The notes beneath the pieces are model-generated. The model searched no databases, had not been told where the DNA came from, and was given only the letters and a program-made list of their open reading frames with translations. Shown here in pieces: positions 1 through 64,000 of a DNA stretch of 64,000 nucleotides (position 1 is its first letter; every line of letters begins with the position of its first letter). The position numbers and the translations under genes are program-made. The DNA lies in contig CAWBAT010000005.1 in assembly GCA_963786955.1 (NCBI GenBank), positions 1,152,001-1,216,000 of the forward strand, written 5' to 3'. This DNA comes from an uncultured Acidimicrobiia bacterium. GTDB taxonomy: Bacteria > Acidobacteriota > Terriglobia > Versatilivoradales > Versatilivoraceae.

Positions 1-1
1 G

Positions 2-430
<429 letters not shown>

Positions 431-445
431 AAAGAGAGAGGGAGA

Positions 446-1771
446 GTGTTCGAAAAATCCAAACAACTCTATGACAAAGCCCAGCAACTTATTCCCGGTG
501 GTGTGAATTCTCCCGTTCGCGCCTTTAAGGCAGTGGGAGGCCATCCGCTCTTCATTTCTAAAGGTGCCGGATCCAAGATTTTTGATGTTGATGGGAATGA
601 GTTTATTGATTACGTCGGTTCATGGGGGCCCCTCATCCTTGGACATTGTCACCCGGAAGTGATGGAAGCCTTAGCCATTGTGCTAGAGACGGGGACAAGT
701 TATGGGGCCCCTACCGAACGCGAGATTGAATTAGCTGAGTTAATTACCCAGGCCTTTCCTTCCATTGAAAAGGTCAGGCTGACCAACTCCGGGACGGAAA
801 GCACTATGGCCTTGCTCCGGCTGGCACGCGGATATACCGGTCGGTCCATGATCCTGAAGTTTGAAGGTTGTTATCACGGCCACGGCGACAGCCTGCTTGT
901 CAAAGCGGGTTCCGGAGTTGCCACATTGGGACTGCCGGATAGTCCAGGTGTGCCTGCCGAATTAGCTCGGCTGACCCTCACCTGCCCATTTAATGATCTG
1001 AACAGCGTCAAAGAAGCCTTTTCCCTGCATGGCAAAAACATCGCTGCAGTAATTGTTGAGCCTGTTGTCGGCAACATGGGATGTGTCCCCCCTCAACCCG
1101 GTTTTCTGCAAGGACTACGCAGTTTCACCACAGCGAATGGCAGTCTGCTCATTTTTGATGAAGTTATGACGGGATTTCGCGTTGCCTATGGAGGAGCTCA
1201 GGAGTTATATGGTGTCAACCCCGACCTGACCGCCCTGGGGAAGATCATCGGCGGCGGGCTGCCCGTCGGAGCCTACGGGGGGAAGCGCGACATTATGGAT
1301 CAGGTGGCTCCTGTAGGACCCGTCTATCAAGCAGGCACCTTATCGGGCAATCCTCTGGCGGTCACGGCCGGCATTATGACCCTCAAGCTCTTGAGGAGAG
1401 AAGGGACTTACCGGCGGCTAGAAGAACGATCGAGAAAGCTCTCTCAAGGCATGTTGGATGCGGCAGAGAAAGCCGGCATACCGGTCCTAGCCAATCGGGT
1501 GGGGTCGATGTTTACGCTGTTCTTTACCGCTCCCCAGGCCCCTCTATCCTCAGAGCCAGCCCGGCAAGGCGGTGTAAAAGCCGTCAGCAATTGGACAATG
1601 GCCAAGCAATCGGATACTAAGAAATTTGCCCGCTTCTTCTGGGCCATGCTAGAAAATGGCGTTTATCTGGCACCCAGCCAGTTTGAAGCAGGCTTCCTTT
1701 CCACGGCCCACAGCGACGAAGACATTGACAAGACGGTGGAAGCCGCCAGAAAAGCGTTTGGCTTGATCTGA
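446..1771 (+). CDS. hemL: Glutamate-1-semialdehyde 2,1-aminomutase
   Basis: [31 protein letters not shown] lysine in [24 protein letters not shown]. Confidence 0.97.
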
Positions 1772-1899
1772 CCTTAACCTTCACGCTCCCTTCTTATTTC
1801 CGGAGGGACGAAGGAATAACTTAAGAAGTACCGCCTTAAGCTTCATAACTTCTCCTGCCTTCTCAAGGGAGTAATGCATTATCTCTGTAAAACACCCCT

Positions 1900-3405
1900 G
1901 TGAACAGCATCACGAACACTCCTTCGCATTTTACCTTTCTTGACTATTCAATTGTTGCTGCATACCTAATCGGGATTACCATCGCCGGCGTCAAACTCGC
2001 GGGGCAGCAGCATTCGTTGCGAGATTATTTTCTTGGCGGCAAAACCATGTCATGGTGGGCCGTGGGTTTTTCCATGGTAGCGAGTGAGACCAGTACTCTG
2101 ACATTCGTGAGTGTCCCCGGACTCGCTTACATGGGCAACTTGAACTTTCTGCAATTGGCCTTTGGTTATTTCATTGGCCGATTGTTGGTCGCGGTCTATT
2201 TTATTCCAGTCTATTACCGGAGGGACCTAGAAACGGCGTATGATTTCCTGGGAAAAAGATTTGGGCTTCGCCTGCGACAAGTGATTTCAATTGTGTTCTT
2301 GTTCACGCGGGTTCTCTCCTCTGGGGTGAGGCTTTTTGCAACTGCAATCCCCGTTCATCTTGTCACCGGCATAGGGTATCGAAATTCCATCCTGTTGATT
2401 GGCCTCTTTACAATTGTTTACACCTACCTGGGCGGTTTAAAGGCTGTTGTAACCATGGATGTGGTTCAGTTAGCAATCTATCTCTGTGGGGCAGCGATTT
2501 CCGTCATCATTATCCTGACTCGTCTTCCCCATGGCTGGGCAGACGTCTTGAGCCATGCTTATTCAGGGACATCGAGCAAATTTGACGTGCTAAACCTGGA
2601 ATGGGGAAATTCATTGAACCAGTTTCTGAGCACTCCTTACACCTTAATGGGAGGGCTCATCGGAGGGACGTTTCTTAGCATGGCTTCTCATGGTACCGAC
2701 CAACTCCTTGTCCAACGCCTGTTGGGATGCAAATCTTCTCAAGACAGCCAACGAGCCCTCATTTTGGATGCGCTGCTCATCAATATTCAGTTTGCCTTCT
2801 TCCTGATTTTAGGACTGTGCCTGTTTGCCTTCTATCACGGGCGAGATCTTTCAGCCTTGGGCCTACAGTCTTCTGATGAAATATTTCCGAAATTTATTGT
2901 AGAGAATCTACCTCCGGGAGTTGCAGGGATCGTTGTGGCGGGAGTTCTAGCCTCTGCCATGGGGACACTGTCCTCTGCGATCAGTTCTCTTGCCTCCTCT
3001 TCTTATCTGGATCTTTATAAGCGGGGTTCCGGAGGAAATCGGGTAGAACAAAGCAATGAGATTGCAGGGTCCCGATTCTTTGCGTTATTTTGGGGAGTCG
3101 TTCTGGTCGCAGGGGGGATGCTTTTTAAAGATACCAAGGCGCCTGTCGTGGTGCTGGGCTTGAAGATCGCTTCCTTTACTTATGGCAGTATGCTGGGAGT
3201 CTTTCTGTTAGGAATCTTTTTCAGACAGGTCAATCAGAAAGATGCCATGATTGGTTTCCTCATGGGTATCCTTTGCACAGGAGCGATTCTGAAATATACG
3301 ACCATCGCATTTACGTGGTACGGCTGTATTGGCTGCGTTGTAACGTTGGGAGTGGCAGCTGTTTCGAGAGTTTTATGGAAGCAAGATCGAGGGGCGCTCA
3401 ATTAA
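1900..3405 (+). CDS. Sodium:solute symporter (SSS) family transporter
   Basis: DYFLGGK, SETSTLTFVSVPG, GGLKAV, TDQLLVQRLL, A(S)AMGTLSS motifs; many hydrophobic segments. Confidence 0.9.
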   Translation: MNSITNTPSHFTFLDYSIVAAYLIGITIAGVKLAGQQHSLRDYFLGGKTMSWWAVGFSMVASETSTLTFVSVPGLAYMGNLNFLQLAFGYFIGRLLVAVYFIPVYYRRDLETAYDFLGKRFGLRLRQVISIVFLFTRVLSSGVRLFATAIPVHLVTGIGYRNSILLIGLFTIVYTYLGGLKAVVTMDVVQLAIYLCGAAISVIIILTRLPHGWADVLSHAYSGTSSKFDVLNLEWGNSLNQFLSTPYTLMGGLIGGTFLSMASHGTDQLLVQRLLGCKSSQDSQRALILDALLINIQFAFFLILGLCLFAFYHGRDLSALGLQSSDEIFPKFIVENLPPGVAGIVVAGVLASAMGTLSSAISSLASSSYLDLYKRGSGGNRVEQSNEIAGSRFFALFWGVVLVAGGMLFKDTKAPVVVLGLKIASFTYGSMLGVFLLGIFFRQVNQKDAMIGFLMGILCTGAILKYTTIAFTWYGCIGCVVTLGVAAVSRVLWKQDRGALN

Positions 3406-3898
3406 GGGGAGTCGATGCAGAATCGGCCGGCCCTGTCATCTCGTAACGAAGGACATGGTCCTGCATGATAAAAAAATAGCGTACTCCGCTAGCGGCAACT
3501 CCTGTAGGAACGGAGGGGGTTGCCGTCGCCGTGTATTCATCTGCAGGGGATGTTCCTGGAGAAGACTCGAAAACATAGCCACTCTTGATGCCTGACCCTA
3601 CAAGATTGTCGACGATACTTTCCTGGTTCAGGGATGCCAATGTTGTGTACTGTCCCTGAGTTTGACGATAAACAAGCTGACCGCCCGCGATGAGCTTTAG
3701 GGTTGAAACGGCTGATGCCTCATTCGCTGCTCGGCGCGCTTTCATAAGATTTGGAACGGCGATGGAGGCCAGTAAAGTAATAATGGCCAGTACAAGCAAG
3801 AGTTCTAAGAGAGTAAAGCCTTGCGGCGCAGCTCTATTGAACGGCGCGTTGACCCGTGCTGAAGAATTAGATTGTGACTCCGCATTGTCACTTTTCAT
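3398..3898 (-). CDS. Type IV pilin-like protein (prepilin N-terminal cleavage/methylation domain)
   Basis: Class III signal QG|FTLLELLLVLAII...IAVPNL followed by ANEASA. Confidence 0.88.
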   Translation of the reverse strand: MKSDNAESQSNSSARVNAPFNRAAPQGFTLLELLLVLAIITLLASIAVPNLMKARRAANEASAVSTLKLIAGGQLVYRQTQGQYTTLASLNQESIVDNLVGSGIKSGYVFESSPGTSPADEYTATATPSVPTGVAASGVRYFFIMQDHVLRYEMTGPADSASTPLN

Positions 3899-3969
3899 GC
3901 TGACTCTATGATCGTCATTCCCGGTCTCCGGGTTTATAGGCAGGTTAGAGAATTCAAGTTAGGGAACCG

Positions 3970-4062
3970 ATGAAATCGTTTCGCCACAATACCTGTTCTT
4001 TCAATTGCTTAGTACTGCTATTGGTAATTGCTGTGACGCATCTTACGACAGGCGCCGCGTGA
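3970..4062 (+). CDS. Putative 30-aa leader peptide (uORF), MKSFRHNTCSFNCLVLLLVIAVTHLTTGAA
   Basis: Translated by hand. ATG at 3970 after AGGGAA; codon run TTA GTA CTG CTA TTG GTA ATT; stop TGA overlaps the first base of a strong hairpin. Confidence 0.5.
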   Translation: MKSFRHNTCSFNCLVLLLVIAVTHLTTGAA

Positions 4063-4149
4063 GGCTGGGGGCTTTGAGAAAGCCCCCAGCCTACAAAGTT
4101 GTAGGCATGAAGCATTTTCAATGCTTCATCACCGACCCGGCGTTATCGT
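4045..4149 (+). promoter_or_regulatory. Putative structured RNA or attenuator: three hairpins inside a closing stem
   Basis: Perfect inverted repeats AGGCTGGGGGCTTT-gag-AAAGCCCCCAGCCT (4062-4092), GCCTACAA-ag-TTGTAGGC (4089-4106) and ATGAAGCATT-ttc-AATGCTTCAT (4107-4129); imperfect outer stem 4045-4062 with 4129-4149. Confidence 0.6.
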
Positions 4150-4223
4150 CACTGTATTTATGAAAAGCAGTACTTAGATTAAGATCAGGGGAAGAGGAAC
4201 CCACCCATTTGGAGGCATACGAT

Positions 4224-4532
4224 ATGAAACTCCACTCCGTCGTTCTACTGACTTTGCACACACCAAGGGAAAGGATCTGGGGGCTACTGATGGATTTAAC
4301 CCCTGCGGGCATTACGGTCTGCGGGATTGATCTCAGCGCTTTTGAGGACTGGCTTAGTCAGGTAGGCACAGATGAAGAGATGGGTCTGAGCACGGTCTTT
4401 TACCCTCTTCAACGAGTAGAGCGGGTTGCAATGGACGAACGGATGGGGACCCTCCCCTCCCTGCACGACCGATTTCAACTGAAAACCATGAAACAATTAG
4501 TCGACTACGTGGAAGATTTCGGTTTCAAGTAA
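4224..4532 (+). CDS. Hypothetical protein (102 aa)
   Basis: GGAGG RBS at 4211-4215 before ATG 4224; globular-looking sequence with no family recognised. Confidence 0.75.
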   Translation: MKLHSVVLLTLHTPRERIWGLLMDLTPAGITVCGIDLSAFEDWLSQVGTDEEMGLSTVFYPLQRVERVAMDERMGTLPSLHDRFQLKTMKQLVDYVEDFGFK

Positions 4533-4801
4533 ACCAAGGTGGCCCCCCATCCGCCAGCTTCCGGAGCAGCATCCTTAATCTCCAAAACTCGGGAGTCTTT
4601 GGAAAGATGATGTCGTACCATTCGCCGCAAGCTTCCGGTTCCTCTCCCGTGAATTAGGCGGACGCGATGAAATCCCTTTTCCTGGCACTGAAAAAGGTAT
4701 TCATCGATCAATGGCTTGATTTCCTTCGGAGAGAAAAAATGAAGATCAAGAAAATCTTCAATCGGAATTGGGACAGGTTCGTCTTCTTTTGGACCTGACA
4801 T
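4505..4801 (-). CDS. Stand-alone Smr (small MutS-related) domain protein
   Basis: LDLH, IHGRGTG and GGWGAT motifs. Confidence 0.9.
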   Translation of the reverse strand: MSGPKEDEPVPIPIEDFLDLHFFSPKEIKPLIDEYLFQCQEKGFHRVRLIHGRGTGSLRRMVRHHLSKDSRVLEIKDAAPEAGGWGATLVYLKPKSST

Positions 4802-4870
4802 CGGGTTTGCTGGTTCATTTTGCCTACCACGAACGGAGCAAGGCGTCCCGTAACAGGCAAGATTTTAAAA

Positions 4871-5251
4871 TCATTCCCGGTTGTAGCGATCTTCGAGTCG
4901 GACAATGTCTTCTTCGTTAAACTCTCCGAATGAGATCTCTAGCCAGCGACCCGATTTTTCCCCTACACCGGCCATTCGATGGTTTGTTCCTCGGGGGATG
5001 AAGATTTCCTCATAGGGTTCTGGTTCCCAGTTTCTTTCCCCCAGTGTCACCTTTAAACCCCGATCGAGTGCCACCCAAAGTTCATCACGATGATGATGGT
5101 ATTGCAGAGAAAGGATTTCGCCAGGGTTGACGGTAATGATCTTGACTGTGCTGATTTGGTTGTGTGTGTAACGGCGGAACCCTCCCCATGGCCTACTTTC
5201 TTGATAGATTGAGGAAATGGGATTTTGATTTGAGCGATTCATGCGAAACAT
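4871..5251 (-). CDS. Cupin, type II mannose-6-phosphate isomerase C-terminal-like domain
   Basis: RPWG, VKIITVNPG..LSLQYHHHRDE, EEDIVRLED. Confidence 0.88.
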   Translation of the reverse strand: MFRMNRSNQNPISSIYQESRPWGGFRRYTHNQISTVKIITVNPGEILSLQYHHHRDELWVALDRGLKVTLGERNWEPEPYEEIFIPRGTNHRMAGVGEKSGRWLEISFGEFNEEDIVRLEDRYNRE

Positions 5252-5399
5252 ATCTCCCGTTGGAAAATGAAATGACCGACGTGAACTGAAGAGCGGAAGT
5301 TACAGGGTGATGGTTTTTTACCGCAAAACTTTCTCAACACGCTAACGCCCTTGTCGAATCCATTCAAGGTTTCGAAAATGTCTTCCATGGAAGGATAAC

Positions 5400-7583
5400 T
5401 CACCGACTCGTGTGCATCAATCGCTTGCATGCCTTGATCTCATCCAATAATTGGTAGGCATGCTTGAGCTGCTCCTGGCTCGGTGGTTCCGAACCAAATC
5501 GAAGGGCATTATAAATTGTGGTGATCTCCTCCACCTGACGACCGATTGCGTCCCGGGCAAAAGTAGCTGCAAATTCATTCGGAGTCAAATATTCCGTTTT
5601 TGTTCTGCCTAGACTCCTCAGCAAACGCAGAAGAGCCGTGTAGAGCTGAATTGCGGTTGCCATTTGGCGGCTCTGTCCCACTGCTTTATCTGGTCCTTTT
5701 CGCCTTACAAACCAGACCATGCAACCGAAGAGTGCAACACAAAGCAGGAGCCAGATTACGATCCAAAAAGCGCGAACGAATCGGATGGCCTGCCAGGTGC
5801 TCACGGTCAACCGAAAGAGTTTCTCACCGAACTGCCAAGTCGTCCAATAAAAGGCGTTTTGGCCGAGCCGGACCCAGTTGCCGGCGTTCTCCTCCAGACC
5901 TCTAAAGAGGGAGGTCTGGACCAGACTATCGTATCCCAGAATCCACTCTCCCCAGAAAAGGTCAAGGGCGTCGAGGCAATTATTAAAAGTTTTGAAGAGA
6001 CGGGTCTGTTGAGACCCTTCAATAGCTGCGGGAGTCGGGTCAAATGAACTCCATCCACTATCGGGTATGAAAACCTCAACCCAGCTGTGAGCCATTCGAG
6101 CTCTCACTACCAGATCACCGGCAATCTCGTTATAATCGCCTCCGCGAAAACCGTTCACAATTCGAGAAGGGACTCCAAGGTTTCTGAGCAAAACGACCAT
6201 GGCGGTCGCAAAATACTCACAATGACCTTTTCGAGTTTCGAATAGGAACGATTCCAATGGCTGTGGATTCAAAATCGGGGCCTCGTCCAGAGAATAGCGG
6301 TAGTTGTCGCGCAGGAATTTCTCGGTTTTGTCAGCGAGAGCTCGTTCACCTAGAGCGTTGGATGAAATTCCCTTTGCCAGTGCCGCAACCCGAGAGTTCA
6401 AGCTGGGGAGCTGCAAATAGCAACGGCGGTCCTCATCCGTCAGGACGATCAAGGATGGTGACGCGGTGGCGTCGCGCAAGAGGGATTCCGCTTGGTAAGC
6501 CAGTCGACGAAACGGATGGGGCGGCGCGCTCAGGGAATCATCTGCTGGATCCCAGATCACAGGAGCTGCATCGATCTTTAAACGTTGAATACGGTCGAGA
6601 GCAAAAAGATAGCCGGAGTAACTGGGTTCCATCAATACTTGATAATGGACCCAAGGCCCGTGCCCAGAGCTTTGGGATAAGGCATAGTCTCCATTTCCAC
6701 GAAGAGCGACTGTTCTTCTCTGTGTAGACTTAAACCAACCTTTCCCATCAAAAAAATCCAGTGCAATGCCTCGCCACTTGGCATCCCTTAGTGGTGTCAA
6801 GTTTTCCGAAATACGAATCCGCATAACCACCGAGGAATCGAGCTGGATGGACCCAATCCCGCCTAGACGGATATGATCCGAAAAGCCGCTCAGGCTTTGT
6901 GATAATTGAATTCTCCCGTGGAAGGTTCCGGCACCGTACCTGGGTAAAGAAAAAAAAAGGACCGCCCCGAGGGCGGACCCCAGAACCAAGATGATGACCC
7001 CCAGAGACCAAATGAAAGGAACCGCTTGAACTGCATGTCTGTCAATGAGTTCGCAAGCTTCACCGTCAATCTGGATTTTCTCCTTCTCCCCTCCTTTTTC
7101 AACGGAGTGGGAGGCAGCGGTCCGCGAAGCCCTCTTGAATTCGAAGAGAAGCAAACAACAGATACAAAGGAACGCAAATATAAGGAACAAGAACAAAAAA
7201 GAGAGATCAATCGTGAGGGATGAGGCAGCTAAGACCTCTAGAAAACTGAGCACGATCAAGTAAAAGTAATCTTTGTCTCGCCTTGGTTGGTGCATCTTCA
7301 TCAGTTGTACAAACAGAATTAGATGAAGTGCCGCGATGACAAAAGATCGAGAGAGTAGAAAAGTATCGATCAGGAAGAAAGGAACATATAGCCAAGTCAG
7401 GAGGTTACCCTGACGGACCGTTAACCAGTCACTGCGGCCGAAATGGGGTGTAAAGGCAAGAAGATAAGGAATAACAAAAAGAACAATAACCCACGGGGAA
7501 AATTGCTTTGCCAACGCCAGCATGGCGAAGCCGATGCCAACAAGGAGGTATGTCAGCAGGTGAAAAAGTCGTTCCAGTGACAT
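5400..7583 (-). CDS. Membrane transglutaminase-like protein (TgpA type; DUF3488 + transglutaminase + DUF4129)
   Basis: N-terminal TM segments, catalytic GHCEYFA, AHSWVEV, FDPTP; last gene of a moxR-DUF58 operon. Start uncertain. Confidence 0.9.
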   Translation of the reverse strand: MSLERLFHLLTYLLVGIGFAMLALAKQFSPWVIVLFVIPYLLAFTPHFGRSDWLTVRQGNLLTWLYVPFFLIDTFLLSRSFVIAALHLILFVQLMKMHQPRRDKDYFYLIVLSFLEVLAASSLTIDLSFLFLFLIFAFLCICCLLLFEFKRASRTAASHSVEKGGEKEKIQIDGEACELIDRHAVQAVPFIWSLGVIILVLGSALGAVLFFSLPRYGAGTFHGRIQLSQSLSGFSDHIRLGGIGSIQLDSSVVMRIRISENLTPLRDAKWRGIALDFFDGKGWFKSTQRRTVALRGNGDYALSQSSGHGPWVHYQVLMEPSYSGYLFALDRIQRLKIDAAPVIWDPADDSLSAPPHPFRRLAYQAESLLRDATASPSLIVLTDEDRRCYLQLPSLNSRVAALAKGISSNALGERALADKTEKFLRDNYRYSLDEAPILNPQPLESFLFETRKGHCEYFATAMVVLLRNLGVPSRIVNGFRGGDYNEIAGDLVVRARMAHSWVEVFIPDSGWSSFDPTPAAIEGSQQTRLFKTFNNCLDALDLFWGEWILGYDSLVQTSLFRGLEENAGNWVRLGQNAFYWTTWQFGEKLFRLTVSTWQAIRFVRAFWIVIWLLLCVALFGCMVWFVRRKGPDKAVGQSRQMATAIQLYTALLRLLRSLGRTKTEYLTPNEFAATFARDAIGRQVEEITTIYNALRFGSEPPSQEQLKHAYQLLDEIKACKRLMHTSR

Positions 7584-7588
7584 GAGGG

Positions 7589-8926
7589 TCAACTTCTTTT
7601 CTGAAGCTCGCGGGTGAATACCACGTGGGAGGAAGTCCACACTGCCGTTGGTATTTCTCCCCGATGACTCGCTGAAAATACTATTTTGAAAGCCTTATCC
7701 CCGGCAAGATTCATGATCGTTTGAGATCTTTCAGGGGTTGGCTCAATAAGCGCAAGGATCTTGAGGATTTCCACCAAACCCACCCGCGTGTTCGAAAAAG
7801 CGGTGCTGCTTTCGGTGGTAACCAGGCGAATCTCGCAGGCCATCTCGTGAAAGTGACGGGCAGCATTGGCACACAGCACAATGGCCCTTTCAAATGCAGG
7901 TCGCCAGGATTGTTCGAAGCCGGGGAAGTAATTATCAAATACGAAGCAACACCTCCGGTCGTCTTCCCGCGTGAATTCCCGAAACATCAGGGATTCGGTT
8001 TTAGCACTGGCCTTCCAATCAATAAAGCGGGCCGAATCACGGATGGAATATTCCCGTAGCGAATGGAGGTCCACACCCCCTCCACGGAAAAAGCTTCCAA
8101 GGGCACCACTCAGGAGGGGCAAAGTTTCAAAAAACTCATCCGGCGGTTCCAGCGCCGGTAACACCAACACATCTCGAGGCGGGCCAGCACTCCTGGCCTT
8201 TTCAAAAAATCCGAAGGGGAACCGGCTGCTAACCTTTATATTCCTGAGTGTATGCCGGCCGCGACGGGGGATTCGAAGCGGTAGGTTGTATTTTCTTTCC
8301 GCGGCCCCTGGCAGAAAAGGCAGGTAATGGGGAAGGCTTTCCGAAATTTCTTTGATGCTTTCCCTCTCAATACCCAATCCGTTTTCGGCTAATCTGATGC
8401 TTCCGCCGTTGAGTTGTAATGAAAATGAAGGCAAATTCCATTTCGTGTTCTTCAGGGTGATGCCCACATTGAATTTCTGCTGGGCGGCGACAACCTCGGG
8501 TAGATCAATGGTGGTTTGAAGCCGATAGAGATTCAGCCTAGAAAGTACCTCGGAAACAATCAGAACAGCTAACTCCACTGAGAAAATGACAAATAAGAGA
8601 TTATTGCCAGAATTGAAAGCGGCCACACCGGTAACGAAAAGGATCAGCATGTAAAGCCACGCTTCTCGAGTCGCATTAAAGTGGAATGTCAACCATTCTC
8701 CACGAACGCGATTCAGCAGGTGAGGGACGACGGTCAAAGAAATAGTCAGGGCGAGCAGGAGAGAGAAAATAGCGAGTCCCACAGCACCGACCCAATTCCC
8801 TTCTCGAGATGCCACCGATGAAGCCAGGGCTGAACCGAGTGCGAGGCCCAGGGCAAGCGTCCCGAGCAAATTCATGCATAATTGCCGCCAGCTAAAATTC
8901 CAATGGGTAAAGAGGGGAAGCTTCAT
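7589..8926 (-). CDS. DUF58 (vWA-like) domain protein
   Basis: AAFNSGNNLL, SRFPFGFF, LREY...DSARFIDWKASAK; directly downstream of moxR. Start uncertain. Confidence 0.88.
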   Translation of the reverse strand: MKLPLFTHWNFSWRQLCMNLLGTLALGLALGSALASSVASREGNWVGAVGLAIFSLLLALTISLTVVPHLLNRVRGEWLTFHFNATREAWLYMLILFVTGVAAFNSGNNLLFVIFSVELAVLIVSEVLSRLNLYRLQTTIDLPEVVAAQQKFNVGITLKNTKWNLPSFSLQLNGGSIRLAENGLGIERESIKEISESLPHYLPFLPGAAERKYNLPLRIPRRGRHTLRNIKVSSRFPFGFFEKARSAGPPRDVLVLPALEPPDEFFETLPLLSGALGSFFRGGGVDLHSLREYSIRDSARFIDWKASAKTESLMFREFTREDDRRCCFVFDNYFPGFEQSWRPAFERAIVLCANAARHFHEMACEIRLVTTESSTAFSNTRVGLVEILKILALIEPTPERSQTIMNLAGDKAFKIVFSASHRGEIPTAVWTSSHVVFTRELQKRS

Positions 8927-9012
8927 AGGAGGTGTTGACGTCAATTTTTATGATTGCTGTCAGCCTGACCGCTGACGGTGGTCCGGCTGTTTGACTAAGA
9001 AGTGACGGCGTC

Positions 9013-9963
9013 TCAAATCGGAACGGGCACGGAATCGACAATATCCCGTAAGATCTTCTCCGTTTCCTCGCCCAGTCGCAATGTTGTTGAAAAACGACTA
9101 TTCACCACCACACGATGCCCCAGAACGGCGGGAACCAGCGCCTTCACATCGTCAGGCAGGCAATAGTCGCGCCCTTCCACGAAGGCCCGTGCTTGGGCGG
9201 CCCTCAATAGAGCCAGGGAACCGCGAGGGCTCACGCCAAGACTCAGGAGTTCTGTTTGGCGGGTCTTTTCGATAATCTGGAGGGCGTAATGCAGAATGAC
9301 CTCGTCCACCGGAATCCTTCGAACGAATTGTTGCATTTCGAGCACTTCATCGACGTTGAGAACAGCTTCCACGGATTCAATCGGATGTCGTCCCAACTGG
9401 CTGCGGAAGATAGTCTTCTCCTCATCCAAGGTCGGATAGCCGATTCTAATTCGCATGAGGAATCGGTCTAGCTGCGATTCCGGAAGGGGATAGGTCCCAT
9501 GATGTTCGATAGGATTTTGAGTTGCCAGAACCATGAACGGACGAGGGATTTCCAGAGTCTGACCGTCGGCCGTCACTTGTCCTTCACTCATCGCCTCGAG
9601 CAGAGCACTTTGAGTTTTAGGAGTGGTCCGGTTGATCTCATCTGCTAGAATCACATTTGCGAAGATGGGTCCCGGCTTGAACTCAAAAGTGCGCAGCCCC
9701 TGGTTGAAAATCGAGATTCCAATGATGTCCGAAGGGAGAAGATCGCTGGTAAATTGAATCCGATGAAAACGACATTGGATCACCAAAGCCAAGACATGTC
9801 CCAAGGTTGTTTTCCCCACACCGGGTACATCCTCAATCAGAAGATGTCCACCAGCGAAGAGTGCGGTCAATGCTTGCTTGACAATTTCGCGTTTGCCTTT
9901 GATGACGGTTTCAATCGTGTTCACTAAGGAAACAACTTTCTGCTGCTGATCGACCTTTAGCAT
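9013..9963 (-). CDS. moxR: MoxR family AAA+ ATPase
   Basis: EDVPGVGKT, RIQFTSDLLPSD, ADEINR, ATQNP, YPLPESQLDRF. Confidence 0.95.
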   Translation of the reverse strand: MLKVDQQQKVVSLVNTIETVIKGKREIVKQALTALFAGGHLLIEDVPGVGKTTLGHVLALVIQCRFHRIQFTSDLLPSDIIGISIFNQGLRTFEFKPGPIFANVILADEINRTTPKTQSALLEAMSEGQVTADGQTLEIPRPFMVLATQNPIEHHGTYPLPESQLDRFLMRIRIGYPTLDEEKTIFRSQLGRHPIESVEAVLNVDEVLEMQQFVRRIPVDEVILHYALQIIEKTRQTELLSLGVSPRGSLALLRAAQARAFVEGRDYCLPDDVKALVPAVLGHRVVVNSRFSTTLRLGEETEKILRDIVDSVPVPI

Positions 9964-10069
9964 CCAACCTCGTTTCTAGTCCTATTACGGCCGTTCTAGC
10001 GGGAACTTTGGTCTTGTCTAAATCATCGGGACCATGGTACAAGAGCACCGGTTTGCTGCTGAACCAGAT

Positions 10070-10144
10070 GGGCGCTTAACTCAGCGGTAGAGTGCCACCT
10101 TCACACGGTGGAAGTCAGAGGTTCAAATCCTCTAGCGCCCACCA
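10070..10144 (+). tRNA. tRNA-Val (anticodon CAC)
   Basis: Acceptor stem GGGCGCT/AGCGCCC, anticodon arm CCACC-TTCACAC-GGTGG, T-loop GGTTCAAATCC, encoded CCA end. Confidence 0.96.
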
Positions 10145-10179
10145 TTCTGACCTTTTCTCCTCACTTCCTCGAACAGAAT

Positions 10180-10200
10180 AGCCTGAAAAAGGCTCAGGCT
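10180..10200. terminator. Hairpin between the tRNA and the convergent TPR gene
   Basis: AGCCTGA-aaaaggc-TCAGGCT inverted repeat; no clear U-tract. Confidence 0.3.
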
Positions 10201-10265
10201 GACAGGGCCTGATCGTTCGCCGGATTCTTGCGCAAGGCATACTCCTGTTTTATCGCTCGGAGAGG

Positions 10266-11453
10266 TTATTTGGGCTTCGAAGTCCTGAGCTGCTGGATCG
10301 TGCGACGCAGAAGCTGGGCAGGAGAGTTCAAGGTCTTGCTAATCAGCACGGCCTGAAATTGCTGATTGGCCCTAGTATAATCCTGGATGAAAAAATAGTT
10401 ATACCCTAGGAGAAATCGAGCGTCCAGGTTTGATGGATGGCGTCGCACAAAGCCTTCCAGGGACTGAAGCTGCAGGTCGAACTCCACAGGATTTCGATAG
10501 AAGTCCCGACGATTGACGGGTTTCTCTGCATAGTCGGGATTGATCTGTAAACCCTTCACAATTGCCTGAGTAGCCTCCTCAAATTTTCCTAAGGCAAACA
10601 GAGAATCTCCGTAGGCGATGTGCGCTTCGGATACTTCCTGGCCCTGCTCGATCGCTTTCTTATAGAAGCTAGCGGCCTTCGCAAACTCTGAATTTCGAAA
10701 GAAGGAATTTCCATATGAAATCAGCTCTTCCAAGGGAATCTCATCGCTCTTTTCCGGGGAGGATGGGGGACGCGAGAATTTGGCCTCCTGCCCGGAAGCC
10801 AGTGAAATATTTTCAAGGAATAACCTGGCGATTGTCGATGTCGGATCTTTCTTTAAAGCTTTTGAAAATGACTCATGGGCCTGAGAATAGTCTTCGCTGA
10901 AGAACTGAATGTATCCGAGTAAAAGGTATGCTACCGAATCCCCCGAAATACTGATCTTATCCAGGAGATCGTTGACCACGGGTGCTGTAAAACTGGGATC
11001 TTTAAAGAAGGGCATTTCGATGTGATTGATCGCCCAATCTGGATAGAGTTTCAGTCCTTTCTCCAAGGGTTCCACAGCCTCATTGTATTTGTGCAAAAAG
11101 ATCAACGTATGCCCCAAGCCAAAAGGGGCCAGAATGAGTTCTTCATCAATTTCAATCTGCTTGAGAGATTCTTGAGGTTCCCGCTCTGAAACTTGCTGCG
11201 AGAGAAAATGAGTCAGGCGGCGGTCAAGTTCGCGAAAGTACCTTTCCGAAGCCAGGAAATTTCGCATGGAGAAAGAGCGGTTTGCGCGACCTAAAATTTC
11301 CACACTGCTGTAACTCGAGAGATCCGGCCGCTCTTCTCCCCACAAGAGGGTAAAAGGTGAAATCAGAAGCATGAAAACCAGAGTCCATCCGCTTGACTTG
11401 GCGAACCGCAAAACAAAGGGATTCCAAAAGTGATTGGTCATGCTCCAGCCCAA
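10266..11453 (-). CDS. Exported tetratricopeptide repeat protein
   Basis: Hydrophobic N-terminus; internally duplicated TPR blocks (AYLLLGYIQF / ARFLLGYNYF). Confidence 0.8.
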   Translation of the reverse strand: MGWSMTNHFWNPFVLRFAKSSGWTLVFMLLISPFTLLWGEERPDLSSYSSVEILGRANRSFSMRNFLASERYFRELDRRLTHFLSQQVSEREPQESLKQIEIDEELILAPFGLGHTLIFLHKYNEAVEPLEKGLKLYPDWAINHIEMPFFKDPSFTAPVVNDLLDKISISGDSVAYLLLGYIQFFSEDYSQAHESFSKALKKDPTSTIARLFLENISLASGQEAKFSRPPSSPEKSDEIPLEELISYGNSFFRNSEFAKAASFYKKAIEQGQEVSEAHIAYGDSLFALGKFEEATQAIVKGLQINPDYAEKPVNRRDFYRNPVEFDLQLQSLEGFVRRHPSNLDARFLLGYNYFFIQDYTRANQQFQAVLISKTLNSPAQLLRRTIQQLRTSKPK

Positions 11454-11454
11454 A

Positions 11455-11907
11455 CTATTTCTTCACAACAACGACGGGGATCTTAATATTTGTGGCAGAC
11501 CGGCCACAGTATTTATCTTTTTCAGAACAATAAATGTAGGTCAATCTACCATCCAGTTCATATTGTTTCGGGGGGATCTCCAATCGGGTCAGAACTGAGA
11601 TTTCGAGAGGCTTGAGTTCTCCGTAGTACTCCGGGTCTTTTCCAGCTCGAGCCTCTTGAAAAAGGACCGGACTCTTCACTTCGAAATTCGGATTAGACGC
11701 CAGTTGCAGCATTGGAGGAGGTTTCTTGGCAATCTTAAAACCCTCCTTGACCCCTAACTCCAGAGTGACAATTCCCGGTTCGCCGGATGTCAACTGGTTG
11801 GCCGTCACCCGATGCTGCAGCACCGTGCCTGGGTCGGACTGCCCCATTAGGAATAGGACGACCGAGAAGATTTGAAGAGGTGCCAGAATCAAGGATGTGA
11901 ATCTCAT
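11455..11907 (-). CDS. Exported protein resembling the DsbD N-terminal Ig-like domain
   Basis: Signal peptide, beta-rich sequence, C-terminal LTYIYCSEKDKYC cysteine pair. Confidence 0.55.
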   Translation of the reverse strand: MRFTSLILAPLQIFSVVLFLMGQSDPGTVLQHRVTANQLTSGEPGIVTLELGVKEGFKIAKKPPPMLQLASNPNFEVKSPVLFQEARAGKDPEYYGELKPLEISVLTRLEIPPKQYELDGRLTYIYCSEKDKYCGRSATNIKIPVVVVKK

Positions 11908-12031
11908 GCCCCAGGGTGAATAGGCTAAAAACTCCAGGTAATCCTATCGTATCCAGTTGGATCAAAACATAATCCAGCTTCCCAGAATTTGAAAATAAAG
12001 TCAAACTCGCCTGCGGCGAGGGCGAAAAGGT

Positions 12032-12061
12032 TTGACAATGTTTTTCCCCCTTCGATACCAT
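12032..12061 (+). promoter_or_regulatory. Putative sigma70 promoter for the pgsA-like/DUF512 pair
   Basis: TTGACA (12032-12037), 18 nt, TACCAT (12056-12061). Confidence 0.45.
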
Positions 12062-12096
12062 TTACTGTTTTTGTGTCTTCATGAGGTTGCATTCCA

Positions 12097-12675
12097 ATGT
12101 CCTTCCAAGTATTAACTCCCGCCAACCAGTTGACCATCTTACGAATGGTTTTCATTCCAATCTTCGTTATTTTGCTGGTTTATGACTATTACGGATGGGC
12201 ATTTGCAATTTACATTCTTGCAGGGGTGACTGATGGCTTAGACGGTTTAATGGCGCGCTGGCTCAAACAGAAAACATCTTTGGGGGCCTACCTGGATCCG
12301 ATTGCCGACAAGCTTCTCCTCACGACCTCGTTTGTAGTCCTTTCAATTAAAGGGATGGGCTTACCCAACTTGATCCCTCTCTGGCTTACTATCATTGTCA
12401 TCAGTCGTGACGTGATCCTTGTGGCCAGTGTCCTGATCATTGTCATTAGTACGGGTCACCGATCATTTCCCCCGTCAATTTATGGGAAGGCGACCACGTG
12501 CTTGCAAATTCTGACAATCTTGGGAGTGCTTTATTTCAATTATCAAAGAACCATCTGGATTGGTATGAATGGGCTGTATCTGGCGACCGCGGCCATCACT
12601 GTTTTCTCGGGATTGGATTATGTCTACCGTGGTAAGAAGAAATTGGTGTCTGAAAGTTTTCAAGTGCACCATTGA
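12097..12675 (+). CDS. CDP-alcohol phosphatidyltransferase (PgsA-like)
   Basis: ANQLTILR and TDGLDGLMAR...TSLGAYLDPIADK signature. Confidence 0.92.
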   Translation: MSFQVLTPANQLTILRMVFIPIFVILLVYDYYGWAFAIYILAGVTDGLDGLMARWLKQKTSLGAYLDPIADKLLLTTSFVVLSIKGMGLPNLIPLWLTIIVISRDVILVASVLIIVISTGHRSFPPSIYGKATTCLQILTILGVLYFNYQRTIWIGMNGLYLATAAITVFSGLDYVYRGKKKLVSESFQVHH

Positions 12676-12684
12676 GAAAGCCCG

Positions 12685-14046
12685 ATGAATCCTGAATCCC
12701 CCAACAAATTGGACCCACAGACAGCCGGAGTTTTGATCCATGGAGTCGATGCGGACTCGATCGCAGAGGAAGTCGGGTTGGCTGCTGGAGATCGGCTTCT
12801 GGCCATCAATGACCGCTTGATCGAGGACGTTTTGGATTATCGCTACATTGCCTCGACGGTCGAATCTGAGCTGACCTTGAGAATCATGAAGGCCTTTGGA
12901 GAAGTTTGGGAAATCGAAATCGAGAAGGATGAAGATGAAGACCTGGGCCTCGAACTCGAGGGAATACAGACCAGGATTTGCAAGAACAATTGCATTTTCT
13001 GTTTTGTTCACCAGCTCCCCCGAGGAAAGCACATTCGCCGGACTCTTCGGGTGAAAGATGAGGACTTTCGACTCTCCTTTCTGTTTGGACATTATCTGAC
13101 CCTGACCAATCTTTCGGAGGAGGACTTTCAGAGAATTTTCGAACAACGGCTTTCGCCTTTGTATGTCTCTGTGCATGCCACGGATCCCGCGCTGCGAAAA
13201 TACCTATTGCAGTCCCAAATACCCGACGACCTGCTGGGGAATATGCGTCGCTTAGTGGATGGCGGAATCCAGCTTCACACCCAGGTCGTCCTCATTCCGG
13301 GAATTAATGATGGGATGAATTTGGAGCGTTCACTTCATGATCTACGCCAATTTTACCCGTCCGTCATGAGTGTCTCGATTGTCCCTGTCGGATTGACCGA
13401 CCATCGAAAGGGGCTCCCTCAGCTAAGGTCTGTCGATGGGGCCTACGCGACCGAAGCCATTGCCCATGTCGAGCAGATTCAGCAGAAGAATAGAAGCGAA
13501 ATGGGAGTCCCCTTTTGTTTCCTGGGGGATGAGTTTTACATCAAGGCGGGACATCCGATCCCCCCCCGCTCCCATTATGGGGATTTTCCACTCGTCGAAA
13601 ATGGTGTCGGGATGATTCGAAACTTCCTCGACGAATTTGCGGAAACGATGTCTCTCGATTGGACCCGACCTCGGGGTTTGCCAGTCCGCGCAACGGTCGT
13701 CACAGGAGTCCTCTTCTACCCGACTCTCAAGGAATGCGTCGATCGGATGAACACCAAATTCCAAATCGACCTGCGCTGCCTGCCGGTGGAGAATCGTTTC
13801 CTCGGCAAAGGGATCACAGTTGCCGGGCTGCTTAGCGGGAGTGATATCTATGCTTCAGTTCAGAATCAAATGTATGGAGACTTCCTGATTCTCCCGTCCG
13901 AATGTATGACTGGGGATAAAGGGCTATTCCTGGATGACTGGGTTCAAACTGACCTGGAAACTCGCCTCCAGAAACCGGCCCTAGGGGGGGGTGATCACGT
14001 GGCTGATTTTTTCAAATTGATCTTCTCCGACAGGCAGACCCACTAA
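12685..14046 (+). CDS. PDZ + radical SAM DUF512 family Fe-S protein
   Basis: N-terminal PDZ-like SIAEEVGLAAGDRLLAIND, CKNNCIFCFVHQLP, KDEDFRLSFL, ENGVGM, ITVAGLL. Confidence 0.9.
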   Translation: MNPESPNKLDPQTAGVLIHGVDADSIAEEVGLAAGDRLLAINDRLIEDVLDYRYIASTVESELTLRIMKAFGEVWEIEIEKDEDEDLGLELEGIQTRICKNNCIFCFVHQLPRGKHIRRTLRVKDEDFRLSFLFGHYLTLTNLSEEDFQRIFEQRLSPLYVSVHATDPALRKYLLQSQIPDDLLGNMRRLVDGGIQLHTQVVLIPGINDGMNLERSLHDLRQFYPSVMSVSIVPVGLTDHRKGLPQLRSVDGAYATEAIAHVEQIQQKNRSEMGVPFCFLGDEFYIKAGHPIPPRSHYGDFPLVENGVGMIRNFLDEFAETMSLDWTRPRGLPVRATVVTGVLFYPTLKECVDRMNTKFQIDLRCLPVENRFLGKGITVAGLLSGSDIYASVQNQMYGDFLILPSECMTGDKGLFLDDWVQTDLETRLQKPALGGGDHVADFFKLIFSDRQTH

Positions 14047-14063
14047 CGTCGCTTCCTTACCAA

Positions 14064-14861
14064 TTACTCAATCCTCTCTAATTCAAACTCCTCCCGGCCA
14101 CTGACTTTCAAAACGATGGCTGCTGATCCGCAATGGACAGAGATTTCCAAATAACCCGAGCTCCCGAAGATCGTGAAGGGCGTTCTTGTTTCGGCTTCCG
14201 CATAGGAACTCAAATGCTGTCGAATCTCGTGCCCGGCAATGCGAAGCACAAACCTGCCCACCGGTTCCGGGAAGTCTTTTGTCGTTAGGTTCGTGATGAG
14301 GTTGCCGAACTTGTCTATCCGCAGAATCGTACCCAGGACATGCTGGCCCATTCGTTTCGGCAGGGGTAATTTCAGGGTCAATAAATCTTGGATTCGGGGC
14401 CCGAATTCGGAGGGAGGTGTTCCTTGGGAGAGCCATCCAGCAACGGGCGCGAAGATGTCCCTTCCGTGAAAAGTGCGACTCAGTTGCTTCAGAAAGAAAC
14501 GGTCTTGAATCAAATGATAGATCCGCACGTCTTTTTCCTGTTCCAAAGCCGGAGAGAGGAGGCCATTATCGGGTCCGACGAAAAAATAATCCTCTGTCTG
14601 AACTAGTAAAGGTCGACGTGAACTTCCTACCCCGGGATCGACCACCCCAACATGGATGGTGCCTTTGGGAAAAAAGCGAAAACTGGAACTGAGAGCGAGA
14701 GCACCGGCGAGAATATCTTGTGAAGCGATTCCGTGAGTGATGTCAACAATTTGGCAATCCCGGTGAATGTTGAGAATAACCCCCTTCATAATGCCGACGT
14801 AGGGATCCTCTAGGCCATAGTCCGTGGTCAATGTAATCAATGGAATCCCAACGTTCTGCAC
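14064..14861 (-). CDS. SAM hydroxide adenosyltransferase / chlorinase-fluorinase family (DUF62)
   Basis: ITLTTDYG, VVDPGVG, GPDNG, SRTFHGRDIFAP, DKFGNL. Confidence 0.93.
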   Translation of the reverse strand: MQNVGIPLITLTTDYGLEDPYVGIMKGVILNIHRDCQIVDITHGIASQDILAGALALSSSFRFFPKGTIHVGVVDPGVGSSRRPLLVQTEDYFFVGPDNGLLSPALEQEKDVRIYHLIQDRFFLKQLSRTFHGRDIFAPVAGWLSQGTPPSEFGPRIQDLLTLKLPLPKRMGQHVLGTILRIDKFGNLITNLTTKDFPEPVGRFVLRIAGHEIRQHLSSYAEAETRTPFTIFGSSGYLEISVHCGSAAIVLKVSGREEFELERIE

Positions 14862-14931
14862 GAACCCACTCCCCGCACAACCGCCAGCATGAAGTTACTT
14901 CATGAGCCGGCATCAATCTATAGGACTTCTG

Positions 14932-15918
14932 CTATCTTGTATCATTTGCCAACGAAAGGATTTTTTTTAGTTCCCCCTCATTGACTTTCAAAAGATCAAT
15001 CCTGGTCAGCCGAGTTGTCAGCTCCACCCAATTTCGGTCCGCCTCAAAAACTGTTCTGAAGATAGGGAGCGATTCAGCAAGATGTCCTGAATTCGCTAAG
15101 CCGATTGCGTGCCAGTATTTCATCTCGATATTTTCAGGATTCAGGGCCTCAGCCGCGCTGTATTCGCGGAGTGCTCCCGCAAGATCACTTTTTTCTACAG
15201 CCAGGTCACCGGAGTTCATGTGCTCATAAGCCTGATGAATTCTCACCAGGCGCCGCAGTTCCTTAAGGGGTTCGGGGTGATCTTCGACCCGTAAATCTAT
15301 TTTTCTGTCAAGCCACGGCTTGCCACTCGATTTGCCGCTGACAACCAGGATTGCTGCGGACTGTTTTCCTCGAATATCCCCTCCAACTGCTTGTGCAGCT
15401 TCTAGCGCAGCTAGCATTCGATCTGACAATTCACCTTGTGCCTGGCGATAGGCAGATGCCATGGCGGGCCAGATCTTGTCGTTTAACATAAGGTTTGCTT
15501 GCACGGAAAATTGCACTCCGCTTTCATGGCCGGCTGCGGGGATACATCGGGATCCAGTGTGGACAGCGACAGTACCCAGGGCGTCGATCATTGCGACTTG
15601 GCGAACAGCACGACCGGAATCTACGGCCAGTAATGCTTCCAGCGCTTGCCTGGCTGTCTTGCCTCCACGCATCAGTTCCAAGCCCAGAAGGCCATAGGAT
15701 TGATCGACAAAGGACTGTGTGGCAACGGCTCCTACTCCGGCTTCTGCCCAGGGCACAAGGGATCCGACGGAAAACCAATGGGATTGGACGGCAACGCCAA
15801 GATCACCATTTATCGGGTTTCTGGCAACAATGGAATAGGTATGTATGGGCCGGGTCTCGGCAAAGGCGCTAACGAAAGCCAGCAGCCAGCCGACCGTGAA
15901 CAATGATTTGCGAAGCAT
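14932..15918 (-). CDS. DUF1028 (Ntn-hydrolase-like) protein with C-terminal TPR
   Basis: Signal peptide, HTYSIVA, GAVATQS, GGDIRGKQSAA, DLRVEDHPEP. Confidence 0.88.
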   Translation of the reverse strand: MLRKSLFTVGWLLAFVSAFAETRPIHTYSIVARNPINGDLGVAVQSHWFSVGSLVPWAEAGVGAVATQSFVDQSYGLLGLELMRGGKTARQALEALLAVDSGRAVRQVAMIDALGTVAVHTGSRCIPAAGHESGVQFSVQANLMLNDKIWPAMASAYRQAQGELSDRMLAALEAAQAVGGDIRGKQSAAILVVSGKSSGKPWLDRKIDLRVEDHPEPLKELRRLVRIHQAYEHMNSGDLAVEKSDLAGALREYSAAEALNPENIEMKYWHAIGLANSGHLAESLPIFRTVFEADRNWVELTTRLTRIDLLKVNEGELKKILSLANDTR

Positions 15919-16016
15919 AGAGACTCCTCTTGCGGCGGCTCTGGTAATTCTAGTCTTCTTCAAGGGCGGATAATATTTGTGATCAAACTGATGAATTCAA
16001 GAACTATGCAGAAACC

Positions 16017-17669
16017 TTACCCCAAGTTCCCTTTTTTTAACTCTTCGGCCAAATAATCGGTGGCTCGCCAGGCCAAAGCCAAAATCGTCAGTGTGGGATT
16101 TTTTTCGGTAGCTGCGGGAAAGGCACTTCCATCGACAACGAATAAGTTCTTCACATCGTGCATCTGGCAGAATCCATTGAGTGCCGATTGCTTGGGATCA
16201 CTTCCCATGCGGCAAGTACCATGCTCGTGAATAGCCTTCCCTGGCTGATCCACAGTTCCTCGCTTGTAACCGATTAATTCTGCTTTGGCTGAATGCATCA
16301 CCTGTTCGGCCGTGTCGTACATTTCTTCCAACATCTTTCGCTCATTGTCGCCAATCGAAAACACGATCTTGGGGAGCGGAACTCCATATGCATCGACGGG
16401 CGTCCCTTCCACGGTGATGTGGTTATCGGCGCGGGGCAAGACTTCTCCGTAGGGGTGCATTGCGATCCAGGCCGGATAGCGCCGCTTGATCTCTTTCTTG
16501 AAGTCTGAACCAAAGCCCGGCAGCTCCGTTGCATAATGGCTGGCCCCAGGCTGACAACCAATCCCCCAGAATTGGGCGCCAAAACCGCGCAGATAGTCTC
16601 TGGGTTTGCCGCGATGGTTGAACCGCGGCATATAGAGATGCTCTCCTCCGATCCCGTCATCGTTGCTCGACGGAAAACCATAGAGGTCAGGAAGGAAACC
16701 GTGAACATGAAACCGTACCTGCTCGCAAAGGTATTTCCCGATAACTTCTGAGCTGTTTCCGATTCCGTTCGGATATTGACGGGATTTGGAATTTAAGAGG
16801 ATTCGCGTGGAGTCGATGCACGACGCCCCCAGTACGACAACTTTGCCTTGTGCCCGGAATTCCTCTTTGGTATGGCGGTCAAAATACTGTACAGAACCGG
16901 CCCGGCCCCTTTCATTGGGAAGGATTCTTGCAACGACAGCGTTGGTTTGCAGGGTGAGATTTCCAGTCTCGAGGGCGTAGGGGATCAAATGATCAGCAGA
17001 ACAAAAGAAGGAGGCTGTATCACAACCCTTCCCACAGGCCCCACAATAGTGGCATGGTGGAAACCCACGATGGGGCTGGGTCAGCACTGCCCGTCGACCC
17101 GAAACCATCGGGATTCCGAGTTGATGAGCCGATCGCTTCAGGAGGAATTCTCCACAACGCATTCGCGGAGGAGGCATGTGGTAGCGGCTCCCAGGGAGGA
17201 CATCGGAATCATCATTACCACCGCACACTCCGATGAGCTGATCAACCTTGTCATAGTAAGGTGCAATATCTTTATAGGAAATGGGCCAGGGAATTTCCCA
17301 GCCGTCGCGTTCGGCAGCCTGAAAGTCCAGGTCCCCATATCGGAGAGACACTCTCCCCCAGATGTTTGTTTTCCCTCCGAGTCCCCAGACTCGAGTTAAG
17401 TCAAACGGCTTACCCGGAGGCGTAAAATAAGGTTGCTCTTGACGGCTCAAGAGGAAGTCGGGAGGATGCAGGCCGCGCTTCTCACGTTCACGGGCCTCAT
17501 CCGGCCAAACATGCGTCCAGTATCCCTCACGCTTGAAACGCTCACCCGCGTCCAGCATCAGGACTTTGGCACCTTGGCGCGTCAAATTCCAGGCGGCTAT
17601 CCCGCCAGAGGCGCCGGAACCGATGACTACAACGTCATACATGACCTGGTTGGGAACTAAATCTTGCAT
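16017..17669 (-). CDS. GMC family FAD oxidoreductase (glycoside 3-dehydrogenase-like large subunit)
   Basis: [11 protein letters not shown] motif, [11 protein letters not shown] Fe-S motif, [19 protein letters not shown]. Confidence 0.92.
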
Positions 17670-17804
17670 GGGGATCTAAGTTAATATATAGAGACTGACA
17701 CAATCTACAATCAGAAAAGAAACCTACAAAGTGCGAACAATTCTAAGCTGTTGGAAAGGGAAGAACAAGCGGAAGTGAATGTGGTTTGAAAGATCGTGGC
17801 TGGC

Positions 17805-17976
17805 GCACTCGTGTGTTTTTTGCATGACTGCGAAGAGTACACTGGTTGAAATTTTAAAGGCTTAAAGTTGATCCAGCTGGAAATTCTATCTTCTAAAAGT
17901 TAGGTGGTAATTTTGCTATGGACCCTCTGCCCTCCTATTGCGCCTTCCCGCAGACATGCACAAAACACATGGGTGC
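17805..17976. repeat. Pair of inverted 28-bp REP-like imperfect palindromes
   Basis: GCACTCGTGTGTTTTTTGCATGACTGCG (17805-17832) matches the reverse complement of 17949-17976 (GCACCCATGTGTTTTGTGCATGTCTGCG) at 24 of 28 positions. Confidence 0.55.
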
Positions 17977-18175
17977 AACACTGGCCGTTTTCCATATTAT
18001 GTTAAGGTATAATGTTTGATATTGGCATCGGGCAAAACTGCCCGAAAACTCATGTTATCAGGGGAATCCTTCCTGTTAATCAATGGTTGGGCCATCCGAG
18101 TACTCTCGGGCTGAAGCCGAGCATAGCCGTAGGTTTCAATTGCCGCTGGCTTGCTCCTCGGTTACCATCGAAGGC

Positions 18176-18487
18176 ATGACGTTGATCCAAGCAATTCGCG
18201 CAAAGGTTTTATCGGGTGCTTTTGAATTCTCGCAACACGCAGTTGACCAGACCATCCTACGACATATTAGCGTTCACGAGATCCGAGAAGCTATCAACGT
18301 GGGACAGGTGATCGAGGATTACCCGAACGACAAGTATGGTCCCAGTTGCCTGATCTTGGGATTCACCCAGGCAGGACGGCCGATTCATGTCCAGTGCAGT
18401 TATGCCTCTCGCCTGTTGGTGAAAGTCATCACGACCTACCAACCCGATCCGAATGAGTGGGTCGAATACAAACAACGGAGAAAATAA
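18176..18487 (+). CDS. DUF4258 domain protein, putative toxin
   Basis: FSQHAVDQ...EDYPNDKYGPSCLILG...RPIHVQC...ITTYQPDPNEW; paired with a YgiT-type gene. Confidence 0.85.
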   Translation: MTLIQAIRAKVLSGAFEFSQHAVDQTILRHISVHEIREAINVGQVIEDYPNDKYGPSCLILGFTQAGRPIHVQCSYASRLLVKVITTYQPDPNEWVEYKQRRK

Positions 18488-18488
18488 C

Positions 18489-18725
18489 ATGCCTGTTGAT
18501 ACGTCGGAAGAGACTTTTGTAGAACAGAAAGTAACCTACACCCTGGAAGTGCAAGGGCGTTTTATTATCATTGAGCATGTGCCCGCGCGCGTTTCGCTTC
18601 GCACAAGTGAACGATTCTTTTCTCCCGAGACGGTGGAGTGTCTCCAGAGGATTGTTTGGGAGCAAGGACCGCCCAGCCGTGTTATTGAAACCCCGGTGTT
18701 TGAGTATCCAGGCGTCATGGCCTAA
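18489..18725 (+). CDS. YgiT-type zinc-finger family protein, putative antitoxin, lacking CxxC motifs
   Basis: VTYTLEVQGRFIIIEHVPARV...ERFFSPETVE pattern; starts 1 bp after the DUF4258 stop. Confidence 0.8.
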   Translation: MPVDTSEETFVEQKVTYTLEVQGRFIIIEHVPARVSLRTSERFFSPETVECLQRIVWEQGPPSRVIETPVFEYPGVMA

Positions 18726-18781
18726 CCACGGCATCACCCGACGCAAAACCGCGGCGGCGGGTGATGCCTCAGTCGTTCCGC
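18720..18781 (+). other. attC-like recombination site 1
   Basis: R'' GCCTAAC overlaps the stop codon; stem GGCATCACCCG...CGGGTGATGCC; R' GTTCCGC; 62 bp. Confidence 0.75.
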
Positions 18782-18800
18782 CACAGAGGAGAGGATACTT

Positions 18801-19367
18801 TTGTTGGCAATTGTGAGTGACAACCTTGTCGTTGCCCAGCCGATCTCCGGCGGTTTTAGCTGGACACTCGCCTCGCGCATTTGCCAGATGATCACCAAGG
18901 CTGAGGCCCAGTTTGGCGCTCGGGACCGGTCGTTCACCGTGTTGGGGGTTGAGTTCAGGAATGGAGTTCCGCAAGTTTGGTTCCCCGGTAACTGCGGACA
19001 TGTCGTAGTCCAACTCGGTCTATCTGCGATGCAAGACCCGAACCGAGCGTTGTTTCAACTCGCTCACGAGTGTGTGCATCTTCTGGATCCCGCACCAGGA
19101 GCGACCAATAATCTCGAAGAAGGCGTCGCCACCCATTTTTCACTTGAGTTTATGCAAGCCGAACTTGGGTTAACTTATTCGACAGGCGACGCGAAGTATG
19201 ACAGCGCGTGCAGTCTTGTGCGGTTGCTGATTTCGACGAAGAGTGATTCCGTCAGAGAACTTCGACGTTTACACGGCCCTCTACGTGGCATTACGACTCA
19301 ACAGATTTCAGGGATTTGCCCAAGTTTGAACGCAGGAACTGCCAGCCAGCTAGCGAACCCCTTTTAG
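18801..19367 (+). CDS. Putative zinc metallopeptidase (HExxH, IrrE/ImmA-like), cassette gene
   Basis: LFQLAHECVHLL...LEEGVA; GAGGAGAGG RBS just after attC1. Confidence 0.7.
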   Translation: MLAIVSDNLVVAQPISGGFSWTLASRICQMITKAEAQFGARDRSFTVLGVEFRNGVPQVWFPGNCGHVVVQLGLSAMQDPNRALFQLAHECVHLLDPAPGATNNLEEGVATHFSLEFMQAELGLTYSTGDAKYDSACSLVRLLISTKSDSVRELRRLHGPLRGITTQQISGICPSLNAGTASQLANPF

Positions 19368-19375
19368 CGATGCCG

Positions 19376-19468
19376 GCCGAGCGAGGCGCTGCACCTGAAC
19401 GGGGCCGCTATACTGGTTTCGCGCGACATCAAGTTCTTGCTGCGGCCCCGGGAGCTTGGTCGTTAGAA
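19376..19468 (+). other. attC-like recombination site 2 (degenerate)
   Basis: GCCGAGC (R'' variant), GCTGCACCTGA, stem CGGGGCCGC...GCGGCCCCG, GAGCTTGGTC, GTTAGAA; the L' box appears partly deleted. Confidence 0.7.
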
Positions 19469-19485
19469 AGATAAAAAAAGATCGT

Positions 19486-20211
19486 ATGGATAAAGAACAC
19501 ATCCTTTCTGAAATCAGACGTACGACCGAGGAAAACAGAAACAGTCCACTAGGTATCGCCAGGTTTGAGAAGGAAACTGGAATAAAAGTGTGGGATTGGA
19601 GAGGAAAGTATTGGACTAGATGGGCTGATGCACTTGCAGAAGCTGGGTACAGCAACCCTAATGAGATGCAAACCGCTTACCCGGATGAATTCTTAATTGA
19701 GAAGCTCATAGAGCTAATCCAGGAACTTGGTCACTTCCCTACAACAACCGAGCGCAGACTCAAGGGTCATCAAGACAAGAACTTCCCAACTCATAACACA
19801 TTTTCAAGATTCGGGGGCAAAGCAGACTTGATAGAGGCTGTTCTGAAGTATTGCGATACTCATGACAAAGATGCTGAAATCGTTGCAGCCTGCAAGGTAG
19901 CCGCTTCCACCGGAAAACTTCAGCTACGAGATAGAGCAGGACCAGAACCAATCGAATTAGGTTTTGTTTATCTGATGAAATCAGGCAAATATTTCAAGAT
20001 AGGCCGAACCAATTGCGCGGAAAGACGCGAATTTGAGCTCCGAATCCTGCTACCTGAGAAACTTGAATTGGTTCATAAGATTAAAACTGATGATCCTTGT
20101 GGAATTGAAAAATATTGGCACGATCGCTTTAAAGACAGCCGCAAAAGTGGAGAGTGGTTTGACCTTTCGCCCAGTGACGTCAAAGCCTTCAAGCGACGGA
20201 AGACGATGTAG
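19486..20211 (+). CDS. GIY-YIG (T5orf172/Mug113-like) nuclease with N-terminal helical repeats, cassette gene
   Basis: GFVYLMKSGKYFKIGRT...IEKYWHDRF...GEWFDL; two N-terminal HTH-like repeats. Confidence 0.85.
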   Translation: MDKEHILSEIRRTTEENRNSPLGIARFEKETGIKVWDWRGKYWTRWADALAEAGYSNPNEMQTAYPDEFLIEKLIELIQELGHFPTTTERRLKGHQDKNFPTHNTFSRFGGKADLIEAVLKYCDTHDKDAEIVAACKVAASTGKLQLRDRAGPEPIELGFVYLMKSGKYFKIGRTNCAERREFELRILLPEKLELVHKIKTDDPCGIEKYWHDRFKDSRKSGEWFDLSPSDVKAFKRRKTM

Positions 20212-20215
20212 AACT

Positions 20216-20250
20216 GCCTAACGCCATAGGCTGCACACTACGTCCACCGA
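20216..20250 (+). other. Truncated attC-like site 3 (left half only)
   Basis: GCCTAAC 4 nt after the stop, then GCTGCACAC resembling the left arm of attC2; no complementary right arm. Confidence 0.45.
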
Positions 20251-20402
20251 CCCCTTGTCCTCCATCATTTAAGGGCTGCCCCCTCCCCCCCCGGCCCTCT
20301 TGCAAAATTGGGACTTTCAAGGGATCATGTGCTTCCTTAGATAGAAATAGAAACAGATAGAAACATGGCCCACATTATTCCGGGCGGGAAGGAATTCACC
20401 GA

Positions 20403-21428
20403 ATGAGTGGAAGGAAAACCCTGGGAGTTGTCTTGTTCCAACTTGGAGGTCCGGATTCTCTGGACTCCATTGAACCTTTTCTTCTCAATCTATTTCGAGA
20501 TCCCGACATCATTGATTTCCCCTTTGCCAAGATTGCCCGCGAACCGTTGGCGAGGTTAATCTCGTCCTCCCGAGCAAAAAGAGTGAGGAATCATTATGCC
20601 AAGATCGGTGGCAAGTCTCCGATCCTGGAATTTACGAAATTGCAGGCACGAGCCCTAGAGGCGGAACTGCAGACGGTTTGCGATGCAAAGGTGCATATTG
20701 CGATGCGATACTGGCACCCTCTTACGAAAGAGGCGGTTCGTTCTGTGGAGCAACAGTTGCCGGAGGAAGTTGTATTGTTACCCCTTTATCCACAGTATTC
20801 CAAGACGACCACGGGCAGTAGCTTAAACGAATGGGAACGTCAGACCCAAGTTTCTCCTATTGGCCGGATCCCGACTCGAACGGTTCGTGAATTTTACTCC
20901 TACCCGGGCTACCTCAGAGCCATTACGAGCAGGATCAATGAAAGCTTGACCCGCTTTCCGCTTACGGAAGAAGTCCATTTTGTTTTTAGTGCTCACAGTC
21001 TTCCAGTCAGCGTGATCGAAGGCGGAGATCCTTATCGGGACCAGATCGAAAAGACCGTAGATCTGGTTCTGGAATGCGGCGGGTGGAGCTTTTCCCACAC
21101 ACTTTGTTATCAAAGCAAGGTGGGGGCGAGCAAATGGCTGCAGCCCTCCTTGCACGACACCATTCATCAGCTTGGGATGAAAAAGGTCAGAAATGTTTTG
21201 GTCATACCGATTGCCTTTGTCTCCGATCATGTCGAGACTCTTAGTGAAATCGAACATGAAGCCCGGGAAGAGGCGGCTCATCACGGAATCCTGCAATTTG
21301 AAATGATGCGAGGACTCAATGATTCTCCTGAGTTTATTCAGGCTCTTGCCAAACTCGTGCTCAGCGAGTCAATGGATGCAAGTGCAAGAGATTTGGATCG
21401 AAAGGCGGTCAGGAGTTTTACCGGCTGA
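20403..21428 (+). CDS. hemH: Ferrochelatase
   Basis: QLGGP, IGGKSP, MRYWHP, PLYPQYS, FSAHSLP, GDPY, FVSDHVETL. Confidence 0.96.
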   Translation: MSGRKTLGVVLFQLGGPDSLDSIEPFLLNLFRDPDIIDFPFAKIAREPLARLISSSRAKRVRNHYAKIGGKSPILEFTKLQARALEAELQTVCDAKVHIAMRYWHPLTKEAVRSVEQQLPEEVVLLPLYPQYSKTTTGSSLNEWERQTQVSPIGRIPTRTVREFYSYPGYLRAITSRINESLTRFPLTEEVHFVFSAHSLPVSVIEGGDPYRDQIEKTVDLVLECGGWSFSHTLCYQSKVGASKWLQPSLHDTIHQLGMKKVRNVLVIPIAFVSDHVETLSEIEHEAREEAAHHGILQFEMMRGLNDSPEFIQALAKLVLSESMDASARDLDRKAVRSFTG

Positions 21429-21542
21429 GTTACAGACACGGGCAGTTTAGGGCTAAAAGAAAACCATATTCCTTCGACAACAGTACGCACTTTCCCTCTA
21501 ATTGCTCAGGTTATTGCCTCAAAGCCTGGGGGCAATTGCACC

Positions 21543-21571
21543 TTGACGTTCTGAATTCTGAATGATAGATT
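21543..21571 (+). promoter_or_regulatory. Putative sigma70 promoter of the act-cox operon
   Basis: TTGACG, 17 nt, TAGATT with a TGn extension. Confidence 0.5.
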
Positions 21572-21638
21572 CACGCCTCAACTTTAGTAGGCTCCGGTGA
21601 GTCAGCCCTTATTTATGAGCCGGATAGAATAGTCTCAC

Positions 21639-22289
21639 GTGTCACAGATCTTTCATCGCAGCACCAATACAATTTCACGAGTCACCATTTTTGGGGCGAT
21701 CTTCATTATCGCTGCACTCTTGACTGTGGCGCTCATGATTAATCGTTCCGGATACGTTACACAAGCCGACGTCCCTCGCGAGCAACCTGTACCTTTCAGC
21801 CACCAGCACCACGTGGGAGGAATTGGGATCGATTGTCGTTATTGTCACACGACTGTTGAAATTTCCCATTCCGCTAATATTCCGTCTACAAAGATTTGCA
21901 TGAACTGTCATTCCCAAATATGGACGACAAGTCCAACTCTCGAGCCCGTTCGTGAAAGCTTTCGCAAAGACAAATCTATTCCCTGGATTCGCGTTCACGA
22001 TTTGCCGGATTACGCCTATTTCAACCATAGCATTCACGTGAACAAAGGCGTTGGATGTTCAACCTGCCATGGGCGCGTGGATCGCATGCCGCTGGTTTGG
22101 CAACATGCCTCACTCCAGATGGAATGGTGTCTGGATTGCCATCGTCAGCCGGAAAAATATGTGCGACCTCGTGAAGAGGTGTTTGATATGGAGTACCAGC
22201 CGCCTGCAGACCAAATTGAGTTGGGCAGGAGACTCGTGAAGGAATACAAAATCCAAAGCTTAACACACTGTTCCACTTGCCACCGATGA
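21639..22289 (+). CDS. actA: Alternative complex III pentaheme cytochrome c subunit
   Basis: One TM helix and five CxxCH motifs (CRYCH, CMNCH, CSTCH, CLDCH, CSTCH). Confidence 0.93.
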   Translation: MSQIFHRSTNTISRVTIFGAIFIIAALLTVALMINRSGYVTQADVPREQPVPFSHQHHVGGIGIDCRYCHTTVEISHSANIPSTKICMNCHSQIWTTSPTLEPVRESFRKDKSIPWIRVHDLPDYAYFNHSIHVNKGVGCSTCHGRVDRMPLVWQHASLQMEWCLDCHRQPEKYVRPREEVFDMEYQPPADQIELGRRLVKEYKIQSLTHCSTCHR

Positions 22290-25200
22290 CAAGAAACCAC
22301 AGTCTTATAGACCTGGCTTCCGTCCGGTCGAAATTGAATCAGACCCAAGGACAAGCGTATTGGCGAAGCCTGGAAGAATTGGCAGACACCCCTGGATTTC
22401 AGGAATACCTGTATCGAGAATTCCCGCAGAACGTCGATCAGTGGATCGATCCGGTTGGCCGCCGCCGTTTCCTTCAATTGATGGGTGCCTCCCTTGCCTT
22501 GGCAGGCTTGACAGGCTGCACCAAGCAACCCGCTGAACACATTATGCCCTATGTCAAGGCTCCCGAAGAAATCGTGCCCGGCAAACCGTTGTTCTTTGCC
22601 ACCGCCCGGCCTCATATGGGGTTTACTGAAGGGCTGCTCGTTGAAAGCCATATGGGACGCCCCACCAAGATCGAAGGCAATCCTGAACACCCTGCCAGTC
22701 TTGGATCCACAGACGTGCTCTCGCAGGCTTCTATTCTGACGCTTTACGATCCGGATCGCTCCCAAGCGGTCACACAATACGGAGAAATTCGCTCCTACCC
22801 ATCCTTTCTTGGCGAAATGAGGAATACGGTTTCACTCCTTAAGGGGAGCCAAGGGGCGGGCCTCCGAATTCTGACAGAATCCACTACCTCGCCTTCACTG
22901 GCGGCCCAAATCAAAGACCTATTGGCCCTTTATCCCCTAGCTAGATGGCACCAATATGACGCTGTGAGTCGTGATATGGCTCGCAAAGGGGCCCTCATGG
23001 CATTCGGGGAGCACCTCGATACACGTTATGATTTTTCCAAAGCGAATGTAGTGCTTTCTCTCGATGCAGACTTCCTGACAGATAATCCCGGACGTCTGCG
23101 GTATACGCGCGATTTTGTCTCTCGGCGACGTGTTCGCGAAGGCCAATTCGAGATGAATCGCCTCTACGTTGTTGAGCCCACGCCCACCAACACCGGATCG
23201 ATGGCGGACCATCGTCTGCCTATGAGCGCTGGAGACGTTGAGAAATTTGCCTGGGCGCTTGTTCAGGAATTAGGCATCCCGGTTCAAAAGAAGAATTTAG
23301 AGGGAGCGCCCGGCGCTGCCTGGATCGCTCCGCTTGCAAAGGATTTGCGACTAAACTCGGGGAAATCGATTGTCATTCCAGGAGAACATCAGTCCCCGAC
23401 AGTTCATCTCTTGACTCACGCCATGAACCAGTTTCTCGGGAATATCGACAGTACTGTTTTTCATACCGATCCCGTGGAAGCCGATCCTACCGACCAATTC
23501 GCCTCGTTGCGCGATCTCGTGCGCTCGATGGAAGCAGGAAGTGTTGATACATTGCTCATTCTCGGGGGCAATCCCGTCTATACGACGCCCGCCGACTTAA
23601 ATTTTGCGGACGCCCTAACCAAAGTAAAACTGCGAATTCATTTGGGCCTATACAACGATGAAACAGCATTCCTCTGCCATTGGCACATCCCAGAAGCCCA
23701 TTTCCTTGAGTCCTGGAGCGACGGGCGGGCATACGATGGTACGCTTAGTATTTTACAGCCGTTGATTGCTCCTCTCTATGATGGCAAAACGTCACACGAA
23801 TTGCTCGCTGCTTTCACGACCAGGCCCGACCGATCCAGTTATGAAATTCTGCGAGATTATTGGAGGAGAAATTGGCCAGGCGCCGCTGTTCCAAAAGACA
23901 CAAGGCAATCCAAAGTGCCGTCCACTCAGGCGGAGGGGTTCGATCATTTTGAGCGGCAATGGCGGCAAGCGATCCACGACGGGTTTATTGCCGGAACGGC
24001 TTTGCCCGCGAAGAAGACTTCGATGGACGCCGGCCTGGTAAATCAACTGCAGCCGACCGCAATTTCCAGCAATCAAGCCAACAGCCAACTTGAGATCATT
24101 TTCCGTCCAGATCCGCACATTTTCGACGGTCATTTCGCCAATAATGGCTGGCTGCAAGAATTACCCAAACCTCATACCCGGCTCACTTGGGATAATGCGG
24201 CTCTCGTGAGCCCAGCTACCGCACAGAAGCTGCGACTGAATAATGAAGAGCTGGTTGAATTGAGTTACCAGGGACGTAAGGTTGAAGCGGCCGTATGGAT
24301 TTTGCCCGGTCAGAGTCCGAATTCAGTCACCCTTCATTTGGGATATGGCCGGACGTGGACAGGGCGAGTAGGTAAAGGGGCCGGATTCAATGCCTACTTG
24401 CTCCGCACCACGGATACAGCGTCGTTTGGTTCTGGCTTAGAGATTCGGAAAACCGGCAAGCACTACCCATTGGCCTGTACACAGCATCATTCCAGCATGG
24501 AAGGGCGTAACCTTGTCCGTGCCGGAACGCTTGAGGAGTTCAAGCAGAATCCTGATTTCGTTCAGGAGATGGGAGAGAATCGTCCCAACAGTCTTTCCGT
24601 GTACCCGGCATTCAAATACGAGGGAAACGCCTGGGGGATGGTGATCGACTTAAATGCATGCACAGGCTGCAACGCCTGTACTATCGCCTGCCAGTCCGAA
24701 AATAACATTCCGGTTGTCGGGAAAGAACAAGTCGTCATTGGTCGCGAGATGCACTGGATTCGGGTGGATCGTTACTTCAAAGGCGAACTGGACAACCCCG
24801 AAACCTATAACCAACCTGTTCCTTGCATGCAGTGTGAAAATGCTCCGTGCGAAGTCGTTTGCCCTGTGGGTGCCACTTCGCATAGCCCGGAAGGGCTAAA
24901 TGATATGACTTATAACCGTTGTGTGGGTACGCGTTATTGTCTCAATAATTGCCCTTACAAGGTGAGACGCTTCAATTTCCTGCTCTATTCGGATTTTGAA
25001 ACGCCAAGCCTGAAGCTGGGTCGAAATCCGGACGTCACCGTTCGATCGCGTGGAGTCATGGAGAAATGCACGTACTGCGTGCAAAGGATTAATGTGGCCA
25101 AAATCAATGCGGAAAAGGGAAATCGGCCCATTCGCGATGGAGAAATTGTGACCGCTTGCGAAGCCGTGTGTCCTGCTAAAGCCATTACCTTCGGGAATCT

Positions 25201-25336
25201 CAATGACCCGGCGAGTCGTGTGACTCGCCTCAAAGCTGAAAAACTGAATTATGGCCTGTTGGCCGATCTCAATACCCGGCCCAGAACGACGTATCTGGGA
25301 CGATTGAGGAATCCGAATCCGGAGATGATCCTCTAA
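22286..25336 (+). CDS. actB: Alternative complex III subunit B (molybdopterin-oxidoreductase-like plus Fe-S domains)
   Basis: YWRSLEEL, TAT motif GRRRFLQ, CTGCNACTIAC, CMQCENAPCEVVCP, CVGTRYCLNNCP, CTYC; ATGA overlap with actA. Confidence 0.93.
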   Translation: MTRNHSLIDLASVRSKLNQTQGQAYWRSLEELADTPGFQEYLYREFPQNVDQWIDPVGRRRFLQLMGASLALAGLTGCTKQPAEHIMPYVKAPEEIVPGKPLFFATARPHMGFTEGLLVESHMGRPTKIEGNPEHPASLGSTDVLSQASILTLYDPDRSQAVTQYGEIRSYPSFLGEMRNTVSLLKGSQGAGLRILTESTTSPSLAAQIKDLLALYPLARWHQYDAVSRDMARKGALMAFGEHLDTRYDFSKANVVLSLDADFLTDNPGRLRYTRDFVSRRRVREGQFEMNRLYVVEPTPTNTGSMADHRLPMSAGDVEKFAWALVQELGIPVQKKNLEGAPGAAWIAPLAKDLRLNSGKSIVIPGEHQSPTVHLLTHAMNQFLGNIDSTVFHTDPVEADPTDQFASLRDLVRSMEAGSVDTLLILGGNPVYTTPADLNFADALTKVKLRIHLGLYNDETAFLCHWHIPEAHFLESWSDGRAYDGTLSILQPLIAPLYDGKTSHELLAAFTTRPDRSSYEILRDYWRRNWPGAAVPKDTRQSKVPSTQAEGFDHFERQWRQAIHDGFIAGTALPAKKTSMDAGLVNQLQPTAISSNQANSQLEIIFRPDPHIFDGHFANNGWLQELPKPHTRLTWDNAALVSPATAQKLRLNNEELVELSYQGRKVEAAVWILPGQSPNSVTLHLGYGRTWTGRVGKGAGFNAYLLRTTDTASFGSGLEIRKTGKHYPLACTQHHSSMEGRNLVRAGTLEEFKQNPDFVQEMGENRPNSLSVYPAFKYEGNAWGMVIDLNACTGCNACTIACQSENNIPVVGKEQVVIGREMHWIRVDRYFKGELDNPETYNQPVPCMQCENAPCEVVCPVGATSHSPEGLNDMTYNRCVGTRYCLNNCPYKVRRFNFLLYSDFETPSLKLGRNPDVTVRSRGVMEKCTYCVQRINVAKINAEKGNRPIRDGEIVTACEAVCPAKAITFGNLNDPASRVTRLKAEKLNYGLLADLNTRPRTTYLGRLRNPNPEMIL

Positions 25337-25389
25337 AGAGGCTTCAAGTTCCTATGGGCAGAAGCGCCTGAATTATTTCACCTGAACTC

Positions 25390-26775
25390 ATGAATCAAGA
25401 TCAATCCAGTCCGACAACCACCCATTTGACAGAGACGGCACCTATCATTGAGCCGGGCTATACTTTTGCCTCCGTGACGGACAAGATCAGCGCTGTTGTC
25501 TTGACTCATCGGACCCCGCGAGGCTGGTATTTTGGTTTCGGAATCGGCTTCATCCTGGTCATGCTGCTCCTCACGACGATCGGCCGGCTTCTGGTTGTCG
25601 GAACTGGCATTTGGGGCGTAACGAATCCTGTTGGTTGGGGATTTGACATCATCAATTTTGTCTGGTGGATTGGCATCGGACATGCCGGCACTCTGATCTC
25701 GGCCATCCTCTTGCTTCTGCGTCAGGAATGGCGGACTTCGATTAATCGGTTTGCGGAGGCCATGACTCTCTTTGCAGTTGCCTGTGCGGCACTCTATCCC
25801 TTGTTGCACACCGGCAGACCTTGGTTGGCCATCTACTGGCTCTTCCCCTATCCCAACACCATGGGACTCTGGCCGCAATTCCGCAGTCCACTCATCTGGG
25901 ACGTTTTCGCGGTTTCGACGTACGCAACAGTCTCCTTGCTCTTTTGGTTTGTTGGATTGATCCCGGACCTGGCTACACTCCGAGATCGTTCCCCCAACCG
26001 TTTTGGACGAATCCTGTTTGGGATTTTGGCCATGGGATGGCGCGGGTCAGCCCGCCACTGGACTCGTTATGAAGCGGCCTATTTGCTTCTGGCGGGCTTA
26101 TCTACCCCCCTTGTCCTATCGGTCCACTCGATCGTTAGTTTTGACTTCGCGGTCTCCGTGATCCCGGGCTGGCATGCAACCATTTTCCCGCCCTACTTTG
26201 TTGCGGGCGCCGTTTTCGCGGGGTTTGCCATGGTGCTTATTTTGGCGATTCCCATTCGGAAATTCTACGGTTTGGAAGATTTCATTACCCTGCGGCATCT
26301 CGATAACATGGCCAAGATTCTTTTGGTGACGGGCCTGATCGTGTCTTACGGCTATATGATGGAAGCCTTTTTCGGCTGGTACAGTGCGAATCCTTACGAG
26401 AGTTATATGATCTTGAATCGGATGAAAGGTCCTTATGCCTTCTTTTACTGGGTATTGATTTTCTGCAATGTTGTGGCACCGCAAGTTTTTTGGTCGAAAC
26501 GCATGCGGACAAACATTGCTGTGCTGTTTACCGTCTCCATTATTGTCAGCGTCGGAATGTGGCTGGAGCGCTTCATCATTGTCGTGACGAGCCTCAGTCG
26601 TGATTTCTTACCGTCGTCTTGGGGAATGTACTATCCGACTCGCTGGGATTTTGGAATGTTCTTCGGAACCATCGGCCTGTTTGTCAGCCTTTTGTTTTTG
26701 TTCCTGCGCTTTCTACCGATGATCTCAATTTTTGAAATGCGCACGATTCTCCCGCAAGCAGAGGTCAAGGAATAG
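25390..26775 (+). CDS. actC: Alternative complex III quinol-binding subunit (NrfD-like)
   Basis: [43 protein letters not shown]. Confidence 0.94.
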
Positions 26776-26831
26776 AAAGGCAGGCCTTCGTTGAGTCATA
26801 TGAAACGAGAACCACTGGAGTTCAACGTTTG

Positions 26832-27371
26832 ATGCGGTCGAGATCTTCTCTTTACGGATTAATGGCGGAATTTGACAGTGCCACGTCATTGGTGGCTGCT
26901 GCAAAACGCACCCGTGACTATGGGTATAAGAAAATGGATGCGTATTCGCCATTTCCCATTGAAGAGTTAAGTGAAGCCATTGGGTTTCACGATTGGCGCC
27001 TGCCGTTCATTGTTCTTTGCGGAGGCATAATGGGCTGCCTTGCCGGCTTCTTTTTCCAATATTGGACGACTGTGGTGGATTATCCGGTGAATATTGGCGG
27101 TCGCCCTTTGTTTAGTTGGCCGTCGTTTATTCCGGTAACCTTTGAGACGACCGTGCTGGGAGCCTCCCTCGGGGCGGTCCTGGGGATGTTAGGTCTCAAT
27201 GGTTTGCCGATGCCCTATCACCCGGTCTTCAACGTGTCCAGGTTCGCGCTTGCGAGCCGCGATCGTTTCTTCTTATGTATTGAGGCACGGGATCCAAAAT
27301 TTGATCAGGAGGCCACTCGACGATTTCTCGAGTCGCTGGGACCACGCATTGTTCATGAAGTCCCCCATTGA
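26832..27371 (+). CDS. actD: Alternative complex III subunit D (DUF3341)
   Basis: DAYSPFPIE, DYPVNIGGRP..SWPSFIPVTFE. Confidence 0.92.
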   Translation: MRSRSSLYGLMAEFDSATSLVAAAKRTRDYGYKKMDAYSPFPIEELSEAIGFHDWRLPFIVLCGGIMGCLAGFFFQYWTTVVDYPVNIGGRPLFSWPSFIPVTFETTVLGASLGAVLGMLGLNGLPMPYHPVFNVSRFALASRDRFFLCIEARDPKFDQEATRRFLESLGPRIVHEVPH

Positions 27372-27374
27372 TTT

Positions 27375-28112
27375 GTGATGAAGAGCATCGTGCGTTTTAT
27401 GAATTGCGCCAAACAATTCAAGAGCCGGTCTGGCCTATGGGCTAATGAGAACATGGGCCAGTTCTGCCTGAACTCTTTTTCTACTTCTCGAGCTCTGTCT
27501 CCGTTCTTGCTGGTCCTGGGATTGACGATCCTGACCGGTTGTCGTCAGGACATGCAAAATCAACCCAAATACAAAGCGCTGGCTCCCAGCAGTTTTTTCT
27601 CAGACGGACGTTCTGCGCGACCACTGGTGTCTGGAACGGTGGCCAGAGGGGATCTCCGAGAAGATACGGATCTCTACCTGGGTAAAGTTGATGGAAAGCT
27701 GGTCGATGCATTCCCCTTTCCTGTGACCAAGCAGATCCTGGAACGAGGGCAGGAACGTTACAATATTTATTGCGTTCCCTGCCACGACCGGGTTGGAAAT
27801 GGGCAGGGGATGGTTGTGAAGCGGGGGTTTCGGCCCCCACCGTCCTACCATATTGAACGTTTGAGGCAAGCTCCGGCAGGATATTTTTATGATGTGATCA
27901 CGAATGGGTTTGGCGCGATGCAGGACTATTCCGTGCAGGTCCCAGTTCGAGACCGATGGGCGATCGTGGCGTATATTCGAGTGTTGCAGTTAAGCCAACA
28001 TGCCAGCCTGAATGACGTGGCCGAAGCAGATCGCAATAAGTTGAATGGAGAAGCCGGTTCCCGGTCCACACCGCCGCATCCCCAGGAAAACCATGGGTCA
28101 ATTGGTGAGTAG
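27375..28112 (+). CDS. actE: Alternative complex III monoheme cytochrome c lipoprotein
   Basis: Lipobox LTGC-RQDM, single CVPCH, DRWAIVAYIR. True start is probably further downstream. Confidence 0.9.
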   Translation: MMKSIVRFMNCAKQFKSRSGLWANENMGQFCLNSFSTSRALSPFLLVLGLTILTGCRQDMQNQPKYKALAPSSFFSDGRSARPLVSGTVARGDLREDTDLYLGKVDGKLVDAFPFPVTKQILERGQERYNIYCVPCHDRVGNGQGMVVKRGFRPPPSYHIERLRQAPAGYFYDVITNGFGAMQDYSVQVPVRDRWAIVAYIRVLQLSQHASLNDVAEADRNKLNGEAGSRSTPPHPQENHGSIGE

Positions 28113-28139
28113 GTTAAAGACAGGGTCAAAGGGGTTCTA

Positions 28140-29324
28140 TTGATCGAGATTCAGGATGCAACTCTAAACTTACCCATTCTCCAAAGGGTGCAGAAGCGAA
28201 GCTTTGCCGCGGGCGGAATTTTTCTAGCCTTGTGCATTGGGGGTGCCATATCAAACCCCGACCAATTTTTTCGATCCTACTTATTTGCCTTCGTCTTTTG
28301 GAGCGGGATTCCACTGGGTTCCCTGGCGATCCTGATGCTTCAATACCTTACGGGGGGCGCATGGGGGATCATGATACGGCGGTTGCTTGAAGCCTCAACG
28401 CGCACATTGCCGATCTTGGCTGCACTGTTCGTCCCAATCTTTTTCGGGATGCAGCACCTCTATGAGTGGGCCCAGCCTGAAAAGGTGAAAGCCGACAAGA
28501 TCTTGCAGCATAAGGCCCCTTATTTGAATATCCCTTTTTTTGCCTTGAGAACCGTCGTGTACTTTCTGGCGTGGTACAGCCTGATTTACTTTTTCAATAA
28601 GTGGTCGCAGCAACAGGATGACAACAAGGCGGCCCGGACAAAATTCAACGCGGAGAGTCTGAGCGGCCCTGGGCTTGTTATTTTTGGGGCTACCGCAACT
28701 TTTGCTTCTTTCGACTGGGTGATGTCTCTTGAGCCGCACTGGTATTCCACCATATTTGGCATGTATTACATGATCGGGCAAACCTTAACCACATTTTCTT
28801 TTACGATTTTGGTTTTGATCCTGCTGGCGGAGAGGAAGCCCTTGTCGGAAGTACTCTCACCCGAACACCTCCATGACCTGGGAAAGTTGACCCTTGCCTT
28901 CGTAATGATTTGGGCCTACCTGTCCTTCTCCCAATTCTTGATTATCTGGTCTGGAAATTTGCCGGAAGAAACACCGTATTATTTAAAACGTTTAGCCAAC
29001 GGCTGGTGGTGGCTGCAACTTGCATTGATCTTGTTCCACTTTGCACTCCCGTTTATTCTATTGCTCTCACGGAGCTTGAAGAGGGCTCCTCGGCAGCTGA
29101 TTAAAGTGGCGTCTTTGATCCTCTTCATGAGATTGATTGATTTGTTCCTCCTGATAGCCCCTACTGGACACGATGGGCATTTCCGCATCCATTGGATGGA
29201 TCTGGCTGCGCTCTTGGGAATCGGTGGCGTCTGGTTGGGAGTATTCTGCAGGACCTTGATTGCCCGACCAGTGCTTCCAGTTCATGATCCTGCGTTTGAG
29301 GAGGCGCTGCAAGGTGGCCACTAA
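28140..29324 (+). CDS. actF: Alternative complex III subunit F
   Basis: FDWVMSLEPHWYSTIFG, HDLGKL, SQFLIIWSGNLPEE. Confidence 0.92.
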   Translation: MIEIQDATLNLPILQRVQKRSFAAGGIFLALCIGGAISNPDQFFRSYLFAFVFWSGIPLGSLAILMLQYLTGGAWGIMIRRLLEASTRTLPILAALFVPIFFGMQHLYEWAQPEKVKADKILQHKAPYLNIPFFALRTVVYFLAWYSLIYFFNKWSQQQDDNKAARTKFNAESLSGPGLVIFGATATFASFDWVMSLEPHWYSTIFGMYYMIGQTLTTFSFTILVLILLAERKPLSEVLSPEHLHDLGKLTLAFVMIWAYLSFSQFLIIWSGNLPEETPYYLKRLANGWWWLQLALILFHFALPFILLLSRSLKRAPRQLIKVASLILFMRLIDLFLLIAPTGHDGHFRIHWMDLAALLGIGGVWLGVFCRTLIARPVLPVHDPAFEEALQGGH

Positions 29325-29787
29325 GCACGGAAATCTTGAGCAGATACCGCCTGAAAGCCAACATGAAGCTAGTGATGTCAGCGCTAGGCCTATCTTCTAC
29401 TTTGCCATTGCTCTTGTCATTCTCATCATTTTTACCGTGATCTCGATGAAGGGGCTCTTCAATTTTCTTGATCAAGAAGCCGATCGCTCTGACACGCAGC
29501 TTTCCGGTGTTGCCTTCGAGCGCCCCACACTGCCCCCCTTACCTCGTTTGGAGTCGGATCCGGTTGCTGTTCGAAGACAATTTTTCCAAAATGAAAAGAA
29601 AATCATTGAGAGTTATGGCTGGGTAGATCAGAAACAGGGTATTGTGCGAGTTCCAATCAATCGGGCTATGGAATTACTGGTTGAGCGGGGTTTGCCAGTG
29701 AGGGCTGAGGCCAAAGTGAACCCAAGCAGTGAGCAATCTCGAGAGCCGGGAAAGTTAGAAGCAGAGAAAAGCCCAGCTGGAAAGTAG
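29314..29787 (+). CDS. Single-pass membrane protein of the ACIII operon (ActG-like position)
   Basis: GAGGAGG RBS, HEASDV, TM helix, PLPRLE, YGWVD...VRVPINRAM. Confidence 0.7.
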   Translation: MATKHGNLEQIPPESQHEASDVSARPIFYFAIALVILIIFTVISMKGLFNFLDQEADRSDTQLSGVAFERPTLPPLPRLESDPVAVRRQFFQNEKKIIESYGWVDQKQGIVRVPINRAMELLVERGLPVRAEAKVNPSSEQSREPGKLEAEKSPAGK

Positions 29788-30780
29788 GTGAGAGGAAACA
29801 TGTTACGAAGTCACTACGAGTACGAATCGATAAGACAGGCATTCAGGCGATTTTCATCTCTGGTCCCGCCGGGGAGAGAGGCGCGTTGTCGCTCAGTTTC
29901 TTCGCCCCTTCAGCGATGGAGGAAAATAGTGACTTTCTCGCTCCCCTCGAGTTTTCGAGTCCTCAAATTGTTTTTCATGGCTTGCCTTTTCATTTTCAGG
30001 GGAACGAGCCTAACGGCGTCGACCCTTCAGCCGGCCCCAAACCAGCTCCCCGAAGCTGTGCGCAACGTGGGCATTGATCAGCGGCTCAATGAACAGTTGC
30101 CGTTGGATTTGGTGTTTAGGGATGAAAATGGGAAGGCCGTCCAGCTCGGAGACTATTTTCGGGAAAAGCCCGTTATCTTGACCCTCGTTTATCACGAATG
30201 TCCGATGCTCTGCAGTGAAGTGCTGGATGGATTACTTCGCACGCTGCGTGTCTTAAAATTCAATATCGGTAAGGATTTCGACGTCATCACCGTGAGTTTT
30301 AATCCCGAGGAGGATGCCACGATTGCCCGATCTGTCAAGGAAACCTACCTGAAGCGATACAGGCGGGAGGGTGCGGAAGCGGGATGGCATTTTCTGACTG
30401 GAGAACAACCTTCCATTGAGAAGTTAACGAAAGCTGTGGGGTTCCGCTACGGCTATGATTCGGCCAAAAAACTGTATGTCCATGCGGCAGGGATTATGTT
30501 GGTGACTCCTCAAGGGCGGTTATCGCGTTACTTCTATGGAATTGAGTTTCCGGCCAAAGATCTCCGTTTAGGACTGGTTGAGGCCTCACAAAATAAGATC
30601 GGTTCAGTAGTAGACCAGGTTCTACTCTACTGTTACCACTATGATCCGGCCACCGGGACATACGGCCTGGTCATCATGACGATTGTCCGAATACTTGGAA
30701 TTGCTTTTGTCCTTGGCATGGGGTTATGCATCGCTCTCATGTTGCGCCGGGAGAAGGGCGCAAAGTATTTAGTTTCGTAA
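29788..30780 (+). CDS. SCO family copper chaperone
   Basis: CPMLC motif, WHFLTG, conserved His in YVHAAG. Start probably downstream. Confidence 0.92.
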   Translation: MRGNMLRSHYEYESIRQAFRRFSSLVPPGREARCRSVSSPLQRWRKIVTFSLPSSFRVLKLFFMACLFIFRGTSLTASTLQPAPNQLPEAVRNVGIDQRLNEQLPLDLVFRDENGKAVQLGDYFREKPVILTLVYHECPMLCSEVLDGLLRTLRVLKFNIGKDFDVITVSFNPEEDATIARSVKETYLKRYRREGAEAGWHFLTGEQPSIEKLTKAVGFRYGYDSAKKLYVHAAGIMLVTPQGRLSRYFYGIEFPAKDLRLGLVEASQNKIGSVVDQVLLYCYHYDPATGTYGLVIMTIVRILGIAFVLGMGLCIALMLRREKGAKYLVS

Positions 30781-30823
30781 TCGCTTTTTCGCATTGAAGT
30801 AAGATTCCAAAATACCGATCACT

Positions 30824-31828
30824 ATGCATTCCGAATTCCCATTATTTCCGGATCAAGCCTCTACGCTGGCCGCTGAAGTGGATCATCTGTACTTCTTTTT
30901 GTGCCTGGTCACGCTATTTTTTTCAACCCTGATTGCAGGGCTTCTTTTATTCTTCGCAATCCGATTCCGCCGCCGGTCGGAAGTTGAATTGCCTCAGCCG
31001 GTCACGGGTTCTTCGACTCTTGAGATTCTATGGACTGTGATCCCGTCCATTATTCTCGTGGTGATTTTCTTTTGGAGTGCCAAGATCTACTTCTCTATCG
31101 CCCGCCCTCCATCCGATGCCATGCCCATTTACGTCGTAGCGAAACAATGGATGTGGAAACTGCAACATCTGGAGGGACAGCGGGAAATCAATGAACTCCA
31201 TATTCCCGTTAACCGCGCGGTTCGCCTGATCATGTCGTCTGAAGACGTGATCCACAGTTTTTATGTGCCGGCATTCCGAGTCAAACAGGATGTGCTGCCG
31301 GGGCGCTATTCAACCCTCTGGTTCAAAGGGACGCGACCCGGCGAATACCATCTGTTTTGTGCGGAATATTGCGGGACAAAGCACTCGGGTATGATTGGCA
31401 AGGTGGTGGTCATGGAACCGGCTGATTTTCAAAATTGGCTGAGTGGAGGCTCTCGCGAGGAATCGATGCAGGTGAGAGGCGAGCGCCTCTTTCAGAACTT
31501 TTCTTGCGTCAATTGTCATCACTCGGACGGGAAAGGCCGTGGGCCGGCACTCGAAGGGATCTTCGGAAAACCTGTCAGGCTGCAAACCGGCCAAACGATC
31601 ATTGCCGACGAGAACTATTTGAGAGAATCAATCTTGAATCCAAGCCTAAGAGTGGTTGAAGGATACCAACCGCTGATGCCGATGTTTCAAGGCTTAATTA
31701 ATGAAGATGGACTGGCCCAGATTCTGGCATACATCAAATCGCTGACCCCTCAGGTTCCAGAGGCTGTCAGCGCCCATGCCACGAAAGATCTGGCCAGACC
31801 GAATGAAAGGCAGAATCAAAAACCATGA
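30824..31828 (+). CDS. coxB: Cytochrome c oxidase subunit II with fused cytochrome c
   Basis: DVIHSF and [12 protein letters not shown] (CuA ligands); CVNCH heme motif. Confidence 0.95.
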
Positions 31829-33456
31829 GTACCTTAACGGCTCCTGTCACCCCGGTGGAAACTCGAGAACATTATCTCAATTCCAGTTACGGTATTAAGT
31901 CGTGGCTGCTTACTACCGATCACAAGAGGATTGCGCTCTTATATTTGATGTCCATCACCTTTTTCTTCTTCCTGGGTGGCCTGTTTGCCGTTTTGATTCG
32001 TTTGGAATTGCTGACCCCACAGGGGGATTTTGTGCAGGCGGAGACGTACAACAAGCTGTTCACGATGCACGGGGTCATTATGATTTTTTTCTTTCTCATT
32101 CCTTCCATCCCAGCCTCTCTGGGAAATTTTCTAGTGCCGATGATGGTCGGCGCAAAAGATTTGGCGTTCCCGAGAATCAACCTCTTGAGTTGGTACATTT
32201 ACGTGATTGGAGGATTGTTTACTTTGGGTGCCGTGTTGGCTGGGGGAGTCGATACGGGGTGGACGTTCTACACTCCATACAGCACGACGTATTCAAACGG
32301 TTACGTGATTGCGACAGGAGTCGGCGCTTTCATTACCGGATTTTCCTCCATTCTGACCGGGCTGAATTTCATTGTCACGATTCACAAAATGAGAGCACCC
32401 GGGCTTACTTGGTTCCGTCTCCCCCTGTTTATCTGGGCTCATTATGCGGCGAGCTTGATCATGATGCTGGGGACACCGGTCATCGCGATAACGTTAGCCT
32501 TATTAGCTCTTGAGAGGGCCTTTCACATAGGTATTTTCGATCCAGCCTTAGGAGGAGATCCCATCCTCTTTCAGCATTTGTTCTGGTTTTACTCGCATCC
32601 GGCAGTCTATATCATGATCCTTCCAGCCATGGGCGTGATCAGCGAGTTAGTCTCGTGTTTTTCGCGAAAGTATATTTTCGGATACCAGTTCGTGGCCTAT
32701 TCCAGCATTGGCATCGCAGTGCTCGGTTTTCTGGTCTGGGGGCATCACATGTTTGTGAGTGGCCAATCTGTCTATGCGGGATTGATTTTTTCGATGCTGA
32801 GTTTTCTGGTGGCAATCCCCTCCGCCATCAAAGTGTTTAATTGGACAGCGACCCTATACAAAGGTTCCATATCCTTTCAGTCTCCCATGCTCTATGCCTT
32901 TGGATTCCTCGGGCTGTTTACCATCGGCGGTTTAACAGGCCTTTTTTTGGCGGCTGTGGGCCTGGATGTTCATGTCCACGACACCTATTTTGTAGTGGCC
33001 CATTTCCATTACATCATGGTGGGTGGTACGGTGATGGCTTACATGGGAGGGTTGCATTTTTGGTGGCCGAAAATTTCGGGTCGTCTTTATCCGGAAGGAT
33101 GGGCAAAATTCTCCGCCCTCGTTGTCTTTCTGGGGTTTCATCTGACTTTTTTCCCTCAATTCATTCTGGGTTACATGGGAATGCCAAGACGCTACCATGC
33201 CTATCCGGAAGAGTTTCAGGTGCTCAACGTCATGTCGTCAGCGGGGGCTTCAATCTTGGGAATTGGCTATCTGATTCCCATGATTTACTTGATCTGGTCG
33301 CTTCGTTACGGACCTCCTGCCTCGGCGAATCCTTGGGGGGCAACGGGACTGGAATGGCGAACACCGTCACCGCCCCCGACGGAAAATTTCACGGAAGTCC
33401 CCGTCGTCAATGAAGGGCCTTATGAATATTCAATCAGGGAGATTAAAGTTGTCTGA
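31825..33456 (+). CDS. coxA: Cytochrome c oxidase subunit I (A2 type)
   Basis: [21 protein letters not shown] (YS motif), WGHHM, AHFHY, GMPRRY. Confidence 0.97.
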
Positions 33457-34105
33457 CGCTCAATCTGCGGCGCATCCAGCACTAGCCCATCACTTTGATA
33501 CAGTCGAACAGCAGCGGGAGGCGTCTTCGCTGGGCATGTGGGTTTTCCTCGCCCAGGAAGTCATGTTTTTCGGTGGGCTCTTTCTAACCTACCTGGTTTA
33601 TCGAAGTGCCTATCCGATTGCATTTGCCGAAGCCAGTCACCACTTGAATGTCCCCCTGGGTGGCACTAATACGGTGATTTTGATCACGAGCAGCCTGACG
33701 ATGGCTCTGGCAGTCTTTGCTTCTGAAACGGGGAAGCAAAGAATGCTGATTGCTTTCCTTCTGTTGACCTTAATCCTGGGTTTGGGTTTCTTGGGGATCA
33801 AGACGGTTGAGTACCATGACAAGTACGTTCATCATCTGATCCCCGGATTTGGATTCGCCTACCACGGTCCTCATGGTCTGCAGGCTCAGATTTTCTTTAG
33901 TTTGTATTTTGTAATGACCGGGATGCACGCCTTGCACATGGTCATTGGAATGGGCCTGCTGATTTGGTTAATGGCTCTTGCGCGAAAGGGAAAATTCAGC
34001 CCTGAATATCATTCCCCAGTCGAGCTTTTTGGCCTGTACTGGCATTTTGTGGATATTGTGTGGATTTTCCTCTTCCCCTTACTTTATTTGATTGGGTTGC
34101 ACTAG
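33449..34105 (+). CDS. coxC: Cytochrome c oxidase subunit III
   Basis: [34 protein letters not shown]; TTG start after AGGGAG. Confidence 0.93.
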
Positions 34106-34157
34106 CAGGGATGACGATCCTTACCTTACAAAACCCAGAGGGAATCTTATTGATCTC

Positions 34158-34457
34158 ATGTCAGAGCATATAGTACCTATTCGTATTTATTTGATTGTCT
34201 TTGCCGCCTTGATGGGGCTGACGGCGGTCACGATATTTATTTCCTACCATGATTTGGGACCCCTCAACAATGTGGTGGCACTGACGATTGCCGTTACAAA
34301 GGCCACTCTCGTCATCCTTTATTTCATGCACGTTCGCTATAGTCCGAGCCTTACGAAACTGGTTGCTGCGGGTTCCTTTCTCTGGCTGGTCATCCTGTTG
34401 TCATTGACGATGGCCGACTACATTTCACGAGACTGGCTTTCGTTCGTTGTCAAATAA
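34158..34457 (+). CDS. coxD: Cytochrome c oxidase subunit IV
   Basis: Three TM segments; IAVTKATLVILYFMH. Confidence 0.88.
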   Translation: MSEHIVPIRIYLIVFAALMGLTAVTIFISYHDLGPLNNVVALTIAVTKATLVILYFMHVRYSPSLTKLVAAGSFLWLVILLSLTMADYISRDWLSFVVK

Positions 34458-34573
34458 TTGGCGGGAAAGACATTGTTTCCCCATTCTAATTTTTCGCAGC
34501 TTGAAGACGAATTGCCGCTGGGCACACGGTTAGCCTGCTATCGAGCAAAATTCCTTAATCTGAAGGGGGAAGG

Positions 34574-35353
34574 ATGAAACACAAGGAGTTCAAGAACAAC
34601 CCGTTGATTGAGGCCCAGGTGGAAATCCGCTGGGGGCAGGCCGACCAGAGTGGATCCGGTATCAAAACGGATCCTTATTACAAAATGACATTAGGCCGCT
34701 TCTATGAGCGAGTCATGGAAACTTATCCTGTCCATGAAATCCTTCCTGCTTCGAAATTCCCCGAAACCATGGTGTATCATACGGCTCAACACCTCTTTCG
34801 GGTTGGGAACGGCAAATGGCCTGCCATCCAGATTGGACCCGGGATTCTTTCCGTTCATACGAGAGAAGAATACCTGTGGGAAGATTTGGCGACGAAGGCA
34901 CAAGACGCCTTATCCCAATTATTGGATGCGTATCCGAAAATGGTCGAAATGCGGATCGAGATGATTCGATTACATTATATTGATGCAGTCAATCTTGATT
35001 TCAACCGGGAGAACGTCCTGCAGTTTTTGCAGGAAAAATTTAAGACTAACATCGAACTTCCCCCTTCTCTCTTCTTAGATGGGCACGTTAGCTCCCGCCC
35101 CAAGAGCTTTTCCTGGGAAGCGACCTTTGAAGAAGATCAGCCCGAGGGGAGCATCACGATTCGTTTTTCAACCGGGGAGCGGGATGCACGTCCTGCCCTT
35201 CTCTGGGAAACTATTGTAGAGTCTTCCGGTCGCCAGTTGCCCCCCCTTCCGAGTGGGATGGGTCATTGGCTCAACCAGGCTCACGTCCTGGCTGAAGACT
35301 GGTTTTCTAAGTTTATCGAAGGGGATTTAGAAAAAGATTTTGCCGGTGCCTAG
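34574..35353 (+). CDS. TIGR04255-like family protein
   Basis: NPLIEAQVEIRW, IQIGPG, Y.WE, IRLHYID pattern. Confidence 0.7.
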   Translation: MKHKEFKNNPLIEAQVEIRWGQADQSGSGIKTDPYYKMTLGRFYERVMETYPVHEILPASKFPETMVYHTAQHLFRVGNGKWPAIQIGPGILSVHTREEYLWEDLATKAQDALSQLLDAYPKMVEMRIEMIRLHYIDAVNLDFNRENVLQFLQEKFKTNIELPPSLFLDGHVSSRPKSFSWEATFEEDQPEGSITIRFSTGERDARPALLWETIVESSGRQLPPLPSGMGHWLNQAHVLAEDWFSKFIEGDLEKDFAGA

Positions 35354-35398
35354 GAGCATAATAGTAAGGGCGAATCTGTTGATGAACAAAAGCAATGA

Positions 35399-36163
35399 TT
35401 AAGTCAGCCCCCATTTCTTTCTCTTCTGGAAAAGTCTGAGGTACCCTCCGATCGTACGGAGGACTTTCATTTTGCTTTCCCCTTCCCGCCGCGAACCATC
35501 GAGTCCCATGGCGACTTCGGAGATGGTTGCTTCGACTTTGATTAATTTTGCGAGTAGTTCCACCATGCACTCAAATCCCGGGCTTTCAATAAGGCTCGGA
35601 CCATAGCGTTTCTCCAGCCGCATCAGGACTTCGGCACTATAGAGCCGGAAAAACGAGCTCATCGTCAATATACCCCGAATTCCCAACAACTCTTTCACAA
35701 GAGTGTTGGCCACATGGCTGAGAAAGATCCGCATCAACGAGGTCTGTGTAATTCCCCCTCCATAGGCATAAGGGCTTGCGAGAACGACCTCAAATCCTTC
35801 CAGGCGGCGAAGAAGCATCTGGCGCAGTGTTTGTAATCGCGAGGTGTTGTCACCTTCAAGGGTCACGACCCAATCCAGCAAAGTCAATTGAGGGACAATA
35901 TGTCGAAAGCCAGTGGCAAATGCGGCGCCAGGTCCTTGGTTTGTCTTGTGCTGCAGCACTTCGACAGGCAATTGGTCGCGATGCCCTAAGATTTTGGTAG
36001 CTGTATGGTCGGTGCTTCCGTCATCAATGAAGTAGACCTTGCAGGCGAACTCGCTCTGCAATTCGTGCGTCAGGCCTGCTAGATTTTCAAGTAGTCTGGG
36101 AACGTTGGCAGATTCATTGAACACAGGAATGATAAAATAAAGGTGAGAGAGTTTACTCAACAT
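35399..36163 (-). CDS. Glycosyltransferase family 2 (polyprenol-phosphate glycosyltransferase-like)
   Basis: IIPVFNE, IDDGSTD, NQGPGAA, EGD, GESKM. Confidence 0.9.
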   Translation of the reverse strand: MLSKLSHLYFIIPVFNESANVPRLLENLAGLTHELQSEFACKVYFIDDGSTDHTATKILGHRDQLPVEVLQHKTNQGPGAAFATGFRHIVPQLTLLDWVVTLEGDNTSRLQTLRQMLLRRLEGFEVVLASPYAYGGGITQTSLMRIFLSHVANTLVKELLGIRGILTMSSFFRLYSAEVLMRLEKRYGPSLIESPGFECMVELLAKLIKVEATISEVAMGLDGSRREGESKMKVLRTIGGYLRLFQKRKKWGLT

Positions 36164-36174
36164 CGGAGACGAGG

Positions 36175-37182
36175 CTAAGTGTCTAAAGAGAAAGTTGGGT
36201 TAAATTCTCGAATTGTACCCAGGTGAGTCTGCATCCATTCCACCTGTAAACGCATTCCCTCTTCCAGGCTGATCTTAGGTGCATGTCCCAATAGATAACG
36301 GGCCTTTGATCCTTCGACCAGGCGGTGCTGCGGGTCCTCGTAAAGACGCGAAAAGTCAGAATAGGGGATAAAACGAAGGAGCGGCTTTCGGGTCATTCCT
36401 GTGACACGCCAGATCAAATACGCTAGATTTACTACGCTGATGGTCGGTCCACCCCCGATGTTGAGGACTTCGCCGTCAGCGTAGGGTGTCTCAAGGACCT
36501 TGAGGGTTGCGTCCATCGCGTCTGAAATATGAGTGAACGGTCTGGATTGGGTCCCGTCTCCGTGTATGGGGATCGGCTGGCCAGTCAGCGCGGCGTAGAT
36601 AAAGACATCCTGGACGCCGCTCAGACGGGACAATTGAAAGGTTGGACCATAAATTCCCGAATAGCGAAGGATTGAAATCGGAACATTGTATTTCTCCGCG
36701 TAGGCAAAGCAGAGCTGTTCTCCGTAAATTTTGGAAATGGCCAGACTCCAGCGTTCGACTCGGGACTCACCGAGAACCAAAGTGCTGCCTTCAGAGAAGC
36801 TCGCCTCAGGATTCTTTCCGTAGACTTCATCGGTTGAGGCGAAAATCACTCGTGAATTGTGCTTGCGAGCGCACTCCAAGACATGTTCTGTCCCACGAGC
36901 ATTCACCTCTAGAGTTTTCAGATAGCCATCGTAGCGGGGGATCTTCAAAGCCGCCAAATGAAAAATCACTTCGACATCACGCGAGACAGCGTCAAGCCTT
37001 TCAACATTGAGGATAGTTTCTTCTACAAAAGTAAAGTTAGGATGCGGAAGGAAGGGCGCAACGTTCAAAGAATGCCCCAGAGAAAAATCGTCCAAACCGA
37101 TGACCTGATGTCCCCGGTCGAGTAACTCTTTGAGCAAATTCGAGCCAAGAAGGCCCGCTACGCCGGTAATCAATATCTTCAT
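36175..37182 (-). CDS. NAD-dependent epimerase/dehydratase paralog with degenerate catalytic motif
   Basis: ITGVAGLLGS, HLAALKIP, ASTDEVYG, RWSLAISK (YxxxK changed to LxxxK). Confidence 0.85.
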   Translation of the reverse strand: MKILITGVAGLLGSNLLKELLDRGHQVIGLDDFSLGHSLNVAPFLPHPNFTFVEETILNVERLDAVSRDVEVIFHLAALKIPRYDGYLKTLEVNARGTEHVLECARKHNSRVIFASTDEVYGKNPEASFSEGSTLVLGESRVERWSLAISKIYGEQLCFAYAEKYNVPISILRYSGIYGPTFQLSRLSGVQDVFIYAALTGQPIPIHGDGTQSRPFTHISDAMDATLKVLETPYADGEVLNIGGGPTISVVNLAYLIWRVTGMTRKPLLRFIPYSDFSRLYEDPQHRLVEGSKARYLLGHAPKISLEEGMRLQVEWMQTHLGTIREFNPTFSLDT

Positions 37183-37184
37183 AT

Positions 37185-38168
37185 TTATGGAACAGCCTCG
37201 TCGGTTACTTGCTTTTGCCAAGCAATCGTTCTCAACAAACCTTCTTCCAGATCGGTCTTCGGTTCAAAGCCCAGCAACGTTCTAGCTTTTGTGATATCGG
37301 GGACCCGGTTCCGCACATCCTCGTATTTTCCAAATGTTTGATACGAGATGAATTTTGATTTAGGTTCACCACGCCCGGCTAGTTTCCAAACCAGTCGCGC
37401 CAGATCCAAGATTGTCACTTCCTTGGTGTTTCCCAGATTGAAGACTTCTCCGGCGGCCTTTTCTGCAAACAGCGTGCGGATGATGCCATCGATGGTGTCA
37501 TCAATGTAGGTAAAGCTCCTTGTCTGCAAGCCGTCTCCATGGATTTCCATGGGTTGGTCTGTGAGAGCGGCATGGATAAATACCGACTGGGGGCCTCCCC
37601 ACCAAGTTGTATTTTGTCGCGGGCCATAGCCTCCAAAAAAACGGAGGATCGTTACGGGGATGCCATATTCTTGCTGGTAGGCCAAGCAGTAGTGTTCATC
37701 GAGAATCTTTGAGACCGCGTAGGCCCATCGCTTGACATTGCTTTCTCCCATGTAGAGATCGTGTGTCTCTGCGAATGGCAGGTGTGGGTTCTTCCCATAC
37801 ACATCGGAGGTGGAAGCCAAAACCACTTTTGCTTTGTGCTTTACCGCTGCCTTCAAGACAGATTCTGTCCCGTGCACATTGATCGTGAGTGTATCGTAGG
37901 CGTCTCCATACCGGGGTATCTTAAAAGCAGCCAAGTGAACCAAGATCGTTGCATCCCTGGCCAATGATTCAATAGCCGGCCCATTCCGGACATCCTCTTG
38001 AAAAAACTCAAAATGAGGATGTCCGCGGAACTCTTTGACGTTGTGAAGAGTACCCTGAGACAGGTTATCCACGGCACAAACCGTGTGTCCCAAGGAAAGA
38101 AGCCGCTCGCATAAATTGGATCCAATAAAACCCGCGGCTCCCGTTACCAAAATCTTTTCTGGTTTCAT
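37185..38168 (-). CDS. NAD-dependent epimerase/dehydratase (UDP-glucuronate decarboxylase-like)
   Basis: VTGAAGFIGS, ASTSDVYG, RWAYAVSK, GDGLQTRSFTY. Confidence 0.9.
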   Translation of the reverse strand: MKPEKILVTGAAGFIGSNLCERLLSLGHTVCAVDNLSQGTLHNVKEFRGHPHFEFFQEDVRNGPAIESLARDATILVHLAAFKIPRYGDAYDTLTINVHGTESVLKAAVKHKAKVVLASTSDVYGKNPHLPFAETHDLYMGESNVKRWAYAVSKILDEHYCLAYQQEYGIPVTILRFFGGYGPRQNTTWWGGPQSVFIHAALTDQPMEIHGDGLQTRSFTYIDDTIDGIIRTLFAEKAAGEVFNLGNTKEVTILDLARLVWKLAGRGEPKSKFISYQTFGKYEDVRNRVPDITKARTLLGFEPKTDLEEGLLRTIAWQKQVTDEAVP

Positions 38169-38210
38169 GGCTCTCTCAAAATGCCCAGAGGGCGGAAGCT
38201 AAACACCCCT

Positions 38211-39317
38211 TCAATCTGCTTTCAAGAATTCGTGAAGGGCTGATATCACAGCCTGGATTTCGGCTTCCTCCATTTCCGGGAAGATAGGCAATGAGATGAT
38301 CTCCTTGCAAACGGCTTCTGCGACTGGAAGAGTCACACGCGGATCCGCCAACTGCCGAAAAGCGGGTTGGAGGTGCAGAGGCGTCGGATAATGAATCGCA
38401 TGGCCTATCGCTCGAGCCTTCAAGAATGTAGCCAAAGAGTCCCGCCGCCCAGTTCTGATGGAATACTGGTTATAAACGTGTCGAACGTCAGGACCACAAC
38501 TGGGAGTGATAACGTTGAGCCCTTGCCAGGCCAAATTATATCTTTGTGCAATCCGTATCCTGGCATCAGTCCAAGATTCCAAGTGTCGTAGTTTTGTTCT
38601 CAAGATGGCCGCTTGAAGAGTGTCCAAGCGGCTGTTAACGCCTAGAATCTCATGTTGGTATTTCACTTTGGACCCATGGACAGAAATCATCCGGCAGCGT
38701 TGTGCCAATTGGGCGTCATTGGTGGCTAGTGCCCCGGCATCTCCATAGGCGCCTAAATTCTTGCTGGGGAAAAAACTGAAACAGCCAATGTGACCGATCG
38801 TTCCGGCGGCCTTCCCTTTGTAGCGCGCTCCAATAGCTTGAGCAGCGTCTTCAATGACGGACAATCCATGCGACTCGGCAATGGAAAGAATAGGATCCAT
38901 ATCTGCTGGTTGACCATAGAGGTGCACAGGCATCAGAGCTTTTGTCTTCGGAGTGATGCGGTCTGCAATCTGGTTCACGTCTAGATTAAAAGTTCGGGGG
39001 TCAATATCTACATACACCGGCCTGGCGCCGAGAAGCACAATGGTTTCAACCGTGGCCACAAAGGTGAATGAAGTCGTGATGACTTCGTCCCCTGTCCCGA
39101 TACCCAAGGCCATCAGTGCAATCTGCAGCGCATCCGTTCCGGATGCGCAACCAATGGTATGCTGCACCTTGAGGTAATTTGCCAGCTCGGATTCAAATTC
39201 TCTAACGGGTGCACCCAAAATGAAATCGGTAGAGTCCACAACGGACTGAATCGCCGCGTCCATTTCGTGCTTGATCATTTGGTATTGTCGATTCAGATCC
39301 ACCATCTTGATCTGCAT
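38211..39317 (-). CDS. DegT/DnrJ/EryC1/StrS aminotransferase (WbpE-like)
   Basis: SGTDAL, VHLYGQ, EDAAQA, SFFPSKNLG, NSRLDTLQAA. Confidence 0.93.
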   Translation of the reverse strand: MQIKMVDLNRQYQMIKHEMDAAIQSVVDSTDFILGAPVREFESELANYLKVQHTIGCASGTDALQIALMALGIGTGDEVITTSFTFVATVETIVLLGARPVYVDIDPRTFNLDVNQIADRITPKTKALMPVHLYGQPADMDPILSIAESHGLSVIEDAAQAIGARYKGKAAGTIGHIGCFSFFPSKNLGAYGDAGALATNDAQLAQRCRMISVHGSKVKYQHEILGVNSRLDTLQAAILRTKLRHLESWTDARIRIAQRYNLAWQGLNVITPSCGPDVRHVYNQYSIRTGRRDSLATFLKARAIGHAIHYPTPLHLQPAFRQLADPRVTLPVAEAVCKEIISLPIFPEMEEAEIQAVISALHEFLKAD

Positions 39318-39337
39318 AAGCGATTCCTTCCCGGATA

Positions 39338-40435
39338 TTAATTTTCCAGCATGACTTGAGTGATTCGTTCAGCCGTCTTCCCGTCCCACAGCGGAACGGG
39401 GCGCCCGCTTTTGTAACGATGATGGATAATGGCCTCAACTTGCACCAGAATCCGCTCTGAGTCAAGGCCAACGAGAGAGTTCGTCCCAATCTCCACCGTT
39501 ACGGGCTGTTCGGTACAATCCCTGAGAGTCAAACAGGGCACTCCGAGATAGCTTGTCTCAGCTTGAATCCCCCCTGAGTCTGAAAGCACAGCCAGCGAGT
39601 TCCGGACGAGGTGCAGGAAATCCAAATATCTTTTGGGCTCCGTCAGGCGCACTCGAGGATTCTTCCGAAGCACATGATACAGGTCGAGATTCTTTAAATT
39701 CTTCCGGGTCCTTGGATGTACGGGAAAAATGACCGGCATCCGCACGGAGATAGCCTGAATCAGGTCGGCCAAATGCTGCAACTTCTCAGGATTATCCACT
39801 GTGCCGGCACGGTGCGTCGTCAACAAAAAATATGCTTTGGGGGACACATTAAGCTCTTGGAGAACAGGAGAGCGACTCGACTTTTCCAAAGACCGAATGA
39901 GTTCGTCGATCATGATGTTCCCTACCAGGTGGATGTTGCCGATTGGAACTCCTTCGCGGGAAAGGTTATCGACGCCGGCCTGCTCGGTCACAAAGAGTAT
40001 GTCTGAAACCTGGTCAGTCAGTATGCGATTGACTTCTTCGGGCATACTCTTATCAAAACTTCGCAGCCCGGATTCAACATGGGCTAACGGAATTTTTTCC
40101 TTGGCGCACACGAGCGCACAGGCCAGCGTAGAATTAACATCTCCGAAAACGACCACTCCATCCACTCTTTCACTCCGGATAACCTTCTCAAAACTCCTCA
40201 TAATCCGGGCTGTCTGGGTAGTATGTGTACCGGAACCGACTCCCAAGTGATAGTGCGGCTGTGGCAATTCCAAATCTTGAAAGAACGATTCAGACATGGA
40301 AAAGTCGTAATGCTGCCCGGTGTGGACCAGGATGCTCTTGATCTGTTGGGGGACTTGGGCGAATTGTCTGTGCAAGGGCGCCATTTTGAGAAAATTGGGC
40401 CTTGCACCGACAACGCTGACAATGGTTTTGATCAT
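39338..40435 (-). CDS. Non-hydrolysing UDP-GlcNAc 2-epimerase family (WecB/WbpI-like)
   Basis: VGARPNF, HTGQHYD, HVESGLRS, MPEEVNR, DSGG. Confidence 0.93.
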   Translation of the reverse strand: MIKTIVSVVGARPNFLKMAPLHRQFAQVPQQIKSILVHTGQHYDFSMSESFFQDLELPQPHYHLGVGSGTHTTQTARIMRSFEKVIRSERVDGVVVFGDVNSTLACALVCAKEKIPLAHVESGLRSFDKSMPEEVNRILTDQVSDILFVTEQAGVDNLSREGVPIGNIHLVGNIMIDELIRSLEKSSRSPVLQELNVSPKAYFLLTTHRAGTVDNPEKLQHLADLIQAISVRMPVIFPVHPRTRKNLKNLDLYHVLRKNPRVRLTEPKRYLDFLHLVRNSLAVLSDSGGIQAETSYLGVPCLTLRDCTEQPVTVEIGTNSLVGLDSERILVQVEAIIHHRYKSGRPVPLWDGKTAERITQVMLEN

Positions 40436-40455
40436 TCAAGCGGGCGACAATTTGA

Positions 40456-42036
40456 TTAATGAATTCTCAGGACCAGTTCGTCCTTCTTCCGGTAAGAAGC
40501 TTGGCAGCTGACACATTCAGCCTGATCCGCCGGGGGATGAAATCGAATGCGTTCACCGCATTCACACATCCATCCTACCGGTCTGGCGGGATTGCCAATG
40601 ACTAGAGCATAGTCGGGAACATCTTTAGTCACGACCGCTCCCGCCCCCACAAACGAATAACGCCCGATGGTGTGTCCACATAGAATCGTTGCGTTGGCGC
40701 CAATGGTGGCTCCCTTCGCAACCCTAGTTTTCTGATAGGCGTGGCGCCGGTTCACGTGACTTCTCGGAGTGCCGACGTTTGTGAACACCATTGATGGACC
40801 CAGAAACACGTTATCCTCACAAATGACTCCTGTATAGACAGAAACATTATTCTGAACCTTTACATTTTCCCCCAAGATACAATGCGGTGAAATAACTACA
40901 TTTTGCCCGATCGTACAGTTTCTTCCGATCTCGCAATCCCTCATGATGTGAGAGTAGTGCCAGATTTTTGTACCACTCCCTATCTTGCAAGGCGAATCCA
41001 CCGTTGTCGTCGGATGAACAAAATAGTCTGGTTCTGCCTCCCCTGGTAATCCCATATTTGTTTCGATAGGCGTGCCATTTTGCTCCAGGGAATGCTGACA
41101 GGCCGTGAGAATGCGGAGAACTTTCAGCCCTTCTTCACCATCGGTTAATGGGGAACGGCGGGACTGAAGACACTCCAGGAAATGGAGACATTCCGCTTTC
41201 AAGGGTTCCTCGTTTACGTATTCAACCGGTATCCCGAGAGCCTTTTCAGATACCGGTTGACGCTTCACCCAGTGGATGACGTGTGGATAGATCAGAAGCT
41301 TGTGGTCGGGGGAAAGATCGTCGAATACCGCCATCTGTCGCTCACCGACTACGACCAACTTCTGTTCCTTAAAAGGGTGGAGCCAGCTCACGAAAATGTG
41401 GGCATTCGTGCCGCTCTTGAATTGAAAGTAGCTGACTGTCACGTCCGCGATCGATTTGTGCAAAAAATTCCCGCCAGAGGATGAGACCCGCACGGGCAAT
41501 TCATCCAATAATCCCAAGATTACCGAGATGTCATGAGGTGCAAAACTCCATAAGATGTTTTCTTCCGTTCGGATTTTTCCGAAATTCAGCCGGTTCGAAT
41601 ATACATAACTGATCTTGCCCAGTTCTCCTTGCTGGATGAGCTCCTTAAGCTTTCTTAGGGCGGGGTGATACTGAAGCAAATGTCCGACCATCAGTAAACG
41701 ATTTTGCCGGGCGGCCAGAGCTACCAACTGCTTCCCCTCATCTACATTCAGCGCCAAAGGTTTCTCCACGAACACATCTTTACCTGCCAGGAGGCACTCT
41801 TTGGCGAGCCGAAAATGCGTTTCCGCAGGTGTGGCGATCACAACTCCGCCAATCTCGGGATCCATTGTCAGTTCGTGGAGTAATGAAGTGAAAGAGATCT
41901 TTGGGTATTGTTGTTTGAGGTTTGTGAGGATGTCTTCCTGGACTTCACAGACCTTCCCCAATGCACCCAATTCTGACCAAACCCGCAAGTGGTGTTTGCC
42001 CCACGCTCCCGCTCCGATCAGACCAATTTTCATCAT
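40456..42036 (-). CDS. Fusion of Gfo/Idh/MocA oxidoreductase (WbpB-like) and hexapeptide N-acetyltransferase (WbpD-like)
   Basis: N-terminal GAGAWG and VEKP; C-terminal [27 protein letters not shown]. Confidence 0.9.
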
Positions 42037-42280
42037 CCCTCACTAATGATTTTTTCTGCGTTCGATACCTGACTGGATAAATCTTTACAATTGCGGATCA
42101 CATTAGCATATTCTTGAGCGGGCCTTCCGGCATAAGAAATTCGGGTCAAATTTATTTTGAAATCCGTTGTTGGTGTCGTCAATTTTTGCTAACGTGGCTT
42201 TCTGAGAATCACTGGACCGAGTGACATGGAAAAAATTCTATTCTGCCAGGGTGAAGGGGTCAACTTTTTACTCCAAATAT

Positions 42281-42835
42281 ATGAAAAATCGAATGTTACT
42301 TAGCCTATGGCTGACTGCATGGATTCTCGGAGTGCTTCTTGCCTCGGGTTCTTTGCCGATCCTTCAGGCTCAAGACCAGCTTGAACCTAAACGTCAGGCC
42401 GAACCGTTCATTCTTCCGACTTGGGATGGAAAAGTTCTCAAGTCGAGCCAGCTCAAAGGCCAAGTCATCATGCTTGAGTTTTTCCAAACCAGCTGCCCCG
42501 GCTGCCAGGAAGACGCCCCAGAGCTCGAACGACTCTACAAACAGTACAAGAAAAGGGGATTCATGGTTGTCGGCGTTTCGCATGATAGAGCAGGAGCTAA
42601 GGTAGTTGGGCCTTTCGTCACTAAATACAATCTCACCTACCCTGTTGTGATTGGAGATTTGTCGATTGCGGTCAGCTACATCGGGATTACGCCTTCCAAT
42701 CCCAGTTTTCGCATCCCCTACATTGTGCTCATCGACCGAAAAGGCTTTATCGTCGGGCAGTTTGAGCAAGGAAAGGATAAGGAAGCTACGGATCCAAAAC
42801 TTCTTGAAGCCCTCATCCAAAAACTCCTTGAATAA
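42281..42835 (+). CDS. TlpA/ResA-like thiol-disulfide oxidoreductase
   Basis: Signal or anchor segment, FFQTSCPGC, IPYIVLIDRKG. Confidence 0.88.
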   Translation: MKNRMLLSLWLTAWILGVLLASGSLPILQAQDQLEPKRQAEPFILPTWDGKVLKSSQLKGQVIMLEFFQTSCPGCQEDAPELERLYKQYKKRGFMVVGVSHDRAGAKVVGPFVTKYNLTYPVVIGDLSIAVSYIGITPSNPSFRIPYIVLIDRKGFIVGQFEQGKDKEATDPKLLEALIQKLLE

Positions 42836-43057
42836 ATCCCGGACTAAGGGTTAAGAGATCTCTCAATCAAGCATTCTTGGCTTATTCACGGGTTGCTTGA
42901 AGAGATGACGATGGACTTGCTTTAAAACAATCTTTATGAATCTTGATATCGAGCCCTTTTTCTGCTTCATTCACCCAATACCGAGACATCTGGACTCTCG
43001 ACGCGCCGTGGGTTACCCTGTCTGATAGATCCAGCCTTGGCATTAGGAGGACTACTC

Positions 43058-43435
43058 ATGCGCGCGCGCTATTCGTTACCTTCATGTTTCTTCACACCGC
43101 TCGCCAAACGCATGTTACTCGCGGTTACTTTGGGTTTGACGGTGATTGCAACATCCTCTTCCACTCCATCTCAGGATCATCAGCCTGTCCAAGACGATAA
43201 GGATCGTACCGTCACCTGTGTCTTCGTGAATCCGGGCTATTCCGGTTCCTGTACCGAGACAGCCCAAGCGCCTTCACGCCAACCCGCGCCAGAGGCTTGT
43301 GAGCCAATTCTTACTTGTCTCAACAACCCTCAATGCATGAAAACATATTGCGGAGCGACCACAGTTCGTTCCGGTTGGACTCTCGAATCCGCTACCGATT
43401 CACAGTCCTCACGTTCATCCACGTTCAAGAGGTAG
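43058..43435 (+). CDS. Small exported Cys-rich hypothetical protein
   Basis: AGGAGG RBS, signal-like segment, six Cys in the mature domain. Confidence 0.7.
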   Translation: MRARYSLPSCFFTPLAKRMLLAVTLGLTVIATSSSTPSQDHQPVQDDKDRTVTCVFVNPGYSGSCTETAQAPSRQPAPEACEPILTCLNNPQCMKTYCGATTVRSGWTLESATDSQSSRSSTFKR

Positions 43436-43639
43436 ATCCATAGAATGTAGAAAAGAACGCATGTTTCCTTGTCAAAGTGTGTGAAGATGCGAAATTGAAG
43501 GAAAGTCGGATCCTCTAAACCAAGGGGTTTTGTTGTTCACGGAGGGACAATTGGGCCTTCGTCGATGTTTTAGTCTCTCCAGCGAAGGGATTTGCATCCC
43601 TTCATTTCATCTCGCCACTCCGAGGGAGGTCTATTCTGC

Positions 43640-43669
43640 TTGACACTGATTTGACGCGGTTGCTAGACT
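43640..43669 (+). promoter_or_regulatory. Putative sigma70 promoter
   Basis: TTGACA, 18 nt, TAGACT with a TGn extension. Confidence 0.45.
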
Positions 43670-43718
43670 TTTTCAGCCAATTGAGGCGAAATTCGACCGG
43701 CCAAAAGGCGGTTTTAAT

Positions 43719-44369
43719 TTGAGAAAAGATACAGCGTGGGTAGCCTCGATCTGCCTTATATTGGGTGGCCTGATTGGTTACCTCCTCGGTGTCCAGATCA
43801 CTTCGCAGGAACTCCGCCGTTCACCCTCCACACAGGCTGTGAATCAGGCATCGGAAGCTCCTTCGGCAGCCCCAGCGGGGGGGGTACCGGAAGGACATCC
43901 CCCCATTGTCACGCAGTCTGACCTTGAGACGCTCAAGAAAGCAGTCGAAGCCACCCCTAAGAACGCAATTTTGCTCACAGAGCTTGCCAATAAGCTTTAT
44001 GATGCGGGACGGTATCAAGAGGCTGTCGGGTACTACCAGCAAGCCGTAAAGCTCGATCCGAACAATGTGAATGTGATTACTGATTATGGGACGGCGCTCT
44101 ACTACTCTGGAAAACCCGAAGAGGCGATCGCCCAATACAGCCGTTCACTCGAAATCGACCCTCGCCACATCCAATCACTGCACAACCTGGTCATCGTCAA
44201 TTTGCAGGGCAAGAAAGATATCGCAGCGGCGACGGCCGCATTGAATCGACTCAAGGGCATAGAGCCTAATAATCCTTCAATACCGGAATTGGAACGCATG
44301 ATCAATTCGGGCAATTCCGCTGGACAGTCCCCTCCTGCCGGAAGCAACCCACGACAGCGAATCTTCTAA
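43719..44369 (+). CDS. Membrane-anchored TPR protein with PEGHPP motif
   Basis: N-terminal TM, Ala/Pro linker, PEGHPP, about three TPRs. Confidence 0.85.
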   Translation: MRKDTAWVASICLILGGLIGYLLGVQITSQELRRSPSTQAVNQASEAPSAAPAGGVPEGHPPIVTQSDLETLKKAVEATPKNAILLTELANKLYDAGRYQEAVGYYQQAVKLDPNNVNVITDYGTALYYSGKPEEAIAQYSRSLEIDPRHIQSLHNLVIVNLQGKKDIAAATAALNRLKGIEPNNPSIPELERMINSGNSAGQSPPAGSNPRQRIF

Positions 44370-44372
44370 TCA

Positions 44373-44636
44373 ATGAGATTTCTATTCCCCCTTCTTTTTT
44401 TCTTGCTCATTTTTTATGTGATCCGGTCTATCCTTCAAGGATTCACCGAGGGGACTCGGGCTTCAACCTCGAAAAAAGAATCTGGCAAGCCTGGCGTCAA
44501 GATGGGAAGGATGGAAAAAGACCCTGTGTGTGGGATGTATGTCGATGTGGCTACATCAGTCGCAGCCACCTTTGAGGGGGCGACTAAGTACTTTTGTTCG
44601 ACTGAGTGTCTGAACAAATACAAGAAAGCCGTTTGA
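44373..44636 (+). CDS. YHS (TRASH) domain membrane protein
   Basis: KDPVCGMYV...YFCSTEC. Confidence 0.9.
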   Translation: MRFLFPLLFFLLIFYVIRSILQGFTEGTRASTSKKESGKPGVKMGRMEKDPVCGMYVDVATSVAATFEGATKYFCSTECLNKYKKAV

Positions 44637-44672
44637 ACTCGATTTTGATTCACAGTCTTTGGAGGATCCTTC

Positions 44673-45922
44673 GTGAAAGAAACTCAAAATCTGTACGAGA
44701 TTGCGAAAATGCGATTTGAAATGGCAGCCGATGCCATGAAACTCCCTTCTGATTTAAGAGAGGTGATGCTCCATTCCAAACGCCAACTCATTGTTTCCCT
44801 GCCGGTGCGGATGGACAATGGAACGATCCGAGTGTTTGAAGGTTACCGGGTCCAACACAATATTGCACGCGGTCCCGCTAAAGGTGGCATTCGCTACCAC
44901 CCCAGCGTGACCCTCGACCAGATCAAAGCTCTCGCTCAACTGATGACGTGGAAATGCGCGACGGTCAATATCCCTTATGGGGGTGGAAAAGGCGGGGTCA
45001 TCTGCGACCCGAAAACCATGTCTCAGGGCGAGTTGGAGCGGCTGACCCGAAGATATGCCTCGGAGATTCTGCTCTTGATTGGCCCTGACAGGGATATCCC
45101 GGCGCCTGATATCAACACCGATTCTCAGACCATGGCGTGGATTATGGATACCTATTCCATGACCGTGGGCCATTCGATGCTGGGAGTCGTCACCGGCAAG
45201 CCGGTCGCTCTGGGCGGTTCTAAGGGTCGCGAAGAAGCTACCGCCAGAGGATGCTGGTATGCCATCCGAGAAGCTTGCAAAGTTAAGAACATTCATCTCA
45301 ATAACGCAATCGTGGCAATCCAGGGGTTTGGCAGTGTGGGAACGACGACGGCGCGACTACTCCATGAAGATGGAGCTAAGATCATTGCCTTGAGCGATTC
45401 CCGAGGAGGTGTGCTCAACTTAAAGGGAATCGACATGAAAGCCGCTCTGGAACATAAGCGGAAAACAGGCCGGCTTGAGAGCCTAAAAGGCACAACTGCA
45501 ATCTCCAACGCGGAATTGTTGGAGTTGAAGTGCGACATCCTTGTTCCAGCCGCAATGGAGAACCAGATCACCTCAGAAAACGCTTCTAAGGTGAAAGCTA
45601 CGATCCTGGCGGAGGCTGCCAATGCGACGACTACTCCTGCGGCGGATGAGGTCTTGATCAGGAACGGCACTTACCTGATTCCTGACATTCTGTGTAATTC
45701 AGGCGGCGTCATCGTGTCCTATTTTGAGTGGGTGCAAGACCTGCAGGGGCTTTTCTGGTCTGAAGGAGAAGTCAACAACCAGTTGGAAAAAATCATGATT
45801 CGGAGCTTCCAGGAAGTCCACGACATTTCCCAGAAAAGAAGAAGGACATGCGGGTGGCGGCTTATGTCCTGGCCGTAGGCCGAGTGGCTGATGCGACAAA
45901 CGCGCGAGGGCTCTTTCCCTAA
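44673..45922 (+). CDS. gdhA: Glu/Leu/Phe/Val dehydrogenase, probably glutamate dehydrogenase; one apparent frameshift near 45840
   Basis: GPAKGGIRYHP, GGGKGG, DIPAPD, VTGKP, SYFEWVQ; the normal C-terminus DMRVAAYVLAVGRVADA..RGLFP continues in another frame to TAA at 45920-45922. Confidence 0.9.
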
Positions 45923-46011
45923 GAATTGACACAATCCGTTCGATCTCTGGGACCCGGCCCCGACTTTATTCCCGCGAAATGGAAATTGGTTTTGCAGAAC
46001 CCGCCAGCAGA

Positions 46012-46032
46012 GGCGGTCTTAATGATACCGCC
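46012..46032. terminator. Hairpin between convergent gdhA and pyrC
   Basis: GGCGGT-cttaatgat-ACCGCC. Confidence 0.3.
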
Positions 46033-47322
46033 CTACCTTACTGGCGGAGCCTGATACACGACTTTACCGGCCATGATGGTGGCTGTCACTCTTCCCTTGA
46101 GTTTTGTCCCATGAAAAGGTGAATTCCGGCTTTTTGACCGTGTCTGATTCACATCGTATACCCATTCGTGATCCAGCCCAAAAACCGTCACGTCTGCTTC
46201 GGCCCCTACTTTGAGAGTGCCAAGCGACTTATTGATAATCTTTGCTGGATTGGTGGAGAAGAGTTCTACCAACCGTTTTAAGCTAATTTTTCCTGTGTGA
46301 TAGAGTTGGGTAAGGGCAAGACTGAGTGCTGTCTCCAAGCCAATAATCCCGAACGGCGCGCAATCAAATTCCAGCATTTTTTCGTTCGGATTATGGGGGG
46401 CGTGGTCGGTTGCAAGACAGTCCACGGTTCCATCGGCAATCCCCTCCACAAGTGCTTCGATATCCTTCTCAGTTCGCAAGGGAGGATTCATTTTTGTATT
46501 CGTGTCGTAACCGCAACAGGCGGCATCAGCCAGCGTGAAGTGATGGGGAGTGACCTCGCAGGTGACATCAATTCCTTTTTGTTTGGCGGCACGTACTAGC
46601 TCGAGTGCACCTTGGGTAGAAAGGTGAGCAATGTGGATATGCGCGCCCGTCAATTCTGCAAGCAAAATGTCACGGCTCGCCATCGCATCTTCGGCCGTGC
46701 GACTGATTCCTTTTAGGCCCAAGACGGTCGAGTAGTAGCCCTCATTCATGGAACCCTTTGCGGAAAGGTGCAAATCTTCACAGTGCTCAATGACCGGGAT
46801 TTTAAAGGGTAAAGAATATTCCATCGCACGACGCATCAATTGTCCGTTCATGACCGGCTTTCCGTCGTCGCTGATGCCGACGGCCCCGGCACTCACCATC
46901 TCCCCAATCTCGGCCAGTCGCTCACCGGCACTTCCCATGCTGATGGCGCCGATCGGAAAGACGCGGGTTACGGCCCTTCGTTGTGCTTCTTCACAAATGT
47001 ATTTGGTCACGGTGGGACTATCGTTGATGGGGTTGGTATTTGGCATGCAACAGATGGTCGTAAATCCTCCTGCGGCAGCTGTCCGGGATCCGCTCTCTAT
47101 GGTTTCTTCGTCTTCCCGTCCGGGCTCTCGCAAGTGCACGTGGAGATCAATAAAGCCAGGTGAGACGATGAGTCCCGTCGCGTCAATGATCTGATCGGCG
47201 GAGGCTTTGAGGTTTTGTCCAACCTTGCTGATTCTTCCGTCATCAATGAACAAGTCACTGACAGCGTCTAATCCCGAGGCGGGGTCCACTATTCTTCCAT
47301 TTTTGATCAGTAGCGAATTCAA
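46033..47322 (-). CDS. pyrC: Dihydroorotase
   Basis: DLHVHLREPG, CMPNT, EVTPHH, KMNPPLR, TDHAPH. Confidence 0.96.
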   Translation of the reverse strand: MNSLLIKNGRIVDPASGLDAVSDLFIDDGRISKVGQNLKASADQIIDATGLIVSPGFIDLHVHLREPGREDEETIESGSRTAAAGGFTTICCMPNTNPINDSPTVTKYICEEAQRRAVTRVFPIGAISMGSAGERLAEIGEMVSAGAVGISDDGKPVMNGQLMRRAMEYSLPFKIPVIEHCEDLHLSAKGSMNEGYYSTVLGLKGISRTAEDAMASRDILLAELTGAHIHIAHLSTQGALELVRAAKQKGIDVTCEVTPHHFTLADAACCGYDTNTKMNPPLRTEKDIEALVEGIADGTVDCLATDHAPHNPNEKMLEFDCAPFGIIGLETALSLALTQLYHTGKISLKRLVELFSTNPAKIINKSLGTLKVGAEADVTVFGLDHEWVYDVNQTRSKSRNSPFHGTKLKGRVTATIMAGKVVYQAPPVR

Positions 47323-47325
47323 AGC

Positions 47326-48312
47326 TTAAGAGTCCTCCTTTGTCTCCCCGGTTAAGAGGAACAAAACAGCCATTCTTACGGCGACGCCGCTAGTAACCTG
47401 GTTCATAATGACTGAATATTGCCCGTCGGCTACGTTTGAGTCAATTTCGACCCCCCGATTGATCGGGCCCGGGTGCATGATGATTGCGTCAGGCCTCGCC
47501 GCTTTCATGCGATTCGCACTTAAACCGTAATAACGGAAATACTCCCGAACAGAGGGAAAGAAAGCCTCCTGTTGCCGTTCTAATTGAATGCGCAGCATCA
47601 TGACCACATCGGCATCCCGAAGGGCTTCATCCATATCGAGTGTCACTTTCAGACTCCCGAGGTTTTCAGTTTTCGCTCCAGAGAGGGATTCACGACCGAT
47701 TTCATCCAGCATCCGTTCAAACTTAAGAGGGATCAGAGTCGGAGGCCCGCACACGGTAATGTGCGCACCCATTTTCCCTAACAAGAGGCAATTCGACCGG
47801 GCGACGCGACTATGGGTAATGTCTCCGATGATAGCCACCCGGAGATCTCGTAAGGATTTCTTATGATCGAGAATCGTGAGCGCATCCAGCAATGCCTGGG
47901 TGGGATGTTCATGGGAGCCATCCCCAGCATTCACAATCGAAGCACTGCAGACTTTGGCCAATTGATGGGGTGCCCCTGAAGAAGAGTGTCGGATCACAAT
48001 GACGTCCGGTGCCATAGCCTGCAAGTTCTTGGCAGTATCGATCAGAGTTTCACCCTTCACCACACTGCTCGTCGAAACAGAGATATTGATGACATCAGCA
48101 CTGAGTCGTTTTCCCGCAATTTCAAAGGATGTTCGAGTTCGGGTAGACGCCTCAAAGAAAAGATTGACGATGGTCTTTCCCCGCAAGGTGGGGACTTTCT
48201 TAATAGGCCGAGTCGAGATCTCCCGGAGAGACTGGGCTGTCTTGAGGATGAGCTCGATTTGCTCTGGAGAGACTCCCTGAATTCCAAGCAGATGTTTCAA
48301 GCCTAAAGCCAC
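47326..48312 (-). CDS. pyrB: Aspartate carbamoyltransferase catalytic subunit
   Basis: [31 protein letters not shown]. Confidence 0.97.
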
Positions 48313-48393
48313 ACAGGCACCTCGATCTTGTTGCGACTTAAAGTGATTTGGAATGGCATGATTGAATGGCTCTGCAACGGACTGCGTTTAAGG

Positions 48394-48939
48394 TTAATTC
48401 TTTTCCACCAATAAGACCTGATCCAGTTGATCGATCTCACGAAGCCGAACTTCCACCATTTCGTCCTCTGTTGTCTGAATGCATTTGCCGATGAAATTAG
48501 CTTCAATTGGCAATTCACGCAGGCCACGATCGATAAGGACGCAGAGCTGAATCCCCTTGGGCCGACCAAAATCCAGCAGGGCATCCATGGCGGCGCGAAT
48601 GGTCCGGCCCGTATAGAGTACGTCGTCGACCAGAACGATCACGTTCTCGGAGATCGGAAAGTTGATTTCCGTCTTCTGGATGACCGGCTGATTTGCCACT
48701 GTAGAAAGGTCGTCTCGATAGAGATTGATGTCCAGATAACCGACCGGTACCTGAAATTTCTCACGCTCGGAGATACATTGAGCCAGGCGATCGGCCAATG
48801 GAACACCCCGCCGGCGAATGCCGACCAGAGCGAGATGACTTGTGCCCCGATTGCGCTCGATAAGTTCATATGCCAGCCGATTGACGGCCCGCTCGATGTC
48901 GGTGGCATTCATGACTTGAGCTTTCTCACGGATACTCAT
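48394..48939 (-). CDS. pyrR: Pyrimidine regulator / uracil phosphoribosyltransferase
   Basis: LDINLYRDD, LVDDVLYTGRT, DRGLRELPI. Confidence 0.96.
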   Translation of the reverse strand: MSIREKAQVMNATDIERAVNRLAYELIERNRGTSHLALVGIRRRGVPLADRLAQCISEREKFQVPVGYLDINLYRDDLSTVANQPVIQKTEINFPISENVIVLVDDVLYTGRTIRAAMDALLDFGRPKGIQLCVLIDRGLRELPIEANFIGKCIQTTEDEMVEVRLREIDQLDQVLLVEKN

Positions 48940-49061
48940 GAGCTTTGCAGGGTGAGACGACTGAGTTGGTCCCCATCATTAAGGAGGGAACCAGAGTTGA
49001 GATGAGTAACTGACTGTTCTATCTTGCAGGAGGTGCAAGATAAGTGTCTAAAACCGGTTTC

Positions 49062-49089
49062 ATAGTAGCACAATGCGTCTGCATGTCAA
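49062..49089 (-). promoter_or_regulatory. Putative sigma70 promoter of pyrR-pyrB-pyrC
   Basis: Minus strand: TTGACA, 16 nt, TACTAT with a TGn extension. Confidence 0.5.
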
Positions 49090-49261
49090 AGAGCCCTCAA
49101 AAATGGAAAAATGAGAAGTAAGGTAGAGAATTGTCGATGGGTTTCATATGAGCGAAGGACTCCTCTCTTGGGATAGTTGTTCCTCAGTTTTTGTGCGCGA
49201 TATGGTATTTTATGATCGCATCGAAGAAAGGATACACATCAATCCCGTGGGTGAACGCAGA

Positions 49262-52200
49262 ATGAAACCAGAGGATCTGCTTTTAGCGGCCGAACTGGAT
49301 TCCGCAAAAGCTTCCCAGATTCTAAAGAAATACGGATTTAAAGATCCGGAATGGGGCAGACCGTAATCTGCAGTTGATGGCTGAGGACCTCTCAACCCGT
49401 CTCATTCTGGCCCGAATCATCGGAATTTATTGGAAGCTGCCAAGAAATGTCCCGACCCTGACTCTGCCATCAATTACTTTGAAAGACTTTTGGCCAATGT
49501 AGCGCATTCGAGCAATTTCTTGGGATTTCTGGGAGATACTCCTGAAGCGCTCGAGGCCCTGATCCTTCTGCTTGGAACCTCCCCGTTCAGCGCCGAGATT
49601 CTGATCCGAAACCCCGAATACTTCTACTGGATCCTGGATGAGTTGGGGACTCCGTGGATCAAGCCGTCATCGGCTTATCTTCAAGAAGCGCTGCAGGCGA
49701 AGGAGCCCTTTGAAGATGGAGAGCAGCAGTTGCGGGCACTCGGCCGATCTCAAACGGCGGGAAATCCTACGAATCGGCGCCAGAGACATTTTGAGAGCTG
49801 CAAACGTACTGGGGACAATTACCGAGCTTTCAAATTTAGCCGATGCTGTTTTGCAATCTATTTACTCCATATGCTTTCAGAACCTGGCTGGGAAACATGG
49901 CATCCCTTGCTTTCTGGATGCGTCAGGTAAATTGAGAAGGGCCCGGTTTACAATTCTAGCAATGGGAAAACTAGGCGGGTGCGAACTCAACTACAGTTCA
50001 GACATTGATCTGATTTTTATCTACGATGGGGAAAACGGGAATACGACATCCGCTGAAAGCCTGCTGGAATCCAATCAACCGGGAGATCCAGAACGGACGC
50101 CCGCTATTTCTACAATCCCCCGGCCTCCAATTCTGGAAGATCTAAAATCCATTTCAAACACCGAATTCTTTACCAAGCTTGCCCAAACCATTACGCACGA
50201 ACTCTCGAGTATGACTGAGGAGGGATATTTCTACCGAGTGGATCTCCGACTCCGCCCCGAGGGGAGTGCCGGTCCGGTGGCGAGTTCATTCACGGCCTGC
50301 AAAAACTATTACTCCAGCTGGGGGGAAACTTTTGAGCGAATGGCGCTGATCAAAGCCCGACCGGCAGCAGGTTCCACGGAGCTTGGAGACGAGTTCTGCA
50401 AAGCCTTCAACTCTTTCGTTTACCGGAAGTTCTTGGATTTTGCCGCTTTAGAAGAGATCCAGGAGATTAAGACTCGGATTGAATCAAAACTGACTGCCAG
50501 GAAAAAAAATGTCCGGCACGTTAAACTCGGAGCGGGCGGGATCCGTGAAATTGAATTCTTCGTCCAGGCGCTCCAGTTAATCTATGGAGGTCGAAATCCG
50601 CAAATACAGGACCGCAGCACGGTCAAGACGCTCAGCCTTCTGCAGGGGAACCAATTTATTTCTACCGACGAGAGTGCAGGACTGCTGGATGCCTACTGTT
50701 TCCTGCGCGACTTGGAGCACAAGCTACAGATGGTTAATGAGCTCCAGGCCCATGAACTTCCCGAAGACGAGGAGGAACTCTACAAATGTGCCCGGCGAAT
50801 GGGCTTTCTGGAAAAGTCTCGTGCCGAGACGATCAAAACATTTTCTGAAAAAATATGAATCACACACAACCTATGTTCGGGATCGCTTTCAAAAGCTTAT
50901 TTCTCTGAAGAGAGACGAGTGGTCCGGCGGCCAGATGCGAGAGGCCTCTCTGATTCTCAGCAAGAACCTCTCAAAACAGGAAGCCTTGGAAATCCTTGAC
51001 AGACCGGGGTTCGAAGACCTCCAGACAGCTTATAATCAAATCTGCTTGCTCCGCGATGCTCCTTCGTTTGCCCACTCGCCCTCAAAGATGCGCAATTTGC
51101 TGGCGAACCTCATGCCATCCCTTCTTGAGACCCTCAGGGTTAGTCCTGATCCGGATACAGGCTTGAACTTCTTCGAGCAGTTTGCCAGTGCATTAGGAGC
51201 CCGCGATTCTCTATACACTCTCCTGAACGAATCCCCCAATGCTCTTCACAGTCTCATTCGAGTTCTCTCCAGCAGCCAGTTTCTCGCGGATTTTCTTTGC
51301 CGAAACCCCGAATTCCTGGATGCCATTATCAAACTAGAATATTTAGAAGAGGCAAAACAACTTGAAGAATACAAATGGCAGATCAGAGAGATCCTTTCGG
51401 AGGAAAACAGCTTTGAGAATCGTGTTCAGGCCCTCAGAAAGCTTACACGAGGAAGAACTATTCCGCATTCAGGTAAGGGATGTCTTGGATCAATGTGATC
51501 GTCCATTGGTCGGTAAACAATTGGCTGCCTTGGCGGAAGCATGTTTAGAAGGGGCATTTTTGCTTGCCTGCCAAAGACTGGAAGAGCATGAAATGAGTTC
51601 CTTTCAGTCATGGGCGCAAGATCACTTTGTCATCCTTGCCCTTGGAAAATTGGGGGGAAATGATCTGAGCTACCAATCGGATTTGGATCTTGTCTATTTC
51701 TATTCGGTTGATTCAGAGACGAATTCGATCGGACGCAACGCCGCCTCACTCGTTTGGTAGAACAAATCGACCAGATACTAAGCGTCTCGACAGGAAAGGG
51801 CGCGATCTACAAGATCGACACCCGCCTCCGTCCTGAAGGAAAGAAAGGTGGATTAGTCACCCCTTACTGAAATACCAGCAATATCTCGAACATCGAGCCC
51901 AGCCTTGGGAACGGTTGGCGATGGTTCGCCACCGCTTATGATGGGGAGCTCAAGAAATCGTGCCATGCATTCTGAAATGGTGAGGGGCTTTGTCTTTCAG
52001 TCGGAATTTCCGTCCATCCGTGGTCAAGGAGATTGCCCATATCCGTCACCGAATGGAAATAGAATTGGCGAAAGAGGCTGAAGAAAATAGTTTTCATATC
52101 AAGGCAGGGGCTGGCGGGTTAGTGGATATTGAGTTTGCCGTACAAATGATGCAGTTGAAACATGGGTGCCGGCATCCTGCTTTACAGATTTCCAATACTC

Positions 52201-52501
52201 TTCATCGCCCTGACGGAAATCAGAGAATTGGGGCTTATTTCGCTTTCTGATTTCCAGGTTCTCTATCTCGGGTACGAGTTCCTCCGTTTCCTGGAAAATC
52301 GATTGAGGATTGCCTCTCCTTTTGGCTCAGGAACCTTTCATCGTCAATTACAAAGTCTAGGGAAAACGTCACGCCTACTTGGGATATTCAAGCACGAATG
52401 ATCCTAGGGCCGCCAAGGATTTCGAAGGTGCGTACCTCGACATCACGAGTTCCGTAAGAAATGTGTACCAGAGAATCATGAATCAGTTGGCCTTATCATG
52501 A
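49262..52501 (+). CDS. glnE: Bifunctional glutamine synthetase adenylyltransferase/adenylyl-removing enzyme; several apparent frameshifts
   Basis: Two nucleotidyltransferase halves (MGKLGGCELNYSSDIDL, YRVDLRLRPEG, VKLGAGGIREIEF; LGKLGGNDLSYQSDLDL, IDTRLRPEG, KAGAGGLVDIEF) spread over several frames. Confidence 0.9.
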
Positions 52502-53316
52502 GCTTTCTTCGATCCCGATAACACTCATCATTCTCCCAGTTTTTCCTTTTTCTGCACGGTGGGAAAAAAAGAGTTCGGTCCGGCAAGCTCGTACAAGCCT
52601 CACTACTGAAAATATTGTGTGGCAGGATCCCAGATTCGAGTAATTGGTGTTTGCCAGGCAGCTACAAATCGAGGGACATCGTTGTCGGCGCAGTCAAGTC
52701 TTTATGGTTGAAGCTGCGGAAAAAAGAATCCCTCCAGCGAATTCTTTCGCGAATGCCTGGACCATTTCCTCTCCGACTTCGTAGCAGCAGGGGCCAATTC
52801 CAGGTCCGATTACCGCCAGGCAATCGGCAGGGACAGTCCAGAAATTCTTTTGCATCTGTTCAGTCGGCTTTCATGGTGATTCTTTTGAGAAGGCCTCGCC
52901 AGCCAGCATGAATGGCAGCAATCGACTTTTCGACGAGGATCGACCGCTAAGACGGGCAGGCAGTCGGCGGTTTGGATGGCCAGCAGAATTCCAGTCTGGG
53001 CGGTAATCATGGCGTCTGCTTCTGGAGCCGTTGCCAAATGGTTTCTTGTTCCTAATCGCAAAGATTCTGTCGGAGTGAGTTTGGCGCAAGGTGACCAGAG
53101 GGATTTCCCTGCCGGAGACTGCACCGGGCCAATCTCTTTCGATTTTCCAGCACGATTTCTGCCGGTTGATAATCATTCAATCCAAGGTTAAGGTCTCTTT
53201 TGGGTTCAGGGTCAAAACGCAAGCTAAAACCGTGCAGCATCCACTTGAAGGAAGCTAGCGGTTGGTGATATAAGAAATTTCGCGACCGTTGAGATTAGAA
53301 ACTGGTTATCCGTCAT
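52496..53316 (-). CDS. pgeF: Peptidoglycan editing factor / laccase-domain protein; frameshifted
   Basis: Fragments LRQTHS, EADAMIT, IQTADCLPV, and C-terminal GRMMSVI. Confidence 0.85.
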
Positions 53317-53333
53317 AAAGAGAGAGAATTGAA

Positions 53334-53711
53334 ATGATTGTGGGCATGGGAGTCGATATTGTCGAAATTGAAAAACTCAGACTCGCCATGATGAGACGAG
53401 GTGAGCGACTGCGCAATCGGGCGTTTACTCCGGGCGAGATTCAATATTGTGAACAACGCGCTCACCAGTATCAGCATTATGCCGCCCGATTTGCAGCTAA
53501 GGAAGCTGTATTCAAGGCGATCGGCTCGGGATGGAGAAATGGAGTGACCTGGCTCGACGTGGAGGTTTTCAACGAGCTCAGCGGGAAGCCCATACTCCGA
53601 CTAAATGGAAAAACCCTTGAATTTGCGAACGCATTAGGGGCCCGGAATTATTGGTTAAGTTTGACTCATACCGACCACTATGCGGTAGCCCAGGTGGTAC
53701 TCGAATCTTAA
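53334..53711 (+). CDS. acpS: Holo-ACP synthase
   Basis: GMGVDIVE, AARFAAKEA, SLTH. Confidence 0.95.
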   Translation: MIVGMGVDIVEIEKLRLAMMRRGERLRNRAFTPGEIQYCEQRAHQYQHYAARFAAKEAVFKAIGSGWRNGVTWLDVEVFNELSGKPILRLNGKTLEFANALGARNYWLSLTHTDHYAVAQVVLES

Positions 53712-53749
53712 GGGGCGACGATTCCACTCGCCCTCTCCATGCAAATTTT

Positions 53750-55135
53750 TCAGAATGTCGACGTTTCGAAGACTAAGAAACGACCCGTGCCAGATAGCCC
53801 TTCCGAGGTGATTCCAGTCACAATGACTTCCCGCAATTGATTCGATTGAATACTCGGGGGCATCGATCGAAATTTTCAAGTAGTTGCTACTCAGTGCGTC
53901 CGCGGATCTCTCCGGCTCATGCCAACGCAAGGTCATGACTCCGATTCTCTTGCCGATGAACTTTTCCCTAAATTCCCGATTCTTACGGGCAGCCAATCTC
54001 CCTCAATTCATTACCTTGCGCTGACCGGTGACTTCACTTCGGCCCAGTCGGTCGCATCAAGGCGGCTGCTGTGCCGGGTCGTTGGGAATAGGGGAATACA
54101 TGGAGATAAGTCATCGGCGCCAGGCTCAAGAGCGATTTTTGTTTCGATGAAGTCTTCTTCCGTCTCGGTAGGGAAACCCACCATGACATCGGCGCCGATG
54201 GCCGCATCTGGAACACGTTGTCGCATTTTCTCGACTAGTCGGCGATAGAACTCCGCGGTATAGGGTCGACGCATGAGGCGCAGTATCCGGTCGGATCCGC
54301 TTTGTAATGGAACATGAAAATGCTTCGCCATCTTGGGCGACTGTGCGATAAGGTCAATGAGATCATCGGTATATTCCAAAGGTTCAATGGAACTTAGCCT
54401 GAGACGTCTCAATCGATCTTCTCGAAGAAGCCTTTAACCAACAGAGCAAGGTTTTCCTTTTCCCCAAGGTCTCTTCCGAATCCGCCCAGGTGGATTCCTG
54501 TTAAGGTGATTTCCTTATACCCCTGGTTTAAAAGTTTCCTGGTTTGGCGAAGGACTTCATCGATGGACAAGCTGCGGGAATTTCCTCGAACTGAAGGAAT
54601 CACGCAAAAAGAACAACGATAACTGCACCCATCCTGAACCTTCAAAACGGGGCGCGTTCTGTCTGCCCCTCCTGGATCTCCGATCGTCCGAAGCTCGCGG
54701 GACTCGAAGATGCTGCTGCAATAGACTGTCGCCCCTGAAGCTCGAAAATGGTTTATTGTCTGGGGATCCCGCAGCATCGCTTAGTTGCCTCTCCCTTTGC
54801 GTCACAATCGAGACCAACTGATCTTTGTGCGAGTTCCCGACTACGCAAGACACCCCACTGATGGCAGCCACCTCGCCCGGCACACGCTGCGCATAACAGC
54901 CTGTGACAACCACACGGGCAGTAGGATTTTCTCGATGAACTCGGCGAATCATGGTGCGGGCTTCAGCGTCAGCGGCGTGGGTTACCGTGCAGGTATTGAT
55001 GACAACAATATCAGAGCGGTTCCACTCCTCGGATTTCTGAAAGCGATTATTCAAGAAAGCCTGTTCCAAAGCGGCGCCATCGGCTTGAGTCGCTCGGCAC
55101 CCGAAATTAATAATTTTGAAAGTCTTTGACTGCAT
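53750..55135 (-). CDS. mtaB: tRNA t6A37 methylthiotransferase; frameshifted
   Basis: INTCTVT, VTGCYAQ, LKVQDGCSYRCSFC, LTGIHLG, RLSSIEP, LQSGSD, HVFPYS.RPGT. Confidence 0.9.
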
Positions 55136-55139
55136 GGCC

Positions 55140-56198
55140 CTATTTTGTCCCTGGTCTGCTGAGAACCCCTACATCGGACAAGACCTTCTGAGCCATGAGA
55201 TTTTTAATGGGGGTCTCGTTTCTAACAACGTCAAGATAGGCATTTTTCAAGAGCGATTCTTTGCGATTGAAAATAATCTGACGAATGTCTGCCTGAACCT
55301 TGGGGTCGCTGAGTTCGCGTTGCCCTCCGGCTTCTTTTTCGATGAGTTTGACAAGATGGTATCCATATTTCGTCATTACGGGATCCGGAACGTTTCCCCT
55401 ACTTTCAGGCTTTGGACCGCTTGACGAAATCTGGGATCGATGGTTTCCAACTGCTGAGCGCTCAAGAGCCGGAGGTCTCCTCCGGACTGGGCTGACGTGC
55501 TGTCTTCCGAATAGTCTCTAGCCAAGATGGCGAAATCCATGCCGCTCTGGAGCTGTTTCAAGAGAGAGATCACTTTCTGCCGGGCGGCCTCGTCCGTCTT
55601 CGCGTCGTCGCCCTTACCGTTACTGATTTGAGGTTCGGCGAAGGGAGTCACTAGGATATGTTGAACATGCCAGCTCTCTGGCAAGTTGTAGTTGCCTTTA
55701 TTTCGAACAAAGTACTCATTAATTTCCGCTTCCGTGACCGAAATCTTCGAGGTGATTTCTTTGTTATAGAGCTTCTCAATCGTTGCACTCTTTCCTAATT
55801 TCTTTCTTGATGCTCGTCAACCGTAACGCCCTGGTCTTTGAGAAATTGTTGAAACTTTTCTTCCGTAAAATCTTTCTTGAAATCATTGAAGCGGACATTA
55901 ACCTCCTCATCACTGGCAGTAAGTTTGTCAATCGCAGCCCGTTGCATCAGCATTTCATCACTGATCAGTTGCGACAAGATGGTCAAACGTAGGGTCAAGA
56001 TTTCCTCTGGTGAGAGGGGCTGAGCTAGACTGTTTGAGCCGATTTTGATAAATCTTTTCAACGTCGTTATCTTTGATCGTTGTCTGATTCACAACGGCGA
56101 CGGTATCGGGTGAAATCTTGGGGCCCGACTGGCAGCCCATACAGATTACGCAAAGCCACCCAAACCATACCGAAAATCCATTGAAGTCTAATGTTCAC
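55140..56198 (-). CDS. SurA/PpiC-type peptidyl-prolyl isomerase (lipoprotein-like); frameshifted
   Basis: GGAGG plus GTG start; VAVVN, QHILV, FAILARDYSED, SGGDL, TKYGYHLVK. Confidence 0.85.
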
Positions 56199-56495
56199 GC
56201 CTGCCTCCTGTGCCTTTATGATGGCCACTTATACTACCACCGCCCCATGTAGGGTACAACAGATTGAATGGGATGGAGTTCCCCAGCGTGGGATCATAAA
56301 AGGATCTTGAAACGGATCTCTTTTTGACTTCTTAAAGCCCTAATTAGTGAAACCGAGAACTAAGTACTGCTCTTCATAAAGACGGTGACGGTAACGCCGG
56401 GGCGGTGACCGGGCCTACAACTTTGTAGGTCGCGTGCCCCCCCCCCGACACAGCGCCTATCCTGAGATACGTCACCCTAATTACAAATAGCAATA

Positions 56496-57248
56496 CTAAG
56501 GGGCAGATGGCTTCCGACCATAGTTGATCGCGATGATTCCTCCTCCAAAAACAGATAGCCCGTATCCTCAAATCCGGCTTTGTCCATGAGTATTTGGACG
56601 CCGTGCTGCGCAGGATAAAGCTTCAGCGATTCCGAGATATAGCGGTAGACGTCAGGATCCCCGTGCATGACCCAACCCAATAGGGAGCCCATAACCGTAA
56701 GATAACCTAAATACGCACGGCAGTAAAAAGGATTGACAGGTTTCGCAAAATCCAAGGAGAGAAATCTTCCGCCCGGTTTGAGCATTCTGAAGACTTCTGA
56801 CAACAAACAAGCGATATCGGGAACATTGCGAACACCATAGCCAACGGTAATCCGGTCAAAGGTGTTGGCGTGAAACTCAAGCCGGGTGATATCACCGACT
56901 TCAAATTCAATGCCATTGATTCCCAATTGTTGTTTTTTTCGGCTAGCAATCTCAATCATACCGGGAGTGATGTCTACACCCAGGACCCGTCCTGTTGAGA
57001 CCATTTTCGCCAGCATGAAAGTGATATCGCCCGTCCCGCAGGCCAAGTCCAGAATAAGTGATGCGGTTGAACATCAGTCCATCGAACCAGCTTCTTTTTT
57101 CCAACGTCGGTCTTGCCCATAGGAAAGCAGAGCGGTCACAAGGTCGTAGCGGGGGGCGATCTTGGAAAACATCTGGTTGACATACAGCTGTTTTTTTTCC
57201 TTTCGAGTTGATGAATTCCTTCATATTCAGTCGGCTTGGATTAGCCAT
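56496..57248 (-). CDS. menG: UbiE/MenG family quinone methyltransferase; frameshifted
   Basis: [38 protein letters not shown]. Confidence 0.82.
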
Positions 57249-57371
57249 TGAGTCACATCTTTCTCGATCGGGTAATGATCGAATTGTGCCTGCACGGCGT
57301 GGTAGTATTGGTGAAACTCCCGAGGGCAGCCGTTTGGTCAGATACCCTGACCTCATTTTTTCTCAGCTTTT

Positions 57372-58728
57372 TCACGGATCCTGTTTCACTTTACTACGCC
57401 ATTCTTTCAAACGCTCGCTCACCGTTGCTTCATAACCCTCTCCAGACGGTGTGAAGTAAGTTCTCCCGGCAAGAGAAGGTGGAAGACAATTCATATCCGT
57501 TACGCGTTCTGCAAAAGTGATGGGCGTATTTGTACCCCTTCCCATAACCCAGATCCTTCATGAGGCTGGTTGGCGCATTTCTTAAATGTAAGGGGACCGG
57601 ATCCGCGAGAGTCATTTTGATGTCCTGGAGGGCAGAGTCATAGGCCTTATATATAGCGTTCGACTTTGGGGCAGTTGCCATATAGACTGCTGCTTCCGCG
57701 AGGGCAAAGTGCCTTCCGGAAGTCCAATGAAATGGAACGCCTGCATGGCACTGACCGCCATGAGACAAAGCTGCAGGATCAGCCAATCCCACATCTTCGG
57801 ACGCAAAGCGGACAATCCGCCGGGCAATGTAAAGCGGATCCTCTCCGGACTCAAGCATCCGACCGAGCCAATATAAGGTAGCGTCAGGGTCGCTATTCCG
57901 CATGGACTTATGGAGAGCAGAAATCAGGTTGAAATGTTCCTCGCCGGACTTGTCGTAAAGCAGCATTTTCCGCTGGAAAGTATCTGCTAATAGTTGCGGG
58001 GTAATGATCTTCTTATTTGTTGTCTGACAAAGGAGTTAGCTGAAATGCCAGCTCTAGCGTGTTATAGGCAGTTCGGGCGTCTCCGTTGGCAAAAACCGCG
58101 ATTTGAGCCAATAAGTCATCCGTGATTTCAATGGGTTCGGCACCGAGGCCTTTCTCTTGTTCAGATAAGGCTTTTTCAGAAGGAATAGGATGTCTTCAAC
58201 CGTCAATGGCTCAAGTACGTATACTTTGGAGCGCGACAACAATGCCGCATTGATTTCAAACGAAGGGTTTTCAGTGGTGGCACCGATCAAGATAATATTT
58301 CCTGTCTCGACATGCGGGAGGAATGCGTCCTGTTGGGATTTGTTGAACCGGTGGATTTCATCAATAAACAGAATTGTTTTCCGGCCGTAAGCACGAACTC
58401 TCTCGGCCTCCGACATCACGGCTTTGATTTCCTTTATTCCTGCAAGAACCGCACTGAAAGGAATGAAATCAGAGTGTGTCAAATTGGCAATAACGTGGGC
58501 AAGGGAAGTTTTCCCGGTGCCCGGTGGGCCCCAAAGGATGATGGATCGAAGCTCATCTCTCTCAATACCGACTCTTAGGGGTTTCCCAGGCGCCAGCAAA
58601 TGCCTTTGCCCGACAAGCTCCTCCAACTTTTGGGGGCGCATTCGATCGGCAAGAGGCGTACTTCGATCAGTCGCCTTCTTTAATCCATTCTGGAGATTGG
58701 AAAACAAATCCATATTCATTCTGGCCAC
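57372..58728 (-). CDS. rarA: Replication-associated recombination protein A; frameshifted
   Basis: [51 protein letters not shown]. Confidence 0.93.
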
Positions 58729-58762
58729 ACCCTCAAAAGGAAAGACCCCGACATCCGGAAAA

Positions 58763-59569
58763 TCATTGTCTTTGGCGTGTTTTTCGTTGCTCAGCGGCTT
58801 GACAAAGTATGATGGAAGAAGCGACCGCTACATTAAGCGACTCTACTGAAGAGGAAATCGGGATGGTTATCTGGCGCTCGACTTGATCGAGAATATTACT
58901 GTCCAGCCCCCTTGCTTCATTCCCTAAAATTAAGACGACCCGCCCGCGATAATCAATGTCACGAAAGCCATCCCTTTGCCTGGGCCAGTGGCGTATACTC
59001 GGTAGTTGTTTTCGCCAAACAGTGCCAAAGTCGCTTGAATGTCCCAACCAGGAAAACAGGGAACCCGGAACACCGAGCCCGCAGACGCCCGAATAGCCTT
59101 TGAATTATAAGGGTTGACAGAATTCTTGCTCAGAATAATGGCGTCTGCCCCAAAAGCTTCCGCGGAACGCAAAAGAGTTCCCAGGTTTCCAGGATCTTGA
59201 ATGCAATGCGTCAAAGACAATGAGAGAATCTTTGGTAAGAATTCTTTTGAAGCTCCATTTTGGGAGGAATACCAAAGCGGATACGCCCTGAGGCGTTTCC
59301 GTACTGGAAATTTCACTGAAAACCTTTTCGGACAATTGGATGACCGTGGCTTGGTAGGTCTTAGAGCTTTTTAGCAGGTCCTCCAAGAGTTTCATTTTCC
59401 GAGTCTGTTCGCTCACATAAAAGGAGTCCACATCCAAGCGGCTTTTAAGCGCTTCCTCAATGAGCGTAATCCCTTCGACAAGAACACGACCCCGTGAATC
59501 CGGCCAACCTTCTCGAATCTGATCCCTGATTTTTTTGACTTGATTGTTGGCTGTTGAGCGGATGATCAA
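58763..59569 (-). CDS. TrmH/SpoU family RNA methyltransferase; frameshifted
   Basis: [32 protein letters not shown]. Confidence 0.9.
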
Positions 59570-59636
59570 GTATTCACTCCCTGGCTATATCCATTCATTG
59601 ACCGTACCCGAAAATTTATGTTAATTTGCTAACCGA

Positions 59637-60275
59637 ATGATTACACAACGAATTAGGATACAAGATAGCACGATTGATGATTCTGTTCTGCAGGTTGCTC
59701 TGGCATCGATTGAGAACGGGAACATCATTTCTGTCCCCACTGAAACATTCTACGTCTTGTGCGCGGACCCGTTCAACCTAAGGGTTATTGAAGAGATCTT
59801 CCTCATTACTAAACGGAAGGAGTGGAAGCCTCTTCTCCTACTTGCAGACTCGATAGACCAGGTTGAAGTCATGACGTCAGGTCTGCAAAGAGCCTTTTTA
59901 TGAAATCGCAGAAAATTTCTGGCCTGGGCCACTGACCCTTATTCTCCCGGCAGCAAATCACGTCCCATTGAAGATTACTGGAGGAACGGGTACCGTAGGA
60001 GTCCGGATTCCTGATTCAAAGGTACTCGAACGTTAATTCGGTCATTTGATAGCCCTGTTACTGGGACGAGTGCCAATCTTTCGACTCACCCGGTATGCTC
60101 GACCGCAGATGATGTCTTGATCCAGTTAGGGGGAAAAATTGACCTGATTCTTGACCAGGGGGATACCCGAGGGAGAGCACCGTCTACAATCCTAGATCTT
60201 ACTCGAGACCCCATTCGCGTCGTACGCGAAGGCGCTATTCCCCTTGAGAGGTTTTCTTCTTACTTGTCTCCATGA
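59637..60275 (+). CDS. tsaC: L-threonylcarbamoyladenylate synthase (Sua5/YrdC); frameshifted
   Basis: VPTETFY, FWPGPLT, GVRIPD, TGTSANLS, PSTILD, REGAI across frames. Confidence 0.9.
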
Positions 60276-60910
60276 AAGAGCGTGGAAAGAGAGTCCTTTT
60301 CCAGATATTATTCGCCTATCTTCCATCTTTACTCCTGGCCTACATTCTTGTTCTCTATGTCCTGATTCGACGTAGTGCGGCGCTTGATGAATCTCAGCCA
60401 GCCGACATCATTTTCGTCTTAGGGGCTGCCCAATATAACGGGAGGCCTTCCCCGGTATTTAAGTCCCGATTAGATCATGCAGCAGCTCTCTTTAAAGAGA
60501 AATTTGCCGGTAAGATCATGACTACGGGAGGATATGGTTTTGACCCGAGGTACTCTGAGGCGGGGGTGGGCAAGCTGTATCTGATGAAGCAGAGCATCCC
60601 GGAGGATTGCATCTACACTGAGCCCAGCGGTCTGACAACCGGTGAGAGTATTGAAAGGGCCATCGAATTTCTCAAACAGCATAATTTTACCCGGGTTATT
60701 GCTGTCAGTGATGGCTTTCATCTGTTCCGGATTAGAAGAATCTTTCGAGATCATGAAATCACGACCTTTGGTTCGCCGGCTCAACATAGTGTCATTGAAT
60801 CCAATTTTCGCTCCCGCACGCTGGCTTCTTTACGTGAGGTATTCATCTTCACAGCCTACATGGCGCGACACCATCTCCATATATCTTTTCCATTCTCCGA
60901 GATGTCCTGA
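60272..60910 (+). CDS. YdcF/ElyC (DUF218) family protein
   Basis: VLGAA, RLDHA, TTGG, SEA, VSDGFHLFR, LRE. Confidence 0.9.
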   Translation: MKERGKRVLFQILFAYLPSLLLAYILVLYVLIRRSAALDESQPADIIFVLGAAQYNGRPSPVFKSRLDHAAALFKEKFAGKIMTTGGYGFDPRYSEAGVGKLYLMKQSIPEDCIYTEPSGLTTGESIERAIEFLKQHNFTRVIAVSDGFHLFRIRRIFRDHEITTFGSPAQHSVIESNFRSRTLASLREVFIFTAYMARHHLHISFPFSEMS

Positions 60911-60911
60911 G

Positions 60912-62489
60912 TCACTGATTCCTCTTAATTTTCAAGGTCTGGACAAAGTCAAAATTTCCAGCCGGAGACAACTCGATTTCCGAAAGGCGACGGTTGTACA
61001 CGCAAACGGTGTCCATATACCAGAGGCTGATGTAGGGCAGATCATCAGCAAGAATCTTTTGAATTCTGGAATAAGCCGTACGTCTTTTCTCCAGGTTGGA
61101 CTCTTGGCGGGCCTCATCAATCAGCAGGTCCACTTCAGGATTCTCGTATCGACCACGATTATACCCTTTAGGGGGAACTTCGCGGGAATGGAACGCTCTT
61201 TCAAAGAGGTCGGGGTCATTATTTCCTCCAATCCATCGCAGTGAGTAAATTTGAAAATTGCCTCTCACAATGTCTGCATAAAAAGTGCCGAATTCGTAGG
61301 AACGAAGGTCCACCGCAATGCCAACCTCCTTCAAGGCTTGTTGAATAATTGCAGCCACCTGTCGGGAAGACTCCTCTGTAGAGGTCCTGAACGTCAATCT
61401 AAAACGTGGCAGAGGCCCCTTGCCATCGGGATCTTTCCAGCCAGCCATGTCGAGCAGATTACGGGCCTTTTCCGGATCATAGGAATAGCGCTCCAACTCG
61501 GGCTCATAAGCCCAGTGATTCGGAGGAAGCAAACTCGAGGCTGGGATAACCAGACCGCGCCAATAGTAGCGGATAATGTCCTCCCGTGGAATTGCATAGG
61601 CAATTGCTTTTCGTACTTTCTTATCCCGAAGAACGAGATCTTTGAGATTTAATCCGATGTACTGGTAATTGGTTCCTGGAACAGCTCGCCACTCGAAGAT
61701 GGGGTTCGCGCTAAGAGCCATCACGAAATCAGGGGTCAACACGTTTTGAGCAATATCAATGGATCCCTTTCGTAATTCCAAAGCCCGGGTTGTGGAGTCC
61801 GGAATGACCATAAACCGGATGCGGCCTGCGGCGGGGGAGTCCTCCGAAATAGTCGAGATTTGCTTCGAGAAGAAGTTCTTCTTCGTGCGAGTAAGAGACA
61901 AAACGATAGGGGCCCGAGCCTACCGGGTTGCGTTGAAAGTCTTTGCCCGACCCATAGGGTACGATCCCAATCCCTCCGTTTGTCAAGTTCCAGAGAAATC
62001 CGGCAAAAGGTTCCTTCAACCGGAAAACAATGGTGTGCTCATCCGGTGTTTCTATCGACTGGATAAGCTGGAAGGTGGAAGATTTCGGGGAAACGAGCGA
62101 GCCATTCAGGAGAGATTCAAAGGTATATTTCACATCCCTCGCCGTCAGTGGACCTTCCGTCATGAAACTTCACTCCAGACCGGAGGTAAAAGCAGTAGGT
62201 CAGTGGATCGAGGGATTCCCAGCGGGTCGCAAGGTCTGGTAGGATTTCAAATCTTCTTCCCCTACGGACCAGAGAACTAAAAATCAGTTGTTGAATTCGT
62301 TCCGATTCCGCACTTAATCCAATGCGAGGATCCAGACTGGTAGGTCCGGCTTCCAGCGCGATCGTAATGGCTGGGTCCATGGTGCGGGGATGACCCGCAG
62401 CCCTGATGAACACCAGCGAGTATCAAACCTAATACGAGCCACATAGTTTTCCGGGAGCAAAAAATTTTGACTTGTAAGGATTTGAGCAT
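60912..62489 (-). CDS. ABC transporter substrate-binding protein, family 5 (peptide/nickel); frameshifted
   Basis: SLDPR, PDLA, GVKFHDG, LTARDVKYTF, PVGSGPY, VRKAIAYAI. Confidence 0.9.
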
Positions 62490-62629
62490 GGTCCGTCAGG
62501 AGGACAAACAATTGAGATCCGTCAATGGGTGACAAAGTATGCATTGGCCTCTTTGAATCTGCCATTAAGAACCCAGGGCCGGGAAGAGCGAACACTTCGA
62601 GGCCATTAATAAACAAAGTCAGCGCTTTG

Positions 62630-63828
62630 CTACGAGGCCGGATACGTTTGAAATTCTTTCCGATAAATGATCTTCCCCAAGACCGTCATATGGCGTGCGC
62701 CCGTGGCTGATGGTACATTCCCGGGATGAAAATGCAGCGTCTCATTAGCGAGGATGGCAAAACCAATAGCCTCTTTAGCTATAGACGGGATTCCCAATTC
62801 ATCCGATGCCAAAACATCCAGCTGGGATAAGACTTTCTTGATCCTCTGCATCAGGTAGGAATTTCTGGAACCTCCGCCCGATACAATCAGCTGGCGAATT
62901 GAGGGTTTTCCGAGCGATAAAAGGATCGATGGCCTTCGCAATAGTCTGTACGGTGAGCTCCGTTGCCGTGCATATCAAGTCCTCTAAACAGAAAGAATTT
63001 CCTAATCGAAGCAGTTCTTCGAGGAAAGCCATTCCAAATTGCTCTCGACCTGCCGTCTTCGGAGGGGGAAGAGAGAAGTAAGGTTGCCGAACTAGTTTCT
63101 TGAGAAGCGCCGGGATGATTTTTCCACTTCGGGCGATTTCTCCGTCTCGATCGAATCCCATTTCATTGTGGGTCATCCGTCGGACCAACCCATCAATCAC
63201 CATGTTACCGGGCCCAGTATCAAAAGCCACGATTTCTGCCAGCGTGAGTGGCTGCTGGAAGAACTGTCACATTGGCGATACCCCCAATATTTAAGAGGAT
63301 ACGACCGTGCCGTGGATGTCGAAAAAGCAAATAGTCCACATAGGGGTATGAGGGGAGCACCTTTGCCACCCGCGGCCATATCCCGCGGTCTAAAATCACA
63401 GATCGTCGTTATCCCGGTTTGTTCCGCGATGATTGAAGCTTCCCCAATCTGTAGAGTCGATGCCAAAGTCCGACCGCAAAAGGCATCCGGCTCCGATTGA
63501 TGGAAGATCGTTTGCCCATGGGAACCGACCAGGTCAATCTGGTTGATCTTAACGCGGGCCTCCTCACATAACTTAAGAATCGCCTCTGCATAGAGTGTTC
63601 CGATCAAAAAGTTCATCTGGCTGATCACCTTGGGACGGAACAGGCGATCCTGAAGCGATCTGGAGAAGTTCTCGGTGGACCTCGAGAATCAAAGGGGATG
63701 GAGATAAAATGCCGCAACACAATTCGCGTCTGCCGACCTGCCCCAAAAATCTCCACCAGAGCAGCATCGACACCGTCTAGAGAGGTTCCCGACATTAATC
63801 CGATAACAAGTTTGGAGTTCTTGGGCAA
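62630..63828 (-). CDS. anmK: Anhydro-N-acetylmuramic acid kinase; frameshifted
   Basis: IGLMSGTSLDGVD, GSHGQT, DMAAGGKGAPL, FDTGPGN, PPKTAGRE, SGGG, KEAIGFA. Confidence 0.93.
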
Positions 63829-64000
63829 TTATTCTTCTACTTTCGATTTAAATTCATTCAATTTTTGCAAAGCCTGTAGAGGAGTAAGCTCGTCAGGATT
63901 TATTTGGCGGAGTTCTTCAAGCACTTCATGATCACTCAGGACAAACAAATTCAGTTGATTCTCCAAGGAGGTTTGCTTTCGTTTGAAACTTCGCGTCAGT
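63829..64000 (-). CDS. mutS: DNA mismatch repair protein MutS, C-terminal end (truncated by the window edge)
   Basis: Translated by hand: QLNLF clamp-binding motif, then VLEELRQINPDELTPLQALQKLNEFK, stop abutting the anmK start. Confidence 0.85.
   Translation of the reverse strand, partial: LTRSFKRKQTSLENQLNLFVLSDHEVLEELRQINPDELTPLQALQKLNEFKSKVEE

Follow-up and report, generated by a model that had tools for sequence, protein, structure and literature searches.

Does the interval between a GMC oxidoreductase gene and hemH in a soil acidobacterium hold the remains of an integron cassette array, and do its genes form a defense system? The window analyzed here is a stretch of 64,000 nucleotides (64 kb) on a 1.76-Mb contig. 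About 2.5 kb of DNA in this interval has no counterpart in the closest relative (L001); it holds four genes in one direction, arranged as three units. A preliminary description, made from the sequence alone, read them as a decaying CALIN and as a fixed defense island. We find that the island is a known kind of accessory DNA and not a new defense system. The explanation we favor, with a probability of about 0.6, is a fossil CALIN-like integron cassette array of three units.

Extra DNA and gene content

The flanks, the extra DNA and its genes are located as follows.

16017-17669, minus strand: GMC oxidoreductase gene, left flank
17792..20294 (outer limits; inner estimate about 17805-20262), no strand: extra DNA relative to L001, from blastn of the window against L001
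17805..17976, no strand: inverted-repeat element of 172 nt at the left end of the extra DNA, with 28-nt arms that are 86% complementary
18176..18487, plus strand: DUF4258 toxin gene (Pfam PF14076, E 3e-22), with 18083 as an alternative ORF start
18489..18725, plus strand: YgiT/MqsA-like antitoxin gene, without zinc-binding cysteines
18801..19367, plus strand: HExxH protein gene (188 aa), uncharacterized family
19486..20211, plus strand: MUG113/T5orf172 (GIY-YIG-like) gene (PF13455, 5e-14; PF10544, 2e-7; PF18780, 8e-5)
20403-21428, plus strand: hemH, right flank

The flanks are 88–90% identical to L001 at the nucleotide level, and the flanking proteins 91–96% identical. Blastn homology ends at 17791 and restarts at 20295. 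The L001 interval is an empty 292 bp, with 80 unrelated bases in place of the extra DNA; the whole three-unit block is missing. The preliminary description had proposed looking for an empty or a different interval in relatives, and both occur, since the interval of a second relative (L002) contains 1.18 kb of unrelated sequence. Judged from these alignments, the extra DNA is accessory DNA of an ordinary kind. The island is polymorphic, being present here and missing from L001, so calling it fixed was wrong. The limits proposed earlier (18086..20250) were also too narrow: the extra DNA starts about 290 bp to the left of 18086 and ends at about 20262–20294.

The 172-nt inverted-repeat element has a DNA fold z of -2.9 and is not attC-like according to the Acidobacteria attC covariance model. 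No other copy of the island's non-coding elements, this repeat included, was found in the window or in 80 related loci. The L002 interval contains a different gene with another type of palindromic repeat on its flanks. The left junction (17781-17794) resembles the beginning of cassette 3 (19459-19472) over 14 nt. In 2.7 kb there are 26 repeat families of this kind, this one included, and it was rejected as chance. Rfam, searched with 17600-20500 at E<=10, returned a sole match, at chance level (snoR66, E 0.41).

Each unit comprises one gene or operon and is about 690–770 nt long. The first is a predicted type II toxin–antitoxin operon: a toxin domain is followed by a small adjacent antitoxin gene, whose start lies one base past the toxin stop codon. 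The DUF4258 toxin has a 36% identical homolog in one of the related loci (L017), adjoining a YgiT gene. The antitoxin matches the YgiT-type protein of that locus (BLASTP E 1e-10) and reaches 20.1 bits against TIGR03831 (E 5.9e-4), just below the cut-off of 20.2.

The HExxH protein of the second unit belongs to a family with at least 211 homologs, all of them ‘hypothetical’ where named. No Pfam domain is recorded among the 120 homologs listed, and searching 42 family members against Pfam gave no family common to more than one of them. Residue H93 is invariant, and H89, E90, E106 and E107 are nearly so. The protein had no match in Pfam, PADLOC, PHROG or PDB sequences, and the family profile found nothing under E 0.28 among PDB sequences. 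Its homologs on plasmids occur in contexts that differ from the island: of three plasmid regions examined, two (L095, L096) have the homolog behind a RelB-domain gene, and in none of the three does an annotated nuclease adjoin it.

The MUG113/T5orf172 protein of the third unit has an HNH-associated repeat at its N-terminus (Pfam). Its 834 homologs, about 240 aa long, come from many phyla, the best (85% identical) from a Deltaproteobacteria MAG. The gene has a GC content of 0.448 (z -3.3) and a GC3 z of -4.4; this composition and the 85% identical homolog in another phylum are signs of a separate origin. The T5orf172/MUG113 domain matches phage families in PHROGs, down to E 1e-16. No match to the protein was found on plasmids.

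A search of PADLOC-DB 2.0 found no known defense system in the island, and three of its four proteins had no match; the MUG113 protein gave a weak one (PDC-S57, E 8.4e-4), through its nuclease-like domain only. The preliminary description had stated that the island carries only conflict-type genes. This is borne out by the toxin–antitoxin pair, but not by the HExxH gene, which has no known family, or by the MUG113 gene, with its weak PADLOC match only.

Candidate attC sites

The boxes and sites considered are listed below.

18086-18092, plus strand: GTTGGGC, proposed start box of cassette 1; present, not at the edge of the extra DNA
18720..18781, plus strand: attC1-like site (GCCTAAC, 5 nt, L'', 14–17-nt loop, L', 8 nt, GTTCCGC)
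19376..19468, plus strand: attC2-like site (GCCGAGC, 5 nt, GCTGCACC ... GGGAGC, 6 nt, GTTAGAA)
20216..20231, no strand: attC3 remnant (GCCTAAC GCCA TAGGC), a 16-nt palindrome equal to R'' plus the last 5 nt of the consensus R'

All boxes of the preliminary description are where it had placed them. GTTGGGC is not confirmed as the start box of cassette 1: neither an attC nor an attI was found to the left of this cassette, and no attC model hit ends at the box, which may be a chance match.

The R'' boxes begin -5, +9 and +5 nt from the stop-codon ends. GCCTAAC of attC1 (18720-18726) contains the antitoxin stop TAA, GCCGAGC of attC2 (19376-19382) lies 8 nt past the HExxH stop, and GCCTAAC of attC3 (20216-20222) lies 4 nt past the MUG113 stop. 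The units had been described as ending in RYYYAAC-like boxes; the boxes of attC1 and attC3 match RYYYAAC, and that of attC2 does not. GCCTAAC occurs three times in the window (3.87 expected), twice inside the island. The R' boxes are GTTCCGC in attC1 (18775-18781) and GTTAGAA in attC2 (19462-19468, 17 nt ahead of the ATG at 19486), and the distance from R' to the next start codon is 17–19 nt. Neither R' box matches GTTRRRY, and attC3 has only TAGGC.

The attC1-like site is the best AAC-stem-GTT structure of the window, with an 11-bp perfect stem and a DNA fold z of -3.9; one site in 1.36 Mb of background (both strands) and none in 30 shuffles matched this structure. Its R boxes form 5/7 pairs with 2/7 mismatched, its stem has no extrahelical base, and its spacers are 5 and 8 nt (or 3 and 6). 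In attC2 the R boxes form 3/7 pairs plus one G-T, the spacers are 5 and 6 nt, the L box is irregular, and the fold (z +1.1) is no better than that of shuffled sequence. No L boxes and no structure past 5 pairs were found at attC3. None of the three sites combines an L''/L' stem carrying an extrahelical base with unpaired spacers of 5 and 6 nt; 12 of the 17 real attCs tested have both the bulge and this spacing. The proposed decay of the sites with distance is not demonstrated.

We searched with the published Acidobacteria attC covariance model (Ghaly 2021, PMC8352920, Supplementary Data 1), using our own CYK code and not Infernal itself; E-values are given per 128 kb, which is the window on both strands. 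In glocal mode attC2 ranked first in the window with 4.5 bits (E 0.25), the next best hit having -1.4. In local mode attC1 ranked first with 9.48 bits (E 0.28), against a glocal score of -11.0. The local hit at attC2 (19376-19413, 7.5 bits) is a short alignment different from the glocal one. The palindromic attC3 scored 6.42 bits locally on both strands alike (E 2.3, fourth-best locus); the attC1 and attC2 hits lie on the same strand as the genes. The 2.5-kb island contains three local hits scoring 6.4 bits or more, against 8 loci with 6.2 bits or more in 250 kb of other sequence (Poisson probability about 1e-4); the highest background locus in local mode has 9.1 bits. As positive controls, 25 kb of integron arrays gave every class-1 attC with exact ends, on the right strand, at 11.7–59.5 bits. 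All three island sites score under the lowest real attC tested (11.7 bits, class-1), and at the scale of the 1.76-Mb contig the E-value of each is above 1 (about 8 or more).

Two other models were applied. Our own covariance model R1 was built from 15 class-1 attC sites from 9 plasmid loci; attCs left out of its construction were recovered with 37.8 and 45.6 bits, but the aadA5 attC was missed. R1 aligned attC1 over its full length at 8.0 bits (E 0.52 in 2.7 kb), a hit that does not appear at E<=10 in 64 kb, and found nothing at attC2. Its five hits in the window at E<=10 include none at a previously described site, and it gave three hits at E<=10 in 80 related loci. Model hits in L017 and L023 were treated as noise because they lie inside coding regions. 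The published Acidobacteria attC profile HMM (nhmmer) matched nothing in the island with the limit raised to E<=1000, and at E<1 it found at least 14 class-1 attCs. Overall, the attC tests give weak but non-random support.

The rule given for IntegronFinder (PMC4889954) is that an attC is called at E<1 and that a CALIN has at least two called attC sites. Per 128 kb, attC1 (0.28, local) and attC2 (0.25, glocal) are below 1, and both exceed 1 at contig scale. A standard caller would probably report no CALIN here, because the sites fall short of real-attC scores and of E<1 at contig scale.

The CALIN reading implies an array without a nearby integrase, and none was found in the window. None of 53 window ORFs (at least 130 aa) matched tyrosine recombinase families at E<=1e-5, and tblastn with IntI1 on the window gave a best E of 2.2. 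The 18 kb left of the array and the 44 kb right of it are thus free of an integrase.

Origin of the three units

Each unit is followed, 0–8 nt from a stop codon, by a site that scores best or nearly best in the window under the taxon-specific covariance model. The earlier CALIN reading is favored by these attC-like sites at stops, by accessory DNA with one gene or operon per unit and by the missing integrase; the sub-threshold scores count against it. The figures given for CALINs by Cury et al. (2016, PMC4889954) have a nearby intI pseudogene usually missing (95%), and small CALINs are suggested in a preprint (10.1101/2022.09.11.507474) to come possibly from cassette insertion into genomes.

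In a fossil array, the DUF4258/YgiT pair, the HExxH gene and the MUG113/T5orf172 gene would be cassettes, each ending in an attC, and the array would have been built by an integron integrase that recombined the attC sites as folded single strands. The sites would then have lost defining features: R' would have become GTTCCGC and GTTAGAA, attC1 would have lost its extrahelical base, R'' of attC2 would have decayed to AGC where AAC is expected, and attC3 would have collapsed to a 16-nt palindrome. With these features lost, the cassettes are probably no longer mobile. The genes would be transcribed from a promoter upstream of the toxin–antitoxin pair, and the pair itself may help to keep the array in place.

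It is possible, if doubtful, that integrons played no part and that the extra DNA, as a small accessory islet, entered a GMC–hemH hotspot or was lost from relatives by another route. The hairpins after the genes would then be terminators or chance palindromes with AAC/GTT-like ends. Such an islet would fit the failure of all sites to pass conventional attC thresholds, the fold of attC2, the local-mode background scores and the lack of an integrase, attI or left-hand attC. It would also fit a non-attC-like inverted repeat opening the extra DNA and a different gene, with its own repeat type, in the same interval of L002. However, the top glocal and top local hits of a taxon-specific model both fall within 2.5 kb, on the gene strand and no more than 8 nt from a stop, and GCCTAAC is the Acidobacteria R'' consensus. 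The hairpins lack T-runs, a terminator scan found no terminator on the plus strand, and the sole background hit whose position was checked against ORFs (L023) is inside a coding region.

The preliminary description also proposed that toxin–antitoxin, peptidase and nuclease act together as an undescribed system. The genes are co-oriented and closely packed, the third unit has the phage-family and PDC-S57 matches noted above, and a preprint (10.1101/2024.07.02.601719) reports phage defense for integron cassettes. A single co-evolved anti-phage system is nevertheless very improbable, given that PADLOC finds no system, that composition varies between units, that plasmid HExxH homologs sit in other contexts with no annotated nuclease adjoining (three regions) and that the MUG113 protein lacks any plasmid match. 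Moreover, if the units are cassettes, they are independent by construction. We consider it unlikely that the HExxH gene (at least 211 family members, no Pfam domain among those listed) and the MUG113/T5orf172 gene are single-gene anti-phage or anti-plasmid cassettes, with the region upstream of hemH a recurrent attG-like landing site for integrase-driven insertion.

If the fossil CALIN-like array is real, it is a worked example, from soil Acidobacteriota, of cassettes fixed at ordinary chromosomal sites. It would show how attC sites erode beyond the reach of standard callers, and that such eroded sites are still within reach of a taxon-specific attC model. Two widespread uncharacterized gene families would be traveling as cassettes, open to functional screening.

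Comparison with known systems

The predicted toxin–antitoxin operon resembles DUF4258/YgiT (MqsA-like) type II pairs in its two-gene order and one-base spacing. Unlike the YgiT-type protein of L017, the island antitoxin lacks all four zinc-binding cysteines. As in the SALIN/attG insertions described in the preprint 10.1101/2022.09.11.507474, cassette-like units lie in an ordinary intergenic region that lacks an integron platform. The island differs from these, as described there, in having three units and not one, flank junctions without a recognizable G/TT crossover, and non-cassette DNA at its left end.

Compared with Acidobacteria chromosomal attC sites (PMC8352920), two of the island's R'' boxes equal the consensus (GCCUAAC in the model), and attC1 keeps the order R'', 5 nt, L'', GAC ... 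L', spacer, GTT; attC2, at 93 nt, is near the model length of 106. The R' boxes differ from the consensus GUUAGGC, attC1 has no bulged base and a 14–17-nt loop, attC2 has AGC for AAC, and the scores are far under those of class-1 attCs with the same model. Relative to CALINs (PMC4889954), for which at least two called attC sites are needed, the island sites stay under the threshold with the models applied here (9.5, 4.5 and 6.4 bits, with E>1 at the scale of the contig). The island is like CALINs in its units of one gene or operon, which share one direction and all have an attC-like site behind them, in having no integrase near and in carrying a toxin–antitoxin pair. Its small size is also in keeping with the counts given for CALINs, of which 1362 of 2961 have two cassettes.

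A variable interval between the GMC oxidoreductase gene and hemH

Four co-oriented genes lie between a GMC-family oxidoreductase gene and hemH. The genome is of Acidobacteriota type, the best relatives of hemH being acidobacterial MAGs.

16017–17669, minus strand: GMC-family oxidoreductase gene (Pfam GMC_oxred_C, 6.5e-25)
18176–18487: DUF4258 toxin gene (PF14076, 3e-22)
18489–18725: small antitoxin gene, starting one base past the toxin stop codon
18801–19367: gene for an HExxH-motif protein (188 aa)
19486–20211: gene for a MUG113/T5orf172 and HNH-associated-repeat protein (241 aa)
20403–21428: hemH (Ferrochelatase, 2.3e-107)

The TIGR03831 (YgiT finger) score of the antitoxin is 20.1 bits, where the cut-off is 20.2. 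In another locus, L017, a DUF4258 gene is paired with a YgiT-type protein homologous to the antitoxin (BLASTP 1e-10). All four cysteines of the L017 protein are missing from the antitoxin.

In the closest relative (L001), the flanks match the window at 91–96% protein and 88–90% DNA identity, and the GMC and hemH start codons are 292 bp apart. Homology ends at 17791 and restarts at 20295. In the more distant L002 (70–79% identical at the protein level), the interval contains 1.18 kb of unrelated sequence: a 129-aa ORF with a copy of a ~146-nt palindromic element on either side.

L002, 8997–9898: 129-aa ORF (9227–9616, minus strand); ~146-nt palindromic element with ends TTAGTTAC...GTAACTAA; no match to the attC model

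An empty or different interval in relatives, which the preliminary description had named as a check, is thus what L001 and L002 have. Since one interval is empty and the other holds unrelated content, the site is variable and, contrary to what had been claimed, the block is not ‘fixed’. The comparison fits either insertion in the window or loss in L001. The array proposed at 18086–20250 does lie within the extra DNA, but the extra DNA is larger: its left 290 bp fall outside the array and hold an inverted-repeat element, 172 nt long (17805–17976). Its 28-nt arms are 86% complementary, the DNA fold has z −2.9, and the element is single-copy in the window and the 80 loci searched.

Elsewhere in the window, the stretch 3' of hemH at 21639–34105 holds the operon for alternative complex III (ActA-like cytochrome, ActB-like, NrfD, ActD) and, after it, cytochrome c oxidase genes. 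Several genes in 49400–63650 are split across adjacent ORFs or frames, either by assembly frameshift errors or as pseudogenes: GlnE in three pieces (49638–51760), a MiaB-like radical SAM gene (54011–55135), MgsA (57430–58728) and AnmK (62799–63628).

Candidate attC sites

The block had been described as a decaying integron cassette array (CALIN) of three conflict-gene cassettes ending in the sites attC1, attC2 and attC3, and we found every one of its boxes in place. Rfam gave no meaningful match; its sole match is at chance level. For our own covariance model, R1, we used 15 attC sites from class 1 integrons in plasmid records; held-out attCs reached 37.8 and 45.6 bits, and the atypical aadA5 site was missed. 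Over the whole window with filters off, none of the five R1 matches at E ≤ 10 fell at the proposed sites. Searched against the island only, R1 aligned attC1 (18720–18781) over its full length (8.0 bits, E 0.52 per 2.7 kb). Its matches at E ≤ 10 across the related loci (1.36 Mb) number three, with a maximum of 16.1 bits.

Taxon-specific attC models, one for Acidobacteria, were published by Ghaly et al. (2021), and we took the Acidobacteria models from Supplementary Data 1 of that paper (PMC8352920). The profile HMM (nhmmer --max) recovered at least 14 class-1 attCs at E < 1 and matched the background (1.36 Mb) once at E ≤ 10; raising the limit to E ≤ 1000 still gave nothing in the island. The full covariance model (322 states) was scanned in glocal and local modes by our own CYK code, a re-implementation and not Infernal; its picture of the island differs from that of the profile HMM. 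In the 25 kb integron-array control, it recovered all class-1 attCs with exact ends and correct strand, their local scores lying between 11.7 and 59.5 bits.

In glocal mode, the top match on both strands of the window is attC2 (19376–19468, plus strand; 4.5 bits, E 0.25 per 128 kb by the model's own calibration), and the runner-up scores −1.4. In local mode, attC1 ranks first.

Top local matches of the Acidobacteria covariance model (E per 128 kb, the whole window on both strands)
Rank 1: 18720–18781, 9.48 bits, E 0.28, attC1
Rank 2: 45503–45524, 9.08 bits, E 0.37, 22-nt hairpin
Rank 3: 19376–19413, 7.54 bits, E 1.06, short match on the attC2 R''
Rank 4: 20216–20231, 6.42 bits, E 2.3, attC3

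The rank 2 hairpin, CTCCAACAATTC.GCGTTGGAG, is also R1's best match in the window (18.2 bits). It lies within the glutamate dehydrogenase gene and is taken as chance. Locus L043 carries a tyrosine recombinase gene (2690–3535, minus strand) whose product shares 32% identity with IntI1 along 329 residues (tblastn 4e-33), and no match to an attC model fell in that locus.

The attC1 traceback runs R'', 5-nt spacer, L'' stem, conserved GAC, short loop, L', 8-nt spacer and R'. The L'' stem is without the usual bulged base, and two of the seven R-box pairs are mismatched. For attC2, the case rests on the glocal result, because the local alignment is a different and short one. attC3 is just GCCTA/TAGGC flanking six bases, which looks as a collapsed R''/R' pair would and is equally a trivial palindrome. 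Two of the three GCCTAAC words in the window are sites of the array; the R'' consensus of the Acidobacteria model is GCCUAAC. No attC-like site ending at the proposed start box GTTGGGC was found by R1 or the Acidobacteria model in both modes.

Eroded sites or chance matches

Several results argue against true attC sites. Each of the three scores lower than every true attC tested, and at the scale of the 1.76-Mb contig their E-values become ~8, ~7 and ~63, where the rule given for IntegronFinder is E < 1. GTTCCGC and GTTAGAA fail GTTRRRY, GCCGAGC fails RYYYAAC, and attC2 folds no better than shuffles (z +1.1). No integrase was found among the 53 ORFs of the window (IntI1 tblastn, best E 2.2).

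Chance does not account well for where the matches fall. Outside the island, the rest of the window and 12 acidobacterial loci (250 kb together) hold eight loci that reach 6.2 bits or more in local mode, in agreement with the model calibration; ~0.08 are expected per 2.5 kb and three are observed in the island (Poisson probability ~1e-4). The sites were chosen by eye for the same features, which makes naive multiplication of per-site E-values unsuitable. The top glocal and top local matches are two separate sites, both on the gene strand and starting at most 8 nt from a stop codon. The sole background match position-checked against ORFs, in L023, lies within a coding region. Scanning for AAC-stem-GTT without a model also puts attC1 at the top of the window; 1.36 Mb yielded one site as good, and 30 shuffles yielded none. 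The same structural scan showed tandem ~90-nt units with palindromic AAC...GTT ends in a Bacteroidota locus (L012, 290–785). The clustering of the island matches and their placement relative to genes are unlike noise.

Gene families and proposed origin

PADLOC called no system on the island proteins, its sole match being PDC-S57 to the nuclease-like domain (E 8.4e-4). The HExxH family has at least 211 proteins of ~190 aa, with no Pfam domain among the 120 listed and all named members ‘hypothetical’. Conservation is complete at H93 and nearly so at H89, E90, E106 and E107. Pfam on 42 members gave no family in common, and PDB sequences no match (best E 0.28). On two enterobacterial plasmids (L095, 2963–4534; L096, 3017–4585), a homologue lies 16 nt 3' of a 316–317-aa gene, the L095 copy of which has a RelB-like N-terminus (Pfam 1.7e-7); the two genes may make up one module. 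For the MUG113 protein there are 834 homologues (~240 aa) spread over many phyla, the closest, at 85% identity, coming from a Deltaproteobacteria MAG; plasmids gave no match. In composition the MUG113 gene stands out as foreign, with GC3 z −4.4, and the remaining three genes are within 1.7 sd. Together, these facts fit independent mobile units and not one co-evolved system. The proposal of a fixed defence island, or undescribed system, is not supported.

Going beyond the anatomy, we infer that the block would be a fossil array, its three cassettes put together by an integron integrase through attC recombination. It would now be without an integrase in reach, its sites probably too eroded for good recombination. 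The toxin–antitoxin pair may help to hold it in place, a role described for such pairs in chromosomal integrons. Transcription probably starts 5' of this pair and may continue towards hemH; simple promoter and terminator scans of the plus strand found nothing.

The original observation is confirmed, and its reading as a CALIN is partly supported, with a probability of about 0.6: site ranking, clustering and placement relative to genes speak for it, and sub-threshold scores, failed box consensus and the attC2 fold against it. A recognisable intI pseudogene nearby is reported missing for 95% of CALINs (PMC4889954). Cassettes that lie singly outside integrons are, like small CALINs, described as common, and both may come from insertion at genomic sites (preprint 10.1101/2022.09.11.507474).
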